A stretch of 63,518 nucleotides of DNA from Candidatus Thorarchaeota archaeon (GCA_019057475.1 DXJO01000013.1:1-63518); one strand, 5' to 3'; positions 1 to 63,518 are shown, numbered from the stretch's first letter. Translations and numbers: made by a program. Notes: generated by a model from the sequence alone, not told the origin.

Positions 1-249
1 GTCGCCCCAGTAGACGTCAATGAACTCACCGTGCTTCTCGCAGGTCTTCTTGTACATGACCTTGCCGTCCTCTTCATAGAGGGTAGCATCTATCACATTT
101 ACTTCATCATGCTCCAAAAAGCACTCAGGGCAGATGGACTGCGTAGTGTACGGAAGCTCCTTTTCGGGATGTAGCTCAACATGGTATCTAGAAACATCCC
201 CATGAGTGAGCGGCTCTTCCGGAATTGGCTTTACTTCATCAGTTGCCAC
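1..249 (-). CDS. tes: Radical SAM protein, tetraether lipid synthase (Tes/MJ0619 family), N-terminal 83 aa, runs off the window
   Basis: Not in ORF track. GTG at 249 preceded by GGAG. Reads MATDEVK...LPYTTQSICPECF...IDATLYEEDGKVMYKKTCEKHGEFIDVYWGD, the CPEC...KTCxxHG N-terminal metal site of this family. The radical SAM core lies outside the window. Confidence 0.7.
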   Translation of the reverse strand, partial: MATDEVKPIPEEPLTHGDVSRYHVELHPEKELPYTTQSICPECFLEHDEVNVIDATLYEEDGKVMYKKTCEKHGEFIDVYWGD

Positions 250-362
250 GATTGTTCAGCTCCATAATAAGTTACCACCACTGAACAGGGTGGTATTACG
301 CGCAGAAACCTGAGTTTCTTGGATATAACCTTTATCCAATGGTTCAGAGTATGATGAGTGAA

Positions 363-689
363 TCATGCAGGGTGTTCTGAATCATCGAGCAATAGCACAT
401 AGCCGCGCTTAAAGCCACCCCGCGTCTGGTTCTTCTCCGCCCTCAGTTGATCAAGTTTTGCGCGACCAAGACCCCTTAGCTGAATCAGAGCATCGATGAC
501 TTCAAGGAGATCAACAATCTCCTCAGTTTCACCGGAAGAAAGAAGCTCCTCCGCCTCTTCAACAATCTTAGTTCGCATCAGCAGGTCCAGCTCGTCCTCT
601 AACGCGGTTCGTACTGTTGGTTGCGCACCCCTGGAGCGTATGATCTCAGGGATTCTATCACGCACTAGTTTCTCTCTCAATGAATACAC
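363..689 (-). CDS. MazG-like / all-alpha nucleoside triphosphate pyrophosphohydrolase
   Basis: KLVRDRIPEII and KIVEEAEE...EEIVDLLEV...EK...RGGF motifs. Confidence 0.85.
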   Translation of the reverse strand: MYSLREKLVRDRIPEIIRSRGAQPTVRTALEDELDLLMRTKIVEEAEELLSSGETEEIVDLLEVIDALIQLRGLGRAKLDQLRAEKNQTRGGFKRGYVLLLDDSEHPA

Positions 690-705
690 CAGCAGGACTA
701 TCGGG

Positions 706-1377
706 TCACCTCAACGCAAGAGATACCTCAATCTGAGGTTTTGCTTCTGTGACAAAGGCATCAACAGCAGACTTCACATCTTCGGGGAAGTCCGAAGTCC
801 AAGGCTCATCCGCGCCCCGAGAAATCGACTCAGTCATCGAACCAAAGGGTAGGTATCGCGGTGTCAATGATTCATCGAATGAAATACTCCCAATCCACTG
901 TCCTTGGTTCACCATTTCATAGACTGGCTGGAATTTCTTCATCTCTGCGGGAAGGATGGCACTCCAATAAAATGACATTCCATTGAACTGTCCCAGCTTG
1001 CCGAGTGGAACGAGATAGCTGTCCAGGGTCGCCTTCGCAAAAACGAGATTGTATAGAATCCCAACGTTGCAGTTAAGACAAGCATTGAACTCTAAGCCAT
1101 CGCCACTTGACTGAACATATGCAATACCATTCTTCTCAATGTTATCATCATTGCAGTGAACGCATTGGCTCATTCCCCATCGTACTTCTACGTGGCTCTC
1201 AAATGGGCCCGTTAGGAATCTGTTCTTGGCACCCTCAAAGGCTGCCTTTACAGCCTCGGCGCCCTCGGAGTCCATCTTTGGTCTTATGGCACGCCAGACT
1301 TCAAGCAAATCCTGCCACGATGTATTGTATATCATATCTGCGAGTTTATCCAAGGTTCTGTCTTCCAGAGCACTCAT
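706..1377 (-). CDS. Hypothetical protein with CxxC...CxxC pair (possible Zn ribbon)
   Basis: 223-aa ORF filling the interval; CVHC and CLNC. Confidence 0.65.
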   Translation of the reverse strand: MSALEDRTLDKLADMIYNTSWQDLLEVWRAIRPKMDSEGAEAVKAAFEGAKNRFLTGPFESHVEVRWGMSQCVHCNDDNIEKNGIAYVQSSGDGLEFNACLNCNVGILYNLVFAKATLDSYLVPLGKLGQFNGMSFYWSAILPAEMKKFQPVYEMVNQGQWIGSISFDESLTPRYLPFGSMTESISRGADEPWTSDFPEDVKSAVDAFVTEAKPQIEVSLALR

Positions 1378-1694
1378 CGAGTATCACCACAATTTGGGCA
1401 CTAGTCCCCATCTATCTGACTGAGAAAATCATCTAGCAATTAAGTGTTGGTCGGGTCGCTCCTCAAATCAGGTGTATCAAAGGTCAACATGTGTTAGCCT
1501 AACATTTTTATTAGCGTGAAAATATCTCTAACAAACAGCCCTAGAAGGTGAATTGCAGGATGGATTGTCAAATTAACTAGCGTCGCTTCTCCAAGACGAT
1601 TAGCTATATCCGGTTCATCCTTGCCTTCGTCCCGATTCAACGGGTGTCTTTTGCACTCATTGCTCAGGTCACATCAATTAGAGAGGTGTTCAGT

Positions 1695-4600
1695 TTGAGT
1701 TCATTACCCAAGCGCTATGATCCTTTAGCCGTAGAGAAGGAAGTATTAGAGTTCTGGAACACCAACCAGATCTATGAGAAGACCGTTGACTTGAGGAAGT
1801 CAGGTCCGGCTTGGAACTTCCTTGAGGGACCTCCCACGACAAACGGCTTCATGCATGTTGGTCACGCGAGAGGCCGAGCTATGAAGGATGCTGAAATCAG
1901 ATACCAGACCATGAAGGGATACAACGTCTGGCGGCGTGGCGGATGGGACATGCAAGGGCTCCCGGTGGAGCTGGAAGTAGAAAGGAAGGAAGGAATAGCG
2001 GAGAAGGGCCATATCGAATCGAGCATGGGGATGGACCAGTTCGTCCAGAAGTGTAAGGAGCTTACTGATTTCTACCTTGATCGTTGGGTCAATGACTCGA
2101 TAAGACTTGGTCTCTGGTTGGACTACCCAAACGCATACCAGACGCGCAGGGATGACTACATAGAACATGTCTGGTACTTCTTGAAATTCGCGAATGAGAA
2201 AGGACTCCTTGGGAGAGGGTATCGTGTAAACCCAACATGCCCAAGGTGTAACACTGCCCTCTCAGGACATGAGGTTTCCCAGGGATACATGACGAAAGTA
2301 GACCCATCAGTCTACGTGAAGTTCAAACTGCAGGATAAAGAGAATGAATACTTGGTAATATGGACAACAACTCCATTCACGTTGATATCAAACGAGATGG
2401 TGTCTGTCCATCCCAAATACAGGTACGTCAAGGTGAAGGTTGGGAATGAACTATGGTGGCTAGCAGAGGACCGTGTAGACATTGTTATGGGGAAGATCGG
2501 TGTCAAAGACTTCCAGGTTGCTGATGATCTCATTGGTAAGAATATGCTCGGTTGGAAGTACGTTCACCCGTTCAAGGACGAGGTTCCTTGGCATCAAGAA
2601 CACAATGAAGAATACATGCACGCCATCGTAACAGGCAAGCATGTTACCGTGGATGATGGAACGGGCCTTGTTCATACAGCACCAGGCTTTGGACCTGATG
2701 ACTTTGTGGTAGCCCGGGAATTTGGTGTCCCTGTTCTTGCGCCAGTCACAACCGATGGGAAGTTCACGGATGAGGTTCCAATGTTCAAGGGCAGGTATGT
2801 ATTTGACACGAACGAAGACATTCCTCGGTTACTTAAGGAAAAGGGGCTTCTCGTTTATGAAGAAGAAATCGAACACGAGTATCCGCATTGTTGGAGATGC
2901 GATACCCCGCTCATATACTTGGCAGACAGCACTCAATGGTTCCTCAAGATGACCGGAGTTCGTGACAGACTCGTTGAGCAGAACAAGGCAGTTGATTGGA
3001 TTCCGGAATGGGCTGGTACGGGGCGCTTTGGTGATTGGTTAGCGAATGCAGATGACTGGTGCATATCGCGCTCTAGAATCTGGGGTTCACCACTTCCTGT
3101 GTGGGTCTGCGATGACTGCAATGCGGAAGTTGTTGTTGGCTCTAGAAAGGAACTCAAGGAGCTGGCCATCGAGTTCCCTGATGAGTTCGAGATGCACAGG
3201 CCTTGGGTTGACCGAGTTGTTCTAGAGTGTAAGAAGTGTGGCGGGAGAATGCACAGGGAACCTTTCGTCACTGACTGCTGGCTGGATTCCGGTCTCGCTC
3301 ATACTGCTAGTGTGGATTACCTTAGGGACCCCAGTCTGTTCGAGAGTTTATTCCCCTACGACTTCATCACTGAAGCTGTCGATCAGTCCCGTGGGTGGTT
3401 CTATAGTCTGCTCTATACTTCGGTAGTCCTGCACAACACTGCTTCATTCAAGGTGTGTGTGAGTCAAGAACATGTTCTCGACGATGATGGACAAAAGATG
3501 AGCAAATCGAAGGGAAATGTTGTGTGGGCTAAGGATGCATTTGAAACCGTGGGCGCAGACCCGTTTAGGGTCTTTGTTCTTACACGGTCCGCGTCATGGT
3601 CTCGGATGAATTATGATCAGAAAGAGATTAATTTGGTCCGGAGAAATCTTGACATCCTCTGGAACGTCACGCTCTTTGCTGAAACATACATGGGGCTCGA
3701 CAAGTTTCAGTTTGACCCGAAGAGATTGAAGAAGAGCTACAAGAAAGCAGAGCTTGAGGATAAGTGGCTGCTTTCAAAGGTTCAGAGTATCATTGGCGAA
3801 TTCCATCAACACATGGAGAAGCATCTGTGGCATCAAGCAGGCCGCGTCCTACTAGACTTCATCTCTGATGATTTGAGCAGAGTCTATCTGCCGATAGTGA
3901 AGAAGCGAGTCTGGCTGGATAGCGAAGACCCCAAGAAGGTCATGGCCTATGATGTCATGTACTATGTTCTTCAAACCATGCTGAGATGCTTGAATGGGTT
4001 CACGCCATTCCTAGCTGAGAAGCTTCACAGGGACTTCTTAATGCGATTCCAAAAGAGCCTCCCTGAATCAATCAACATGACCGACATGCCTGAAGTGGAG
4101 AAGGCCTTCCTTGATATGAAGACGGAGAGTGCTTTCGATGTTCTACAAGAACTGAGATCGTCTTCAAGTCACGCTCGAAACAAGAAGGGCGTGAAACTAC
4201 GGCATCCTGTGGCTAAGATCACACTGATAGCGGCCTCGAAAGAAGTCGTTGAGAGTGCTAAGAGCCTCAAGTCACTGTTACTGGATGATCTCAACACAAC
4301 AGATTTCGAGGTTTTTGAAACTGATGTCATGGAAGGCTTCCTGCATCTCTCGATAAAGCCAGACTACAAAATCATGGGACCCAAGTTCAAGGACAAGATG
4401 AAGGACCTTGTGGATGCACTTCAGGAAACAGACGCAACCAAACTGAGGGACGATCTTGAGAAACATGGAACAGCAGTAGTTGAGGTCAGTGGTAAGAAGC
4501 TAAAGCTTGAACAAGGAGATGTGCACTTTGAGGAAACATTGCCAGAACACCTCAGTCATGCTGATAGCAGAGTTGGCCGAGTCTATGTTGATATCACTCG

Positions 4601-4895
4601 TACTCGCGAACTTGAGGCCATGGGCCTTGTTAGGGACGTTACCCGCAGAGTACAAGTCATGAGAAAGGAGATAGACTTGAGCGTTGACCAGAGCATAGAT
4701 GTGCTAATCCGATTCTCCGACCCCGAATCAGTAGAACTGGCTGAAATGCATAAGGACTACTTGACCACAGAAATCCGGGCTGACTCTCTAGAGCTAGTAG
4801 GTCCGAAATCAAAGCCTAAGTGGTCCAAGTATAGCTACGCTAAGGAGTGGGAGATAGACGACCTTACGATCAAGGTCGGTATGAATCCCAGGTAA
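1695..4895 (+). CDS. ileS: Isoleucine--tRNA ligase
   Basis: GPPTTNG-HVGH (HIGH), GWDMQGLP, WTTTPFTL, GTGLVHTAPG, WCISRSR, KMSKS. Start placed at TTG 1695 behind GAGGTG (track gives 1644). Confidence 0.97.
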   Translation: MSSLPKRYDPLAVEKEVLEFWNTNQIYEKTVDLRKSGPAWNFLEGPPTTNGFMHVGHARGRAMKDAEIRYQTMKGYNVWRRGGWDMQGLPVELEVERKEGIAEKGHIESSMGMDQFVQKCKELTDFYLDRWVNDSIRLGLWLDYPNAYQTRRDDYIEHVWYFLKFANEKGLLGRGYRVNPTCPRCNTALSGHEVSQGYMTKVDPSVYVKFKLQDKENEYLVIWTTTPFTLISNEMVSVHPKYRYVKVKVGNELWWLAEDRVDIVMGKIGVKDFQVADDLIGKNMLGWKYVHPFKDEVPWHQEHNEEYMHAIVTGKHVTVDDGTGLVHTAPGFGPDDFVVAREFGVPVLAPVTTDGKFTDEVPMFKGRYVFDTNEDIPRLLKEKGLLVYEEEIEHEYPHCWRCDTPLIYLADSTQWFLKMTGVRDRLVEQNKAVDWIPEWAGTGRFGDWLANADDWCISRSRIWGSPLPVWVCDDCNAEVVVGSRKELKELAIEFPDEFEMHRPWVDRVVLECKKCGGRMHREPFVTDCWLDSGLAHTASVDYLRDPSLFESLFPYDFITEAVDQSRGWFYSLLYTSVVLHNTASFKVCVSQEHVLDDDGQKMSKSKGNVVWAKDAFETVGADPFRVFVLTRSASWSRMNYDQKEINLVRRNLDILWNVTLFAETYMGLDKFQFDPKRLKKSYKKAELEDKWLLSKVQSIIGEFHQHMEKHLWHQAGRVLLDFISDDLSRVYLPIVKKRVWLDSEDPKKVMAYDVMYYVLQTMLRCLNGFTPFLAEKLHRDFLMRFQKSLPESINMTDMPEVEKAFLDMKTESAFDVLQELRSSSSHARNKKGVKLRHPVAKITLIAASKEVVESAKSLKSLLLDDLNTTDFEVFETDVMEGFLHLSIKPDYKIMGPKFKDKMKDLVDALQETDATKLRDDLEKHGTAVVEVSGKKLKLEQGDVHFEETLPEHLSHADSRVGRVYVDITRTRELEAMGLVRDVTRRVQVMRKEIDLSVDQSIDVLIRFSDPESVELAEMHKDYLTTEIRADSLELVGPKSKPKWSKYSYAKEWEIDDLTIKVGMNPR

Positions 4896-4899
4896 TCGG

Positions 4900-6231
4900 T
4901 CACACAGGGCTTTTGTCCCTGCTTAAAACCTCAAGCAATGTGTGGAAGAACGCTGTATTCTGCTCAAGAGATGCTAGGGATACCCACTCATTAGGCCCAT
5001 GAAGGTTATCACCTTCAGGCCCGAAGTCAAAGAGGTCTGCCCCCTGACCCGCGAAGTAGCGTGAATCAGAAGCTCCCGATCCTTCAACCAATCGGGGAGG
5101 AATCCCTTCCTTCTGCAGCGCCCACACCACGGTTCGAATCAATAAGGAGTCGGAATTCGAGTCTATGTATCCTGGACCTGCTTTTGATTGAAGAGAAAAC
5201 AGCTCAACCTTGCCAGCAAGAGCAGTTTCGAGTGCCTGTTGCACAGCCTTACCATCGTTCGTCATGGCTCGGATGTCACAGTAGAGAGTCCACAGGTCTC
5301 GGTCAAGTGAAAGGAGGTTGGGATTAATGATTGTGCCTTTGTCGGATGGCATGGTCGGAAACGGAACTTGGGAGATAGTCAACAGGGACCTCAACAGGTC
5401 AGTCAGAGCCGCATCATATTGGGTTTTCACCCCAGATTCATCGGAATGAACAAGGTCCATCTCTACCCAGTCCGGGATAACATTCGACTTCAGAAATGCA
5501 CCTCTGATATCCGATACTACTGTGTCAGGGTGCAAATCAAGGTACTTTGAGGCTGTAAGCATGGCATGGCGGTCAACACCAGGTCGAAGGTACGCAGAAT
5601 GACGAGTTTCTGAACCAAATACTTCTGTCGTAAAACGTAACGTTTCTTTCTTGCCGCGAGTTTCTGAAGTCATTCTCTTCACTTTGATGTGCGTTGGGAC
5701 TGTATTCCTGCGACGGTGGATGACCTGCTGATGAATGCCATCCGCGATAACGATGTAGTCAGGGAACAGTCCTTGCTTAATCAGATAGTTCCGAAGGAAA
5801 AGCGCTCCATTGACACCGCCTATCTCTTCATCCCCGGTTGTAGCCATCATCACGCTGCAAGGCAGGTCCGATTCGGCTAGCTTCTCAGCCAAGAGCAACA
5901 TCGAGACAATGTTGCCTTTGTCATCACAGGTTCCACGACCGTATGCTCGATCCCCCTTCACCTTTAGCTTGAACGGGTCTGAATCCCAAGCATCTCCGAC
6001 AGGAACGACATCATGATGCGCGAGGAATAGTATCTTGGACTTGCCCTGACCCCGTCGCGCAAAAGATGTGTAGAAACCGTTGGATTCAATCAGTTCGCTG
6101 ATGAAGCCAAACTCCTCCAGTTTGGACCCGATGTACCTCGGGCATTCGGAGGATGCTTTCTTGTCTTTGCCATCATTCACCGTATTGAAGGATACAAGCT
6201 TTTCAAGCTCTCTAACTGCACTCAGAGTCAT
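4900..6231 (-). CDS. M20 family metallopeptidase / deacylase (ArgE/DapE-like)
   Basis: HHDVVP, GRGTCDDKG, GDEEIGG, GASDSRY, HGPNE. Confidence 0.9.
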   Translation of the reverse strand: MTLSAVRELEKLVSFNTVNDGKDKKASSECPRYIGSKLEEFGFISELIESNGFYTSFARRGQGKSKILFLAHHDVVPVGDAWDSDPFKLKVKGDRAYGRGTCDDKGNIVSMLLLAEKLAESDLPCSVMMATTGDEEIGGVNGALFLRNYLIKQGLFPDYIVIADGIHQQVIHRRRNTVPTHIKVKRMTSETRGKKETLRFTTEVFGSETRHSAYLRPGVDRHAMLTASKYLDLHPDTVVSDIRGAFLKSNVIPDWVEMDLVHSDESGVKTQYDAALTDLLRSLLTISQVPFPTMPSDKGTIINPNLLSLDRDLWTLYCDIRAMTNDGKAVQQALETALAGKVELFSLQSKAGPGYIDSNSDSLLIRTVVWALQKEGIPPRLVEGSGASDSRYFAGQGADLFDFGPEGDNLHGPNEWVSLASLEQNTAFFHTLLEVLSRDKSPV

Positions 6232-6392
6232 TGTGGCTCAGATAGCAGTAATTAGCTGGTGGTCAAAAAGGTATCCTCTGATTATCGAGTAATGCATCAT
6301 GCCTGCGGCAGCCACGCGGGGTTTGATTGAGAAGAAAGAAAACAGATAGAGCGACGCAGTTGAAACGGCGCTCCATCTTTGCATGTGAATGA

Positions 6393-8606
6393 CTATGTTC
6401 TCTTGTAGAGGTACCTGCTCCACGAACTTAAGTCCGGCATCTGCACTGGCATCTTCTTCCGCTCGCGGATTTCAAGGATCAGATCTTCCTGCATGCCTAT
6501 CGGAACAGGTTCGAACCCACTAAACACGTAGCCGAAGAAGCTTCTCCCTGCAGACGCACTTCTGAATTCATCAGCAATATCGATGGTTTCCGCGGTGGGG
6601 AGGGTGCCCTTGATAACGACTGTGTCTTCCTCCGCTTCTATTGTTACTATCTGACCTCTGTGTCCGGTTAACACCTTGATGACAGCTCCCTGAGTATCCG
6701 GGGGGGTCTTGATGTCCGTGTTAAGCACTGGTTCGAAAAGAAGAGGCTTTCCTGTCAGGAAGGCCATGTTCAGGCCAGAGCTTGTCATTGTTGCTACTTC
6801 GTTGTACCCAGTATGAGCGGGGTCATTGTGAACCGTAGTGTCTGTCAACACGACCTTCACACCCATCACAGGTTCCCGGGCTATGGGACCGCCTTCGACA
6901 AACTCCCTGAAAGTTGTCTGCAGGTATGAGAATATTCTATCAAATCTCTGAACTCCACTCATAGCGTCTACAAGCATGCAATTTCCGTAGATGTCCAGAA
7001 TCTTTCTTGCCTTTTTGGCATCCCATCCGGCTTCATCTCTGAGGATAGCAGCCCGTTCCTTATTGTTCTGTTCTGCAGTGATCTGTTTCTTCCGGATTAG
7101 CTTGAGCGTTTTTTCGTCGAGGGGCTCCAAAAACATCTTCAGTCGATTATGACCATTCGGGGACTTGGTATGGAACTCCGCGCTCCTTTGGGTCATCTTC
7201 TCACGATAGACAATGATGGGGTCAGATACATGGATCTTGACCTGCTCGTTGATACGCTTGGTCAGAATCTCAATCTGCAGTGGATCGATTCCGTCCAGGC
7301 GATACTCACCTGACTCCTTGTCATGGAAGAACCGTGCCGTGGGATCTGCCATTATCCACTTGGACACAACATCGCCAAGTTTCGCGACGTCCTGCGGATC
7401 TTTCGGCTTGATGCTTCTACTCACGACTGGCTCAGCGACGTACTCGATGGCCTCAAAGGGCTTCATGTCAACGTCAGTACCGACAAATGACTCACCTGAG
7501 GGGCACATGAACCCAAAGACAGAGAACAGATTCCCGGCAGGAACCTCATTCATGTCAAGTATGTCAGTGATTTCCTGAACCCCAAGACGCTTCACCTTGG
7601 CATTCTGCCTCATGTTAACGAGTCGAATCTCCTGTCCAGACTTTATTGTTCCTGAGAATACGCGTCCAATGAGGGTTGGTCTCTTGCTCTTGGGATCGAC
7701 AAATATCTTGGTAATCATACCCATGAGTGGGCCGTTTCGGTCACACTCAAGCAGCGCCTTTCCTTCGGGAGAGTCTAAATCGCCTTTCCAGATTCGTGGA
7801 ATCTTGTACTTTTGCGCCTCCTTTGGATTAGGCAAGTGCTCTACAATCATCTCGAGCATGGCATCGTCAAGGGCTAGATTCTCTCTTAGCCACACTTCGT
7901 CACCCTCATTGTACTTCTCGAATACAATCAACGGCTCGATACTCTTCTTCTTCAAAGTCTTCATCGTGAAGGCCCAACCGGTCTTTGCGCTGCCAATCGC
8001 AACACTTCCATCTTGGAAGCTCACACGCCAGTCCTTTGCATACTCTGGCGGTGCAACCTTCCTGATGAGTGCGTTGACCTTCTCAATAATGATGTCAATG
8101 CGCTCGTACACTTTCTTTGGAGGCAGCTTGAGCTCGTTGATCAAGCGATCGACCTTGTTGATGAATAACACTGGTTTGCAGGCTTCTCCACCCACCGCCA
8201 GACGGATGTTTGTTTCTGTTTGAGTCATAACCCCCTCTAATGCATCTACTAGAAGCACCACCCCATCGCTGGCACGCAGTGCTCTTGACACTTCACCTGT
8301 GAAAGAGATGTGTCCGGGAGTGTCTGAAAGCTGCACCAAGTACTCCTCACCATCGACCTCGAAGTTCAGAAGCACCACTGAGGTGAATATTGTAATACCA
8401 CGCTCCTGTTCCTCTTCGTCGCTGTCAGTCATGAGAGCCTGACCTGCAGCAGCATCACTCATCAATCCTGCACGGCGCATCAGATAGTCCGTGGTAGTGG
8501 TCTTTCCGTGATCAATATGTGCACTAATGCTAATGATCCTCTTGTGCTCGAAGTCGTCTGACATTATGAGCCGCTTAATTGCGTCTGGCTCCTTAATCTT
8601 GACCAA
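6393..8606 (-). CDS. Elongation factor 2 family GTPase, probably the Asgard EF-2 paralog (aEF-2p)
   Basis: AHIDHGKTT, RGITI, DTPGH, NKVD, KSPNGHNR. Stand-alone, not beside rps7/rps12; diphthamide loop reads HNDPAHTG. Likely TTG start at 8606 after GGGTGA (track 8642). Confidence 0.85.
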   Translation of the reverse strand: MVKIKEPDAIKRLIMSDDFEHKRIISISAHIDHGKTTTTDYLMRRAGLMSDAAAGQALMTDSDEEEQERGITIFTSVVLLNFEVDGEEYLVQLSDTPGHISFTGEVSRALRASDGVVLLVDALEGVMTQTETNIRLAVGGEACKPVLFINKVDRLINELKLPPKKVYERIDIIIEKVNALIRKVAPPEYAKDWRVSFQDGSVAIGSAKTGWAFTMKTLKKKSIEPLIVFEKYNEGDEVWLRENLALDDAMLEMIVEHLPNPKEAQKYKIPRIWKGDLDSPEGKALLECDRNGPLMGMITKIFVDPKSKRPTLIGRVFSGTIKSGQEIRLVNMRQNAKVKRLGVQEITDILDMNEVPAGNLFSVFGFMCPSGESFVGTDVDMKPFEAIEYVAEPVVSRSIKPKDPQDVAKLGDVVSKWIMADPTARFFHDKESGEYRLDGIDPLQIEILTKRINEQVKIHVSDPIIVYREKMTQRSAEFHTKSPNGHNRLKMFLEPLDEKTLKLIRKKQITAEQNNKERAAILRDEAGWDAKKARKILDIYGNCMLVDAMSGVQRFDRIFSYLQTTFREFVEGGPIAREPVMGVKVVLTDTTVHNDPAHTGYNEVATMTSSGLNMAFLTGKPLLFEPVLNTDIKTPPDTQGAVIKVLTGHRGQIVTIEAEEDTVVIKGTLPTAETIDIADEFRSASAGRSFFGYVFSGFEPVPIGMQEDLILEIRERKKMPVQMPDLSSWSRYLYKRT

Positions 8607-8757
8607 TTGTTTCACCCTATTGTGCTGATAGCCTATCCCCAACCCGTTAGTTCAAGGCGATAGAAGGTCGGGGTCACCGACAACCTCGTCGGCGGCTTGC
8701 GCGACCTGCTTTGGCGAGTCTTAAAAGATTTGCGTCAAGGCAGTCTAGGTCCTGCCT

Positions 8758-9546
8758 CTATTTCGTGGCCAGAACGACCATCCGTTCAGATGTGGCTGAG
8801 TAAGGCATTCTTGGAAGCTTGTTCTGCCCATAAAACTCCACATTGCCAAAGCCCACGTCATTGAGCATACTGTGAATCTCAAGGGCTGTGTACATTCTGA
8901 TGTCGTTATTTGATAGGGCATCCTGATTCATGAGGATGATGTGCCCCTTTTCTACATCGATGAACTTGGCGGGTCGACCCTTAAGAACACCTGCTGATGC
9001 ATCGAGAACATGCGGCTCACTCAAGAGATATCCGCCTTCAAGAGATGCCCAAGTCTTCTGGAATCGTGGGAGTTGGTACGGATTCATCAAATCGAGAAGC
9101 ATCTTTCCACCTTTGGCCAGTGCGCTATGAGTTCTCTCCAATACCGTTATGTTCTCTTCATGGTTGAAGAAACCGAAGCTATGACTCAGTAGCACCGCTC
9201 CTTGGAATCGATTGGAGAAATCCATCTTACGCATATCCCCAATGAGAAAATTCACTTCGACTCCTTCCTCCTTCGCGCGCTCCTTTGCCACCTCTATCAG
9301 TCGCTTGGAGATATCAAAGCCAGTCACCTTCAGTTCGCGTTTTGCAAACTCGATGCAATGATCCCCAGCTCCACAAGCTATGTCAAGGATTTCCTTCCCG
9401 GGCTCGAGAGCCAGGCTTTCAATGCAGAAGTCTACGACCATCTTGTCATACTGCTGTATGCCAGGAATTGAAAGGCGATGCTTGACTCTGAATGTTTCAG
9501 CCCAATAATCATCCCAGCCACTCTCGATTCGATCCATAGCACTCAC
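8758..9546 (-). CDS. Class I SAM-dependent methyltransferase
   Basis: ILDIACGAGDH, VTGFDIS, GDMR, SFGFF. Confidence 0.9.
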   Translation of the reverse strand: MSAMDRIESGWDDYWAETFRVKHRLSIPGIQQYDKMVVDFCIESLALEPGKEILDIACGAGDHCIEFAKRELKVTGFDISKRLIEVAKERAKEEGVEVNFLIGDMRKMDFSNRFQGAVLLSHSFGFFNHEENITVLERTHSALAKGGKMLLDLMNPYQLPRFQKTWASLEGGYLLSEPHVLDASAGVLKGRPAKFIDVEKGHIILMNQDALSNNDIRMYTALEIHSMLNDVGFGNVEFYGQNKLPRMPYSATSERMVVLATK

Positions 9547-9661
9547 TTCCGATTACACAGCTTGGCTAGAGATTGATATGAAGCTTGTCATAAGTAGTGG
9601 TTCCTCGCAGCAAATAGATTACTGAGAATGTTTCAGATGTGAAACAGCTCGTAGAAAGAGT

Positions 9662-9759
9662 GGAGAAGACCCGCTTCCTGTTGATCTCCGCCGGGAGGGA
9701 CGTAGACTCAAGAAACAGGAACGCTACATGAATAGCATGCCTGCGGGCCTTGTGTCTCC
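9662..9759 (-). ncRNA. Candidate ~98-nt structured RNA of unknown class (three-way junction)
   Basis: TTTATA 24-29 nt upstream; ends pair (GGAG/CTCC, AAGGCCCGC/GCGGGTCTT); arms GCATG/CATGT and TTCCTGTT/AACAGGAA; pyrimidine tract follows. Confidence 0.5.
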
Positions 9760-9936
9760 AATGAAAATCACGAATCTTTGCCTATAAATGTTATCTTTTG
9801 TGTAAAAAAGCGAGGTCCTGTGCAAAAATCGAAAGGATTCGATATTGATGGAATCCGTGCCGTGGAAGGCTTGTACAGGCTCCATTAACCGCTTGCTCAC
9901 CCTGAAATGGTGTTGAAACAACTTCAAAGAAGAAGA

Positions 9937-10012
9937 TGGTAGCCCCGCCAGGACTCGAACCTGGGTCAGAAGGACCAGAACCTCCTGTGCTTGACCGCTA
10001 CACTACGGGGCT
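9937..10012 (-). tRNA. tRNA-Gln(CTG), intronless, CCA encoded
   Basis: AGCCCCG-TA-GTGTAGCGGTCAAGCAC-A-GGAGG-TTCTGGT-CCTTC-TGAC-CCAGG-TTCGAGT-CCTGG-CGGGGCT-A-CCA; A1-U72 typical of archaeal tRNA-Gln. Confidence 0.97.
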
Positions 10013-10085
10013 ATTGAATCAATGACTCAGGCGAACGGCCTTCTGGGTGCTCTAAATCTTTTCGGTAAGTTCTAGGAGATTGCCG

Positions 10086-10934
10086 CTAGATCCCGACCTT
10101 GAAGATGAGAGCGTCCCTCAATACCCTCTGGAACATTCTGAGAAGGTTCTTCCCTTCAGTGGCTATTGTGGAAAAGATTGGAAACCCCTCTACATCGAGC
10201 ATCCGAACCATGTAATCTACTGGAAGTGCATTCGGCAGATCCCGCTTGTTCAAAGCGATAATGATGGGTATTGTGGCAATACGATCTGTTCCAAGGGCAA
10301 TCCGCAGCTCCTGGATGGAGGCAAGATTCTCGTTCATAGACTCGGGGCGAGAGTCTGCCATGAAAATGAGACCGTCCGTATCTCTCAGTACTGTGATGCG
10401 GCTTCTTGCGTGTCTTCGCTGTCCGGCTACTGTGAAGACGTCAAACACAATCCCCTTGCTTGCAGTTACAGGAATGAAGTCGAAGTAGGTTGTCCGGCCT
10501 AGTTCGTCGGATATCTCGATTATCTTACCCTTTGACAGAGATCTCACGTTGGCAAACAGCCATCTGAGAGCAGTTGTCTTGCCAGATAAGGAAGGGCCAT
10601 AGAAGACTAGTTTGATATGAATGCGACCCTGGTCATCGCGTTTTAGCACTCTTCCAGGAACTATCTCTGCGGTGGTCTGAGGAAGAATATGAGCTTCCTT
10701 CGCCAGCTTAGCGGTTTCTTCTTCGTCAAACTGTAGATCATCGGATGATGTGACAAGGTAACCCATAGGAGGGGGTACACCTCGAGGCACTGCTACAGTG
10801 GTTGAGGGCCTTATCTCATCTACAACGGATGTACTACCTGCAGATTCGACCGACGCAGAAAGATGCCGTTCCGTTTCAGCATCTTCATCCTTTCTCTTCT
10901 TCTTCCGGCCGAACAGCCTCCTCAGCACCGACAA
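10086..10934 (-). CDS. MglA-like small GTPase with ~100-aa N-terminal extension
   Basis: KLVFYGPSLSGKTT, RTTYFDF, FTVAGQ, NKRDL, IATEG. Confidence 0.88.
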   Translation of the reverse strand: MSVLRRLFGRKKKRKDEDAETERHLSASVESAGSTSVVDEIRPSTTVAVPRGVPPPMGYLVTSSDDLQFDEEETAKLAKEAHILPQTTAEIVPGRVLKRDDQGRIHIKLVFYGPSLSGKTTALRWLFANVRSLSKGKIIEISDELGRTTYFDFIPVTASKGIVFDVFTVAGQRRHARSRITVLRDTDGLIFMADSRPESMNENLASIQELRIALGTDRIATIPIIIALNKRDLPNALPVDYMVRMLDVEGFPIFSTIATEGKNLLRMFQRVLRDALIFKVGI

Positions 10935-11044
10935 GCCGCTCCGAGTTCACGAGTGGTTTATGCGACTTAAAGCCTTTAGGGGGATTCATTCCTCCCAAAT
11001 CTTTAGAGAGATTTATCAGCACTAGAGATTCCTCGGTCCGTGTC

Positions 11045-12169
11045 ATGCCAACTGATATCGATCGTGAGTATATCGAGAATCTATTCCCCACTCTCGCAGA
11101 TATGACCTATCTGAACAATGCAGGGACAGGCATTCCACCTAGGACTACAGTGGATGCGATGAAACAACACTTGGCGAATCGGACGGCTGCCAAGGGGAAG
11201 TTCGAGGATACCTTGAGGATGCTCAAGGAAGTTCGAACCCTCCTGGCCAAGCTGCTAGGTGGCGATTACAGCCAATATGGTCTGGTGCCAAACACATCTT
11301 CTGGTGTCAACGCACTTGCACATAGCATCGAGTATCCCAAGGGATCCAATGTTGTCTTGTGTGACCTAGAATTCCCCGCGAACTACGTTCCGTGGCAGAA
11401 CATAAGCAGACTCTATGACGTTGATCTCCGCATTGTTAAGTCCGAACAGGGTGCTGCACCAGTTGATGCCTTCAGGGAGATGATTGATGAGAACACGAGA
11501 GTCGTCGCTGTAAGCCAAATCCAATTTGGTTCGGGCTACCGAACAGACTTGGAATCGCTTGCCGCATCGGTACATGAAGTTGGGGGGTTCTTGGCTGCAG
11601 ACATTATACAAGCGGCCGGCTACATAGATACTGATCTTACGAAAATTGGTGTGGACTTTGCCGCAGGTCAGGCAGCGAAATGGCTCCTAGGACCGATTGG
11701 GGCAGGCTATGTCTACTTGAAGAAGAGCCTCTTTAGCACAGTACGCCCCAAGTTTCTCGGATGGTGGGGAGTGAAGGACATCATGAACTTTTCCTATTCC
11801 ATGAGGGAACACATTCCGGATGCAAGAATGTTCCAGGTTGGTTCACCTGCGGTCATTACGTATGTGGGAATGGTTGAATCATTGAAGGTCATTCATGGAA
11901 TACCAGCCAAGACGAGAGAGAGGACCGCTCTCGATAATGCAGAGTATCTACGCAAGCGACTTGAGGAAAATGGAGTCGAGTACTACGACTTCGGCCCGAA
12001 GCATAACTCCGCCATAGTGTCATGCGCACCTCCTGATGCTGAGAAACTTCTAGAGAAACTCTCCGAGAACAGAATACACTGCTCGGTCCGCAATGGTCGA
12101 TTGAGAGTCGCCCCTCATTTCTACAATTCTCGAACCGACATCGACAAGCTAATGGAGCATCTGAGGTGA
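11045..12169 (+). CDS. PLP-dependent aminotransferase class V fold enzyme
   Basis: YLNNAGTG, LEFPAN, DIIQAAG, AKWLLGPIGAG, RVAPHFYN; lacks the C-terminal Cys loop of SufS/IscS. ATG 11045 preferred over 10802. Confidence 0.88.
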   Translation: MPTDIDREYIENLFPTLADMTYLNNAGTGIPPRTTVDAMKQHLANRTAAKGKFEDTLRMLKEVRTLLAKLLGGDYSQYGLVPNTSSGVNALAHSIEYPKGSNVVLCDLEFPANYVPWQNISRLYDVDLRIVKSEQGAAPVDAFREMIDENTRVVAVSQIQFGSGYRTDLESLAASVHEVGGFLAADIIQAAGYIDTDLTKIGVDFAAGQAAKWLLGPIGAGYVYLKKSLFSTVRPKFLGWWGVKDIMNFSYSMREHIPDARMFQVGSPAVITYVGMVESLKVIHGIPAKTRERTALDNAEYLRKRLEENGVEYYDFGPKHNSAIVSCAPPDAEKLLEKLSENRIHCSVRNGRLRVAPHFYNSRTDIDKLMEHLR

Positions 12170-12173
12170 AGTC

Positions 12174-12854
12174 ATATTCGAACACATCTCTGAACGTATT
12201 CATTTCCTGACTAGTAGAACCTTTGACTCAAACATCACCTTCCTCGATTGTGGTGACAAACAGGTTCTCATAGATACCGGGACCGGTGTAAACGCAGAAC
12301 ATCTTGAGAAATCATTAGCCAAGCTTGGTTCATCAATGGAATCCATCACGGATGTAATTTTGACTCATAGTCATATTGACCACATAGGTGGTGTAGCAAT
12401 CCTGCTTGAGGAAGCCTCACCAAAGCTGCATCTTCATAAAGCCGAGGCAGACATGATTAACAAGGGGGACATGAGCCTTACACTGTCAGATACATTCGGT
12501 GCACGGCTTCCGCCGCTAAAGATAGAAGGTATCTTGGAGGAAGGGGAGGTTGTGCAGTTTGGAGACCTTAACCTCCGCGTCTACAACACACCGGGCCACT
12601 CTATAGGCAGTATATGTCTTGAGATTCTGAATACTGGTATCATGGTCACGGGTGACACCATGTTCTCTGGGGGCAGCTTCGGAAGAGTGGATTTTCCAAC
12701 AGGAAGCCCTCGGCAGTTGGTGGAATCGCTCAGAAGACTATCTGAGATTAGCTTCGAGATAGCTCTTCCTGGCCACATGAATGCAATAAAACATGGCGCA
12801 CAGCGTTCAGCAATCGCATCTTATGAGATGGCACGCGACTGGTTCAAGGTGTAG
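12174..12854 (+). CDS. MBL-fold metallo-hydrolase (glyoxalase II-like)
   Basis: THSHIDHIGG, TPGHSIG, TGD, PGH. The frame extends 54 codons upstream of ATG 12336 and holds DSN...VLIDTG; probable ATA start after GAGGTGA. Confidence 0.85.
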   Translation: MFEHISERIHFLTSRTFDSNITFLDCGDKQVLIDTGTGVNAEHLEKSLAKLGSSMESITDVILTHSHIDHIGGVAILLEEASPKLHLHKAEADMINKGDMSLTLSDTFGARLPPLKIEGILEEGEVVQFGDLNLRVYNTPGHSIGSICLEILNTGIMVTGDTMFSGGSFGRVDFPTGSPRQLVESLRRLSEISFEIALPGHMNAIKHGAQRSAIASYEMARDWFKV

Positions 12855-13860
12855 ATATCGCCTTCAACAACTCTTCTGTAGCAAGAGGGCGCATTTCCGG
12901 CTTTGATTCCACGCTGACTAACCGCTTGGCCTCTAATGCCTTGACGAGGGCGTAGATGGTTTCGCTGAAAGGGGTATCTATCCCAAGCTCTTTTGCTCGT
13001 CGGATGACCTCACCAGTTATCGATTCAATCTCGGTTCGCTTACAGGCGCGAACATCTTGTAACATGGAGTTTGTATTCTCGGCAGTGGCTTTTGCCGTAC
13101 CCAACGTGTACCGTATAGGGTCGCCTGTGGTCAGCTGCACATTCAAAGTATCAGCCACTTGGACTGCCTCTTCGACGAGTTTGACCACCAGATTCCGAAG
13201 AGCCATGTCATCGTGGATTTCTCCGTTCGTGAGGCCGGTCAGGGCTCCTATGGGATTGATACCACAGTTCACAATCGTCTTTGTCCAGACGACTCCCTCA
13301 ATATTATCGGACGATCTTACATCAAAGCCAGCTTGCTTCAAGCGTTTGACAATCTTGTCGACCATCTCACGGTTTTCGGGGAAATGTGAACCAATCTCTG
13401 TGATTCCGCAGCCAGTAGCAGTTATCTCGCCGGGTCCTGTAACCAGAGCACCCATGCAAGTTGTTCCTCTGAGCACTCTAGTGGTGCCAAGGTACTCTGC
13501 CACCTTGACTTCCGTATCAAGACCATTCTGAAGGCATAGAACGTATGCCCCACCATCTACGAGATGACGAATTTGGGATGCCGCTTCGATTGTATCATAC
13601 GCTTTGGTCGTAATGAAGACTAGGTCAGCACTGTGTATGTCCTTGGGGTTTTCCGTGACATCTAGGTGTAGCTCATGGTCGCCAAGTATCCCCGTGATTC
13701 GAAGACCACTATCATGAATAGATTCCATCTGTCGTTTTCTTCCGACGAGAAGAATAACATCCTCGCCGCTCAGACTAAGCAGCCCACCATAGAGACCGCC
13801 AATTGCTCCAGATCCCATGATAACGATTCTCACTTCATTACCTCCCACTTGTAGATGCAT
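12844..13860 (-). CDS. panE: 2-dehydropantoate 2-reductase
   Basis: GSGAIGG, TKAYDT, LQNG, WTKTIVNCGIN, SMLQD, TEIESITG. Confidence 0.93.
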   Translation of the reverse strand: MHLQVGGNEVRIVIMGSGAIGGLYGGLLSLSGEDVILLVGRKRQMESIHDSGLRITGILGDHELHLDVTENPKDIHSADLVFITTKAYDTIEAASQIRHLVDGGAYVLCLQNGLDTEVKVAEYLGTTRVLRGTTCMGALVTGPGEITATGCGITEIGSHFPENREMVDKIVKRLKQAGFDVRSSDNIEGVVWTKTIVNCGINPIGALTGLTNGEIHDDMALRNLVVKLVEEAVQVADTLNVQLTTGDPIRYTLGTAKATAENTNSMLQDVRACKRTEIESITGEVIRRAKELGIDTPFSETIYALVKALEAKRLVSVESKPEMRPLATEELLKAISTP

Positions 13861-14635
13861 TTGCTGTAGGAAACCTGGCCTTGGATTCCAGATGCTCCAT
13901 GATCAGACGTATGGATTCCCGCAAATTCTCTTCATTGCCAAACTCTGACACGATTTGTTCAAGGTCCGATACTGGCGTGTCCTTCATCTCTCGTGCATAC
14001 TTCACCATCAAAGGCAGTGCCCGCACGATATTGTCAACAATCGTAATGTCAGAATAGATTGCTGTTCGGCTCATCGGATTCAAATCGATTGTTAAGACGA
14101 ACTTGTTGACTCGTTTCAGAGCCTCAGTTCGGTCACCGTCCTCAAGAGGGACCAACACAACATCTGCAATTCCAATGCCATCGGGGTCAACCTTTCTTCG
14201 AGTGCTAGATAGCTCCGGTATTGTGGCTGATGGACGGTCATGTGTGCCCAGTACTTCCTTTGCACCAGCAGCCAGAAGGGCCGACTTGATGGCTTCCTCA
14301 CGTTCTGGACGATAGTAAAAAAGATTAATCTCAAGAGGTGCTCCAGTCAGCTCCGAGAGCGAAACAAGATCCTTTGGAACAAGCGCACACGCATTGCCAT
14401 TCACACTGATGACTGGATGATCTGCCATTAACATCGCCGCAACAGCCGCTCGGATTGCTGCATCTGCTTGAGCTGTTGTACGTTCGCCGATGAGGTAGTC
14501 AAATGCCTCTCCGCGCCCATGTGCCAATAAGCCAGCTGTTGCCAGCACGTTGGACTGATGACTTTCAATCACAGTGTCTCTCATATCAAGGGAAGCCTTT
14601 CGAGGATGATCATCAGGAACAATAGTCCGAGTCAT
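13838..14635 (-). CDS. 4-phosphopantoate--beta-alanine ligase (phosphopantothenate synthetase)
   Basis: HPRKASL, AHGRGEAFDYLIGE, SVNGN, VPLEDGDR, IDLNPMSRT. Confidence 0.95.
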   Translation of the reverse strand: MTRTIVPDDHPRKASLDMRDTVIESHQSNVLATAGLLAHGRGEAFDYLIGERTTAQADAAIRAAVAAMLMADHPVISVNGNACALVPKDLVSLSELTGAPLEINLFYYRPEREEAIKSALLAAGAKEVLGTHDRPSATIPELSSTRRKVDPDGIGIADVVLVPLEDGDRTEALKRVNKFVLTIDLNPMSRTAIYSDITIVDNIVRALPLMVKYAREMKDTPVSDLEQIVSEFGNEENLRESIRLIMEHLESKARFPTANASTSGR

Positions 14636-15553
14636 TTAGATCAACCCCGCTCCCTGACCTGCAATGGAGGTCGACATAACTTCCGAGGAATTCCAATGGT
14701 CAGAGAGTATCTTAACAGCTAGAGCTATGTCTGACTCAGCACAAAGACAGAATACCGAGTCACCCAGCATCACCATGCTTGAATCTCCGAGCCCTTGCGA
14801 GGATAAATCCTCAAGTGCAGACTCTACTCTTCCAGTCATCAGGCCAGTTTCATTGGCAAACTCTCTTGAGCATGCTACAAAGGTTTCAACAGTAGGATTT
14901 GACACTACGCGCTTGATCAATGCACCACCGACCATATTGATGCGCGCACGCCATGACGTGTCTGTCAGGAAATTCCTAGTTTCAAGGCCTGCTGCCCCTG
15001 CCAATACAACGTGGGGCATGTTAGCAATTAACATGTTCATTATCTCACCGATGCCAGGAGCGCCAGGTCTAAGCCGTATCTCAAACCCGCCAGCCACCTG
15101 CCCCAGCACGTCTCCCAACCCAGTGTGATTTGTGACCTCTGCGTAATGAGCGTATCTCGCTACCTCTTCCAGCGTCAAATCGTTATTCAGAATATGACCC
15201 AGAGAAATCGATACACTAAGAGCGCCAGCACCAGATGCTCCAAAGCCAACACCAATTGGTAGAGCAGACTCGTGCTGAACTCTGACCTTCATGTTTCTAT
15301 TGTGTTGACTGAGCAATCGTTCTACCACCGTTCTAGTCACTGGAGCATCTATGATCTCATCATTGTATTCCACGATTATCTCGCGGGTGGCCTGTTGTAC
15401 AACAGTCACCGTAGTAACCGTTCCGGCGGTTACAGAGAAACCAGCACCCACAGAACCACGATGAAGGGGATCAGCATGGCCATCATGTATTTCAAAGAGG
15501 CCTGTGATGTGTCCCGGCGCGAAAGCGCGCGCCTTTTTCAGTCGCGAGTTCAA
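14636..15553 (-). CDS. Pantoate kinase (GHMP family)
   Basis: AFAPGHITGLF, GSVGAG, PIGVGFGASGAGAL, TGLGDV, MLGDSVF; adjacent to PPS. Confidence 0.93.
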   Translation of the reverse strand: MNSRLKKARAFAPGHITGLFEIHDGHADPLHRGSVGAGFSVTAGTVTTVTVVQQATREIIVEYNDEIIDAPVTRTVVERLLSQHNRNMKVRVQHESALPIGVGFGASGAGALSVSISLGHILNNDLTLEEVARYAHYAEVTNHTGLGDVLGQVAGGFEIRLRPGAPGIGEIMNMLIANMPHVVLAGAAGLETRNFLTDTSWRARINMVGGALIKRVVSNPTVETFVACSREFANETGLMTGRVESALEDLSSQGLGDSSMVMLGDSVFCLCAESDIALAVKILSDHWNSSEVMSTSIAGQGAGLI

Positions 15554-15662
15554 GGTGTCGGTCGTCCCTTATGAAAAAAAGGTAAGTATAAAGTAATCCA
15601 TGGTAAATGTTAGTTGGTATATACATGTATATGTTTCACCTAAAGAGGCGGGAACAGTAAAA

Positions 15663-16523
15663 TCAATCCTTGTCTAGCGGCACCAAGCTAGTGTATTGCT
15701 TAACTCGTGGATCCTTGGAAGCAGGTGCAGGATAAGCCCAGCGCGCATCTATGTCGCGGCCACTCAGGTCGTAGACACTGAAGCTACCAGAAGACCAAGT
15801 AAGAGGGCTGAAGCCCAGCAATAGGCTCTGAGTTCTCCAACTCATTACAACGAGGTGTCTGTTCATGCCAGCCGTCGGGACAACTAGGAATACGTTTGAA
15901 AGTTCCATTAGTAGAGAGGTGCTTATTCTGTAGAAGAAGCTGTATGCCTTGCGATGCTCTTCAGAGCCTAGATGTCTCAGATCGTTCAGGTACCGCAGGA
16001 TTGTCATGTCGTGTACCGTGGGATCCATGACGTCAGCAAGGTCATCTACGTCAACCGCTACAGATATCTCGAAGTAGTATGCGAGAGGAAACTCTGAAAC
16101 ATGGAACACTATGAACTTGTCTTTGGTGATGGCCTGATAGAGGTGCTGGAAAATGGCTTGTTTTGAGTAGAGCAGTGAGGGGTCCAGCTTTGCCGCTTCA
16201 GCTGTCGCAACTTTATTGGAAACGGTTAGCCTGTACATGTCGTCCAGCATATCACCGTCATACCCTATTCGGACCATATGATATGGCAGTTCTCGCGTTT
16301 TTGGATCGAGTCGTCCGGTAGATTTGAGAAAGTCGTTGAAGTCGCGTTGGAACGTGTCAACTTCACCATCATTGTCAAGGACGAATAGGGACTGGGATGG
16401 TGTTCCGAAAGCTGACACGACACGATCGAAGGATTGGAGTTGTGCCCTCTTCTCTGGTTGGAGCTTATTTGGAATTGCATCCGAATCAGAGGAGGAGTCA
16501 CCCAAGTATTCCGCACCTACCAT
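15663..16523 (-). CDS. Hypothetical protein
   Basis: 286-aa ORF between PoK and coaBC; no recognised motif. Confidence 0.6.
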   Translation of the reverse strand: MVGAEYLGDSSSDSDAIPNKLQPEKRAQLQSFDRVVSAFGTPSQSLFVLDNDGEVDTFQRDFNDFLKSTGRLDPKTRELPYHMVRIGYDGDMLDDMYRLTVSNKVATAEAAKLDPSLLYSKQAIFQHLYQAITKDKFIVFHVSEFPLAYYFEISVAVDVDDLADVMDPTVHDMTILRYLNDLRHLGSEEHRKAYSFFYRISTSLLMELSNVFLVVPTAGMNRHLVVMSWRTQSLLLGFSPLTWSSGSFSVYDLSGRDIDARWAYPAPASKDPRVKQYTSLVPLDKD

Positions 16524-16772
16524 TGTAATGTTGAAACTCTACCACGCCGCTGGAAAGGCCCGCTCCAGTTCCTTCTGTCGCGACTACCAATGCGCGCAAT
16601 CATAGACGGTTTTACCTCTGGGGGTGCCCGTCATTGGCGTACAGGCTTTTCCTTGTTACCTCATATATTCTTTGCCTACAGTCTCATCTTATGGACATAC
16701 ACATGAAATCCTGCACCATAGTCATCTTCGTTCAGTTTATCTGCATGTATTCCGAGGCTTTCGTGAATAAAA

Positions 16773-18023
16773 GTGTCAGCCGAGCATACATCAAAACTGA
16801 TCAAAGGCAGTCTCAGCCAACTCTTGGAAGATAGGACCATCGCTCTTTGTGTTACAGGGAGCGTGGCAGCTGTCGAGTGTGTTGCCCTAGCACGGCGCCT
16901 CATGCGACATGGAGCTGAAGTTTACGCGGTTATGAGTGCAATGGCACAGAAAATAATTCACCCAGACCTGCTTGAGTGGGCAACTGGAAATCCGGTCGTA
17001 ACGGAATTGACCGGCCAGATTGAGCACATAACTCTGGCTGGGAAACACGAAGAGCATGTCGATTTGGTCTTGATTGCGCCGGCAACAGCTAACACCATCG
17101 GCAAGATTGCCAACGGCATTGACGACACGCCAGTGACAACCACGGTCGCTTCAGCGATTGGAGCGGGCATCGAAGTCCTAGTCGTGCCGGCCATGCACGA
17201 ATCCATGTATGATCATCCTGCTGTGATTAAGAACATCGAAGTGCTTAGGGGGATTGGAGTCCACGTAATGAACCCCAAGATGGAAGAGGCGAAGGCGAAG
17301 ATTCCTGAAGTAAATGCTATAGTCAGTGAGGCTATCGCACTTCTCGGGCCTAAGGATCTCCGGGGTCTGCATTTCTTGATCACTGCTGGACCAACTAGAG
17401 GTTGGATTGATAGAGTACGTTTCATCACCAATCCATCTACTGGAAAGATGGGCATTGCCATCGTTGAAGAAGCGAAGGCAAGGGGAGCAGAAGTGACTTT
17501 GATCATGGGACCTACAGGACAAAGGGTGCCCGATAAAGTCAACTTCGAGAGTGTCGACACTTCCAAGGACATGCTTGACGCAGTGATGACGACCCTGTCT
17601 GATGGGGGAGTGAACGTACTTGTGTCGACTGCTGCTGTGCTTGACTACACTCCCGAGAAGACCATTGATAAAAAGATAGAATCGGGCGACAAACTTACAG
17701 TCAAACTGGTCCCAACGAAAAAGATAATCGAAGAAGCTAGAGCGAAGCACAAGGGTCTGTTCATTGTGGGCTTCAAAGTGGAGTCAGGCGTTACCGATGA
17801 GGAATTAGAGAATCGTGCCCACCAGAAAATAGAATCTGGCACTTGCAATTTAGTTATCGCAAACGACGCTCAAAGACCGGGGGTTGCGTTTGGGACGGAT
17901 ACAAATGAGGTTTTGATAGTCGGTCAAAAGGGACTGATTGAGAAAATTCCCATATCGTCAAAGAGAGAGATATCTCGTTACGTGGTGAATGCCATAGTGA
18001 AGGCCCTATCAACACACAAGTAG
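16773..18023 (+). CDS. coaBC: Bifunctional phosphopantothenoylcysteine decarboxylase / synthetase
   Basis: VTGSVAA, APATANTIGK, PAMHESMY, ITAGPT, RFITNPSTGKMG, VGFKVE, IAND. Confidence 0.96.
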   Translation: MSAEHTSKLIKGSLSQLLEDRTIALCVTGSVAAVECVALARRLMRHGAEVYAVMSAMAQKIIHPDLLEWATGNPVVTELTGQIEHITLAGKHEEHVDLVLIAPATANTIGKIANGIDDTPVTTTVASAIGAGIEVLVVPAMHESMYDHPAVIKNIEVLRGIGVHVMNPKMEEAKAKIPEVNAIVSEAIALLGPKDLRGLHFLITAGPTRGWIDRVRFITNPSTGKMGIAIVEEAKARGAEVTLIMGPTGQRVPDKVNFESVDTSKDMLDAVMTTLSDGGVNVLVSTAAVLDYTPEKTIDKKIESGDKLTVKLVPTKKIIEEARAKHKGLFIVGFKVESGVTDEELENRAHQKIESGTCNLVIANDAQRPGVAFGTDTNEVLIVGQKGLIEKIPISSKREISRYVVNAIVKALSTHK

Positions 18024-18041
18024 AAGTGTGTGAACAGTAAG

Positions 18042-18404
18042 TCAGAGAATCTCTAGAAGACTTTTGGCCATCCGCTTCATGTCCACGAAAATGAGACCCA
18101 GCTGAGCATTAACTTTTGCAAGGACAAGGAGGAGTGCGCTGTCACCCACGGATGTGAGAAGAGTGAAACCTCTGTCAGCCTTGACGTATATTTCTATGAG
18201 GGTTCCTCTGTCAAGCTCTCCGGCTGCTTTCTCGCCCAAGGAGAGCATCGCTGCGCTGATGGCAGCCACTCGATCGTGTTCGCTCTCTGGGAGAGCAGAA
18301 GAAATCATGAGCCCATCCATTGACACGAGCGCGGCGCCCTCGACACCAGGCACGGTTTCGAAATCACGAATCGCCTTGTTGATTGTATCTACACGGCTTG
18401 ACAT
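18042..18404 (-). CDS. Roadblock/LC7 (MglB-like) protein
   Basis: GVEGAALVSMDGLMISSALP, RVAAISAAMLSLGE, QLGLIF. Confidence 0.93.
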   Translation of the reverse strand: MSSRVDTINKAIRDFETVPGVEGAALVSMDGLMISSALPESEHDRVAAISAAMLSLGEKAAGELDRGTLIEIYVKADRGFTLLTSVGDSALLLVLAKVNAQLGLIFVDMKRMAKSLLEIL

Positions 18405-18502
18405 TCTTGCATCCTCAGGTCAGTGAAACAAGGGGAAGTTTGGCCCCCTTTGTATAAAGCTTATCCTACTAGATGCATGCGGAAGGCCCTCTTTTGCGCA
18501 AT

Positions 18503-21500
18503 TCACTCAACCCCAAAGAATTCGGCAGCGTCGAATTCCTCATCCTCTTTCTTCTGACGTTGTTTCTCCTCCTTACTCTTGTCCTTGAACCTTGTTGACT
18601 TGCCCTTTCCTCTGCGTGGGAAGATCTCGTCACCCCGGCGGTACTTATGGTAGTAGTATAGAACCACAACTCCGATGACAACGCCGGCACCTAGTAGAAT
18701 TATCAATAGCGGGGAGCTACGGACTAGCATAAAATCAGCGAGTGTGATTGAGAGCGTGTCATAGCCAGCCTTTCTTGCATCAATCCTAAGGCTGTGGATT
18801 CCAACCTTTCCAGTGGTCCATTCTTCAGTGAGAATAACTGTGTATATTCCCTCGCCTTCATCAACGGCTGCAACTTCCGTTTCATTGAGGGTAGCAAGAA
18901 CATTTGCAGCTGCGATTCCATTCCCAAGTTGATCTGTCAATTGAAGGGTAATGATAACGCGGTCACCCTCCCAGATTATCTGCTGGTTTTTCTGAATGTT
19001 TCTAAGCAATATTGAGGGCGCGTCGGCCCATGATACTGCATTCTGGATTGTAGCATTGCGTTCTGCGTCAGTAGGTGTTGTTGTTGTCAGAGCAATTTTG
19101 CCAGTTCCCAGAGCTGCAGCCACGATTACGGGATTCGTGCCATCAGTTGCAAGGATGGAAAGATTCGACCATGTTGACGAGAAGTGACCTTGATAGTCAA
19201 CTGTAGACGCAAGGGCATTTGGTATCGTAAGAAGGGGATGTGCCGGGTCCATGATGGTGACGGATGTGCCACTCCCAGAGCTGTCATACGAAACGGGCCA
19301 TGGCAACCAACTAAGGTCACCAGATACACCGAGGACCACGAAGATACCGCCGTCCGTCACATAGCTCTTAAGTCTGTCACTGCTTGCGTTCAGATTAGAG
19401 CTTAGAGAGCTCAGGGAGCCCGGCTCTAACAGTACTGCATGCCTCATTGAGAGCAGTATCTCAAAATCGCTGTAGTTTGAAGTCGAGTAGTAATCATGAG
19501 ATATCCCCAACCCGCTTAGAGTGTCAGGCAAGTATCCCGACGTCCCCAAAGCTGCGACCTCAGCTACCCCTCGACCAGGTGTATGTCCTCCAAAGGAACT
19601 TGTCAACGGGTCTGCTGAAGGTACGTGCGGTGAGGCGGTCGGTTCGTATAGGTATATCTCGGGGTCTCCAAACAACACGTGTTGATTTGCGTAGTCGATC
19701 GGATCTGTTTCAAGTGGGTCAGAGTAATCGAATGAGTAAGTAGTTATCGCATAACTCAGGGCTGCTCCAGTGGAGTTTCCTGTAACAAGTGAGTCAGTCA
19801 CAAGTTTGCATATCATGCCAGCAGGCTGGAAGTATACCGTTCTTGGAGAGGCCATCACGCCAACAGCTCCATGTTCCATCAGCATCTGGGGAAATCTTGA
19901 ACCTCCAAGAAGACAGGCAGTTACAATCACAATTGGAGACCCTATGTTGTCCACTGCACCCTCGAGGTCCGTTGTTGTCTTCAACACGTGGTAGGGAGCA
20001 TCATCAAACAGAACGGGGTTCACAATTTCGTCAGCATTGGAGTCAGCCATACCCTCCTGTTCCATTCCATATGGTGAGTCCTCTGATCTCATTGAAAAGA
20101 CACCAATGCCTCCTGGTCGTTGGGGTGGGTCTGTAGGCAGCTCGGTCAGAGTGCCGTGCGTGCTCAGAGACCAGAGGGCCACTTGAGAGTCGAGGGCTTC
20201 GAATACCTCTTCAAAGCCAATGTGACTTTCAACCTGATATCCAGCACCCTGAAACGCAGTCAATGAATCCGTGTATTGGTGAAGCGAATGGGGATGCCCG
20301 AAGTTGTCTCCATGGGTGTAACCATCGGTATAGGCGTACATGCTCAACAGGACTGTGTCAGCGGAGTCAGCAGATAGGTACAGGAATCGGTGGAGTGCCC
20401 CTCGAGCGATCATCACTGAGGCCATCGCAGGATTTTCTGCAGGAATCCGCCCAGGAGAGAAATGGCTCTGTAAAGACCTGTCAAAGCTAATCTTGAGTAA
20501 GTCAACAGGAGCCACTATTACAACTGATTGACTGGACGTAGCGTTGTACGCTCCGCGATCATCAAGGAAGTTTTCGAAGTCCGTCACGGACTTCGTCATG
20601 GAGTACTTGTTGGGGATTCGTTCATCATACCAGCCATTCTCGGCTCGTGCAGTGAAGGTGTCCGTGACGTATACCTCGATTTCAGGGCCAATGAGGTATG
20701 GTGCCCATGTTTCCTCCGCTCGTGTGGTCAACGAATTGTCTGTTCCGCAGAGGGATAGGATAGGAGCACCATGAAACGCTGCAGAGAATGTAGCAGGCGC
20801 AAAGAACTCGCTGCCGTCTCCAGTAGGCACACTAATCACAACATCATTCTGACCGGACTCATTTCGTATCATGTTCGTTAACATCGGGTAGTTGTCAACG
20901 TTAACGGAAGTGCTGTAGTCGTCAAGCTCGTTCTCAAGAGATGTAGAGTGAATATTGGCAGGATCCACAAGTATGCAAGTATTGACTCCCAACCTCTCAG
21001 CTGCCCATGTTGTCACCTCTGGGATAGAGTCAGCATCCACATAGAGTAGGGGCGCGTTCAGAAGAGACGCAAGCACGGCTCCGTTGGCTGCAGACTCGAG
21101 ATAATCTTGAAGTTCAGAGGGCATGACTGAAACATCCCAGCTGACATCCACATTGTTCTGTTCCTCGACCGCGTCTATCCAAGATACCAAAATAGTCCAG
21201 TCGCCAGCCATCGGATAGGGAAAGTTCACTGATTCACCAAGGCCTGCCAGCACACTTTCTGTGGGAGACCATTGAGCCAATCTGCCGTCTGGATCTATGA
21301 GCACCAGATTGAGATTCGTTCCAGCATTGTCCCAGGTGATGCTGACATTCAGCCACTTTGCACCGTTTGGAACAGTCACACTCTGTGTAAACCCTGGATG
21401 ATAGCTGACCTCAAACTCAAGGGGAATCGTTCCCGAAACAAAGGGTGGCGGGTGGATAATCATCTCCCACTCCCCATCCATTGTCTTCGGCACCCAGAAG

Positions 21501-22324
21501 TTAAGGGGTATACCAACAAGGCGCTCGTGATAGACCCGAAACCTGGCAGAGTAGTCCACGGTGTTGCCGTCCGGATCCCGAATAGAATGGGTGAATATCT
21601 CCGCACTGGTCCAATTGCACGAACCCTCTAGCCATCCCGCACTGGATGGTGGTGAGAAAGGAATGCTTACGGGGTCGGTTGAAGTTACTTCAGAATCAAT
21701 CGTTTCCAGTTCTGTCTTCAAGTTTTGAAATGTATAGGATGCTTCGTCGGATGTTATGAGAAGTGCTCCGAAATTCTCGTCAGCAAGAGCGAAGACTGCA
21801 ATCGGTGACGACGACCATTCTGCAACTGCCAGCTGTGCCGCCACATCTGCTGATGTTGCACCAGAGAACCTAGGGAATACTTTAGTTCCGATGAGAGACT
21901 GAATCTCCAAGATAGAAGAATCTGTGAAATCACCAACGCTGATGGCTTGAGTCATGCCCCCATCTCCGTTCAGATACTCGATCCAGTCCTCAACTAGCCA
22001 GGTTTCGGCATCAGACCCATCTCTAAGAATTAACGGTGAGATGTATCGAGTACCAGTATCTACGTCCGTAAACACGGATGTGGGCACTGCCGCGATGTAT
22101 GAGAAATCATCCAAATAGGAATCTGGATCATTCGCCACAAAGCCAATCCTGCGTAGCGGAACCGGAGCAGATTCGTTTTGCGCAAGCTCAAATGGGGCTA
22201 CCAAGGCCGGAGGCGACACCCTCAGCTCTTGTTGCACTGACGCATGATTTGGAAACAAAGCGATAGGGGCAAAGAGCAATGCGATTGCAATGGAAATCAT
22301 GATTGGCTTGCTGAAAGACGTCAT
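18503..22324 (-). CDS. Large membrane-anchored surface protein with a gingipain/C25-like (clan CD) peptidase domain
   Basis: Signal peptide, two PPC-like beta domains, STHG...TACLLG...HVLFGDP, GATase-like and Ig-like segments, C-terminal TM plus charged tail. Confidence 0.7.
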   Translation of the reverse strand: MTSFSKPIMISIAIALLFAPIALFPNHASVQQELRVSPPALVAPFELAQNESAPVPLRRIGFVANDPDSYLDDFSYIAAVPTSVFTDVDTGTRYISPLILRDGSDAETWLVEDWIEYLNGDGGMTQAISVGDFTDSSILEIQSLIGTKVFPRFSGATSADVAAQLAVAEWSSSPIAVFALADENFGALLITSDEASYTFQNLKTELETIDSEVTSTDPVSIPFSPPSSAGWLEGSCNWTSAEIFTHSIRDPDGNTVDYSARFRVYHERLVGIPLNFWVPKTMDGEWEMIIHPPPFVSGTIPLEFEVSYHPGFTQSVTVPNGAKWLNVSITWDNAGTNLNLVLIDPDGRLAQWSPTESVLAGLGESVNFPYPMAGDWTILVSWIDAVEEQNNVDVSWDVSVMPSELQDYLESAANGAVLASLLNAPLLYVDADSIPEVTTWAAERLGVNTCILVDPANIHSTSLENELDDYSTSVNVDNYPMLTNMIRNESGQNDVVISVPTGDGSEFFAPATFSAAFHGAPILSLCGTDNSLTTRAEETWAPYLIGPEIEVYVTDTFTARAENGWYDERIPNKYSMTKSVTDFENFLDDRGAYNATSSQSVVIVAPVDLLKISFDRSLQSHFSPGRIPAENPAMASVMIARGALHRFLYLSADSADTVLLSMYAYTDGYTHGDNFGHPHSLHQYTDSLTAFQGAGYQVESHIGFEEVFEALDSQVALWSLSTHGTLTELPTDPPQRPGGIGVFSMRSEDSPYGMEQEGMADSNADEIVNPVLFDDAPYHVLKTTTDLEGAVDNIGSPIVIVTACLLGGSRFPQMLMEHGAVGVMASPRTVYFQPAGMICKLVTDSLVTGNSTGAALSYAITTYSFDYSDPLETDPIDYANQHVLFGDPEIYLYEPTASPHVPSADPLTSSFGGHTPGRGVAEVAALGTSGYLPDTLSGLGISHDYYSTSNYSDFEILLSMRHAVLLEPGSLSSLSSNLNASSDRLKSYVTDGGIFVVLGVSGDLSWLPWPVSYDSSGSGTSVTIMDPAHPLLTIPNALASTVDYQGHFSSTWSNLSILATDGTNPVIVAAALGTGKIALTTTTPTDAERNATIQNAVSWADAPSILLRNIQKNQQIIWEGDRVIITLQLTDQLGNGIAAANVLATLNETEVAAVDEGEGIYTVILTEEWTTGKVGIHSLRIDARKAGYDTLSITLADFMLVRSSPLLIILLGAGVVIGVVVLYYYHKYRRGDEIFPRRGKGKSTRFKDKSKEEKQRQKKEDEEFDAAEFFGVE

Positions 22325-22430
22325 TCATGAGCAACTCCGATTATGGACTTGAGATAGAGCCTGCGGGGGTGCAAATAGAGTTTTCTTGGTGGAACGCTTC
22401 GTATTCTGACTCACACAGGACTCATGTTAC

Positions 22431-23294
22431 TTAGTCCAGATCGGGCACATCAAGCAGGTCATCATCATCAGGGGCCTCGTCGGTTTCCTCAGGAAGAGCG
22501 TCCTTGATGTCATCGATGACGCGTCGAAGTCGCCGGCGAGTAGCCTTCGGTACGTCCCACATCTTCGCCTCAGCCCGCTCCACTACCTCACGTGCAATAT
22601 CAAATATCTCAGATTCCATGTAGCATTGAGCTGCGTTAACAAAATGCTCTGCGGCTTTTTTTTGGTTGTTCTTCAGCTCCGCGATATCACCTAACAATGA
22701 ATGAGCAGTACCTATCCCCGTTTTATCATCGAGGTCCTTGTAGAGCTTGAGAGCCTTTGCAAATGTTTTTGCGGCTGCCTCTAGGTCCTCTTTATCAGCC
22801 TGTGCAGTGCCGATGTCCATTAGCGTAACTGCGACAGCTTGGTCATTACCAATGGTCTTGTATACACGCTGAGCTTTCTTGAAGTAGTTCATTGCATCGT
22901 CGAAGTTGCCCAACCCAAGACGAGCAAGTGCAAGTCCGTACATCGCATCAGCAGTTCCGTCTTTATTGTCGGCTTTCTCAAAAATCTTCATGGATGCTTC
23001 GCATGCCTTTACAGCCGCGTCCCATTGCTCAAGGTTGATCTGAGCAACGCCAAGATTGTACATGGCATCGGCTGTTCCACTCTCATCCTTGAGACCTTGA
23101 TAGAGCTCCAAAGACCGCTCGAAGCTTTGAGCAGCTTCTTGAAACTCAGTTACTGACATGTAGATATTGCCAGCCGTATTGAATATCTTCGCAGCTTCCA
23201 ACTCATCGCCTTTGTCAAGTGCTGTAGCAGCTTGCTCTAGGAGTTCTGCAGGACCTATGATATCAGAGGAGAGTTCGTTGCTCAATAACCTCAC
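22431..23294 (-). CDS. Tetratricopeptide repeat protein
   Basis: ~40-aa repeats (ADAMYNLG, ADAMYGLA, AVTLMDIG, GTAHSLLG); acidic tail. Confidence 0.88.
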   Translation of the reverse strand: MRLLSNELSSDIIGPAELLEQAATALDKGDELEAAKIFNTAGNIYMSVTEFQEAAQSFERSLELYQGLKDESGTADAMYNLGVAQINLEQWDAAVKACEASMKIFEKADNKDGTADAMYGLALARLGLGNFDDAMNYFKKAQRVYKTIGNDQAVAVTLMDIGTAQADKEDLEAAAKTFAKALKLYKDLDDKTGIGTAHSLLGDIAELKNNQKKAAEHFVNAAQCYMESEIFDIAREVVERAEAKMWDVPKATRRRLRRVIDDIKDALPEETDEAPDDDDLLDVPDLD

Positions 23295-23345
23295 CGATTG
23301 AGTTGATGGCGGTTCAACGCGCTTTTGATTCTTTCTCCCTGACCG

Positions 23346-24047
23346 TCAGCGCTTCATTATCAAGACGGGGTTCTCAAGCAGAGGACGTATCGGTTCTTTC
23401 ACGGTGAAGCTCTCGTCACCCATAGCCACCTCAAGTAACTTTCTCAGCTCGAATCTCCGCAGGTAGCCCACTGCCTCCTCGCGGGGTAGGTTCAAGTCCT
23501 TCATCAACTTCTTCAGACCGCTCTTTTTGCCGCTGTGATCAGCGAAAGTGGAAAAGACTGTGCTCCATTGCATCATGCTGAGGTATAGCAGTGTTCTTAG
23601 CATACTGTCTACGTTTTTGCCAGTCTTAGCTGAAATTGGAATCACCGGAAGACCTGCTAGGAATCTCATCTTCTTACGCAGCTGAGTGACTCGTCGAGCC
23701 GCTTTTAGATCCTGTTTGTTAGCAGCAACAACACAAGGAACACCTGGAAGGAAAAACGCTATCTCTCTGAAGAAGAGCTTGGCACGTGCATCAGATTCAG
23801 GATCAACAGAGTCAACAACGAATATGATGCCATCAGCTCCCTCGCTCAGGATCTTCCTCATTGTTCTAAATCGTAGGAGTCCAGGTGTGCCAAACAAGAA
23901 GACATTGAGTCCATCAACATTTGCAAGGCCATGGTCCATGGCAATGGTTGTGCCTCTTCGTTCTATGTTAATGCAGGAACCATCAGTGATGTGATGTATG
24001 ATCTGGCTCTTGCCTGACCCATATGGCCCTGTAACTACAATCTTCAT
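23346..24047 (-). CDS. Small GTPase (MglA/CvnD-type) with C-terminal winged-helix-like segment
   Basis: GPYGSGKS, TTIAMDHG, LFGTPGLLRF, NKQD, SAK. Confidence 0.88.
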   Translation of the reverse strand: MKIVVTGPYGSGKSQIIHHITDGSCINIERRGTTIAMDHGLANVDGLNVFLFGTPGLLRFRTMRKILSEGADGIIFVVDSVDPESDARAKLFFREIAFFLPGVPCVVAANKQDLKAARRVTQLRKKMRFLAGLPVIPISAKTGKNVDSMLRTLLYLSMMQWSTVFSTFADHSGKKSGLKKLMKDLNLPREEAVGYLRRFELRKLLEVAMGDESFTVKEPIRPLLENPVLIMKR

Positions 24048-24235
24048 TCGCTATCACCCACACTCGACTCTCATTGCGTCAATTTCCAAGTAGCTGATTG
24101 CGTGTTAAATGATTTGCCGTACCTTACTCCCCTGTAGGCTCTTGGCACGCCATCGAAAGGAATGCCATCAGCGAAAATGCTATATCGGCAAGTGACGAAG
24201 TAATGTATGAGAATATAATTAGGGTGGAAGTACTG

Positions 24236-24400
24236 ATGGCAGAATCTAAGCAAATGCTAAAAGACGATTTCTGGCTTTTCCATGATATTGAGGAAGAAGA
24301 GTTCGCGGAGATTAGGAAGTTCATCGACCCCGACTTTGATCTCAGCTCTCTAAGAGGCATAAACAAGCTATTCGACAAGCTTAACCATCTCCTAGAATAA
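24236..24400 (+). CDS. Small acidic hypothetical protein
   Basis: MAESKQMLKDDFWLFHDIEEEEF...; AT-rich TATA-like element about 20 nt upstream. Confidence 0.5.
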   Translation: MAESKQMLKDDFWLFHDIEEEEFAEIRKFIDPDFDLSSLRGINKLFDKLNHLLE

Positions 24401-24505
24401 AAAGTCTAGACATCTACGGCGGACCAGGATAGAGCATAAGATGAGATGAGGCCGTCCGCTCGCGACGGCAATCCTCGACCATCAATCAGCTGTTTCAGAT
24501 GGTTC

Positions 24506-25549
24506 TCATGGGAACTCGGCCTCGATAAACTGAATACCCTTTGCCAACCGGACTTTGGGTGCGCCCTTCGGCTTCATAGCTTTGCCAACAGTCCAAGACG
24601 GAAGACCTGCACTACGAAGAATTCCGTGGAAGTCATCCGCAACATCTGGTTGCAGAAACACCAGCATGCCGCCAGCAGTTTCGGCACCCATACCTTCAGA
24701 GAGTCTGTGCTCAAAGAAGGTAGCAAGATCGAGTGTTCCCGGAATCACTGGCATTGTATCAATGACCACATCAACACCGCTCATAATGGCGACATTGCTT
24801 GCATGGCCCAAGAGTCCGAATCCGGTGATGTCCGTTGCGGCGTGAGTACCCACTCTGTTCATCGCCTGCGCCACTTCAAAATTGCTCTGGGTCATCACAC
24901 GTACTGCAGTATCCTGCATGCGAATGAGATCTGGCTCTTTGAACTCCGTGAGCAGCGCATCACGCTTCTCATCTTTGAGGTCGCGGTAGGACCTCATCGC
25001 TGGCTGGATCCCAAGTGGTTTTGTGAGTAAAACCACATCGCCAACCTTTGCGCCGCTTGAGTAGACGACGTTTCTGGGATGTGTTACTCCCAGACAGACT
25101 CCTCCGAAGACAGGCACTGGATTCATGATTGTCTGACCGCCCGACACCTTCGCGCCAATGCGATTCATGAAATCACTCATCCCCTTGAGCACCCCAACTA
25201 CAACCTTCTCGGGGAGTTCTTTGGGGTACGCTAGGAATGCTTGAAGCGAGAGGATGTCAGTTGCACCCATGGCGAAGATATCGTTAGTCGCGTTGCATGC
25301 GACTATCTCACCTTGAGTGTGGGGGTCGTCATGAATCGGTGTGAAGATATCAACATTCTCCACAACTGCGATGTCTTCACTGACAATCCGTACGACTGCA
25401 TCATCGCCGATATCTCCAGCGCACTCAGATCCAAGGTCGAGGAGATTAGCAGACTCTAGGAGATGGAACAAGTCATCCTTCTTGACTTTACAGCTTCAGC
25501 CGTGGGTAGTTACCATTGCAGTCAATCGCACTTCAGGCACCTGATACAT
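24506..25549 (-). CDS. selD: Selenide, water dikinase (selenophosphate synthetase), selenocysteine-containing
   Basis: AAGGAGGA + ATG 25549; reads MYQVPEVRLTAMVTTHG-UGA-SCK in frame with the track ORF 24506..25471; GDDA, NATNDIFAMG, TKPLG, ATDITGFGLLGH, ETAGG. Confidence 0.95.
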
Positions 25550-25678
25550 CAATCCTCCTTTCTTACTAGGCTGTGTAGCCTGCCCGTAGAACTAGCAAGT
25601 CCGTTAATAAAGCGTGGCGGTCATGATGTTTCACAAGCCTTATAGCGAATCAGAGAGGCCGTGCGATAAGAACCGGAT

Positions 25679-27133
25679 GTGGCACATTTGGAAATAAACA
25701 AGATAGCCGAGAATGTGTATGAAATTCCCAAGAGCACCCAATCATGTATGACAGTCCCGGTGAGAATCTATGCGTCTGATTCCTTAGTGAAGAAAATGAA
25801 ACAGGATAAGACGTTCGAACAGGGAGTGAATGTTGCATGTCTACCCGGAATCTACTCACACAGCACGATCCTTCCTGACGGTCACCAAGGGTATGGGTTC
25901 CCAATCGGGGGGGTAGCGGCTACGGACTACGAAAAGGGAGTGATATCACCAGGTGGTGTTGGTTACGATATCAACTGTGGTGTCAGGGTCCTAACAACCA
26001 ACCTGAACGAATCAGATGTACGACCGAAGCTGAGGAACCTAGTCGATTCTCTCTTCCGAAATGTGCCTACTGGAGTCGGCAGGTCCGGCAAGATTATGCT
26101 CGCTGGAAAAGCCGGCGTCGACAATGTGCTGAGTGGCGGTGCCAAATGGGCTGTAGATGAGGGTTACGGATGGGAAGAAGACCTAGAGCACACGGAGGCA
26201 GGAGGGCGCCTTGAACTCGCAGATCCAACCAAGGTGTCACCACACGCAAAAGAGAGAGGAAGGAAACAAGTTGGTACTCTGGGCTCGGGAAACCATTTCC
26301 TAGAGATTCAACTGGTGGATGAAATCTACGACGAGACGGCTGCAAAGGCCGTTGGTATAACTCGCAAGGGGCAAGTCACTGTGATGATTCACAGTGGATC
26401 CAGAGGTTTAGGTCACCAAGTCTGTGGTGACTACATCAAGACGATGACTCATGCCATGAGGAAGTACAACATCAATGTTCCAGACAGGGAGCTCTGTAGT
26501 GCACCAACAACCTCGCCCGAGGGACAAGCGTATTTGGGAGCCATGAGCGCTGCAGCCAACTACGCGTGGGCAAACAGACAAACCATGATGCATTGGACAC
26601 GAGAGGTCTTTTCAGAGATATTCCGCAAGTCCGCCGAGGACCTGGACATGCGCTTGGTCTATGACGTTGCACACAATATCGGCAAAGTTGAGGAACACGA
26701 TATCGAAGGAAAGAGGACGAAAGTCTTAGTCCACCGAAAAGGAGCGACTAGAGCATTCCCGCCCGGTCATCCAGAAACTCCAGCCAAGTACAAGAGCATT
26801 GGTCAACCCGTACTCATTCCGGGTACGATGGGCACAGCTTCATACATCCTTGTTGGAAACCAGATGGGAATGGAGCTTACCTTTGGCTCAACCGCCCATG
26901 GTGCTGGCCGCGTTATGAGCAGAAGCAGAGCCAAAAGGCAATTCTACGGCAGAGAAGTTCAAGACAAGCTCGCAAAGGAAGGTATCATAGTTAAGGCATC
27001 CAAGGGGATTGTGATTGCAGAAGAGGCCCCTGGTGCGTACAAGGATGTTGATGAAGTAGTGCGCGTATCAGACGCTTTGGGAATCGCCACCAAGGTAGTG
27101 AAACTACGCCCCATTGGTGTTATCAAGGGATAA
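25679..27133 (+). CDS. rtcB: tRNA-splicing ligase RtcB
   Basis: PDGHQGYGFPIGG, GYDINCG, GSGNHF, HSGSRG, HRKGAT, HGAGR, EEAPGAYK. Confidence 0.97.
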   Translation: MAHLEINKIAENVYEIPKSTQSCMTVPVRIYASDSLVKKMKQDKTFEQGVNVACLPGIYSHSTILPDGHQGYGFPIGGVAATDYEKGVISPGGVGYDINCGVRVLTTNLNESDVRPKLRNLVDSLFRNVPTGVGRSGKIMLAGKAGVDNVLSGGAKWAVDEGYGWEEDLEHTEAGGRLELADPTKVSPHAKERGRKQVGTLGSGNHFLEIQLVDEIYDETAAKAVGITRKGQVTVMIHSGSRGLGHQVCGDYIKTMTHAMRKYNINVPDRELCSAPTTSPEGQAYLGAMSAAANYAWANRQTMMHWTREVFSEIFRKSAEDLDMRLVYDVAHNIGKVEEHDIEGKRTKVLVHRKGATRAFPPGHPETPAKYKSIGQPVLIPGTMGTASYILVGNQMGMELTFGSTAHGAGRVMSRSRAKRQFYGREVQDKLAKEGIIVKASKGIVIAEEAPGAYKDVDEVVRVSDALGIATKVVKLRPIGVIKG

Positions 27134-28084
27134 GACACTATTTCGATCCCGTTGGGCCATCCCAGACACTACAAGCATCACGCCGAACAAGATTATTGCA
27201 AAGGCCACCAGGGTCATCTCAGGCGGCTGTTCACCGAGAACGAAATATCCCAGTATGGTGGCCCCTATAGGTTCACCCAGGACTACAGCAGAAACAATGT
27301 ATGCCGGGACTAGTGTAAGAAGATGGTTGTTCACTGAGTGTCCGAGAACGGTGGGGAATATCGCCAGGGCTATGAAGATGGCTATCTCGAAGGGGTCGAG
27401 AACAAGAATGTTAATTCCTAGAACCGCACAGAAGACAAGTGTAACAAGCGCAGCAGAGGAATAGACTACCGAGGTGTATACTGAGTTTGGCAGGCCCTTA
27501 GCGTACTTCCGACCGCCAATGAAATAGATTGCGAGAAAGACAGAACTCACAAGCGCCAGCGCGTTTCCCAGAAAGGCACCCGAGCCCTCAGCAACTAGAC
27601 TGTTCCAAGTCAGAAAGATAGCTCCCGCCACTGCAATTAGTATTCCCACCCATGACCTTCGCCTGAGAGACTCTCCAAGAATCACCGTGGATAGTATTGC
27701 GGTGGTGATGGGAGCTGTGTGCACTAGCATTACACTGGCTGCAATCGTGGTAAGTTTCAGTGAGGTAAACCAGGTGGAGAAATGTAGCGAGAGGATGAAT
27801 CCGATTAACACGAGCCACATCCAATTCTTTCTAAGCACAGGACCCCGGAACTCGGACAAATCGCCTTTCACAGCCCCAATCGAGGCCATCATAATAGCAC
27901 CGTAGAGAGTTCGCCAGAATGTGATAACAAGAGCATCTGAGGCACTCATCTTAATCAAAACACTAGCGCTAGAAACCATTGATATCGAGAGAAGCATCAG
28001 GAGGGTGACTCGCGTACGATCAACTGATTTTCTAGGAATACCTTGCATTGCTTCACATCGTATGCTTCTTTCGACATTCTGCAC
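27104..28084 (-). CDS. DMT/EamA family transporter
   Basis: About 10 TM in two EamA repeats; LHFSTW, LGEPIGA. True start probably slightly downstream. Confidence 0.88.
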   Translation of the reverse strand: MQNVERSIRCEAMQGIPRKSVDRTRVTLLMLLSISMVSSASVLIKMSASDALVITFWRTLYGAIMMASIGAVKGDLSEFRGPVLRKNWMWLVLIGFILSLHFSTWFTSLKLTTIAASVMLVHTAPITTAILSTVILGESLRRRSWVGILIAVAGAIFLTWNSLVAEGSGAFLGNALALVSSVFLAIYFIGGRKYAKGLPNSVYTSVVYSSAALVTLVFCAVLGINILVLDPFEIAIFIALAIFPTVLGHSVNNHLLTLVPAYIVSAVVLGEPIGATILGYFVLGEQPPEMTLVAFAIILFGVMLVVSGMAQRDRNSVLSLDNTNGA

Positions 28085-28544
28085 ATATCATCATGGCCCC
28101 AGTTTTTTCAACCACTTGAGAATTGCACGATGGACATTGTGCTACAATCATGTTTTCGAGAGCTCGCGTACGTAACACATTGGTAACTTCGCTCAAATCA
28201 CTGTACTCAAACAGAGCTGTCCCATCTGCACCTTTGACCATGAAGGAAAGAGGCCGTGCATCCTTGTGACGAAATAGGAGTATGGGTTTCTTGAGCTGGA
28301 TCGCTAGCATAATCTCCATTCCAACACCAAGTGATGCATGTGAAACCTCGGCTATGAGAAGGTCAGACTTAGAGATCTGATCAACATCGCGCCTGTAAAC
28401 GTGAGCTGGACCAACAGGAGGGAGGAACTGAGGAGCAAAGACGGCAGTCCCTTGCTTCTCAAGCGCATCAATCACTAGGTGATAGAAGTCATCCATTCGT
28501 AGCTCAGAGTTGATAATCGGTCCGGAGAGGTATACCTGAACCAT
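28053..28544 (-). CDS. Nucleoside 2'-deoxyribosyltransferase / dNMP N-glycosidase (Rcl-like) with C-terminal Zn ribbon
   Basis: VYLSGP, YRRD, SDLLIAEVSHASLGVGME; CPSC...CAEC; start at ATG 28544. Confidence 0.85.
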   Translation of the reverse strand: MVQVYLSGPIINSELRMDDFYHLVIDALEKQGTAVFAPQFLPPVGPAHVYRRDVDQISKSDLLIAEVSHASLGVGMEIMLAIQLKKPILLFRHKDARPLSFMVKGADGTALFEYSDLSEVTNVLRTRALENMIVAQCPSCNSQVVEKTGAMMICAECRKKHTM

Positions 28545-28578
28545 TCTAGTCACCAAGCAGAGAACTGAAGGAATGGAC

Positions 28579-28929
28579 CTAGTTTGCTGTATCGTCCTTA
28601 ACGAGTTCCGTAATGGGGGGGATTGAATCGTCATCAGGAATCTCTTCGTAATGGCCAGAGCGTCCAAGAGACAGTTGCACCTTGCCCCGCCATTCCTTAG
28701 CCCAACCGTCTGTTATTTTAATCACTTTTCCAGCGGACAAGCCAGAGCCCTCACCAAAACCCCACAGTGATAGGATTACAGTTGCTCCAGGTTCATCCGC
28801 AACGAGAACCTCTGTCAATTGGGTCTTGCGGCCACCGCGGGTTGTTATGATTCGTGGCGGAGCCACCGAAAGCACCCGAACAGTAAGCTCAGTAACATTC
28901 TTGCCGGCCTCTACTTCAACTAGTTTCAA
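28579..28929 (-). CDS. Single OB-fold ssDNA-binding protein (SSB/RPA-like)
   Basis: VRVL..., VADEPG...LSLWG, GKVIKITDGWAKEWRGKVQLSLGR; TTG start 28929. Confidence 0.88.
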   Translation of the reverse strand: MKLVEVEAGKNVTELTVRVLSVAPPRIITTRGGRKTQLTEVLVADEPGATVILSLWGFGEGSGLSAGKVIKITDGWAKEWRGKVQLSLGRSGHYEEIPDDDSIPPITELVKDDTAN

Positions 28930-28995
28930 AGAGAATCCCTTTATCTCGTTGGAACTTAACCAATAAATCAGTCTTCCGAAGTGTACATGATTCAA

Positions 28996-30795
28996 TCATT
29001 CAGAATCTTCAGTGTCCTTGTCATCCATGCTCGCGAGGATCTCGTCCATCTCATGGATGGCATCACCATCTGGGAACTCAGCATCCTCGCCAGCCTTTCG
29101 CTTGTCAACAGTTCTAGATATCGTCTTCTCAGTTTCGCTGTAGGCGGCCCATAGCTCCTTTATCGCGTCGTTACCAAAATCCTCAGCCCCTTCAGCCTTT
29201 GAGATATCATCTGCATATCCCGCGTCGTCATCAAGATAGCCAAGTATCTGATCAAGCTCTTCCACAATGGACAGCTCGACACTCTCAGGAGCATCATTCT
29301 CACCTTCGACGGGGATAACTTCGTCGGATGATAGTGCCTCAAGAGCTCCATCCACATCCTCGATGGTTGCCTTGTCCAGCTCAGCGGTGATTATGTCATC
29401 TGCATCAAGTACATCGGAGAGAAAATCTTTGGCAATTTTCAGGGTGGTTGTTTCTTGCTCATCAACCGTTGGGGTGGCTTCGATCTCTACCTCGCTGCGC
29501 TCCAGTTCCTCAAGCTCCTCGGAAAGAATCTCAACATTGATAGAACTGTCCTCAATTTTACCTGCTGGCTCAGCTGTAACCACATCAATCTCAAAGGCGA
29601 CTGGCATCTCGGATGGCTCAGACTCCGCTTCAGCGGCGACTACATCTTCAGGCTCTGCTACGACGGGGACTTCTTCCAGATCCTCAGATGCACTCACCGA
29701 CACCGTGACAATCTCGAACGTATCGGCGGTTGCATCAGCTTCAGCAGGCATATCCACAGGCTCCACGACATCTTCAATGATCTCATAGTCGTCAATGTCC
29801 TCTATGATGTTACCCTCTTCATCAACGAAGACCTCTTCTACGATCTCCTCATACTCCTCTTCTTCCTCGAATGTTTCAATTGCCTCTGTCTCTGCGGCTT
29901 CAGTGAATTGTAGAAGTTCGGATGCGGGCATGTCAGGGAGAACTACGCCGATATATTGAGCTGCTGCTGTCATCAGAATGCTAAGCATCTCATCCCGTCG
30001 ATTCTTGTCGATAGCCACCATGGGATACGTTGGGACTCCGAGGATTTTCCCCACAACCCCAGGTTTCATTGCATTCGGCAGATCCTGTTTGTTGGCCAGA
30101 GCGAACACGGGAACTTTGGGGGCATCTCGCCTTATCAGCTTGAGAATATCTCTGCTTATGATGACGTTGCGCAGACTTGAGTCGCAGACTAGAAAGATTA
30201 CGTCTGCCCCATGGAAGTAGAAGCGCCAGAGAGTCCGAAATCGCTCCTGCCCCGCAAAGTCCCACAAAACGAGCGAATAGTTCCCAAATCTAATGTTCTC
30301 AACAGTTTCCAGATTGAGCGCGATGGTTGGCACATACTGCAATGGGGGAGTTTCCCCGAGGAGAAGGTTCAGTGTTGTGGTCTTGCCAGTACCTCCTTCC
30401 CCGACTAACGCAATCTTCAGCCGGGTAATGACACAGGGCTCTATTAGTTTCTCGTAGGAATCAATGACTGCTTGGAGATCATCCTTCTTGAGCTTCCTTC
30501 TGAGAGCCTTCGCCGCAGTTTCGAGCTTGTTAGCTATGCCGCGTTCATCTTCTCTCTTGTCTGTCACGAAAACCAAGAGCGCGTCTTCGAGCCAATCAAC
30601 CGCCATGAATTTCATGTCATCGACTATCAGGGGCATCTCTGCGATATCGGCACCATGCGTTGTCTTGAGCTCCTCCCTCGTGGATAGGTACTCCAGCAGT
30701 TTTTCTTCAGGCAGTTCCACTGGCCAGTACTGCGTCGATGCAAGTACCTCTTTTGTCGAAATTCGGACCAGCAGAGTGTTGTGAATCATTGTCAA
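28996..30795 (-). CDS. Longin/roadblock-like domain + Arf/Rab-type small GTPase + long acidic tail
   Basis: GEGGTGKTT, YVPTI, WDFAGQERFRTLWRFYF, NKQDLPNAM; ~120-aa alpha/beta N-domain; ~300 aa rich in D/E. Confidence 0.85.
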   Translation of the reverse strand: MTMIHNTLLVRISTKEVLASTQYWPVELPEEKLLEYLSTREELKTTHGADIAEMPLIVDDMKFMAVDWLEDALLVFVTDKREDERGIANKLETAAKALRRKLKKDDLQAVIDSYEKLIEPCVITRLKIALVGEGGTGKTTTLNLLLGETPPLQYVPTIALNLETVENIRFGNYSLVLWDFAGQERFRTLWRFYFHGADVIFLVCDSSLRNVIISRDILKLIRRDAPKVPVFALANKQDLPNAMKPGVVGKILGVPTYPMVAIDKNRRDEMLSILMTAAAQYIGVVLPDMPASELLQFTEAAETEAIETFEEEEEYEEIVEEVFVDEEGNIIEDIDDYEIIEDVVEPVDMPAEADATADTFEIVTVSVSASEDLEEVPVVAEPEDVVAAEAESEPSEMPVAFEIDVVTAEPAGKIEDSSINVEILSEELEELERSEVEIEATPTVDEQETTTLKIAKDFLSDVLDADDIITAELDKATIEDVDGALEALSSDEVIPVEGENDAPESVELSIVEELDQILGYLDDDAGYADDISKAEGAEDFGNDAIKELWAAYSETEKTISRTVDKRKAGEDAEFPDGDAIHEMDEILASMDDKDTEDSE

Positions 30796-30999
30796 TCTTC
30801 ACCAGCTTAGGCGAGCAGAGGAGGTGAGTCCATTTTCCATTCAGGTCAGCCCACATGGCAATTAAACCTTTCACGGTTGAACCCAGAACCTCTTTGGCTG
30901 TATTATCGCGCTTCGTTGGATAATACCCAGGACTCTGTATATCCCTTGTCTGGTGCATTAGTTACAACTAATTATAAGATATCTAGGTCATATATTCGC

Positions 31000-31500
31000 T
31001 CAGCTTGTCAATGTGAAGACATGTATCTCAGGAGAATAAGAGAATCAAAAGGCGGAATTTGGAAGCAGAGGACTGCCGGGCCAAAGCCGCTTTAGAGGCA
31101 GGACCCCCTGCATCCGTGGAGCCGTTCTACCTAGGACACGGAAAATGCGCAAGTATTGGCCCTTCGCAAGGGACCAATCAAATGGGGACCATTTGCTAGA
31201 ACTCATTTGGGACCATGCATTGCGAATGCGAGTTCAATGACGGGGGGAACCGTGTACCCAGATTTCGGGCGAATTACCATCACAGTAAAGCAACATATGA
31301 GTCTTTCTGGTTTTCAAGATATGGAGCAGCGATTCCTGAATCGCTATTGCCTGAAGAAGGTGAATAGAGCCGTTCTGTCGGAGAATTTCACTGTCAGATG
31401 GATTAGAAGCTGGGCTAATCGTGGGTGCGCTATCGCGATGCCACTACGAGCTGGAATCAGTCCATAGTATCAGTGGGATGGCTACTGAAGCATTGCGATT
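31000..31500 (+). ncRNA. Candidate large (~450-500 nt) structured RNA of unknown class
   Basis: No credible ORF; TTATAAG at 30972; more than ten consecutive hairpins; six GGAC motifs and two GAGCCGTTCT modules. Ends and strand approximate. Confidence 0.5.
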
Positions 31501-31513
31501 TGGACATGAGAAC

Positions 31514-32653
31514 CTACCTTGGGAAGTTGTCCCTCAAAAGCCGTAGGTGTTGATGGACCATCTCACGTTGCGCGTCATCGTCAGGGTTCTGCTCAAGATT
31601 CACAATCAGGGTCTGTAGGAAGTATTCAGGGAAGAATAGTCTGACTCGGATGTCATTCAAAAGGAAAAGCCACTTATCATATTCTCCCGATGGCCCTTTC
31701 CTCCTCTTTTCTGAAACAACTCGATACTTCTTCAATGTCTGAGCGGCTTGTTTCAATTCCTTGGGAGGGATGCCCAAAGTTGCTTCAAGCTCGGAGATAT
31801 TCACAGGATGGCGTCTAAGAAGAGTTAGTGTGTCGTAACAATCGGGATCCGCGAGTATGTTTGAAACCGCGACTGTGTCATCAGGTGTCTTTTGCCACTC
31901 CGTGAGGAACTCAAGCACTTCACTCTTGTATTCAGCCGCTAGCTCCGGATCGAGAACTGAACTCGCCGCATCCATGGCAGTTAGTGGAGGTGCACGAAAG
32001 ATCTCTAAGTCCTTCACCAAGAAGATGCAGGTCCGTCCTATCTCATCAACCCATTCTGTCTTCACAAGACCTAATTCCTCGAAGGGTGCGATGATGGAAT
32101 CCACGCTTACGCTGGGGAGACCTGTGACCATCTTAAGCCACTCTTCGAGATTCTCTTTGGATATGCCGCCCTTCCAAAGCTTCGGGAATACCGCACGAGA
32201 AACCTCATCAGAAAAGAGACGAGCAAGACGAGACTCATCAGTCATTCCTGCAAGTCTGATTATTCTACGGTATGTGCTGTCAAGTTCAACCTGCAGTTCA
32301 GCATCAGTCATTGATATTACTGCGTTAGTGATTGGAGACACGATAGAGGTGATTGCTGCCTCGTAGACCTTGGGGTCCTCACCGGGGGTAAGCAGTAAGG
32401 AGATGCAATACTGTTCTTCCTCCCTCACAAGTCCAGTATAGTATGATGCAACATTGTATTCCTCGCCCCCGATTCGAATGCTCAGGGAGGCGAACCCTGC
32501 TGTGGCATCCCCCATGGCGTGTGATGTGAAGATGCGCATGATCTCCGTATTGAGATCTTCGCGGTAATAATCAGCAAAATCTCCTGGGACTTTCGCCTTG
32601 AGGACAGCCCCTATTTTCGAGTCCCAATCTATAAGCAACATCGCTACTGGCAT
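31514..32653 (-). CDS. uDENN/longin-like domain protein with C-terminal winged-helix domains
   Basis: N-terminal LIDWDSKIGAVLKAKVP pattern typical of uDENN-type longins; HTH-like ISELEATLGIPPKELKQAAQTLKKYRVV. Confidence 0.6.
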   Translation of the reverse strand: MPVAMLLIDWDSKIGAVLKAKVPGDFADYYREDLNTEIMRIFTSHAMGDATAGFASLSIRIGGEEYNVASYYTGLVREEEQYCISLLLTPGEDPKVYEAAITSIVSPITNAVISMTDAELQVELDSTYRRIIRLAGMTDESRLARLFSDEVSRAVFPKLWKGGISKENLEEWLKMVTGLPSVSVDSIIAPFEELGLVKTEWVDEIGRTCIFLVKDLEIFRAPPLTAMDAASSVLDPELAAEYKSEVLEFLTEWQKTPDDTVAVSNILADPDCYDTLTLLRRHPVNISELEATLGIPPKELKQAAQTLKKYRVVSEKRRKGPSGEYDKWLFLLNDIRVRLFFPEYFLQTLIVNLEQNPDDDAQREMVHQHLRLLRDNFPR

Positions 32654-32807
32654 GGTCTTTTTCTCCGGTCCCTAAGCGGCTGGCCATTTTGGAGTGGTCC
32701 GGTATCGTTTCCGAGTGCTTGACTAAAAAAGCTTGTCACTATTCACTTCGCGATTCAGCAGAGAACAAACGAGTAAAAGTCACTTAGTAATATGCTCGTA
32801 ATACATG

Positions 32808-33452
32808 CTATTGTCGATTCTTAACGTATCGAACAATCTCACTGTACACTTCAGATGTTACTTCCTCTAACGTTTTTGCGGCATCTACGACCACGTACAT
32901 TCCATCATCTTCCTGAACCATGGCAAGGTACGCCTCACGAACCTTGATGAGACGATCGACTTGCTCAAATTGCTCATTCTTAGTTCCATTTCGTTGAAGA
33001 GCCCTTTCAAGACCGACTTCAACAGACACGTCCAAGATGAAGATAATGTCGGGTTCTGGTACGCCAATCTCCACGCGGTTCCTGCGGAGAATCTCCTTCC
33101 ACGGAATGCCAGTGCTGACACTCTGGTATGCACCTGAAGCGAAAAAGTATCGATCCATTAGCACAAGTTTGCCAGCCTCAAGCGCGGGATGAATCCGATT
33201 CTTAACATGCCACTGCCTGTCGCGGTGAAAGAGCTCCAGCTCCTCGTCTGGTGTGAGCGCACCCATTGGCGATCGTTCCCGAATCTCAATGCCCCACTTG
33301 CTCTCATTGGTGGGCTCCCGGAGTTGCACAACATCATAGTCTCGGCTGAGGAACTCAACAAGCGATTCAACCACAGCAGTCTTGCCAGCTCCGTCAATCC
33401 CTTCCAGAACGAAAAGGAAGCCGGGATGCTCATCATGTCGTTTGCCATTCAC
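32808..33452 (-). CDS. tmk: Thymidylate kinase
   Basis: EGIDGAGKT, REP, DR..H, MDRYFFASGAYQ, PDIIFILDV; GTG start 33452 after GGGGAG. Confidence 0.94.
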   Translation of the reverse strand: MNGKRHDEHPGFLFVLEGIDGAGKTAVVESLVEFLSRDYDVVQLREPTNESKWGIEIRERSPMGALTPDEELELFHRDRQWHVKNRIHPALEAGKLVLMDRYFFASGAYQSVSTGIPWKEILRRNRVEIGVPEPDIIFILDVSVEVGLERALQRNGTKNEQFEQVDRLIKVREAYLAMVQEDDGMYVVVDAAKTLEEVTSEVYSEIVRYVKNRQ

Positions 33453-33575
33453 AGGTAAGATTCTCCCCTTTAGAAGAGTCACTGAGCAGCCATCATGTGG
33501 TTGTATTAGATGCTTCGGTGTGAAATGGTATGATATCATGTTGAGGGTAATTCTTTTATAGCCGCCCAAGTTCCT

Positions 33576-33597
33576 TAGGATAGGTTAACCTATCCTA
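33576..33597. promoter_or_regulatory. Perfect 22-bp palindrome, probable repressor operator
   Basis: TAGGATAGGTT|AACCTATCCTA, centred about 26-32 nt downstream of TTTTATA (33554-33560), i.e. over the expected transcription start. Confidence 0.75.
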
Positions 33598-33604
33598 GGA
33601 GCTG

Positions 33605-34105
33605 ATAAATTTACTTGCGGCCAAACTGATTTCGACGCTTCTAATTGCAGCGCTAATCAGTCAGCCCGCTGCGGCATTTGCGGGAGAATTCTCCCACGAG
33701 ATTGCTGCGACGGGTCTGTCGCTTCATTTGGATTTCGGGAACGGAACTGTCTTGGATTTCCATGACATTGAGGGCACCAACGTTTTGAATGTGACCGAAT
33801 CGGTCACCGAGGTTGAAGTGATCTGGTATGGCGACCTCGCGTTTGTGACATCAATCGCCGGCACATCCAACAACGAGTCCGCAAGTCTATGGTGGCAGTA
33901 TTGGGTGAACGATGAGTTGGGCCCCGTTGCCGCAAACAAGTACCAAGTTCATGATGGTGATGCTGTTTCTTGGAAGCGCATTCCTCCTGAAATGGAGTCC
34001 ACAGACCAACCCATTGACTACACAATCATTGGAGGAGCTGTTGTTCTCGCAGTCATTGGTTTTGGTTTCCTGGTCTTCCTCTCAACTAGGAAGGCAAAGG
34101 AGTGA
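33605..34105 (+). CDS. DUF4430 (transcobalamin C-terminal-like) membrane-anchored substrate-binding protein
   Basis: DFGNG, FVTSIAG, WWQYWVN...VAANKY..HDGD.VSW; C-terminal TM. A signal-peptide-like frame extends upstream of TTG 33728; start uncertain. Confidence 0.75.
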   Translation: MNLLAAKLISTLLIAALISQPAAAFAGEFSHEIAATGLSLHLDFGNGTVLDFHDIEGTNVLNVTESVTEVEVIWYGDLAFVTSIAGTSNNESASLWWQYWVNDELGPVAANKYQVHDGDAVSWKRIPPEMESTDQPIDYTIIGGAVVLAVIGFGFLVFLSTRKAKE

Positions 34106-34857
34106 AGAATGAAATGCGAATGAGAGGTCTGCTGATTGCGTCCCTTACACTGTTCTTTCTGACTGCCAGCATCGTGGCAAGCTCAGACGACTACTATCAG
34201 CCGCTTGTTCCCAGTCCGCAGGGTAATACCATTGTCAATTGGAGAATGGTAGAAGTCCCTGAGCTAGCTGTGCAATGGGGCTGGACCGGTGAAGGTGCTT
34301 GGCTCGCTGAGAGCGCAAGCATTATGTCCTTCACGATAACAACGTTGGACGAGTATATCACCGGAAACCTGATGATTGGAAACTTCACCATCGAATCCAA
34401 CAACACAGATGCGGCCAGAGAACTAGTCCTCGGAGTCTGGGGGTTGACTCCGTTCTTCCCGGGGCTGGTTGTTGCAATTGGTCAGGATAATCTTAATGAT
34501 CTCAATGTCACCGCATATGCTTCAGCAGAAAGGGTGCAGGGCAACTACTTGAATGGGACCATGGAATCTTCGTATGAACTAGTTGTTGTCGGGGGAACCT
34601 CATACGACTGCATAGTATTTGACTATGAGCAAGACCCGTCGGGTTTCGGGGAGCCACAAAGAACGTATCTTGCTTACGACACGCTGACTGGGGTTCTCGT
34701 CCGAGCTAACACAAGCGTTACAATCGTGAATGAGTACGTACTTGTACTAGAGCTTCAGTCCATCCTCCCACCGGGTCCAAACATACTGTTGATTGTGGGC
34801 GGTTTGAGTGTAGTCGCAATCGTGGTGATTGTGATAGTTATCGTCAAGCGTAGATAG
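34102..34857 (+). CDS. Secreted, C-terminally anchored hypothetical protein
   Basis: Signal peptide, beta-rich body ending YDTLTGVLV, TM + KRR; overlaps the previous stop by 4 nt. Confidence 0.75.
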   Translation: MKNEMRMRGLLIASLTLFFLTASIVASSDDYYQPLVPSPQGNTIVNWRMVEVPELAVQWGWTGEGAWLAESASIMSFTITTLDEYITGNLMIGNFTIESNNTDAARELVLGVWGLTPFFPGLVVAIGQDNLNDLNVTAYASAERVQGNYLNGTMESSYELVVVGGTSYDCIVFDYEQDPSGFGEPQRTYLAYDTLTGVLVRANTSVTIVNEYVLVLELQSILPPGPNILLIVGGLSVVAIVVIVIVIVKRR

Positions 34858-34881
34858 AACGCAATACGTGAGGCCTACTAG

Positions 34882-35481
34882 ATGGAAGCCCTTCGTGCAA
34901 GGCATTCGATGAAACCGAGTCGGAGGGTTTCCATCACTAGCATTATGACTGCATTGGCATTGATAGGCAACTATTGGCTTGTCAGTATTCCGAATGTTGA
35001 GCTGGGCTCGACCATCCTATTTACAACTGCTTTCGTCTTCGGTTTCCCGATGGGAGTCACATGCATACTACTGATGTCCATCATCTACGCTTCATTCAAT
35101 CCATGGGGTAGCTTCATACCTCAGATATGGCTCGCTCAGGTTGTAGGGTGGGTTTTCATGGTCGCAGTGGGAGCGCTGGTGGGGCGCGGACTTTCTAGAG
35201 ATAGCAACAATCTACTCTTCCGACTGGAGCTCGCGGCCATGGGAGCATTCACTACGTTGTTCTTTGACCTAGTCACAACCCTAGGGTATTCGTGGGCATT
35301 TGGGATTCCTTACTTGGTTGCGCTGGCAACGGGACTTCCCTTCATGATCATTCATATTGTGTCCAATGCGTTTTGGTTTGCAGCTGTCACACCTGGGCTC
35401 AATTCCATCCTGAAGACGCATTTTCAGTTCGCTATCTGGGACGAACAAGCTGAACTCATTCAGGAGATTAGCGAAGAATAA
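34882..35481 (+). CDS. ECF transporter S component (possibly cobalamin)
   Basis: IMTALALIG, IPNVEL, FGF.MG, HIVSN; about 6 TM. Confidence 0.8.
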   Translation: MEALRARHSMKPSRRVSITSIMTALALIGNYWLVSIPNVELGSTILFTTAFVFGFPMGVTCILLMSIIYASFNPWGSFIPQIWLAQVVGWVFMVAVGALVGRGLSRDSNNLLFRLELAAMGAFTTLFFDLVTTLGYSWAFGIPYLVALATGLPFMIIHIVSNAFWFAAVTPGLNSILKTHFQFAIWDEQAELIQEISEE

Positions 35482-35511
35482 AAAGCAGGGCATCAGAGGT
35501 GTAGATGGACG

Positions 35512-36159
35512 TTGATTAGGGTGACATGGAAGAGAGCGTTTGTTCATCTTGCTGAACCTGCAGATGGTCGTGTGCCGCCTGTGTTCAAGCCCTATCATGC
35601 GGCCGTTGCACTCATGATGATTGGCAGAGAGCAGCCACTAGGACGTTACGAGCTTTGTGAGAACCTGTCAATTGGCGAAGGCAGTGCTAGGACACTTCTG
35701 AAGCGCCTAACAGAGTCAAACTACATTGCTGCGGATGGCAAGCAGGGACAAAGACTGACCGCAGCAGGAAACAACCTCTTCAAGGCGTTCTCAAGCGATG
35801 TGCCTATCGGACTCTTTCTAGACATAGCACCATTGATTGTTCACAGTCAAGCTTTCGCAAACTTGGTGAAGGGGAAAGCAGCTAAAATCACCGACGGGAT
35901 TAGACAGCGGGACGAAGCAATCATTCAGGGAGGATATGGCAAGGCGGGTGCAACAACCCTGATTCAGAGAAGTGGTCTACTTGTAATGCCGCCAGACGAC
36001 TTCAATGTGCTCTCGGCTTACGAGAGAGAAACAATTCTCATATTGGAAAGCCTCCGACCAGAGGAAGATGATGTGATTGTTGTTGGGTCAGCAGAGGACG
36101 GTAATTTAGCCAGAGAGGTTTCAATGGCGGCTGTGATGACTCTCTTTGATGAGGAGTAA
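35512..36159 (+). CDS. Winged-helix protein with DUF4443 (GAD-like) C-terminal domain, putative regulator
   Basis: PLGRYELCENLSIGEGSARTLLKRL...G.RLT.AG; GIRQRDEAI..G..GATTL. Confidence 0.75.
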   Translation: MIRVTWKRAFVHLAEPADGRVPPVFKPYHAAVALMMIGREQPLGRYELCENLSIGEGSARTLLKRLTESNYIAADGKQGQRLTAAGNNLFKAFSSDVPIGLFLDIAPLIVHSQAFANLVKGKAAKITDGIRQRDEAIIQGGYGKAGATTLIQRSGLLVMPPDDFNVLSAYERETILILESLRPEEDDVIVVGSAEDGNLAREVSMAAVMTLFDEE

Positions 36160-36161
36160 GA

Positions 36162-36977
36162 ATGCAGTCAGATCTATTCGGTAATGTTCCAGAGATTGTC
36201 ATTGACATCCACGAAACCGGTGGCAAACGAATGAATGCAGTCAAGCATTTGATGTCCATGCTTGACAAGGAGCAGATTACCTACACAGTTGAGAAGATAC
36301 CAATCGGAGATATTCTTGGAACAGATGGAATAGCAATAGAGCGTAAGACCGTGAGTGATCTAGTGAATACACTGAAGGGCAGCAGTTCTGGCGTCCCTCG
36401 TTTGACCAAGCAGATGGATGCCTTGCTTGAATACGAGAAACCCTACCTCTTGATAGAGAACATTCTGTCGATCAGACGAGACCCCATGAAGAAGTGCGTC
36501 TATGTCCCGTTCTCTAGTAAGAAGACGAAGAATAAGGGTTACTTCGTTACGCTAGAGCGGGCTAGCTACATTCATCCGAGTTCTCTTGATGCTTTGATCG
36601 AGAGTGTTCAAGAGAGGGGTATCACGGTAATCAAAGGCTTCAATGCACTCCACTCCGCGGGACTTCTCTTTGGTATTCTTGGTGGCGGGGAGAAGAAAAA
36701 GAAGGGCAAAGGCCAAAGGCTACCAGTGATTCGGACACGGAAGGGCTTAGAGAGCATGGCGGATGAGCAGGAGTTCTTCATCGCAGGATTCCCAAGTGTC
36801 AATGTTGTAAGGGCAAGAAGCCTTTTGCATCGTTTTGGCTCACCCATTGAAGTCGTAACTCGCACAGATGAATGGGCAGAAGTGCCAGGCATAGGACCAA
36901 AGACAGTAGCTTCGGCCAAGAAGCTGCTCTATTCAGATTACTTGAGCACCGCTTCCAGGGAGAAAGAGGAAAAATAG
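36162..36977 (+). CDS. XPF/ERCC4 structure-specific nuclease, helicase-less form with (HhH)2
   Basis: IDIHE, GD, ERKTVSDL, LLIE, VPGIGPKT. Confidence 0.88.
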   Translation: MQSDLFGNVPEIVIDIHETGGKRMNAVKHLMSMLDKEQITYTVEKIPIGDILGTDGIAIERKTVSDLVNTLKGSSSGVPRLTKQMDALLEYEKPYLLIENILSIRRDPMKKCVYVPFSSKKTKNKGYFVTLERASYIHPSSLDALIESVQERGITVIKGFNALHSAGLLFGILGGGEKKKKGKGQRLPVIRTRKGLESMADEQEFFIAGFPSVNVVRARSLLHRFGSPIEVVTRTDEWAEVPGIGPKTVASAKKLLYSDYLSTASREKEEK

Positions 36978-37075
36978 TGAGCTAAGTCCGAATTTGGCTT
37001 TGCCACAACTCGATAGAGTTAAAAAGCGATTACTATTCTATGGCCAAAGAATACCTTGTGCAAGGTGATGATTTC

Positions 37076-38155
37076 ATGGGTGACATTCGTGTAGCGATTG
37101 CAGGGCTTGGTAACTGCGCCTCAGCTCTAGTGCAAGGAGTTCACTATTATAGGAACGCAAAGGCAAATGAAGAGGTACCAGGCTTAATGCATGTTGATTT
37201 TGGAGGCTATTTCCCCAAGGACCTGAAGTTCGTGGCAGTATTCGAGGCTAACAGGAAGAAAATAGGACTCGATGTTGCTGATGCGATCTGGGTTGAGCCA
37301 AACTGCTGCTTGAAGTTCGCCCCTGATGTACCCAAGATAGGAGTGAAGGTTCTGCCAGGGCCGGTTTCTGACGGCGTGGCACCTCACATGAAGGAGTCAT
37401 TCTTCTCGCATGATCTAGAACCTGTTGATGTAGCAGAAGAACTGAGGAAGGCAAAGGCTGATGTCCTTGTTTCTTACCTCCCAGTAGGCAGTGAGAAGGG
37501 TTCGAGAATATATGCACAGGCTGCGCTCGACGCAGGTGTTGGTTTCATCAACGCGATTCCTGAGTTCATTGTATCGGATCCTGACGACCCCATTGCCAAG
37601 GGGTTCAAAGAAAAAGGCCTACCTTGCGCGGGAGATGATATCAAGAGCCAGCTAGGAGCGACCATTCTCCACCGCGTCCTTGCTCAACTCTTTGACAAAC
37701 GAGGTCTGATTCTTCAGAATACGTACCAGTTGAACATCGGCGGCAACACCGACTTTGAGAATATGCAAGTCGAGAATAGATTGAAGTCCAAGCGAGTGAG
37801 CAAGACCCAAGCAGTAACGAGCTGTGTTGATTACGAGCTGCCAACTAAGATTGGTCCCAGTGATTATGTCCCATTCCTCGAAGACAACAAGGTTTGCTAT
37901 ATCTCCATGCGATCCAAGGCATTCGGAGACCTGCCACTTGATCTAAATCTGAAGCTGTCAGTGCAAGACTCACCAAACAGTGCCGGAGTTATCATTGACG
38001 TCATCAGGGCGATAAAGCTTGCCTTGGACCGAGGCGTCGGCGGAGAGCTGTCCAGCATCAGCAGCTACAGCTTCAAACACCCACGCTATCAGATCGACGA
38101 CTTCGAAGCCAGAGACCGTGTAGATGAATTCATAGACGGTAAGAGGGAGCGCTAG
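37076..38155 (+). CDS. ino1: myo-inositol-1-phosphate synthase
   Basis: GLGNCASALVQG, SYLPVGS, GDDIKSQLGAT, GGNTDF, DSPNSAG; ATG 37076 after AAGGTGA. Confidence 0.96.
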   Translation: MGDIRVAIAGLGNCASALVQGVHYYRNAKANEEVPGLMHVDFGGYFPKDLKFVAVFEANRKKIGLDVADAIWVEPNCCLKFAPDVPKIGVKVLPGPVSDGVAPHMKESFFSHDLEPVDVAEELRKAKADVLVSYLPVGSEKGSRIYAQAALDAGVGFINAIPEFIVSDPDDPIAKGFKEKGLPCAGDDIKSQLGATILHRVLAQLFDKRGLILQNTYQLNIGGNTDFENMQVENRLKSKRVSKTQAVTSCVDYELPTKIGPSDYVPFLEDNKVCYISMRSKAFGDLPLDLNLKLSVQDSPNSAGVIIDVIRAIKLALDRGVGGELSSISSYSFKHPRYQIDDFEARDRVDEFIDGKRER

Positions 38156-38167
38156 GGGAAACCCCTA
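38153..38167. terminator. Short hairpin between convergent genes
   Basis: TAGGGG-AAA-CCCCTA at the ino1 stop. Confidence 0.35.
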
Positions 38168-38204
38168 CCACCCCTCAGCATCTGTTCTCTAGAACTAGCG
38201 AAAT

Positions 38205-39356
38205 CTAGAGCTTCGTAAAGCCTGCTACAGTTGCTTTGTCCAGTTTTTTAATCACTTCGACAAGCAATTCAATTGCATTCTCAACATCGGACATGTCCAG
38301 CATGCCGTGATGGGAGTGAATATGGCGAGTTGGGATTCCTATGAAAAGAGAGGGAGCACCCATGCCTGTAAGATGGATTGCACCTGCGTCAGTGCCACCG
38401 AATTTCAGGAATGCGGGCTGATATCTAAGATCCTTCTCCTTTGCAATGTCTAGGACGAACTTGCGGAATCGCGGGTTTGGTATCATGGAACCGTCTCCCG
38501 CAGAAATAGACACGCCTTTGCCCATCTTCTGAACCAGACCTTCAACACCGGGGACGTCACCTGAGATGTCTACATCAAGAGCAAAGCCGATGTCGGGCTG
38601 GAGCATCTGAGCAGCAGTACGAGCGCCTCTCAGACCCACTTCCTCTTGGGTCGTGGATACGCAATACACCGTGTTGGGATGCGAGATCTTGCCCTCGGAA
38701 AGTCGTCGCAAGACTTCCAGCGCAATGAACACCCCAATCCGATCATCGAATGCCTTTGCGACTGCAATAGTCACCTCGCGCGTTTCCTCTTTGGCATCCG
38801 TATCATCTTCATCCTTCTTCTCCTTGCGAGTCCGTTTCTCGGCCCTGAAAACGGCATGCGGAACAGCGGGGTCTCCAATCCGAATCCCCAGCTCCTCGAC
38901 ATCCTTAGCGGAGGAACAGCCGACGTCAATGAACATCTTGTCTTTGGTCACAACATTCTTGCGCTTCTCAGGAGTAAGCACATGCGGCGGCGGAGCACCA
39001 ATAACACCAATGATTTTCTTGTCACCGTCAGATGGTTTGATGACTACTTGATGTCCCAATAGAACTTGGTCCCACCATCCACCAAGTTGATGGAAACGCA
39101 AGAACCCCGTTTTCTCGATGTGGGTGATGACGAAGCCAATTTCATCAATGTGTCCCGCAAGCATAATCTTGGGGCCTGAGTCGCCCCTGCGGAACACAAC
39201 AGAACCGAGGCGATCATAGAGGACCTCGTCTGCATACTTCTTGCCGTATTCATGGGCGATTTTCTGAGCCTCGTGCTCGTGGCCACTCGGGCCAAAGGCA
39301 TTGCACAAGTCTTCGAGTAATTTCATGTCAATTTTGAAATCTGTCACAGGTTTCAC
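38205..39356 (-). CDS. M42 family (TET) aminopeptidase
   Basis: GPSGHE, GHIDEIG, KAFDDRIG, TQEEVGLRGA, GGTDAG, HIHSH. Confidence 0.94.
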   Translation of the reverse strand: MKPVTDFKIDMKLLEDLCNAFGPSGHEHEAQKIAHEYGKKYADEVLYDRLGSVVFRRGDSGPKIMLAGHIDEIGFVITHIEKTGFLRFHQLGGWWDQVLLGHQVVIKPSDGDKKIIGVIGAPPPHVLTPEKRKNVVTKDKMFIDVGCSSAKDVEELGIRIGDPAVPHAVFRAEKRTRKEKKDEDDTDAKEETREVTIAVAKAFDDRIGVFIALEVLRRLSEGKISHPNTVYCVSTTQEEVGLRGARTAAQMLQPDIGFALDVDISGDVPGVEGLVQKMGKGVSISAGDGSMIPNPRFRKFVLDIAKEKDLRYQPAFLKFGGTDAGAIHLTGMGAPSLFIGIPTRHIHSHHGMLDMSDVENAIELLVEVIKKLDKATVAGFTKL

Positions 39357-39431
39357 TTCAGCTGCTTTGAATGAAACTCAGGACCTTTAGCTAACAATTA
39401 TGTATAGCGGTAAGGGCGCCAATGCTAATAG

Positions 39432-39944
39432 CTACGCGAGGCTTGCCGTGGCAAGCAGACGGAAGGCCTCCTCAACGTTTTGCCCGCTCAATGCACTTGT
39501 TTCAAGGAATCCGTTAAGACCATTTTCTTCCACAAACTGCTCGCACATCTCAGTTGAAATCACTCTCTCTTCGACAAGGTCTATCTTATTCGCAAGCAAG
39601 ATAATCGGAATCCTGTGGCCCAGGGATTTCTCAGTTTCCTCAATCCATTTTGAAAGTTCAAGGAAGGTGTTCTTCCGGGTTGTGTCAAAGACAAGCAGTG
39701 CTCCCTTTGAGCCCTTGTAGTAACTGCTTCTGATGAAATCGAACCGCTGTTGACCTGCCAGATCCCAGACGAGAAGCTTCACGTTCACGAGATTCCCAGT
39801 GGTGCTCTCTACTGTTACAGTTTTGACGGCGAACTGGCTGCCAATCGTCACGATGTACTGCTCTGTGAACTTGTGTGTTAGGAAGCGATTGACCAGAGCG
39901 GTCTTGCCGCTGCCCCCAGCGCCAATCAAGACCACCTTGCGCAT
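39432..39944 (-). CDS. Rab-like small GTPase, no prenylation tail
   Basis: GAGGSGKT, TIGSQF, WDLAGQQRF, YYKGSKGALLVFD, NKID, ETSA. Confidence 0.93.
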   Translation of the reverse strand: MRKVVLIGAGGSGKTALVNRFLTHKFTEQYIVTIGSQFAVKTVTVESTTGNLVNVKLLVWDLAGQQRFDFIRSSYYKGSKGALLVFDTTRKNTFLELSKWIEETEKSLGHRIPIILLANKIDLVEERVISTEMCEQFVEENGLNGFLETSALSGQNVEEAFRLLATASLA

Positions 39945-40220
39945 AAATATCACTTCGCCTGACAATTGCATACCGCAACCCTACATCGTTCGCTATCAAA
40001 TGCGTGGAAGTATCTTATGAGAGTTGTAAAAACAACATCCTCCAAACATCCGATGCATAATTGAACTCGCTTAGACTCTATTTAGCCTTTGTCGGAATGA
40101 ACCCTCCTGAGGAAAGATGAAAGCTCAGTCAAGGATTGGCGCGATAGGAGCCCAAATACCACACAAGCGCGAAGGAGTTATATCACGCTCGCAAAGGATG
40201 AATGAATGGGGGCACGCACT

Positions 40221-40403
40221 ATGCGCCTAATCACAGTGAAGATGAGCGATATCTATGTCAAGGGCCTCGACAAGCTTGTAGAGATTGGTATGTACCCATC
40301 GCGTAGCGAGGCGATAAGAGTGGCAGTCCGAGACCTGCTGAGGAGAGAACTCTGGAGCGATGGGATGCCGCTCGTAAGCACTGCAGATATCAACGCCGAG
40401 TAG
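40221..40403 (+). CDS. Ribbon-helix-helix (CopG family, CdrS-like) regulator
   Basis: MRLITVKM...GLDKLV..GMYPSRSEAIRVAVRDLL. Confidence 0.88.
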   Translation: MRLITVKMSDIYVKGLDKLVEIGMYPSRSEAIRVAVRDLLRRELWSDGMPLVSTADINAE

Positions 40404-40524
40404 CTGGAAAGCGCCGCGCGCCAAGGCAAGTTCATCGCTTTGCAGTCTCCATCCCCACAACACACATTAGGAAACCAGACGATTCAAAGGCAAAGCTGTG
40501 CCATAATTGGGAGGTCCAGATTAA

Positions 40525-41040
40525 TTGAATTTCAAGATTCTCTTTAAGAGCTTCAAGTTCGCATTTAGGTCGAAAAAACGTGTGTTGTCGTTCATTGTGG
40601 TGTATGCATTCCTATTCGTCACCGTTGCTAGAGGGCTGGAAACTCCTTCATGGTATCTGTACCTAGCCATGGCACTTGTTGTTGGCACATTTTATGCTAT
40701 TTTGATCTCCCAGTTCAGGCGTCGGGACATATCCATCTTCAAATGTATAGGTTGGGACAACAGCAATGTCATGCTGCTTCTGGTTGGTGAGGTGGTCCTT
40801 GTATCACTATCAGCCTTTCTAATCCTGTTCCAGCTGAGTGTTGAGATAATCGGTCTTATGTCATATATCGAGGGTCTTGGTTCCTCGGCGCTTGCTAGCG
40901 TCTATGATGCGATAGTGATTCCAATCGGACTATTGATTACTACCCTGTTGTGGATTGTTGTTCTTCAGATACCGGGCCTTCTGCTTGCTCAGTATAGGGC
41001 CACAAGAATACCACCGATGAGAGCGGTTAGGGAGGAATAG
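40525..41040 (+). CDS. Minimal FtsX-like ABC permease
   Basis: RRRDISIFKCIGW...LLLVGE and C-terminal RATRIPPMRAVR. Confidence 0.8.
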   Translation: MNFKILFKSFKFAFRSKKRVLSFIVVYAFLFVTVARGLETPSWYLYLAMALVVGTFYAILISQFRRRDISIFKCIGWDNSNVMLLLVGEVVLVSLSAFLILFQLSVEIIGLMSYIEGLGSSALASVYDAIVIPIGLLITTLLWIVVLQIPGLLLAQYRATRIPPMRAVREE

Positions 41041-41042
41041 AG

Positions 41043-41732
41043 ATGGCGAATCCAATAATCCAGGTCGAGGGCGTTAACAAGGAATACGGGAAAGGTAAGA
41101 ATACCGTCGCCGCCCTGAGGAATATCAATATCGAAATTCGACCGGGGGAGTTTGTCGCAGTGGTAGGTCCCTCCGGCTGTGGGAAATCCACTCTGCTTCA
41201 TGTGATGTCAGGTTTGGAAGCACCAACCTCTGGTCGAGTTCTGGTGGATAGCGTTGATGTTACGTTAATCAGTGAACGGGATCTCCCGAAGGTGAGAGCG
41301 CAAAAGATAGGCTTCGTATTCCAAGCATTTCTACTTATTGAGAATCTTACAGCCTTCGAGAATGTTCAGTCAGTTTTGTGGCCGAATGAAGAAATCAAGA
41401 AGGAAAGACAGGAAGAGATGGCCCTAGAAGTGCTGCGCGAAGTTGACATGCTAGAGCGACGGGACCACTTCCCGCGACAGATGAGCGGTGGTGAACAGCA
41501 ACGCATAGCCATTGCAAGAGCCCTCGTCAATAGGCCACCGATTCTGTTCTGCGATGAGCCAACAGGCAATATAGACTCAAAAACAGGCGACACCATATTG
41601 AAGATAATCGCCCAGCTAAACAGAGAGAAGAGTATGACTGTGGTCCTCGTGACACATAACCACGATCTCACGAAGTATGCCAAGCGAATCCTCAAAATGA
41701 AAGACGGCGCCATAACTTCGGATAGATCATAA
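41043..41732 (+). CDS. ABC ATP-binding protein (LolD/FtsE/MacB type)
   Basis: GPSGCGKST, GFVFQ, MSGGEQQR, CDEPTGN, VTH. Confidence 0.95.
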   Translation: MANPIIQVEGVNKEYGKGKNTVAALRNINIEIRPGEFVAVVGPSGCGKSTLLHVMSGLEAPTSGRVLVDSVDVTLISERDLPKVRAQKIGFVFQAFLLIENLTAFENVQSVLWPNEEIKKERQEEMALEVLREVDMLERRDHFPRQMSGGEQQRIAIARALVNRPPILFCDEPTGNIDSKTGDTILKIIAQLNREKSMTVVLVTHNHDLTKYAKRILKMKDGAITSDRS

Positions 41733-41829
41733 TCTTTGAGGGGGCCATTCGGGCGGTCCATGGGACACCGAACAAAGCTTTAGAAGTGGTTTCAGAGAGT
41801 TCACGCTAAGTCTTAGGAGATTTACAGAT

Positions 41830-42660
41830 ATGGAGTCCTCTGATTGCCTAGCTGCACAGCAAGAGGCTGAAGAGAAGGCAAGCAGAGGTAGCAACGAAGA
41901 GGCAACAGAGCTCTTCGCTCGCTCAGCGAAATGCTGGCAACGATGGGAATCCTTCGCAAAGGCCGCAGGTTGCTACGAGCGTGCGTATGAACATGCAATG
42001 CTGTCGCAACGGTACTCAAAGGCTGCAAATCTGCTGATGAATGCAGGATCATCGTGGATTAAGCAGGGGGAGCATGAAAAGTTCGAGATAGACTGTCAGA
42101 TAGCAGCAGAGGCCCACATAATGGCCGCTGAGGAGGAAAAAGATCCTGAGCACTTCGTTGTGGGCGCATTCTGTGCAATAACCGGCGGCGACCTTGAGAT
42201 GGCAAAACAGTTGATTCATGCGGCAGCGGAAACTACAAAGGGCCAGGTAAAGGAACTTATCAATCTCGCACTGATGCTGAGCGAGTATCAGTTTGGAGAA
42301 GCAGATCGATACATCGAGTCTACTATAGTGGAAATTCATGACCGGGATAAAATCCGTGAGGTGCGCAAAATCTTTGAACTGGTCTTTGCTGGTTTCGTCA
42401 GAACCTCACTAGAGTCCGAAGCTGCACTGACGATTGTCAGTCTAGTCGAAAGCACAGGCTTAGAGAACACCAAAGTGGAGAAACTTGTCAGAAAAGGTGT
42501 CGAAGAGGGTCTTATTCCAGCCTACTTTGATAATGAATCGAAAGAGCTAGTCATTGACGCGGACAGGTATGATATGGAGGCTCTCGAGTTAAGGCAAGGC
42601 CCCATTCTTAGTAGGGACCTCAAGGATCCGGGAGCATGGGACATCGACCCGGACGAATGA
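41830..42660 (+). CDS. Helical-repeat (alpha-SNAP/TPR-like) protein with C-terminal PCI-like winged helix
   Basis: EEATELFARSAKCW, KAAGCYERA; LTIVSLVESTGLENTKVEKLVRKGVEEGLIPAYFD. Confidence 0.65.
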   Translation: MESSDCLAAQQEAEEKASRGSNEEATELFARSAKCWQRWESFAKAAGCYERAYEHAMLSQRYSKAANLLMNAGSSWIKQGEHEKFEIDCQIAAEAHIMAAEEEKDPEHFVVGAFCAITGGDLEMAKQLIHAAAETTKGQVKELINLALMLSEYQFGEADRYIESTIVEIHDRDKIREVRKIFELVFAGFVRTSLESEAALTIVSLVESTGLENTKVEKLVRKGVEEGLIPAYFDNESKELVIDADRYDMEALELRQGPILSRDLKDPGAWDIDPDE

Positions 42661-42757
42661 ATGACCTCAAACCGATATTCCTCCGTCTTAATGCTCTGAG
42701 AAATTCTTTTTAGTACGATTGCTGACTCATGCTTAGTTCGCCCTGCATGAAACACAG

Positions 42758-42988
42758 GTGTCGCTGATGGCAAAAGGGATGAAATGGCTGCAATGTCCAG
42801 TCTGCAAGCAGACAATTTACTGGAAAATCCCTGAAGCTGCAATGAAAGAAGTGAAGCGATTCCCTGCCGCAATAATCATCAAGCATGACGACCACTACCT
42901 AATTGTGTACGTGGATAGCCATCTTCAGCTTGCAGATACAGAAATAGCCAGTGCATTCGTAGAAGGATTGGCGCAGAAGAAGGAGTAG
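42758..42988 (+). CDS. Small CPxC metal-binding hypothetical protein
   Basis: LQCPVCK...IKHDDHYLIVYVD. Confidence 0.7.
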   Translation: MSLMAKGMKWLQCPVCKQTIYWKIPEAAMKEVKRFPAAIIIKHDDHYLIVYVDSHLQLADTEIASAFVEGLAQKKE

Positions 42989-43009
42989 TTGCATTCTCTT
43001 CGCGAGTAT

Positions 43010-43591
43010 CTACTGCTGAACGCCGAATGGTACAGCAAGTCCATTATCGTAAGCCCACTCAAGCACTCTGGATGCCTGCGCACTTGCCATGTTCCAGGTC
43101 TGGAGATAGGAAACCAAGCGCTCGACCCCGATCACCCAGTCAGACAGTAATTCTTCAATCCTTCGTCGGATGTTTGGTTCTTTGACCTCTTTCAGTATGG
43201 GAAGTAGACTGCTAACCAGACTTTGCGATAGCACGAGTATTGTTTCCAGTCGAGCGACCCACTCTTCCCGAGGCAAGCCTTGTAAGGTCTGAGCTACTGC
43301 GAGATGGTAGTCGTACTGTGCGGTGAAATACCTCAGACGCCAGCCGAGAACCTCTAGCACCAGCGAACGGTGAGCAGCGGTCGGTGCAGTCTTCATCATT
43401 AGTGAGAGAAAGCGTTCATGCATCTCATCGGCAGACTGGCTTGCTTCGAAGAACAGTGCCATCGCCTGCTGATAGTCTTCCATAGCAAGGCATGCTTCTG
43501 CTTGTTTAGATGCTTTCCTAAACTGCTCGAGAACCCTTCGAGTTCTTCCGGCTATGTCAGGAGTCGATCTGCTATCATTGGTTCCCGTCAC
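43010..43591 (-). CDS. Hypothetical alpha-helical protein
   Basis: 193-aa ORF; no motif recognised. Confidence 0.65.
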   Translation of the reverse strand: MTGTNDSRSTPDIAGRTRRVLEQFRKASKQAEACLAMEDYQQAMALFFEASQSADEMHERFLSLMMKTAPTAAHRSLVLEVLGWRLRYFTAQYDYHLAVAQTLQGLPREEWVARLETILVLSQSLVSSLLPILKEVKEPNIRRRIEELLSDWVIGVERLVSYLQTWNMASAQASRVLEWAYDNGLAVPFGVQQ

Positions 43592-43703
43592 TTGTTACAC
43601 CAGCTAACTCATCCGCCCGTTCGGTGTTTCATCTCATAGATTTCAAGTCAATAATCGCCCTAAAACAAATCTATGATGTCCTCGCTCATCGTAACGGCTC
43701 CAA

Positions 43704-44693
43704 TCAGTTCAGGTCGAGTGACAAGGGGGGCTTATTCTTCCGCTTGTACTCCTCAGTTGCCTTGGTCCAGTTCATGAATGCTTCATCCGGGGGATATTCC
43801 ACGTAGAGTTTTTCGCGCTTCGCCTCAAGTGGTCGATTCTCAAGACCAGCCAATTGTGCCATGGTGATGAGCTTGTTGCCAGCCGCTGAAGCTACATCTA
43901 TGGCTGGTGATAGCCAAGACTCCCAATGTGGGGACCTCAACAAGTGATGGTCCACAACAAGTGTGGGGATTTGCGACGCGAGCTCGATTATGGCTGAGAG
44001 CGCGGAGGCTTTGTCCCCCTCCTCAAATCGACTGAGATAGATGGGGGGGCCTCCGATTATGGCAAGGTCTGCACGAGAAGATATGCAGTACTCAAGCGCC
44101 TGTTGAGCTACTGGACCTTGAACGTCAGGCGCAAACAGGACTTTTTTCCCGCCGTGGCTAATTACCGTGGCAATAACATAGCCAAGGAAGGTCGATTCTG
44201 TACCGTGCGGCAGTGGTTGAGAATACGTAACTAGAGTGTCACCAAAAGACCAGGATTGGCCATCTGCCCATCGAATCTCCCCTACTATTCCATCCAAGTC
44301 TTTCTGGAAGGAGTGTGCTCTGCGCTTCTGAGAGTGATTGATATGTGATCTGGCGTCTTTCGCAAGAACTGTCTTTCCCTCGAACATGCGTTGAAGCTCT
44401 TCCCGGGAACCGAGGGTGTACGTGAAGTCGGTAAACCCAGGTCGTACGTGGTCATAATGATAGTGTGATACAGAAAGCAAGTTTGCTTTCCTAGCTGACA
44501 TAAAGATGGACTCCAGGGATTTCAGAAGAAGTTCATACTCTAATGGGTGTGGCTCAAGTCGATACCTCTTGGAGAGTGCTGCTGACGGATCAAGAACAAT
44601 GGAGAGATCCGGAGTTGTGATTTGGGTGCATAAGGAACGTACTCCCATACTCTCTGCTGCCAGAGGCGTTATCTCCATCTCACCCAGAATCAC
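43704..44693 (-). CDS. MBL-fold hydrolase, UPF0282 family
   Basis: AAESMGVRS, SHYHYDH, PHG, DVQGP, GGPPIYL, DHHLLR. Confidence 0.88.
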   Translation of the reverse strand: MILGEMEITPLAAESMGVRSLCTQITTPDLSIVLDPSAALSKRYRLEPHPLEYELLLKSLESIFMSARKANLLSVSHYHYDHVRPGFTDFTYTLGSREELQRMFEGKTVLAKDARSHINHSQKRRAHSFQKDLDGIVGEIRWADGQSWSFGDTLVTYSQPLPHGTESTFLGYVIATVISHGGKKVLFAPDVQGPVAQQALEYCISSRADLAIIGGPPIYLSRFEEGDKASALSAIIELASQIPTLVVDHHLLRSPHWESWLSPAIDVASAAGNKLITMAQLAGLENRPLEAKREKLYVEYPPDEAFMNWTKATEEYKRKNKPPLSLDLN

Positions 44694-45196
44694 GAGTCTG
44701 CCTTCCTGTAGTAGTTGAGATGATACCGGGCTCCATCATGCAAGAGCTCTGCTTCGTACATTCCGGACCAACCAGCCGCGACATTGAAGCTCTGGAACAT
44801 ATGCCAGTCAGATGGAAGGAAATCCGCATCCTCTCCAAGAACCTCATCCAAAGTGAAGAGCTTCAAGTCGCCTTCTCGATGGCTATCTTTGAAGTCATCA
44901 ATTTCAGCATAACCAACGAAGATTAGGAAGTGAGCGGAAAGCTCCTGATTCGAAGAAATTAGACGTTCTGAAACCATTCCACGAGATTCATAGTTCCGAA
45001 CTACTGTTGCGCCGGTTTCTTCCATGACCTCTCGTGCTGCGGCATCATGTATATGCTCTCCGAGATTCACTTTCCCACCGACCATGCTCCATAGATTTTC
45101 ATACGGCGGCTTGCGACGCTTAATGAACAGGTATTGATTATCACACCGTAGAATTGTAATCGCGATTGGCACTAGACTAGCCATCGTGTAATTCAC
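44690..45196 (-). CDS. NUDIX hydrolase
   Basis: GGKVNLGEHIHDAAAREVMEETG. Confidence 0.92.
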   Translation of the reverse strand: MNYTMASLVPIAITILRCDNQYLFIKRRKPPYENLWSMVGGKVNLGEHIHDAAAREVMEETGATVVRNYESRGMVSERLISSNQELSAHFLIFVGYAEIDDFKDSHREGDLKLFTLDEVLGEDADFLPSDWHMFQSFNVAAGWSGMYEAELLHDGARYHLNYYRKADS

Positions 45197-45342
45197 CAGC
45201 TATTGAACTAGGAAAACGGGAGCGTGGCTTTAAATCTAGGGAAGGTGTGGTTGCACAGCTTCGGATTCATGCAAGATGATGCCTAGGAAATTAGAGGTAA
45301 CATTCTTAGCAACCACATCCCAATTGCAGTCAGGTCTTTGCT

Positions 45343-46821
45343 TTGGGAAACATTCTGCGTGACGAGAACAGAACGAGGATATTGGCGACGATAACGCCCT
45401 CCAAGAGCGAAATCCTTGATCAACAGGAAATCATCAAGAAGCTCACTCACGCACTCGAACAACAAGCAATGGTACAAGGGCGAATCTACTCGTTCATTGA
45501 AGCTCAAGGCTCCACAGGTAAGAAACAAACACAATTGAAAGATGCAGCAGACATCGATCTATTTGTAGGGCTCAGACCAGATGATTACTCGGAAACCCTG
45601 TTACTCTCAGCGACTGAGCGGCACCGGGCACTTGATGTAACGCTTAACGATATTGTGGAGAAGTGGTTCATTCCAGCCATTCAAGATCTGAACGTTCATG
45701 ATGTGCAGAAAACCTTCTCGCAACATCCATACCTATCGTTGAAAGCGGATGGACTTGACGTCGACATACTATGCTGCTTTGATATCTCCCAAGCCGAGAT
45801 TATGTCAAAAGGACCCATAACAGCTGTGGACAGGACCGTTCATCACTCACGTTATATCGCCGACAACCTGACAGAGAAGATGAGAGAGGATGTGCGACTT
45901 CTCAAATCATTTGTGCGTGCTAGTCATGCCTATGGCGACATGTGTGCAGTGGGAAGAATGGGCTTCACCGGGTACGCACTGGAACTTCTTGTAGTCGCCT
46001 CGGGTTCACTTGATGGTGCATTGAAAGCATTGGCCGCCCTAGATCAAGCCCCCCACGACCCTCTGAGTCGATCGCTGAAGCAACTGAAGAAGATCCCAGC
46101 TTTTCGCAACGATATCATCTTCATTATAGATCCTGTCGACATTGGAAGGAACGTGGCCTCTAGTTTTTCACGCCGGGCATACAGCTGGCTGAAGAAGAGA
46201 ATCCAAGAGATGAGGAGCGCAGCAAAAGCACGGAAGCACGAAGTGGTAATGGGTGCGTTTCTGGAAAGACCAATCCCTACAGATATTTTGCCTGACTGGC
46301 TTGTTCCCCATGCCCTAGCCTACGAGTTTGCATCCGATGGGTCAGTACATTACACTGTTCTCAGAGACAAGCTGTACAGGCTAGCACGGAAGGTTTCTTC
46401 CCAATTGAAACATGAACGGACTGGAGAATCAAGATTCGGAAACATCTTGACCGAAGTGTACTTTGAAGATGCCACGTTCTCGATTGGTTTCTTGATTGAG
46501 AGCCCTGCTGCTGAAGAATCGTATGAACGAAGGGGGCCGCCAGCAGAGCTCACTGAGGGAGCGAGGGAGTTTAGGAAAACACACAAGGAAGTATCTGAGA
46601 GAGATGGCTTCCTGTGGACCATTGCGAGAAGGGAATGGACAGATGCCTTCGCGCTTGCTGATAACATTGTAGGTCGGAGCCCCATAAATGGACTCACGCG
46701 CGGTCCTGACAGGGGAATAGTTTCTACTAGAGTGTTGAATGCGCTCTATCTGTACGCGGTTCCTGTGGAACGTGTTTTGCTCGAACAGTGGCAAGGATTT
46801 AAGGAGCAAGGCACCGAGTAA
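45343..46821 (+). CDS. cca: Archaeal (class I) CCA-adding enzyme
   Basis: GSTG...DIDLF, QHPY, TAVDRT.HH, VRLLKSF, GFTGYALEL, DPVD.RNVA, GPP. Confidence 0.88.
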   Translation: MGNILRDENRTRILATITPSKSEILDQQEIIKKLTHALEQQAMVQGRIYSFIEAQGSTGKKQTQLKDAADIDLFVGLRPDDYSETLLLSATERHRALDVTLNDIVEKWFIPAIQDLNVHDVQKTFSQHPYLSLKADGLDVDILCCFDISQAEIMSKGPITAVDRTVHHSRYIADNLTEKMREDVRLLKSFVRASHAYGDMCAVGRMGFTGYALELLVVASGSLDGALKALAALDQAPHDPLSRSLKQLKKIPAFRNDIIFIIDPVDIGRNVASSFSRRAYSWLKKRIQEMRSAAKARKHEVVMGAFLERPIPTDILPDWLVPHALAYEFASDGSVHYTVLRDKLYRLARKVSSQLKHERTGESRFGNILTEVYFEDATFSIGFLIESPAAEESYERRGPPAELTEGAREFRKTHKEVSERDGFLWTIARREWTDAFALADNIVGRSPINGLTRGPDRGIVSTRVLNALYLYAVPVERVLLEQWQGFKEQGTE

Positions 46822-46836
46822 GCTAAGTGACTAATC

Positions 46837-47907
46837 GTGCCATCAGGGATTGCCTTCATATCTCACCCGAAGTCCATTCTGCATAGACAGCCCTTTCCAA
46901 GGCCGCATCTTGAGTCCTTTGATAGCCCTATCAGAGTTCAGATGGCTGAGAAGCATCTGTCAGAGAGAGGTATGCTCCAAAAAATGAGTAGAGTGAAAGC
47001 ACCCAAGGCGACTCCGGAGGATGCCCTGCTCGTTCATTCCGCATATCTCGTTGACACTGTTGGGTTGATGTCAGACTTGGGTAGCGGGGAGCTTGGTGAT
47101 GGCGCCTATGCGAGCCCGGACCTTCTGGAAACAGCCCTTATAGCAATGGGAGGCTCTATGAAGGCAGCGGAGATTGTCGTGTCAGAAGAAGCTAGACACG
47201 CATTCGCATTGATGAGACCTCCGGGGCATCATGCGAGTGTGTCAACACCAATGGGGCTCTGCTACTTCAACAACGTAGCAGTCGCAGTGAAACACATCAT
47301 GAAACGCCACGGCATCAAACGTGTATCGATTCTGGACTTCGACGCCCATCATGGAAATGGCACATCCGAGATATTCTACACACATCCTGGAGTCCAGTAC
47401 ATCTCGTTACACGAATATGACTACGAGAACTTCGGACTGGGGCATTACGAGGAGATTGGCTACGGAGAAGGAAAGGGTACAAACATCAACATCCCCTTGC
47501 TTGAAGCGTCTCCTGACGTTTCCTACAAGACGGCAATAGAGAGAGTTGTGCGACCCATTCTTGAATCATTCAAGCCCGAAGTTATTGCCGTTTCAGCGGG
47601 CTACGACCCACACTATGCCGACCCTGTTGGCAATATGAATGTCGACAGCTCGACGTTCTGGGAGTTCGGACACGCTGTCAATGAGGTTGTAAGTGCACTT
47701 GGAGCAAAGGGATCATTCTGGGTTCTTGAGGGGGGGTATAATCCTCTAGTTCTTGGCCCCTGCATTGAAACAAGCCTTCAAGGGTTGCAGGGGAAGAAGA
47801 AAGAGAAATTCGATGATCAAGTTATCCGGGAAGTAAGAGATGAGCTCGTCAACGCCAACAACCAAGTGTTTGACAAAGTCCTAGAAACCCTAGCTCCCTT
47901 CATGTGA
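46837..47907 (+). CDS. Histone deacetylase family protein
   Basis: RPPGHHA, GLCYFNN, DFDAHHGNGT, NIPL, SAGYD, EGGY. Confidence 0.94.
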   Translation: MPSGIAFISHPKSILHRQPFPRPHLESFDSPIRVQMAEKHLSERGMLQKMSRVKAPKATPEDALLVHSAYLVDTVGLMSDLGSGELGDGAYASPDLLETALIAMGGSMKAAEIVVSEEARHAFALMRPPGHHASVSTPMGLCYFNNVAVAVKHIMKRHGIKRVSILDFDAHHGNGTSEIFYTHPGVQYISLHEYDYENFGLGHYEEIGYGEGKGTNINIPLLEASPDVSYKTAIERVVRPILESFKPEVIAVSAGYDPHYADPVGNMNVDSSTFWEFGHAVNEVVSALGAKGSFWVLEGGYNPLVLGPCIETSLQGLQGKKKEKFDDQVIREVRDELVNANNQVFDKVLETLAPFM

Positions 47908-47997
47908 GTATATTTCCTACGCCCCACGCCCTGACGACATGGACAAGATTTTAAGGTCAACGGGCATGGGCGGCTTAAGAACGAGTTACGGTGGAAC

Positions 47998-48297
47998 GTG
48001 GAAGTGGCCAAAAAAAGAAAATCTGGCGGACGCTCGAAAGGCAGCTCCGGCAAGTCCAAAACTGTCCAGTGTTCGAAATGCGGACGTATGATCCCCGTAG
48101 ACAAGGCAAAACGTCACACCAAGCGGGTTTCGCTTGTAGACTATCAGCTTGCGCGAGAACTGAGACAGCAAGGAAGCTTCATACAGACCAAGCAAATCAC
48201 TCAATACTATTGTGTAAGCTGTGCTGTGCATACAGGCAGAGTTCAGATTCGGCAAGCCAGCGAGAGGAAGACTGTACCGCGCCGTCGACGCTATTAG
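47998..48297 (+). CDS. rps26e: 30S ribosomal protein S26e
   Basis: KKRKSGGRSK, VQCSKCGRMIPVDKA, YCVSCAVH. Confidence 0.96.
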   Translation: MEVAKKRKSGGRSKGSSGKSKTVQCSKCGRMIPVDKAKRHTKRVSLVDYQLARELRQQGSFIQTKQITQYYCVSCAVHTGRVQIRQASERKTVPRRRRY

Positions 48298-48376
48298 GCA
48301 AAATTGCAAGATGTCCGTCTATCGAAGTAACCCTACAACAGAAGGCCAATGGAATCTTACCTAGCTGGTACTCCAA

Positions 48377-48970
48377 ATGACCCAACCCACAGGATTGCTC
48401 AGGTTCATACAGGTTTTGCCACAGTCTTCGACTGACGGGAAATTCCTACTTAGGGACTTGCCGGGCTCTGGAAAACGGATAGATATTTTGTGCCGTGTGC
48501 TTGCAGCTTGCTTTGACTGGGGCCCTTCTACATGGCCAAAGTCTCTGTTAGAGTTGACAGCTGTCATTGGAAACGAAATTATCTTGACATTTCGCCATTC
48601 AGGGAAAGATCAAGTAAAAGGGGAACCTCAATGGGGCTCAATAATCAGAGATGCGCTGAAAGGCCACTTGTCTGGTAATGTCATTGTCAAGCATTCATCT
48701 CTTCACGATTTTATCGCTGAGCTGCTAGCATCTGCAGGTTCTCAGCTGTGGGTCCTAGAAGAGGACGGCATATCCATCTCCAGATGTATTAGCAATGACG
48801 GGGCATCACAAAGCAGTTTTATTGTCGGAAACCATAGAGGCTTCGATTCAGGGACACAGCGAGTCATTGATAACTGCAACATACCGAGTGTATCGCTCGG
48901 AGCAGCTAGTTATCTGAGTAGCCACTGTATAGCTGCTGTAATCTCAGAGTTTGAAAGGATGATTGAATAA
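48377..48970 (+). CDS. trmY: tRNA (pseudouridine54-N1)-methyltransferase, SPOUT fold
   Basis: DLPGSGKRIDILCR, LEEDG, FIVGNHRG, VSLG..YLSSHCI. Confidence 0.85.
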   Translation: MTQPTGLLRFIQVLPQSSTDGKFLLRDLPGSGKRIDILCRVLAACFDWGPSTWPKSLLELTAVIGNEIILTFRHSGKDQVKGEPQWGSIIRDALKGHLSGNVIVKHSSLHDFIAELLASAGSQLWVLEEDGISISRCISNDGASQSSFIVGNHRGFDSGTQRVIDNCNIPSVSLGAASYLSSHCIAAVISEFERMIE

Positions 48971-49320
48971 TGCCAGAGAGTATTCATTCAAAAGAGGAAT
49001 CTAAGGCTATCAAGCGATTAACAGATAAGTTGACAAAGGAGATGCTGTGGGTTTACATTCTTCGACTCCTTCAGGAGAGACCCCTCTACGGATACGAGAT
49101 AAAGCATCTAATAACTCAGAGATTTGCCTTCTCTCCTGCTACTGTCAGCGGCTATGCAATCATTTACAGATTAGTCAGGGATGATCTCATAGAGGCTCAG
49201 AAGCGCGGTGACTCCCCCAGAAAGTACTACACTATCACAGAGAATGGACGTCAAGCAATGAGAGAGGCGAAGGTCTTTCTCGAAAGGACGTTGGGAACGG
49301 TCTTTGACCTAACTGAATGA
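48970..49320 (+). CDS. PadR family transcriptional regulator
   Basis: ILRLLQERPLYGYEI, Y..L...DLI, RKYYTITENG. Confidence 0.92.
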   Translation: MPESIHSKEESKAIKRLTDKLTKEMLWVYILRLLQERPLYGYEIKHLITQRFAFSPATVSGYAIIYRLVRDDLIEAQKRGDSPRKYYTITENGRQAMREAKVFLERTLGTVFDLTE

Positions 49321-49516
49321 CTGTTCAGCAGGCATGCAAGTCAATGCATTTGTGGTCGATCTGCAATTATCCCAGTGCGCTCCTGTAGGTTCGCCCCATA
49401 TCTACAGCGCTCCCCGAGATAATCCGGTCTACACTATGGAAATACGATGTATCAAATACGTTGCATTGTGAACTCCCGATGACAACGATATCAAATGTCG
49501 GGTGATTTACTGCTTT

Positions 49517-50176
49517 CTAACTCCCCCCAATGACCTTACGAGCATATGCGAGACGCTGAACGACAGTAAAATGTGACAGTACACCTACTACAACGATGCA
49601 GATCGTGAGAATGTTCCAGATTTGAAGGGAGAGGAACAGATCAAACGCCCACATGGGAATGGAGGAGCTATAACCCATCCAGCCATCGACTGTGTCAACG
49701 GCCAGAAGAAGAATCCCAACCACTGTGATGAGGAGTTTTTCTTGGCGCTCGGCAATGCCTACAGCGCAATCTTTCATGCCGCCCACAGATTCAGCTTTCG
49801 CGCGGGTAAAGCTAGCCATCAACATCCCGAATAGAGCAAAGTACCCCCAGAACCAAGGCACGAATCCACCCATCATAAGACCCAGCATGAACAGAAACTC
49901 AGCATAGCGGTCCAACGTATGGTCAAATGTTGCCCCAAATCGTGAGATGAGATTCGCAGCGCGCGCTACTGCACCATCGAACATGTCCATAACTACTGTG
50001 AACACCATTAGCGCAAGACCCACCAGAAGGTCACCCAAGTAGAAGAAATAGGCACTAAACAAGGCGATTACTAACGTCAGTGCAGTGATCATGTTTGGAG
50101 TGATTCCAGTGCGCGCCAATGCGCTTCCTACGGGCGTCATGGCTTTCTGATAGCGTTCTCTGAGTTTGCCTAACAT
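49517..50176 (-). CDS. CDP-alcohol phosphatidyltransferase (probable archaetidylinositol phosphate synthase)
   Basis: ITPNMIT, DMFDGAVAR, GATFDHTLDRYAE, SFTRAKAE, GIAERQE; ATG 50176. Confidence 0.88.
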   Translation of the reverse strand: MLGKLRERYQKAMTPVGSALARTGITPNMITALTLVIALFSAYFFYLGDLLVGLALMVFTVVMDMFDGAVARAANLISRFGATFDHTLDRYAEFLFMLGLMMGGFVPWFWGYFALFGMLMASFTRAKAESVGGMKDCAVGIAERQEKLLITVVGILLLAVDTVDGWMGYSSSIPMWAFDLFLSLQIWNILTICIVVVGVLSHFTVVQRLAYARKVIGGS

Positions 50177-50253
50177 GGAATTCACATATCCAAATAGATG
50201 GCCGGAATCGTGCAAAGTTGGTGTGTTAATAAACGTGTTGTGGAATTTTCACT

Positions 50254-51921
50254 CTACAGAATGCTCGCAATTCGGTCGGCCACCCATCCTCGTCCAAGAG
50301 TGCTGATGAATGGAGCAAGACGTGGTCCAGACTTGCGAGAGATGAGTATGCGATATATCACCACAAACGCCCTTCGATCCTTTATTCCAACTCCGCGGGC
50401 GGCTTCGAATATCGCTGACTGTAGGCTATCTTCGTCCAGATCCTTATGGTGCAATAGCTCCACTACTTTGGCCAGAAACTCTCTGTCAGGGTCAGTCAAT
50501 GTGCTGAGGACATCTTGAGAAACTTCCTCCGTAATCTCTATCCTATCGCGTTCAGAACCATACCCACGAACCCAGTACAGCGCGCGCTCCAATCTAGGCT
50601 CAATGAGAGCCTTTGCTTCTTGAGGTACTTCTTCCAAGCCGTACTGTTTTTTCAAGGCCTGCTCGCACTTTTCGAGTGTCGCTTCGTGCCCGAGAATGTC
50701 TGCTAGCTGAGATATGACAGTCGCGAACTTGAATGGAAGTTTCGGTATGTATTCTGGAGATAAGTCCCCAGACAGACATAGAGGATAGACTAGTTGTGCG
50801 AGTTCGCGTCTGGTTTCATTGGCATCTTCAACACCATAATAGACGCGCTCAAACCTCTCGTACTCATCAATCATATCAGGGATTCGCTCAGGTTGAATAT
50901 TGATTGCGCGAGTAAGGTCAGTCTTCAATAGCAAATATCTGTAGAGCTCTGGTGGGGCAATTGATAGCCAGACACGGGGAGTGAAGACAATGCCCTCGGA
51001 GGTGCTCATGTCACGTCCTCCAATACGTACCCATTCGTAAGGCACCTTGACAGGCCCAGGCCAATCAAATACTCTCCGAGAAACTTCGAGCCCAGTGTCA
51101 TACGATCCTCCCTTGACTGAATGGTCCTTGCCAGCCGGTTCGCAGGTTACATTGAGAACATGCCATTTGGCGGGCCAGTCGACTCTCCATACCAATTTAA
51201 TCCGAAGTCTGTCAAGAGTGACCTCATCTGAGTGCCCACAGGCTTGACACTCGAATGAAACCATGTCACTTTCAGGATTGTAGGACGTTATTCTGTTCGG
51301 AGTTATTGCTCCTTTTGCACCTGCCTGAAGATGCCCACACTTGGGACAGACCACAGATGCGGGATACCAGTTCTTCATTGATTCGATGTATCGTTCTTTC
51401 TGCTCTTCATTGAAGTCATTGGCAACATACTCAATCATTATGTCCCGGATTACCTCTGTGTGTTTCAAGCAGATGCGGACAGCATCTTGCATCTCAGGCG
51501 TTTCATACAGCTTCGAGGTCCAGATTATCTCAGGATTGACCCCGAAAGCATCAAAGGTCTCTATGAGTTCATTCGCGTAATGAGCCCCGAAACTACCACA
51601 ACATCCAAACTCGTCAACGACGTCTGAATATGGTATGCCGACCCAATCCTCTAGATTGAGGGAAACCGACGCGGGGAACGAACGTACGGGATCATAGTCA
51701 TCGACCACGAACATCGTGCGTGCATCATTTCCTGTTCGAACGAGCTCTCTCTTGATCACATCAGCAATTATGATCTCTCTCATGATGCCAATGTGAATGC
51801 TTCCGCTCGGGCTTTTTCCTGTGGATATCAAAAATACTGCAGCGTTTCTTTTGAGAACCTCTTCAGTCACATCTCGGATCCAATGGATGGAGAACTCTTC
51901 TTCCGGAGCTTCGCTAGTCAT
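50254..51921 (-). CDS. lysS: Lysine--tRNA ligase, class I
   Basis: TGKSPSGSIHIG, KLVWRVDWP, EPAGKDH, MSTSEG, SGPRLA. Confidence 0.96.
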   Translation of the reverse strand: MTSEAPEEEFSIHWIRDVTEEVLKRNAAVFLISTGKSPSGSIHIGIMREIIIADVIKRELVRTGNDARTMFVVDDYDPVRSFPASVSLNLEDWVGIPYSDVVDEFGCCGSFGAHYANELIETFDAFGVNPEIIWTSKLYETPEMQDAVRICLKHTEVIRDIMIEYVANDFNEEQKERYIESMKNWYPASVVCPKCGHLQAGAKGAITPNRITSYNPESDMVSFECQACGHSDEVTLDRLRIKLVWRVDWPAKWHVLNVTCEPAGKDHSVKGGSYDTGLEVSRRVFDWPGPVKVPYEWVRIGGRDMSTSEGIVFTPRVWLSIAPPELYRYLLLKTDLTRAINIQPERIPDMIDEYERFERVYYGVEDANETRRELAQLVYPLCLSGDLSPEYIPKLPFKFATVISQLADILGHEATLEKCEQALKKQYGLEEVPQEAKALIEPRLERALYWVRGYGSERDRIEITEEVSQDVLSTLTDPDREFLAKVVELLHHKDLDEDSLQSAIFEAARGVGIKDRRAFVVIYRILISRKSGPRLAPFISTLGRGWVADRIASIL

Positions 51922-51970
51922 AGGGGATTCCTGCTGGCATTCACTGACTTTCTCTAAAGAACGTTGTCCC

Positions 51971-53824
51971 TTAAACGGCGAATTCCGATACTCTGAGGTC
52001 TCTATGGCTCATGAATAAGAGGAACACAGGCATAGTCGACAGCACCACTACTATGAGCATTGACATTAGCATGATAGCAATAGCCGTTGGGAGATATAGT
52101 AGCGAAGGAACTGCAGCTTCGGGCACCAGGAAGTAGATGCTGAATAGTGTCGCTACTAAAACCGCTGGAAGGCCAGCAGTGAGCCCGACTCCAACCCCTT
52201 CTGCAATCATTGTCCTTGCAATAAATGAAGGCTTCGCACCAATTGACTTCATAATCACATAGTCTCGAAATCTGCCAAATACTGAAACCAGTAGATAGTT
52301 CATCAAGCTCAGGAATGCACTGAGGAGTGCTATCAATGGTAGTGGCTGTAGCAGACTCCAAAAGGCGCCAAGGGTTTTCAAATTGCTTTCAAGAACCTCT
52401 TGCTGTAGGAAAATTCCAAATCCGGTCTCACCCGATACAAGCGACTGAATTCGTGAAATCATGGATGGGGAGTAGTCTTCCACTTGCACTAGAACGAGAT
52501 TACTCTCTGCTATGCCATAGAGCTGCTGCATAATGGAGATATCCATGAGAGTTATGTTGCCACCGTTGATAACATCAAAGGCTATCGCCTTGACCTCGAA
52601 TGAGGACCCATGAACTCCAAGACTCTGTATGAGAGGGTCCTCAAAAAGCGTGTCCGCCATCCCCCCACCAATCCACACTTGTTGAGAGGAATTTGTTTCA
52701 TCACCGTAGTAATACCAATCGGATACTGTATTGTCCCAATCCAAACCGACAACGAGCGCCTCTCCAACCCTCGAATCCCCGATGAGTTCGTACTGTCCAA
52801 GATTATCATTCCAGAGAGCTTTGGCAATCTCTGAAACCGTCGCATAGTCCACTAGTCGCTGTTCAACTCGTGAAACTCCAGAGAGGGCTTCCAAGTCCGC
52901 TATGAGTGTGGAAGGCACCATGTACGGTGCGTCGATGAAACTGAAGGATTCGTTGAGCATAGAACCTGTCAGAGAATACGCATCATAGTATTGAGCTAGG
53001 AGATCTGGATTGCCGACAGCTATAACGTTTGTTCCCATAGATCGTGAAATGTAGGCGTCGGTAGTTGTATCGACAATCCCTCCGCCAATCCAAAGCAGGG
53101 ATGCCAGAGAAAAGCTTAGGAAGAGCGAGAGGGTGGTTCTTCGCGTACCCTTGATTCGCCGTCCGGTGGCCTTTGTGGCAATCTTGAAGGGAAGCCCGAA
53201 GCTATCAAGGAAACCATGCTTCTTGACCTTCATACCAACGTTGGGATTCAGTGCATCAATGGGAGTTTCATGAACAGTAGAGTAGATAGGTTGTTGCGCT
53301 GAAAAGTATCCAATGAGTAGATAGACGCCGCTAAGAAGAGCCACCTGAAGCACTGGATACTGAAATGTGAACTGTGCGTTGGGGAGCACAGAGGCGAGCC
53401 AGATAAGCCCGGCAAAGTATAGCAGGGTTCCAGCGGTGACTCCAAGTGCCACCCCTCCGGCTAACAGTATCACCGCTTGTGTCATGAAATGGTCAAATAT
53501 CGTGTCCATCAAAGTTCCGATAGCCTTCATTAATCCAATATCCTTCCTTCTGCTCACCATTTCCAAAGAGATTGTGCTTGAAACAACCACAGTGCCCAAA
53601 ACAAAGACCAACAGCAAGACCGACCAAATGAAGGTTTCAAAGAATACCCGCATGGATGATGCTGATGGAGTCGATGTCAGGAGTGTTGTCACGTCCAACA
53701 ACACATTCCCAAACAGGAAGAGGAATGTTGTCGAAGCCACGACACTGGAAATAGAGAGAAGTGCAAGAGCTGTACGAAATGGTCTGCGTCTGAGATCCTG
53801 CGATGCGTAATCTTGTTCAGACAT
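51971..53824 (-). CDS. FtsX/MacB-like ABC permease with two FtsX domains
   Basis: RRKDIGLMKAIG and RFRDYVIMKSIGA; extracellular domain before the second repeat. Confidence 0.88.
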   Translation of the reverse strand: MSEQDYASQDLRRRPFRTALALLSISSVVASTTFLFLFGNVLLDVTTLLTSTPSASSMRVFFETFIWSVLLLVFVLGTVVVSSTISLEMVSRRKDIGLMKAIGTLMDTIFDHFMTQAVILLAGGVALGVTAGTLLYFAGLIWLASVLPNAQFTFQYPVLQVALLSGVYLLIGYFSAQQPIYSTVHETPIDALNPNVGMKVKKHGFLDSFGLPFKIATKATGRRIKGTRRTTLSLFLSFSLASLLWIGGGIVDTTTDAYISRSMGTNVIAVGNPDLLAQYYDAYSLTGSMLNESFSFIDAPYMVPSTLIADLEALSGVSRVEQRLVDYATVSEIAKALWNDNLGQYELIGDSRVGEALVVGLDWDNTVSDWYYYGDETNSSQQVWIGGGMADTLFEDPLIQSLGVHGSSFEVKAIAFDVINGGNITLMDISIMQQLYGIAESNLVLVQVEDYSPSMISRIQSLVSGETGFGIFLQQEVLESNLKTLGAFWSLLQPLPLIALLSAFLSLMNYLLVSVFGRFRDYVIMKSIGAKPSFIARTMIAEGVGVGLTAGLPAVLVATLFSIYFLVPEAAVPSLLYLPTAIAIMLMSMLIVVVLSTMPVFLLFMSHRDLRVSEFAV

Positions 53825-54566
53825 CGCTCAGCAACTCTCCTTGTGACATTCTGAAGCGGCGCACTTCCGGCACCGAGAAAATCTTCTCATCGTGCGTCAT
53901 GACGATAACTGCTTTGCCTCCGTTGTTGAGATTGCGTAGTATTGCCCGGACCATTTCCGCACTCACTTCGTCCAAATTTGCCGTCGGTTCGTCTGCAAGA
54001 ATGATTGGAGGGTCGTTTGCCATTGCTCGCGCTAGGGCGACCCTTTGTTGCTCTCCAGAACTCAACTGCCAAGGCAGGTGATCCAATCTGTCCTTCATGT
54101 CAACCATTTCAAGCAGGCGGTGAGCCTCTGCATTCAGCTCTGGGATTGGTTTGGAAGATAGCTGCATGGGAAACATGACATTCTCAATTGCAGTCAATGT
54201 AGAGATTAGATTATAGCTCTGGAACATGTAGCCAGTGTTCTGAAGTCGGAACGTAGCCCTAAAGGACTCATCATAATCCTCTATTGGAACATCCATAACG
54301 TGGATCCGGCCCTCCGTAACTGAGTCTATTGCCCCAATTATATTCAGAAGTGTCGTCTTTCCCGATCCTGAATGCCCTGAAATAACAATGTAGTCCCCCA
54401 TGCCAACCTCAAGACTGACACCGCGGACTGCATCAATTTTTCTTTTGCCTAACGTGTAGGTTCGTGACACATTTACGAGCAGCACCGCGTGGCGTACTTC
54501 GTCTAACCCTTCAACATCAAGCTCATCATGGGCCTTATCGGCTCCTAGGATAGTATCTTCATCCAT
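53817..54566 (-). CDS. ABC ATP-binding protein (LolD type)
   Basis: GHSGSGKTT, LSSGEQQR, ADEPTANLD, MTHD. Confidence 0.94.
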   Translation of the reverse strand: MDEDTILGADKAHDELDVEGLDEVRHAVLLVNVSRTYTLGKRKIDAVRGVSLEVGMGDYIVISGHSGSGKTTLLNIIGAIDSVTEGRIHVMDVPIEDYDESFRATFRLQNTGYMFQSYNLISTLTAIENVMFPMQLSSKPIPELNAEAHRLLEMVDMKDRLDHLPWQLSSGEQQRVALARAMANDPPIILADEPTANLDEVSAEMVRAILRNLNNGGKAVIVMTHDEKIFSVPEVRRFRMSQGELLSDV

Positions 54567-54702
54567 TCCCTTTCACGCTCATCACGAATTACTACATCAA
54601 TGATACAGCTCTGAGGCATTCGCGCCGGGCATCTGAGTTGTAGCTTATGTTTAGGAATCCCAAGGGGATGTGAAGATAAGCTTAGAGGTTCGACTCGAGA
54701 TG

Positions 54703-55467
54703 CTATACCAGAGCGAAGTTCGTCAACGCAGAGTGAGCCCATGACGCCAAGATCATGGGCCTTTCGCGTCCAAACACTCGAATCGTGTTCAGCACTCCTA
54801 AGGAGAGAAGATTGCTGATATAGTACGAAACCAGGCTCTTGTCAAGAGACAATGTCCTGCTCAGCTCAGCCTGGGTAACTCGACCATTCTTCATGCACTC
54901 AAAGAGAATCGAGGCAACTGTCGAGTTCCTTGACATAGCTGTCAGTCGCAGGACCTGCTCATCGTCGGAGAACTCAGGTAGGAAGAAGTGCCTAGAGTTG
55001 CCGTTCTTGAGAGAGGTTATGTAGCCACCCCGTTCTAGATGCTTCAGATGATATTGAAGAGCCCCCATAGCGCATCCCAGATAACGTCGCAGCTCACGCA
55101 AGTGTATACCAGGGTTGGAGGCGATTTCATCAACTATGCGGTCTCGCAGCTTTGGTGGGCTTTTCTCATCTCGTCGCGAGATTGATACGGTGCCCGCAGC
55201 GAGAACAAAGATGCAGGATGGAGTGTAGAGCTTAGCGATGACTCCGGGGAGGAGCACAGCCGTCCCGCCGCTCACTGGTGCGGCAAGGACTTGAAAATCA
55301 ATGAATACTGTTTCCGAAGATCCAGAGAACGAAAGATCCTGGACTGCAACGTCCGGACCAGTTGGGATTGAATTGAAGAGAAGCATACTAGCGACTCCAG
55401 TAAGAACGAGTGTTAGAGTCACAGCCAGTACGGCTTTTCTAGTACGGTCTCCCATGATTCTGCCCAT
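54703..55467 (-). CDS. Membrane-anchored double winged-helix transcriptional regulator
   Basis: N-terminal TM; NPGIHLRELRRYLG...LQYHLKHLE; TQAELSRTL...VSYYISNL. Confidence 0.82.
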   Translation of the reverse strand: MGRIMGDRTRKAVLAVTLTLVLTGVASMLLFNSIPTGPDVAVQDLSFSGSSETVFIDFQVLAAPVSGGTAVLLPGVIAKLYTPSCIFVLAAGTVSISRRDEKSPPKLRDRIVDEIASNPGIHLRELRRYLGCAMGALQYHLKHLERGGYITSLKNGNSRHFFLPEFSDDEQVLRLTAMSRNSTVASILFECMKNGRVTQAELSRTLSLDKSLVSYYISNLLSLGVLNTIRVFGRERPMILASWAHSALTNFALV

Positions 55468-55717
55468 CTGGAATACGCTCAGAATCCAGTTAAAGACTGT
55501 GTTTGTGGTAAGGATGTACTAGCTCATTTGTTACTGTTCATTGTAAGTTGTACAGAGTCAGACGCAGGAGTCTAGTACGTCCAGAGGGCGGCACTGGACT
55601 ACTCCGTGAGGAAACTTCCCAGTTATGTCATATTCCTCAGAGTTCAATGCCGTATGGTCTACATGAAACCCACAATAGAATTATCCAGGTATTGTCCAGC
55701 TTTGCTGCAGCTGTTTG

Positions 55718-56263
55718 TTACCCGCGGGCCGGATATGTCATCGTAATTCTGAACGTACATGCCTTGTGGCCTACCGACATGCAGGTGTCCTCGATGACAT
55801 CAAGCTTCTCGAATGTGATCCTATTGAAGTCAATTAAATACTCCAAGACCGCTTCAATGAATCCCTTCAAGAAGTGACAGGAGGGTTCAGCGCTCTCGTA
55901 ACCTGAGGCATAAGGATTGTCCTCAATCTCTATGATTGCCTCCTCGTCCAGCCAAAGCTTGTAGAGCTTCGCAATCTTAATGTCGCCGAATGGTACAATG
56001 AGCGTTTCAAGTGCAAGTTTGATGAACTCGATAATCCCCTTGAAATCACCTGGAGGCTTTTGTTTCCCCAATTTGAAATACTCACGCTGTGTTTCAAGAC
56101 CGGCCAAACGACCTGCGCTGTAGTAGAGCGTAGCAGTCTTTTCAGGAAACATGACCATGATTCTACTGCCAAGCTTGTTCCAAGTTTTCGAGAAGAAGGC
56201 TTGCATTAGTTGGCGATCTTTCAGCTTACCTTTCCACCACGGAATTACTTCTCTATCGGGCAT
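55718..56263 (-). CDS. V4R domain protein
   Basis: LYYSAGRLAG, NPYA, PSCHFLKGFIEA, EDTCMSVGHKACTF. Confidence 0.85.
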   Translation of the reverse strand: MPDREVIPWWKGKLKDRQLMQAFFSKTWNKLGSRIMVMFPEKTATLYYSAGRLAGLETQREYFKLGKQKPPGDFKGIIEFIKLALETLIVPFGDIKIAKLYKLWLDEEAIIEIEDNPYASGYESAEPSCHFLKGFIEAVLEYLIDFNRITFEKLDVIEDTCMSVGHKACTFRITMTYPARG

Positions 56264-56332
56264 CTGAATTGCTCCAGTTGGAGTTTACTCTCCGGGGGTT
56301 GTTAAGTGCTTTGTGCTGATATAACGGTGAGA

Positions 56333-56809
56333 TCACCATACGAGGCGTACGTTCCAAGTGCAAACGTCGGCCCCGGTAGCGCGACACATCTCCTGAAAGA
56401 CCTTGGACTCTACGCCCTTAAACTCAAGAATAGATTCGAGAATGCCACTGAAGATTTCACAGTAGCCGAAGCCGCGCATCCCCTCGAGATGCACATCTTG
56501 GCACCACAAGCAGTCTTTGTCAGTCACACGAACAGAACCACGAGCCGTTTCCATGTCTACATTGGAGGGCTTCTTGCCAAAGAGACTCTTGAATACAACG
56601 TCCATCAGCTTAGCGACATCTTCCCTAGTGGATACGGTGTCCTTCGTCTTGTCGACTATCTCGGTAGTGAGGTACACCTGTGAGCCAATCTCACGGCCAA
56701 GGTCACGCAAGCGCTGATTTGCATCTTCAATGTTAGCTGTACTAGATAGTACTTCTTCGACGTATTTTGAATATAGGGTGAGAAGTAAGGGATTCTGTAT
56801 CTTCGCCAT
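56333..56809 (-). CDS. Bet3/TRAPPC3-like (V4R fold) protein
   Basis: LLLTLY..YVEEVL...EDANQRLRDLGREIG; VFKSLFGKKP; YCEIFSGILESILE; CRATGADVC. Confidence 0.8.
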   Translation of the reverse strand: MAKIQNPLLLTLYSKYVEEVLSSTANIEDANQRLRDLGREIGSQVYLTTEIVDKTKDTVSTREDVAKLMDVVFKSLFGKKPSNVDMETARGSVRVTDKDCLWCQDVHLEGMRGFGYCEIFSGILESILEFKGVESKVFQEMCRATGADVCTWNVRLVW

Positions 56810-56837
56810 TGAACTCTGACCTCAGATGGTTAGTCAC

Positions 56838-57833
56838 TTACACTGTCTTTCCGATCATCTTGAGACCATGCTTCCTGTAAAGTGCAACGGTCTGAATGAC
56901 CTTAACGTGTGCAACACCCAGAAGCTCTGCAATCGCGTCCGTCGTCTGTGTGCCGTCGCATGCATTAATGATGCGTCTATCTTCCGGCTTAACCTTGTTA
57001 GGAGATCCCTCGTACTTGGGGCACTTCACAAAGCGGCCAAGAGTTGCTTCCTTTTTCTTGACCTGGCCTGTTTCAATTGGGACTTCGACTATTCCCTTGG
57101 AAGCCGCCCACTTCAACAGATCCGCCACGCGCTCATTGGATTGAAACATTGAATCTGCAATCCGTTCCACGTTTTGTGTGCCGTCAACAAGCATCAGCAC
57201 ATCAAACCCGAAGTTGCGGTATTTCTTCTTCATCTCCTTGTGCATCTCTGATTCAAGGGTTAGGGCCGCTGAGTATGTTTCACCTCGCTTTGGAACTGTA
57301 GAAGGTTGCACTGCGAAATCCTCTGGTGACCGTTCAATGACTGGTGCAGGTGCTGCAGATACTGCAGGTGATGCCACCGCAGTCTTTGGCTCCTCAACAG
57401 GCAGTCCATTGGAAAAAGGCACCGGGGAAGTGGAGGCAGCATTGATTGCCATAGTTTCTAGTACTTGGAGATTCCCCTCCACAGAATCCTCGAACTCGTC
57501 AGGTGGAGGAGGCAGTTCAATACCTTCTAGCTGGCGCAACACGTTTTTCGTCTTTGCTATCGCCAAGCCTAGCTGCAATTCAGGAACATAGAGAACCGTT
57601 AGTATCCAGTTTACGTCCACTGGTGACAGGACCACTAAGCCCTTCTCAGTATCTATTGTCATAAGCCGCAGATCGGACTTGTAAAGACTGATACTATCCC
57701 TAACGCGGGGAAACAGCTCATCAGGAAACGAGAAGCTGACAAAGGGCCGTCCGTCCTTGGTCATCAATGAGTAACCCAATACTTGGTCATCAAATCTAAG
57801 CTTTGATAGAGCTCGTTCCAAATCGGTCGTCAT
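56838..57833 (-). CDS. Roadblock-like domain + Pro-rich linker + tandem winged-helix protein (copy 1)
   Basis: VLGYSLMTKDGRPF...LGLAIAK; PPPP; VLMLVDGTQNVERIA and IINACDGTQTTDAIA; ATG 57833. Confidence 0.75.
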   Translation of the reverse strand: MTTDLERALSKLRFDDQVLGYSLMTKDGRPFVSFSFPDELFPRVRDSISLYKSDLRLMTIDTEKGLVVLSPVDVNWILTVLYVPELQLGLAIAKTKNVLRQLEGIELPPPPDEFEDSVEGNLQVLETMAINAASTSPVPFSNGLPVEEPKTAVASPAVSAAPAPVIERSPEDFAVQPSTVPKRGETYSAALTLESEMHKEMKKKYRNFGFDVLMLVDGTQNVERIADSMFQSNERVADLLKWAASKGIVEVPIETGQVKKKEATLGRFVKCPKYEGSPNKVKPEDRRIINACDGTQTTDAIAELLGVAHVKVIQTVALYRKHGLKMIGKTV

Positions 57834-58159
57834 TCTGGCGCACCTTGTAATTCTAATCTGCACTCGGTCCCGCGTGTGCACACTCTTTTCTCAGAGTATT
57901 CTGAAAAGCATTGTGGTATTATACTTGATGAAAGGGGGTCTGAGTGGCCCAAACGAAACTAGCTAGGACTCTATTCTGGATTCAATGACAACCTAGCGGC
58001 ACGAAATCGTGCATGGGTGGTCAAAGATGTGCACTACTTACTCCGACCGGGCTGAACAAATGGCCAAACATACAAAGCGCTGGATCAACCCACTGTTACC
58101 TAGCCCAAAATGATTAAGACTCGAACGGACATTCTCAGGACTGCGAAAAAGGAGAAGGA

Positions 58160-58747
58160 TTGACAAGAATGCGGAATATTATCGGAGGTCTGGTCGGTGC
58201 ACTGGTTGGTTCAAGCATGATTGTCATCCTGCTGGCTTTGCTTCCAACCGAGTATCCGTCACCATTCGGCCTATTCTGGATAGCCTTCAGCGGTAGTGAT
58301 TCGCTTCTGGCTTCTGCAACCGGCTTGCTCAGTCCAACCACTTGGATATTGTACGTCATGACGTGGATTGCGATTGGGCTGGTAACTGCGCCGTTCGCTA
58401 AATCGGAATGGAATGCTGTGCGAACAGCCCTTTGGGTCGGTGTGTTCCTCTCTGTATTCGCTGTTTCATCCGCTCTGCTCTTGGATCCCACGCTGTGGAC
58501 ACTTGATAGAGAAGCGAGAAACATCTACTTCGTTCTGCAGTTTGCTAGTGGAATCGCATATTCGCTACTGTCCCTAGTCAGCTCGATACCATTAGCAATA
58601 CTGTTCCAGAAAGCGAGAAGAGAATCTGAGGCGCCCCCTCCAATCAAGATTGAAACTATATGTGAATGTGGAGCGGTCTTCAAATCTGCTCCGCTCATGT
58701 GCGCGGAGTGTGGACGGATTCTCAGAAACGAGTCTGAAGCAGTCTGA
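58160..58747 (+). CDS. Membrane protein with C-terminal Zn ribbon
   Basis: 4 TM, then CECG...CAECG. Confidence 0.75.
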   Translation: MTRMRNIIGGLVGALVGSSMIVILLALLPTEYPSPFGLFWIAFSGSDSLLASATGLLSPTTWILYVMTWIAIGLVTAPFAKSEWNAVRTALWVGVFLSVFAVSSALLLDPTLWTLDREARNIYFVLQFASGIAYSLLSLVSSIPLAILFQKARRESEAPPPIKIETICECGAVFKSAPLMCAECGRILRNESEAV

Positions 58748-58761
58748 TTAGAGTGCGGCGC

Positions 58762-59295
58762 CTACCGCTCCCTGCTGATTCCTCCACCGAGGAGACCCCC
58801 AAAAGCTGTTGCTATAGCTGGATACAACATGCCAGTGAGCACTCTCTGAAGGAGTAGCATGGATTCGGCACCAGCAATCTGTGTGAAGTCTGGTACTTGG
58901 ACAAAGAAGACCAACAGCCAAATCAAGAAAGCCCCTATGATAGCTGAGAACAATGCCGAAAGAACTCCAGGCAATATGTCCTTAGACAGAAGACCAGCAA
59001 TGAGACCACCCAGTCCCCAGGTTAGAAACATCAAGACCGGCACTTCCTGCGCACCATACGTCAGACCTACTCCCAATTCAGAGGGATAGAGCACAGTTCC
59101 CATAACAACCAACTTGAGCTCCAAATCAGTAAATGTCAGAAAGTCATTAATGATTCGCGGGTCGACTACATCCGGGGGAATGAACAGACCGAATGTCAGT
59201 ATCACGAATGTAACCGTGAAAGTAACTACTAGGCCCACGAGTGTGCCAAGACCTTGTCCCAAATGATTTCCTCCATGCGTGCTTGCTGCTATCAA
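58762..59295 (-). CDS. Gly-rich multi-pass membrane protein
   Basis: 4 hydrophobic segments; GGLIAG, GGLLGGG. Confidence 0.75.
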   Translation of the reverse strand: MIAASTHGGNHLGQGLGTLVGLVVTFTVTFVILTFGLFIPPDVVDPRIINDFLTFTDLELKLVVMGTVLYPSELGVGLTYGAQEVPVLMFLTWGLGGLIAGLLSKDILPGVLSALFSAIIGAFLIWLLVFFVQVPDFTQIAGAESMLLLQRVLTGMLYPAIATAFGGLLGGGISRER

Positions 59296-59317
59296 TAGGA
59301 AGTAATCCAGAGCATTT

Positions 59318-60004
59318 ATGCCTATTCTATGCGGGCATAGACTGTGTGATTCAACCTTGAACAGAATCGTGGACCTTACATTACCTCTCTATGCTGATGT
59401 GCCAGTCAGACCGGGCGATCCCGGGGTCGTCATGGATGAGCTCGCAGATATCGCCACTGAGGGGTACCGTTTGACTCATCTCTCAATGGGCACTCACACT
59501 GGTACTCACATAGACGCTCCTTCGCACATTATCGAATCGGGAAACACTCTGAACAACATCAGTTTCGATGTATTAGTAGGGCCATGTTGCCTTGTGAATG
59601 TGGCAGGCGAACCGGAGTCTTCTATTACGTTGGACGACCTCATTATTCACAAGGATGTTATCAGAAGTACCGGTCGTGTTGTTCTCAAATCGGGTTGGGC
59701 GAAACGGTGGGGCACGCCGGAGTACTACAGCAATTCACCGTCCATCACCATAGAGGCTGCGCGATGGCTTACGGGAAAAGATGTACATGTGAAGCTAGTT
59801 GGCTTCGACATGCCTACGCCATCAGTGAAGCAAGAAATAGACATCCATAAGGTGTTTCTCGAAGGGGGCATTCCTATAGTAGAATGTCTGAATCTTGAGA
59901 ACCTGACTCAATCTCACTTCGAGATAGTGGTGGCCCCACTCCCGCTGCGTAACCGAGAGGGAGCCCCGTGTAGAGTGTTTGGTTTACTCAATCGGTCTTC
60001 CTGA
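59318..60004 (+). CDS. Cyclase family metal-dependent hydrolase (kynurenine formamidase-like)
   Basis: DLT.P, HTGTHIDAPSH, GFDMPTP, H..FL, IVECL, GAPCR. Confidence 0.92.
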   Translation: MPILCGHRLCDSTLNRIVDLTLPLYADVPVRPGDPGVVMDELADIATEGYRLTHLSMGTHTGTHIDAPSHIIESGNTLNNISFDVLVGPCCLVNVAGEPESSITLDDLIIHKDVIRSTGRVVLKSGWAKRWGTPEYYSNSPSITIEAARWLTGKDVHVKLVGFDMPTPSVKQEIDIHKVFLEGGIPIVECLNLENLTQSHFEIVVAPLPLRNREGAPCRVFGLLNRSS

Positions 60005-60494
60005 TGGTCCAAGTGCAGTCTGCATCACCCAATGCCTTGCAGGACTCTTGATACGTTTCGCCCTTGAATCCTCGGAGATCCAATACCGCTTGAAATACAC
60101 CACTAATCAGATTGCAGTATTGAAGTCCAGGCATGTCCGTAATTTCAACGCCCTCACATATCGGACAGTCTGCATCAGTGAACTTCAAAGTCCGCTTGTC
60201 TTCACTCACCGAAACCGACGAGAATGGTTGTCCAGAATTCACCCTATACGCTAGCTGCAGCGTCTTGCCAAATTCGTGAAACTCGCTTGCGTGTTGGCGG
60301 ATCTTATCTGCATAGTCAAGCAAGAGATGCTCGCCCACGCGGAAGCCGATCTCCTTCAATCGCTGATTGATGATCTCCACGTTCTCACTCGAACTCATCA
60401 AGTTGTTCATTAGTTCTCTGTAGATTGCTTAGAAAAGGGGCTTTGATACTTTGTCGATTTTGAAAGTCCAAGCAAGTTTTCCTTTAATACCCAT
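59988..60494 (-). CDS. Bet3/TRAPPC3-like (V4R fold) protein with an in-frame TAA at codon 22 (pseudogene, base error or restart at 60410)
   Basis: GGAGTG + ATG 60494: MGIKGKLAWTFKIDKVSKPLF*AIYRELMNNL...INQRLKEIGFRVG; paralog of 56333..56809. Confidence 0.75.
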
Positions 60495-60518
60495 TTTTAT
60501 TCACTCCAAATAATGATG

Positions 60519-61448
60519 CTATTCTCTGGTTTTTCTAATCATTTTGAGGCTCTTGCCGCGATAAGGTACAATGCACTGTAGAGCATTGAAGTACAGTATG
60601 CCAAGTTTTTCTGCAATCTCATGGACTGTTAGTGTGCCGTCACAAAGCTCAAGAACATCTCTATGGTTCTTTTTCGCCTTCTTGATTTTACCCTCGAAAA
60701 GGGGCAGTTCTACAATCTCTTTGGCACTGGTTTCCTGCGCCTCCGGACACTCTACATCAACGACACCTTTTTGCAGACACCACTGAACAACCTCAAGCAC
60801 TTGCTCAATTCGCTTTGACAGGTCATCTGCAATCTTGACAACCGTGCGCTTCTCGTCCACCATTAGAAGGACGTCCACGCCTACATTGGCGAACTGCTTC
60901 TTGAACTCAATGTTCAGAGCTGAGTCAATCTTGAGTGCATCGGCATACGCAACTCCGCGTAGTATAACACAACCATGTCTGGCCTTGGTGTCAGAAGGAA
61001 TCAACTCCTCAGCTTTCGCCATCACAACTGATTGCGGGGTTTCCTCAACAGCAGGACTGATGGCAGCTGAAGTCCCTGAGCCGATTTCCGATGTAACTGG
61101 AATTGGATGCTCAACAGGCGCCGGTGGAGGCGGAAGCGTGACGTCTTCAAGAAGTCGCGCCACCTCCTTGACCTTTTGAAGTGCGCTACCAAGTGACTCT
61201 GTGGGTTCGAAAAGAACGCCAAGGATCCATTGCGGGTCCACTCGAGCCAGAATCACCGTGCCTGCATCGGTCATGATATTCATGAGTCGAAGAGATGATT
61301 CATGGATTCGGAGAGTGCCCTGAATCGGAGGAAGAGCCTCGTCAGGTAAGGAGAAGGACAGAAATGGTTGGCCATCATTTGTAATCAGAGCATAACCATT
61401 GACCGACTCGTCATACCTAAGCTTACCAAGTACACGCTCGAGTTCCAA
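60519..61448 (-). CDS. Roadblock-like domain + Pro-rich linker + tandem winged-helix protein (copy 2)
   Basis: Aligns end to end with 56838..57833 (LER.L.KLR.D, DG.PF.SFS.PDE, LPPPP, CDGT.T...IAE.LG, LKMI.KT). Confidence 0.78.
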   Translation of the reverse strand: MELERVLGKLRYDESVNGYALITNDGQPFLSFSLPDEALPPIQGTLRIHESSLRLMNIMTDAGTVILARVDPQWILGVLFEPTESLGSALQKVKEVARLLEDVTLPPPPAPVEHPIPVTSEIGSGTSAAISPAVEETPQSVVMAKAEELIPSDTKARHGCVILRGVAYADALKIDSALNIEFKKQFANVGVDVLLMVDEKRTVVKIADDLSKRIEQVLEVVQWCLQKGVVDVECPEAQETSAKEIVELPLFEGKIKKAKKNHRDVLELCDGTLTVHEIAEKLGILYFNALQCIVPYRGKSLKMIRKTRE

Positions 61449-61499
61449 TGCGGCATCACACCTAGCTAACCGCGATTAATACCTGATTTCTGCTGCGCG

Positions 61500-62606
61500 T
61501 TACTCCATAAGTAAGTTTGTAGCACTTTCACGAACGGCAGGAGTAGAACTCAGAAACTCGATTACCTCTTCGCGAGAGGGGTGCGTGACTGAAGCGGAAG
61601 ATACATAGAGAGCAGCAACGGCGTCTGCGAGGTGAAGGCGATCCTTCGTCTGGAGACCGGTGAGTGTGCCATAGATATTCCCGGCATTCCAAGCATCTCC
61701 CGCACCACACATTAGTTTACATTCAACCTTGAATGTCGACACCACTGTGGTTTCAGCATCTTCAATCGACGCAGAGAATTCAGGCGTATGGAGATCTACT
61801 CGAACTCCGGTTTCCTTTGAAACCAGTTTCGCCGCGTTGAGCCACTCGGTGGAATCCTGCATCGCTCCGCGCCAGTAATCATCTTCTCCCGAGACCACCC
61901 CAGCAAGCCAGCAAGCCTCGTTTTCGTTCATTCCCAGAATGTCGACAAGACCCTCCGAGAGCACTTGACTGACGAGAGGCTGCAATATGCTCATGTTATC
62001 AGAAGGATCACCTATGTCAAGATACGTTGTTGCACTGGTTTCATCACGGACCATCCTGAACAAGTCCTCGGCAAGGCTAGCACCGTGTCGATTATGATTG
62101 AGACATAGGAGCGCTACAAGGCCGCTGTTGCGTATGGCATCCAGGTCATTCTCGCTGAGCATGGAGAATTCAAATCCTGCCGCCGAACCACTATCGCTGA
62201 CCATCAGGTTGACCTTGCGACCCCGATACTCCGTTTCTATTGAAACTGTGGCTGAGAGACGGCCTTCGGTATGAACATGACTAAGATCCAGCTCTGGACT
62301 AACCAGACCTCTGAGCATGGAAGCGCCGTGTTCATCAGTTGTTACAATAAGACACGGGTCTGCTCCTAGTGATAGAAGGGCAGACGCAGTATTGACAGAG
62401 TTCCCGCCGCGGCGAATCAACTGAGTGGTATTCATCAAGCTGCCACCGCCTTGATCAGCCAATCCCCTTAATCCAGTCAAGAAGCCTTCGAACTCATCAA
62501 CCAGTACGAAATGATCAAGGAAGAAATCCGGCATGACCACAACACGTGGCATCTCTGGAGGGTTCTGTAATTTCTCAACGAGCTGATCGTAGTCCAGCTC
62601 AATCAC
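61500..62606 (-). CDS. PfkB family carbohydrate kinase
   Basis: GGNSVNTA, NENEA, GAGDAWNAG. Confidence 0.9.
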   Translation of the reverse strand: MIELDYDQLVEKLQNPPEMPRVVVMPDFFLDHFVLVDEFEGFLTGLRGLADQGGGSLMNTTQLIRRGGNSVNTASALLSLGADPCLIVTTDEHGASMLRGLVSPELDLSHVHTEGRLSATVSIETEYRGRKVNLMVSDSGSAAGFEFSMLSENDLDAIRNSGLVALLCLNHNRHGASLAEDLFRMVRDETSATTYLDIGDPSDNMSILQPLVSQVLSEGLVDILGMNENEACWLAGVVSGEDDYWRGAMQDSTEWLNAAKLVSKETGVRVDLHTPEFSASIEDAETTVVSTFKVECKLMCGAGDAWNAGNIYGTLTGLQTKDRLHLADAVAALYVSSASVTHPSREEVIEFLSSTPAVRESATNLLME

Positions 62607-62635
62607 CTAGTGAGATGGTAGGTGAAAAGCTTCCA

Positions 62636-63079
62636 TTAAATCTTCTTCAGTGCAGCCTTGACCATCGCTGTGACTCTGTCCTCGTCAATCCCCGTCTTCT
62701 TGGCCACTTTTGTAATTTCACAGTATGCGAGGTCGGACATATTCATTATGCCGATTTCTGCGAGCTGTTTTGCTTCGACCTTCTTAACCGCCCTGAGTGA
62801 AAAGAGCTCATCGATTGCTTTGTCCAATCCCTTCACAGGCTTAGGCTTTGAAACCGTGGCTGCAATCTTTTTCACATCTTTAGCGTACTGCTTGAGAGCA
62901 TCGATGTTCTCCTGATGAGTTGTCTTCCTGCGAAGGTCCACAATTAGACCCATCCTTCGCGCCTCAGCAATTGTCAGTCCTGCTTGTTTTGCCTCATCTA
63001 TACTGAATCCACGACCTATCTTTGGACGTGCATCTCTTGGTGATTTCACAACAGGCTCAGCAAAGGTATCAAAGCTCAT
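62636..63079 (-). CDS. rpl13e: 50S ribosomal protein L13e with C-terminal helix-hairpin-helix domain
   Basis: GRGFSIDE..AGL...AR.MG..VDLRRKT.H.EN; extra ~60 aa (AKQLAEIGI...DLA...VAKKTGI). Confidence 0.9.
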   Translation of the reverse strand: MSFDTFAEPVVKSPRDARPKIGRGFSIDEAKQAGLTIAEARRMGLIVDLRRKTTHQENIDALKQYAKDVKKIAATVSKPKPVKGLDKAIDELFSLRAVKKVEAKQLAEIGIMNMSDLAYCEITKVAKKTGIDEDRVTAMVKAALKKI

Positions 63080-63198
63080 GGACTATTTCACCTGACTTGG
63101 CGCCCGAGCAGAGTGTTCTCTTATTAGGCTTTCGAGGTGGCTGTTGTTTGCCGTCTATACAGGGCTAAGGAGCAAATCACTCATAAGGGGAGTTAACA

Positions 63199-63518
63199 AT
63201 GGTTCATGAGACATACAGGAGGCTGTTGACCCTCCGGTACATGAACTCATCTCCTCAGTCGTTACATGAAGCACTTTCTGTAGCAAGGAGATTTCCTTCA
63301 CCTGAAAAATTGAATACTGATTTCATCGTTGAGTTCCTTAACTCCTACAATAACGTCAATACACGTTCCTACTATTACTACATCATCAAGGTCATTTGCA
63401 AAGAGATAGGTTGTCCTGAGTTGATTGAACCTATTCCAAGACCCAAAGAAGTTTCAGCTATTAGACGACGTGACCTCTTGACTCCTAATGAAATTGCTGC
63501 ATTGTTGAGAGCCTGCAA
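63199..63518 (+). CDS. Probable tyrosine recombinase/integrase, N-terminal part, runs off the window
   Basis: Not in ORF track. GGGGAG + ATG 63199, open to the end; helical core-binding-like region, then IPRPK...DLLTPNEIAALLRAC, the usual entry to the catalytic domain; visibly AT-richer. Confidence 0.6.
   Translation, partial: MVHETYRRLLTLRYMNSSPQSLHEALSVARRFPSPEKLNTDFIVEFLNSYNNVNTRSYYYYIIKVICKEIGCPELIEPIPRPKEVSAIRRRDLLTPNEIAALLRAC

Follow-up and report, generated by a model that had tools for sequence, protein, structure and literature searches.

A candidate family of structured small RNAs beside an Arf-like GTPase gene in Candidatus Thorarchaeota

The question raised by this locus is what is encoded between two minus-strand genes, one for an Arf-like GTPase and one for a protein designated P379, that flank a gap at 30796-31513 of the window (the whole stretch of DNA analysed, 63,518 nucleotides from Candidatus Thorarchaeota archaeon GCA_019057475.1, DXJO01000013.1:1-63518). 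A preliminary description, made from this stretch alone, had recognised the gap, whose size of ~700 bp is confirmed, and had proposed that it encodes a structured non-coding RNA without a known family. Comparison with relatives' genomes, which were deposited Candidatus Thorarchaeota MAGs, leaves little doubt that the gap holds a real conserved structured RNA, and that part of the proposal is upheld by conservation, covariation and a negative Rfam search.

The predicted RNA lies on the same strand as both flanking genes (Table 1). P379, encoded upstream, shows a weak ArsR-like winged helix at residues 262-318; an RNA-binding family was looked for in this protein and not found. Further matches to P379, at 23-31% identity, occur in ten genomes (G007, G013, G016, G017, G019, G021, G022, G025, G100, and G101) and are probably paralogues. 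Among the P379-like genes of those genomes, the RNA follows the orthologue only. The probable start codon of the GTPase gene is ATG 30789, which has a Shine-Dalgarno sequence (GGUGA) directly 5', rather than at the TTG at 30795.

Distribution and identity of the RNA

Five congeneric genomes could be aligned across the whole gap with 80-91% identity, including a near-invariant block at ~31055-31270 with more variable flanks. Seven further genera matched in the core only, always between the orthologues of P379 and the GTPase. Two covariance models were used, R1 for the core (76 positions) and R2 with 144 positions. R1 gave exactly one match per genome in 68 of 86 family genomes, representing 12 of 16 genera, and the family survey contained just two non-syntenic matches, both weak. 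Recognisable divergent forms were located 3' of P379 in the genera missed by R1; the RNA is kept in every Thorarchaeota genus searched, in canonical or divergent form. R2 matched in 29 of 32 family genomes; of 69 Thorarchaeota loci fetched independently, it detected the RNA in 62, at a distance of 95-400 nt 3' of P379 and in the same orientation. The R2 match in the window (31261-31119, minus strand) scored 102.5 bits, and the element is single-copy in the window genome. Outside the family, R1 yielded only two marginal, non-syntenic matches. When 119 genomes representing 24 further families of the phylum were searched with R2, nothing reached E ≤ 0.01. The sister family f2 lacks both the RNA and the GGGAC box of the P379 leader.

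A cmscan search of 30000-32500 against Rfam 15, on both strands and with E up to 10, returned a best E of 6.7, as the expectation of no match in the preliminary description had it; the best matches reached 12-16 bits against family thresholds of 34-117 bits. SRP RNA, RNase P RNA, and 5S rRNA, also as divergent forms, were rejected as identities because canonical copies lie elsewhere in the genome (SRP RNA on C54, 95 bits; RNase P RNA on C42, 172 bits; 5S rRNA on C18, 61 bits), and 5S rRNA was also found in five relatives. The SRP RNA copy (G000 C54:119886-120193) scores just below the Rfam gathering threshold of 96.5, and standard annotation may overlook it. A MITE or other repeat was dismissed on the single copy in the window genome and the one match per genome across the family. 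The ORF at 31156-31467 is non-coding, as had been supposed: indels of 1, 2, and 7 nt within the genus fall in the conserved block and the helix substitutions are compensatory, which speaks against a small protein gene, and a Pfam search of the gap ORFs gave no match. Nothing relevant was found in the literature on Asgard and Thorarchaeota ncRNAs. As judged from these genome comparisons, the RNA is a genuine new lineage-specific structured RNA family, undescribed before.

Architecture, covariation and strand

The fold consists of a closing helix, P1, of 16-25 bp that opens into a multi-helix junction with invariant C-rich strands, together with P2, a variable P3, P4, and a U-tract. An unconstrained minimum-energy fold of 31272-31036 (minus strand) reproduced P1, P2, P3, and P4. 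The invariant unpaired segments are CCCCGUC (J1/2), CACGGUCCCA (P2 loop), GCAUUGGUCCCC (before P3), and CUUGCGCAU (J3/1). P1 is formed by long-range pairing of the segment before the linker, which is U-rich in the RNA sense, with the segment beyond the CCCCGUC strand; its sequence differs in every genus and its complementarity is always kept. In genera g2 and g12 the entire P2 stem is swapped for other complementary sequences, and P3 is a hairpin in every genus, differing in sequence and length. The stems of P4 across lineages include GGUUCGCC/GGCGAACC, GGGGUUC/GAACCCC, GGCCAC/GUGGUU, and GGGAC/GUCCC (rows of A6). The extra hairpin of g1 (Table 1) looks from its sequence as if the GGUCCC-CAAU segment had been duplicated locally. 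The RNA showed no recognisable k-turn and no other protein-binding motif of a known kind.

Table 1. Features of the locus, in window coordinates unless a locus (L) is named
Feature	Position	Strand	Evidence or remark
599-aa protein with Arf/Roc-type G domain	28996-30795	minus	Pfam Arf E = 5e-21
Predicted RNA transcript	31040..31270	minus	ends inferred from promoter spacing and U-tract
U-rich tract CCUUUUGAUUCUCUUAU	31036..31052	minus	U-runs after P4 in all genera; probable termination region
P4, GC-rich 3' hairpin	31065..31111	minus	pairing kept, sequence lineage-specific
Linker UCCACGGAU	31112..31120	minus	family consensus GCUCCACGGAUGC; CGGA invariant in A3
P1 3' strand (CCGUGU, CCUAGGU, GGC)	31121..31141	minus	as for P1 5' strand
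J3/1 ACUUGCGCAUUUU	31142..31154	minus	near-invariant CUUGCGCA; columns in A3 and A4
P3 hairpin, variable arm	31155..31178	minus	contains GGUCCC 31170-31175
Extra hairpin CAAAUGG-UCC-CCAUUUG with third GGUCCCC	31179..31195	minus	genus g1 only, no variation
P2 hairpin, stem GAACUCG/UGAGUUC	31199..31235	minus	loop with invariant CGGUCCC-type motif, GGUCCC 31209-31214
J1/2 UUCCCCCCGUCAUU	31236..31249	minus	invariant CCCGUC; invariant columns in A3 and A4
P1 5' strand (GCC, AUCUGGG, ACACGG)	31250..31270	minus	test of cognate against non-cognate strands; compensatory changes
BRE/TATA-like box AGAAAG-ACTCATATG	31294..31308	minus	family consensus AGAAAGCTTCATATG
IS insertion in G004	L005:502-1501, equivalent to window 31307-31316		10-bp target duplication CTGGTTTTCA
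P379, 379-aa gene	31514-32653, ATG at 32653-32651	minus	no Pfam family
Candidate target, GGGACC fused to Shine-Dalgarno GGAG of P379	32663..32672	minus	complementary to (C)GGUCCC of the RNA
Convergent ORFs of g4, g6, g10, and g12	L043:332-1306, L036:310-1359, L065:750-1784; L090 about 200-520		

Six GGAC sequences had been noted on the plus strand (31070, 31101, 31134, 31171, 31186, and 31210) and all six are present, but on the RNA strand the motif reads GUCC or GGUCCC and GGAC occurs 0 times. GUCC is present there in 6 copies against 1.25 expected (mononucleotide shuffles, p = 0.002). Two GGUCCC/GUCC motifs are universal; the six copies are peculiar to the window genus and other genera have 2-4, so that the multivalency formerly proposed is a lineage-specific trait, with extra copies in some genera only. 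Genus g9 contains four GUCCC copies. The universal GGUCCC(C) preceding P3 is single-stranded and just 5' of P3 in other genera; one GGUCCC copy of the window genus is within the P3 stem, and some other genera have GUCCC in the P3 loop.

Covariation among Thorarchaeal homologues, anticipated in the preliminary description, is strong. In the MAFFT alignment A3, double changes were observed in 13 of 18 pairs of P1 and P2 and filled 101 cells; shuffling gave 35 ± 7, and none of 500 shuffles came as high. Of all cells 85.5% were paired, compared with 23-54% when the partners were slid. The model-fitted alignment A5, which leans towards the model, gave double changes in 15 of 17 pairs and 160 cells against 40 ± 8, and here too none of 500 shuffles did equally well. 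Compensatory changes were present in every P1 pair tested and in 7 of 9 pairs of P2. Cognate P1 strands paired at -30.6 kcal/mol compared with -18.6 ± 5.2 kcal/mol for non-cognate strands (permutation p = 5e-5, RNA strand), and in 15 of 18 lineages the cognate partner was the best-ranking one. RNAalifold on the MAFFT alignment recovered five P1 pairs, all with compensatory changes, and no P4 consensus, a poor recovery because arm and length classes differ. Single-sequence folding was better than that of shuffles, but only modestly so (z = -2.2 on the plus strand; -1.3 over 30980-31500 on the minus strand; -1.8 for the exact minus-strand RNA). The real support for the RNA is comparative.

These comparisons also rearranged the stems first drawn. 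The series of back-to-back stems can be drawn locally, but several are not conserved pairings: neither the CCGTG/CACGG nor the ACGG/CCGT stem is conserved, and CACGG instead pairs over long range with CCGTG at 31250-31254 to form P1. The GCAG and GCAGG hairpins do not stand as two stems and were retained as one nested hairpin, P4. The stems AGCGATTC/GAATCGCT, GTGAA/TTCAC, and ATGGATT/AGTCCAT and the repeat of GAGCCGTTCT are not part of the conserved RNA and show little conservation even among congeners, and the extent of 31000-31500 contracts to a conserved element at ~31040-31270 (31308 with the box). Other pairings considered and rejected for lack of conservation were the long-range CGCAUCCGU/GCGAAUGCG pairing given by RNAalifold on the plus strand, the local hairpin CCGUG/CACGG in RNA form, and the hairpin GCAUU-GCG-AAUGC in the P2 loop, which is lost in g5. 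Three candidate tertiary pairings (J1/2 CCGU(C) with linker (G)ACGG; J3/1 CGCAU with linker AUGCG; J3/1 with the P2 loop) had few compensations or inconsistent ones, and a 20-bp P1 would preclude them sterically.

The RNA is very probably encoded on the minus strand, opposite to the plus-strand transcription of the preliminary description, which was rejected on wobble-pair statistics in P1, P2, and P4. Three variable positions of P2 flanking the invariant core are G-C, A-U, or plus-strand A-C, equivalent to minus-strand G-U, and at this edge 30 such cases were counted against 0 of the reverse kind. Across the minus-strand alignment G-U numbered 72 against 30 A-C, and within P2 28 against 6. 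In 47 of 58 sequences the P1 duplex had its greater stability as minus strand (p = 2e-7), and for P4 this was so in 50 of 62. P1 of the window, whose 3' strand is at 31121..31141, has two G-U pairs; read as plus strand, these would become A-C mismatches. Whole-molecule folding energy did not discriminate between the strands. The inner P2-loop hairpin, with a G/U-rich loop, folds better on the plus strand, a preference attributed to base composition, and the candidate J3/1-linker pairing, if real, has variants that would be G-U when read as plus strand, which counts slightly against the minus strand. The reversal of the plus-strand reading by wobble-pair statistics indicates that strand assignment from hairpins alone is unreliable.

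Transcription, candidate target and competing explanations

The RNA is more probably than otherwise an independent transcription unit. Transcription would start near G31270 and stop at the GC hairpin P4 and the U-tract near 31040, the latter being a probable termination region from its sequence. In all genera the BRE/TATA-like box is better conserved than any other flanking motif; it reads AGAAAG-C/A-YTCATATG and lies 30 nt from P1 in the window and 26-45 nt in other genomes. It resembles the boxes 5' of the 5S, RNase P, and GTPase genes of this genome, and its distance of 30 nt to G31270 is the same as at the 5S gene. A scan for sigma-70-type promoters and terminators produced nothing useful, the scanner models not being applicable to archaea. 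The TTATAAG at 30972 formerly suggested as the promoter is set aside, since the RNA is very probably on the minus strand; the supposed plus-strand promoter of other genera falls at the promoter position of the GTPase gene.

The spacer between the P379 stop codon and the promoter-like box is poorly conserved. Within it lies a hairpin, AGCGAUUC-AGGA-AUCGCU (31330-31349), that is partly conserved within the genus and, going by its sequence and place, could be a 3'-end structure of the P379 mRNA. In G004 an IS element of ~1 kb, carrying a 304-aa DDE-transposase-like ORF, is inserted between P379 and the box, directly upstream of the latter, and both box and RNA are intact. On the other side, a convergent ORF of 325-370 aa ends directly after P4 in g4, g6, g10, and g12, where it either separates the RNA from the GTPase gene or stands in that gene's place; the RNA must therefore end there and is not a leader of the GTPase gene. 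The C-terminal motif of this ORF gives the impression of an acetyltransferase (GNAT).

A candidate target is present in the leader of P379, which reads GGGACC-GGAG-N10-ATG (32651-32672, minus strand). A GGGAC box adjoins the P379 Shine-Dalgarno sequence in 49 of 61 loci and 11 of 16 genera, and 6-7 nt of the RNA, (C)GGUCCC, match GGGAC(C/U)(G) of the leader. The chance that a conserved leader hexamer would match one of ~40 invariant hexamers of the RNA was estimated at 1-4%. The full-length duplex of leader and RNA was not better in energy than those with shuffled leaders (mean z = -0.74). A wider GGGAC-box regulon was considered and rejected: P379 is the sole genome-wide match to GGGACY(N0-1)GGAG(N7-14)ATG, a control pattern having matched twice, and GGGACC is not enriched upstream of start codons generally (enrichment 0.76). 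A box like that of P379, AGGGACTTGGGAG-N7-ATG, precedes a 240-aa ORF with no Pfam match elsewhere in the genome (G000 C43:16430-17175, L102) and could, by this resemblance, mark a second target. In genera g4, g12, and g13 the leader box is missing, although the RNA with its GGUCCC motifs is present; control of P379 is thus not the sole selected function.

The most likely function for the RNA is that of a regulatory or protein-bound small RNA. The reading preferred here, at a probability of roughly 0.4, is a stand-alone gene for a structured small RNA of ~230 nt on the minus strand, with its own BRE/TATA box, that acts as a riboregulator. The exposed, single-stranded invariant C-rich segments (CCCCGUC, the two GGUCCC, and CUUGCGCAU) would form the working surface, and the RNA would act in trans, its GGUCCC pairing with G-rich sites. 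The prime candidate site would be the GGGAC(C/U) box at the Shine-Dalgarno sequence of P379, the gene just upstream, where pairing would occlude ribosome binding on the mRNA. Base-pairing control of P379 in particular is a tentative and somewhat doubtful proposal. The invariant junction strands and the long rod helix suggest another character, such features being commoner in RNAs that are catalytic or bound by protein than in simple sRNAs that pair through a seed. The RNA may, with about the same reservation, be the subunit or scaffold of an RNP in which proteins bind the junction strands and both GGUCCC motifs, P1 serves as a rod-like handle, and the likeness to the P379 leader box is incidental or due to a shared protein. 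A universal, single-copy, class-wide RNA with an invariant single-stranded junction and freely covarying helices would fit this, as would its persistence with its motifs where the leader box is missing and the extra GUCCC copies in loops of variable hairpins of some genera; however, the neighbouring P379 has only a weak ArsR-like winged helix, and neither a known protein-binding motif nor an Rfam family speaks for it. That the RNA is a regulatory or RNP partner dedicated to a eukaryote-like small-GTPase module (longin/winged-helix P379 and the longin-Arf-like GTPase) is improbable; it would then close a feedback loop on P379 or serve as the RNA subunit of the module.

The remaining explanations attach the RNA to a neighbouring transcript or to the other strand. 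Its constant position 95-400 nt 3' of P379 on the same strand, and the complementarity of the P379 leader box, would suit a 3' UTR element or a processed RNA derived from the 3' UTR of the P379 mRNA, acting in cis through a 5'-3' GGGAC-GGUCCC contact or on stability. This is still less probable, given the conserved BRE/TATA-like box at a fixed distance from P1, the poorly conserved spacer between stop codon and box, and the IS element that parts P379 from an undamaged RNA and box in G004. The layout, a multi-helix junction joined by invariant strands with a hairpin and U-tract after it, is riboswitch-like, and in most genera the GTPase gene follows 110-270 nt 3' on the same strand; a cis-acting leader of that gene, with the junction as aptamer and P4 and the U-tract as terminator (riboswitch or attenuator), was nevertheless rejected as very unlikely on the convergent ORF after P4 in the four genera. 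Moreover, a conserved promoter box, GAAAGGTTTAATT (30871-30859, minus strand), serves the GTPase gene itself. Alternative pairings occur in some lineages (GCAUCC/GGAUGC in g5), and an antiterminator pairing conserved across genera was not found. The sponge of the CsrB/RsmZ kind put forward in the preliminary description, considered here as a plus-strand RNA whose GGGAC or GGA loops would titrate a translational repressor that also binds the P379 ribosome-binding box, is scarcely credible. It could draw on the same-sense GGGAC beside the P379 Shine-Dalgarno sequence, on plus-strand junction strands that are purine-rich like those of typical functional RNAs, on the inner P2-loop hairpin, and on a T-rich stretch 3' of the element on the plus strand. 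Yet wobble statistics favour the opposite strand, and the supposed promoter coincides with that of the GTPase gene in other genera; just two motif copies are universal, and a CsrA homologue (PF02599) was not found in this 96%-complete genome, in a search with positive controls.

Comparison with known systems

To our knowledge, very few structured ncRNAs have been described from Asgard archaea beyond the universal ones, and we know of no RNA component for any GTPase-longin system. The new family is usable in annotation, R2 having given no false positives in the 119 outgroup genomes. Furthermore, an RNA beside P379 and possibly complementary to its ribosome-binding site offers a testable hypothesis of RNA-level control of a eukaryote-like trafficking module.

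RsaE/RoxS and S. aureus RNAIII are small RNAs of Firmicutes with C-rich seeds, which RNAIII presents in UCCC loops. The Thorarchaeal RNA would like them be a stand-alone small RNA, with a predicted promoter of its own and a predicted hairpin and U-tract terminator, and its repeated C-rich motifs, conserved and unpaired, could pair with a G-rich ribosome-binding sequence. It differs in coming from archaea and in its far greater size, with P1 of 16-25 bp closing an invariant multi-helix junction, and shares no sequence or structure homology with them; furthermore, a single candidate target was found, and its box is missing in three genera. With CsrB and RsmZ it has in common a short motif repeated with hairpins, the motif or its complement being present at a Shine-Dalgarno region, but the motif is GUCC rather than GGA, with two universal copies, in a compact junction rather than a string of hairpins. 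In contrast to SRP RNA, 5S rRNA, bacterial Y RNA, and 6S RNA, whose models it does not match, it is limited to one archaeal family or class. It resembles all four in being single-copy and lineage-conserved with a predicted promoter of its own, and in that its 5' and 3' regions pair as a long helix closing a junction with invariant unpaired nucleotides.

Follow-up and report, generated by a model that had tools for sequence, protein, structure and literature searches.

A conserved and duplicated pairing of roadblock/winged-helix and Bet3/V4R-fold genes in Thorarchaeaceae: a candidate GTPase-regulating module

The main finding of this analysis is that genes for a platform protein, which combines a roadblock domain with NPRL2-like winged helices, and genes for Bet3/V4R-fold proteins form a strictly conserved, operon-like pairing that occurs twice in the window, by which we mean the whole stretch of 63,518 nucleotides analysed from a Candidatus Thorarchaeota archaeon (GCA_019057475.1, DXJO01000013.1:1-63518). 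We tentatively propose, with somewhat less than even confidence, that these genes represent an Asgard-specific three-gene module whose products form a hetero-oligomer that switches a Ras/Rab-like GTPase, and that the first two genes of the module were duplicated in Thorarchaeaceae. The genes of the locus are as follows.

A1: 60519-61448, minus strand; roadblock domain, disordered linker and two winged helices
B1: 59988-60494, minus strand; Bet3/TRAPPC3-like gene interrupted in frame by a TAA codon (60429-60431); PF04051 match
Cyclase-family gene: 59318-60004, plus strand; PF04199 (E 4.8e-27); overlaps the 3' end of B1
mem1: 58762-59295, minus strand; conserved membrane protein, multi-pass, lying between the A1-B1 and A2-B2 pairs
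mem2: 58160-58747, plus strand; conserved membrane protein with a Cys-rich, zinc-ribbon-like C-terminal tail
A2: 56838-57833, minus strand; same domain architecture as its paralogue A1
B2: 56333-56809, minus strand; orthologue of crystallised Thor-TRAPPC3, zinc-binding Bet3 fold
B3: 55718-56263, minus strand; V4R-domain protein, the third Bet3/V4R-fold gene, in the second cassette
Membrane-anchored double winged-helix regulator: 54703-55467, minus strand; HTH_HVO_0163_N, HTH_24 and MarR_2; syntenic
ABC ATPase: 53817-54566, minus strand; conserved neighbour, syntenic in the loci examined
FtsX-type permease: 51971-53824, minus strand; neighbour of the ABC ATPase
PfkB-family kinase: 61500-62606, minus strand; upstream neighbour, syntenic
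Ribosomal protein L13e: 62636-63079, minus strand; upstream neighbour, syntenic

The preliminary description of this DNA had reported a two-gene unit present twice, and our analysis confirms both units, A1-B1 and A2-B2, at the coordinates given there and with all five A and B genes on the minus strand. The reported gaps are also right, with 24 nt between the A1 stop and the ancestral B1 ATG (60494) and 28 nt between the A2 stop and the B2 ATG, and a third V4R gene, B3, does follow the second cassette, scoring 45.2 bits with PF02830 (V4R; cut-off 31). Each A-B gap holds a Shine-Dalgarno-like GGAG/GAGG, and co-directional genes of the module are spaced by 24-70 nt. A whole-genome search finds exactly two A genes and a whole-genome scan exactly two PF04051 genes, all of them at this one locus, so that the arrangement is not due to chance. 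The order L13e-PfkB-A1-B1-mem-mem-A2-B2-B3-HTH-ABC is identical across 28 loci from 14 genera; mem1 and mem2, which match no Pfam model, are syntenic in 28/28 loci, and the cyclase-family insertion is genus-specific, being present in two loci (L010 and L011) and missing from 26 loci of other genera in the family. Among the 76 family genomes sampled, A is found in 75 and PF04051 in 72, and the sister family carries a single A-B-B3 set, showing that the pairing is indeed kept in other genomes. The two copies are old, and in the trees of A and of B alike every genome contributes a single member to each of two well-supported clades (SH-aLRT 98-99), in keeping with the earlier suggestion that the partner was duplicated as a unit with the Bet3-like gene. 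Outside Thorarchaeia, two further Asgard families, f19 (three loci) and f16 (two loci), have a gene for a platform/winged-helix protein of about 250 aa immediately adjoining one or two Bet3/V4R-like genes, and this protein carries the CDG..IAE winged helix seen in A (hhalign 96.8%, E 2.9e-10; hmmsearch E 1e-7 to 7e-9). Both protein families have been published, and our literature search found no description of the A-B pairing; since a crystal structure exists for B2 and the literature already has an NPRL2-like family from Thor MAGs, the components are less new than the preliminary description assumed.

Structural analysis of the winged helices of the platform proteins points to protein- or peptide-binding rather than DNA-binding relatives. 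A1 and A2 share 38% identity across 328 aa (E 2e-70), and A2 shares 61-68% identity with its orthologues from other genera. A1 consists of a roadblock domain (aa 1-110), a PPPP motif plus disordered acidic linker (together aa 113-151) and two winged helices (aa 152-309). Its AF2 model (pLDDT 80) shows the roadblock order alpha-beta-beta-alpha-beta-beta-beta-alpha as H-E-E-H-E-E-E-H, and the roadblock fold suspected for the N-domain is borne out by a match to MK-D1 Roadblock3 (Z 12.9, rmsd 2.4, 103 aa), with further matches to LAMTOR2 and MglC (Z 12.7), Streptomyces roadblock domains (11.6) and MglB (11.5). The N-terminal helix gives the domain roadblock topology, and roadblock chains reach Z 12.9 against about 10 for longin chains, which belong to the same superfamily. 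Several A orthologues are named Roadblock/LC7/MglB family by JGI, and the Pfam Robl_LC7 model gives no match to A1 or A2 at E up to 1. For the C-terminal half, which was modelled by itself (pLDDT 86.7) before the fold searches, the proposed resemblance of the (V/C)DG-x3-(V/T)-x2-IA winged helices to the NPRL2 C-terminus is upheld, as Npr2, NPRL2 and NPRL3 are the best solved matches by two independent aligners, Foldseek (the best seven, E 2.8e-4 to 8.7e-3) and, in an exhaustive search, VIA (NPRL2 Z 10.2, Npr2 10.1, ordinary wHTH proteins at most 7.3). Rigid superposition on NPRL2-type domains covers the first winged helix only. ESM Atlas matches include NPR2 and DUF742 clusters (DUF742 TM 0.42/0.51 over 79 aa). 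At the level of sequence models, Pfam NPR2 (PF06218) does not match A1 or A2 at E up to 1, the DUF742 model stays below its cut-off of 27 at 13.6 bits, HTH_47 is likewise sub-threshold, and a distant Asgard relative of A (L041, 360 aa) scores 13.7 bits with the NPR2 model against a cut-off of 27.5.

On sequence grounds, B2 is an orthologue of the crystallised Thor-TRAPPC3, matching 7YH3 at E 7e-78 over residues 1-157 and 7YH2 at 2.7e-77. B2 also scores 42.6 bits with PF04051 (cut-off 27), matches a eukaryotic TRAPPC5 chain, and its CxxC...C...C zinc ligands are invariant and the same as in Thor-TRAPPC3. The two structures, 7YH3 from SMTZ1-45 and 7YH2 from AB25, show a zinc-bound homodimer with a cavity, in which zinc takes the place of a hydrogen bond of mouse TRAPPC3, and Tran et al. 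(2024) argue for a ligand-binding protein (PMC10933270). That paper treats the protein alone and is silent on its gene neighbours, so that neither the upstream partner nor B1 and B3 are described there (PMC10933270). Likeness to Thor-TRAPPC3 extends over the full length of B2. B1 is a paralogue that matches 7YH2 (E 5e-20) as well as eukaryotic TRAPPC3 (E 6e-7), with 29% identity to B2 across 139 aa (E 1e-29) and 29.7 bits with PF04051 (cut-off 27). B3 matches B2 weakly (E 0.006) and forms a separate clade in the tree, its sister being the copy from the sister family.

The Bet3-like gene of the first cassette is broken in this genome. The preliminary description had placed an open B1 gene at 59988-60494; the gene and its 24-nt gap stand, but the frame is not open, because codon 22 is TAA (60429-60431, minus strand) at a position that is Gln in 27/27 B1 orthologues examined. 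The stop is present in an independent contig from the likely source run as well, and relatives have CAA or a deletion there. The longest frame that remains open begins with an ATG at 60410 (59988-60410, 140 aa) and omits the first part of the N-terminal helix. B1 in this genome would be either a recent pseudogene or a protein shortened at its N-terminus. In that case A2-B2-B3 is the one complete set, leaving A1 to act by itself or together with B2/B3. In sister genomes of the genus most of B1 is deleted, while A1 is intact at 86-90% identity. This genus can thus do without B1 and yet keeps A1, which contradicts, for A1/B1 here, the earlier suggestion of an obligate partner; the A-B partnership is not strictly obligate.

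We infer a GTPase-regulating complex from folds and gene order. The conserved block of the 28 loci contains no GTPase gene, and none adjoins the cassette of f19 either. At least 16 Ras/Rab-like GTPases are encoded in the genome as a whole, and a gene of this kind flanks the cassette divergently in the sister family. In the explanation we favour, the ancestral module would consist of one platform gene (roadblock, flexible acidic linker, NPRL2/DUF742-type winged helices) with two genes for Bet3/V4R-fold zinc proteins after it, and duplication of the first two in Thorarchaeaceae would have given A1-B1 and A2-B2-B3. The products may join in one hetero-oligomer, in which the Bet3-fold proteins would dimerise and then bind a hydrophobic ligand or serve as a scaffold, the roadblock domains would dimerise, possibly as an A1/A2 heterodimer as in NPRL2/NPRL3, and the platform would switch, as a GAP or GEF, a Ras/Rab-like GTPase encoded elsewhere. 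Such a role mirrors the roadblock/longin platforms of GATOR1, Ragulator, MglB and the actinobacterial conservon.

NPRL2 and NPRL3 (Npr2 and Npr3 in yeast) are paralogous subunits of GATOR1/SEACIT, a GAP for RagA/Gtr1. Like them, A begins with a domain of the roadblock/longin superfamily, continues through a linker and ends in winged helices, and it is present as two paralogues. In contrast to them, its N-domain is of roadblock and not longin topology, the Pfam NPR2 model misses A, and there is no DEPDC5-like partner; we know of no eukaryotic case that combines such a platform protein with a Bet3-like neighbour. Arg69 is invariant in 30/30 A1-type proteins and the same position is an invariant Pro in 30/30 A2-type proteins, which recalls, as a sequence pattern, the Arg78 finger carried by NPRL2 only (PMC8534245). 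It is conceivable, though improbable, that A1/A2 is an NPRL2/NPRL3-like heterodimer with the arginine finger from A1 only and with the Bet3/V4R-fold zinc proteins as metabolite- or lipid-sensing subunits; if true, one archaeal GTPase regulator would unite building blocks that eukaryotes later split into GATOR1 and TRAPP. The actinobacterial conservon comprises the kinase CvnA, the roadblock protein CvnB/MfpD, the DUF742 protein CvnC/MfpC and the GTPase CvnD/MfpB, and its roadblock protein is reported to act as a GAP and its DUF742 protein as a GEF (PMC9769811, PMC11343762, PMC13621833). In A the roadblock domain and a winged helix of the DUF742 kind lie on one chain, but the conserved block holds no CvnA-like kinase gene and no GTPase gene and has Bet3/V4R-fold genes instead.

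Prokaryotic V4R domains usually serve as the sensory part of transcription factors, which, like the ligand binding argued for Thor-TRAPPC3, speaks against the explanation we favour. An alternative is a transcriptional switch that responds to a ligand or to redox state, resembling MsvR or XylR split over several proteins, in which B would sense redox state or a small hydrophobic molecule through its Cys4-Zn site and control DNA binding by A at the neighbouring membrane-protein, HTH and ABC-transporter genes. MsvR and other V4R regulators (PoxR/DmpR/XylR) do combine a V4R/Bet3-fold sensor, bearing a Cys-rich metal site, with winged helices; all three B proteins weakly match the MsvR model in its V4R portion (E 1e-4 to 2e-3), B2 orthologues have the cavity and zinc site (PMC10933270), A carries a basic second winged helix (pI 9.4, net +4 to +5) with a conserved basic tail at its end, and an ABC transporter and a winged-helix regulator with a membrane anchor are among the conserved neighbours. 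However, here the sensor and the winged helices lie on separate proteins, the recognition helices of A are both neutral to acidic in an acidic whole protein, and its closest folds (NPRL2/3, DUF742, PqqD/RRE) bind proteins or peptides and score Z 10, while DNA-binding wHTH proteins do not exceed 7.3. In addition, the full MsvR model (NF053755) gives the B proteins 18-22 bits against a cut-off of 220, and the neighbouring genes are not conserved where the module occurs in f19 and f16. We regard such a switch as unlikely.

Adjacency might also reflect shared regulation only, with the B proteins as stand-alone small-molecule binders or carriers and the A proteins as scaffolds for others, such as the two conserved membrane proteins. 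The persistence of A1 in genomes without B1, and a synteny of the two membrane-protein genes as strict as that of the B genes, would agree with this. On the other hand, A-like/B-like adjacency recurs in distant Asgard families amid otherwise unrelated genes, and gaps of 24-28 nt that contain a ribosome-binding site, together with overlapping frames in f16 and f19, suggest co-translation, leaving us with a distinctly low opinion of this explanation.

The eukaryotic TRAPP core is composed of Bet3/TRAPPC3, Trs31/C5 and Trs33/C6 with the longin subunits Bet5, Trs23 and Trs20. A true proto-TRAPP, a candidate Rab exchange factor in which B1/B2/B3 form Bet3-fold homo- or heterodimers and the roadblock of A stands in for these longins, is very unlikely: three Bet3/V4R paralogues adjoin roadblock/longin-superfamily partners, B1 and B2 exceed the Pfam TRAPP threshold and match eukaryotic TRAPPC3 and TRAPPC5 chains, and Rab-like GTPases are encoded in the genome, but roadblock topology with tandem winged helices fits NPRL2/3 and CvnB+CvnC rather than sedlin/Bet5 longins, the conserved block lacks a GTPase gene and B1 is lost in this genus. 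With no sedlin/Bet5-type longin subunit gene in the block, nothing places the module in TRAPP proper, and the label of a proto-TRAPP-like module is not sustained.

Eukaryotic signature proteins of Asgard archaea are mostly orphans. Gene order rarely shows which Asgard regulator goes with which partner, as Tran et al. have pointed out (PMC10933270), and the strictly conserved, operon-like pairing at this locus is an exception. It points to an NPRL2-like platform and a V4R paralogue as two candidate partners of the crystallised Thor-TRAPPC3, and the genus that has naturally lost B1 offers a ready-made test of how far the partners depend on each other. The long-standing question whether TRAPP-like and GATOR-like GTPase regulators existed as complexes before eukaryotes may thereby become approachable.

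The Bet3-like genes of this locus belong to two copies of a two-gene unit, in which a roadblock and double winged-helix protein (A) precedes a Bet3/TRAPPC3-like protein (B), and a gene for a V4R protein (B3) follows the second copy. All five genes are co-directional.

Genes of the duplicated A-B locus, in window coordinates
60519-61448, minus strand: A1, roadblock and double winged-helix protein, 309 aa
59988-60494, minus strand: B1, Bet3/TRAPPC3-like, in the frame of the preliminary description
56838-57833, minus strand: A2, paralogue of A1, 331 aa
56333-56809, minus strand: B2, Bet3/TRAPPC3-like, 158 aa
55718-56263, minus strand: B3, V4R protein, 181 aa

A1 and A2 share 38% identity over their full length (E 2e-70), B1 and B2 share 29% (E 1e-29), and the A-to-B gaps of 24 nt and 28 nt each carry a GGAG/GAGG ribosome-binding motif, which confirms the preliminary description of a unit present twice. 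B1 and B2 clear the curated Pfam cut-off for TRAPP and B3 clears that for V4R, so that a third V4R gene does follow the second pair; the likeness of B3 to B2 is confined to the C-terminal part (E 0.006), and a sequence search of the PDB with B3 gave no useful match. A and PF04051 are each represented by exactly two genes in the whole assembly (3.34 Mb, 96% complete), and all four lie within this locus.

Sampling of 301 genomes of the phylum reveals A in 75, and PF04051 in 72, of the 76 Thorarchaeaceae genomes, and both are present in the one sister-family genome sampled. An identical gene order is found in 28 loci from 14 genera: L13e, PfkB kinase, A1, B1, a membrane protein, an inverted membrane protein, A2, B2, B3, a membrane-anchored wHTH regulator and an ABC ATPase. 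The pairing is thus conserved in other genomes. Phylogenetic trees resolve A1 and A2 as clean clades (SH-aLRT 99 each) and likewise B1, B2 and B3 (98-99), with one member per genome in each clade, indicating that the A-B unit was duplicated before the family radiated. In the sister family the cassette, A-B-B3, is present once. The two membrane proteins between the cassettes (window 58160-58747 and 58762-59295) have no family assignment and are kept in place as strictly as the cassettes themselves; one of them ends in a zinc-ribbon-like CxxC...CxxC.

The two protein families are already in the literature, Thor-TRAPPC3 through a crystal structure. In a preprint, Liu et al. report that most Thor MAGs encode a family combining a longin domain with a C-terminal domain specific to NPRL2; this is probably the A family, and the preprint text makes no mention of TRAPP or V4R (10.1101/2020.10.19.343400). 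B2 is an orthologue of the crystallised protein (7YH3, E 7e-78; 7YH2, E 2.7e-77), a zinc-bound homodimer with an internal cavity and probable ligand binding, whose nearest relative is eukaryotic TRAPPC3; the gene neighbours of Thor-TRAPPC3 are not mentioned in that study (Tran et al. 2024, PMC10933270). Against these structures B1 gives E 5e-20, and against eukaryotic TRAPPC3 chains E 6e-7 to 4e-4; the CxxC...C...C residues are invariant in B1-type and B2-type proteins alike. The pairing had been put forward as one not known to be described, and our full-text literature search likewise found no description of it, of its duplication or of its spread.

The A proteins were examined by structure prediction. 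The AF2 model of A1 (42 homologues, pLDDT 80) begins with a domain of alpha-beta-beta-alpha-beta-beta-beta-alpha order (residues 1-110), continues through an invariant LPPPP into a disordered acidic linker (113-151) and ends in two winged helices. As modelled, the N-terminal domain is a roadblock fold, in agreement with the earlier assignment, since it matches MK-D1 Roadblock3 (Z 12.9), LAMTOR2 and MglC (both 12.7) and MglB (11.5). For the C-terminal half, modelled alone at pLDDT 86.7, Npr2, NPRL2 and NPRL3 take the first seven places in Foldseek (E 2.8e-4 to 8.7e-3, the next match at 0.04), and exhaustive alignment to 48,161 chains places NPRL2 (Z 10.2) and Npr2 (Z 10.1) on top, with DNA-binding wHTH proteins of ordinary type at Z 7.3 or below. 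A search of the ESM Atlas with this half recovers eukaryotic NPR2 clusters as well as actinobacterial DUF742. Together these matches bear out structurally the suggested resemblance of the winged helices to those of NPRL2. Whole A1 also aligns with NPRL2 over 367 columns (E 4e-6), in a different domain orientation. At the sequence level, the Pfam NPR2, DUF742 and Robl_LC7 models all fall below threshold on A, and a PDB search with the A profile gives no useful match. ESM Atlas look-ups for A return unnamed Asgard clusters only. A single-sequence search of protein representatives with A1 finds 25 clusters at E <= 1e-3, mostly fragments; distant relatives are out of its reach and were found only by profiles on fetched loci. 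A1-type proteins also have His158, Cys160, Cys234 and His262, which are 97-100% conserved in this type and absent from the A2 type, and which may form a candidate Cys2His2 metal site tying both winged helices together.

The frame that the preliminary description gives for B1 is not open, being interrupted by a TAA at 60429-60431; an ATG at 60410 opens the longest uninterrupted frame, of 140 aa. The interrupted codon 22 is Gln in 27 of 27 orthologues and has become TAA here by a single C-to-T change. The probable source run yields a Logan contig, not independent of the sample, that has the same base at a depth of about 40, and related populations in two other studies carry CAA at this codon. 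Further contigs have a deletion of 407-416 bp that takes out most of B1, and the sister genomes L010 and L011 are in the same state, with a 34-codon remnant only; this variation among close relatives maps to window 60429-60431 and 60083-60500. B1 is therefore decaying in this genus, and the lesion is recent, because the remaining sequence of B1 retains 64-78% identity to the orthologues and does not sit on a long branch. The decay coincides with insertion of a cyclase-family gene (59318-60004), found at this place in this genus alone, which lies on the opposite strand and shares 17 nt with the 3' end of B1. A1 is intact in all B1-damaged genomes of the genus. A1 and B1 are therefore not strictly obligate partners, contrary to what had been suggested. 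A complex prediction for A2 and B2, each given as an alignment, scored 0.08 against a mark of 0.32, a value that says nothing for or against contact.

Profiles built here were also searched against loci fetched from Asgard families outside Thorarchaeia. In three genomes of family f19, the gene for a protein of about 250-260 aa immediately precedes one or two Bet3/V4R-like genes in the same orientation; the protein has an LPxP motif, a linker and the CDG..IAE winged helix seen in A (hhalign 96.8%, E 2.9e-10). Two genomes of family f16 have a Bet3-like gene, a V4R-like gene and then a 244-aa protein in overlapping frames, the last with a weak longin match (Fuz_longin_1, E 0.012) and an A-type winged helix (hhalign 60%, E 8.7e-5). 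In both families the flanking genes are unrelated to those of Thorarchaeia. One f16 locus also has an IS605 OrfB/TnpB-type gene (L015 1156-2466) 1.5 kb upstream of its triplet. There are also counter-examples. Family f12 has an A homologue of reduced length (E 4e-33), comprising the roadblock domain and first winged helix, which always follows a glutamyl-tRNA synthetase gene (L037 1486-2268, L039 955-1818) and has no Bet3/V4R-like neighbour at its loci, and at one f24 locus a Bet3-like gene lacks an A-like neighbour.

No GTPase gene is part of the conserved block. Of 24 Ras-model matches in the genome, about 16 are strong, and the nearest of these (39432-39971) is about 16 kb from the locus. 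A divergent 233-aa small GTPase (23346-24047), which is followed by a TPR protein (the two at window 22431-24047), matches Rab1/Ypt1 best in the PDB, weakly (E 5e-11). Its orthologue in the sister-family genome, which a 332-aa gene follows, is oriented head-to-head to the A-B-B3 cassette there (L009 5004-6800), the only locus in which a GTPase was seen beside the module. The stretch at window 28996-32653 holds a 599-aa protein with an Arf/Ras-like G domain (residues 125-262) and a long tail, adjoined by a 379-aa protein (31514-32653) that has no Pfam match and contains an HTH segment with a faint likeness to the second winged helix of A. This 379-aa protein had been taken for a longin and winged-helix protein, and hhalign gives it no significant relation to A; beside the A family, it is the other candidate for the NPRL2-like family of Liu et al.

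The main rival explanation is that a V4R sensor and the winged helices form a transcription switch. Neutral-to-acidic recognition helices and the overall acidity of the protein weaken this possible explanation, although a basic second winged helix and tail of A (pI 9.4) would suit it. The link of A and B to GTPase regulation rests on analogy. Roadblock/longin platforms occur in MglB, Ragulator and GATOR1. In actinobacterial conservons, the roadblock protein is reported to act as GAP and the DUF742 protein as GEF (PMC9769811, PMC11343762, PMC13621833). NPRL2 and NPRL3 heterodimerise via both domains, and an Arg finger is present on NPRL2 only (PMC8534245). In the roadblock domain of A, where the fourth beta-strand ends, Arg69 is invariant in 30 of 30 A1-type proteins and Pro at the matching position (A2 residue 71) in 30 of 30 A2-type proteins. 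This asymmetry recalls that of NPRL2 and NPRL3 and fits the analogy, with Arg69 as a candidate counterpart of the NPRL2 finger.
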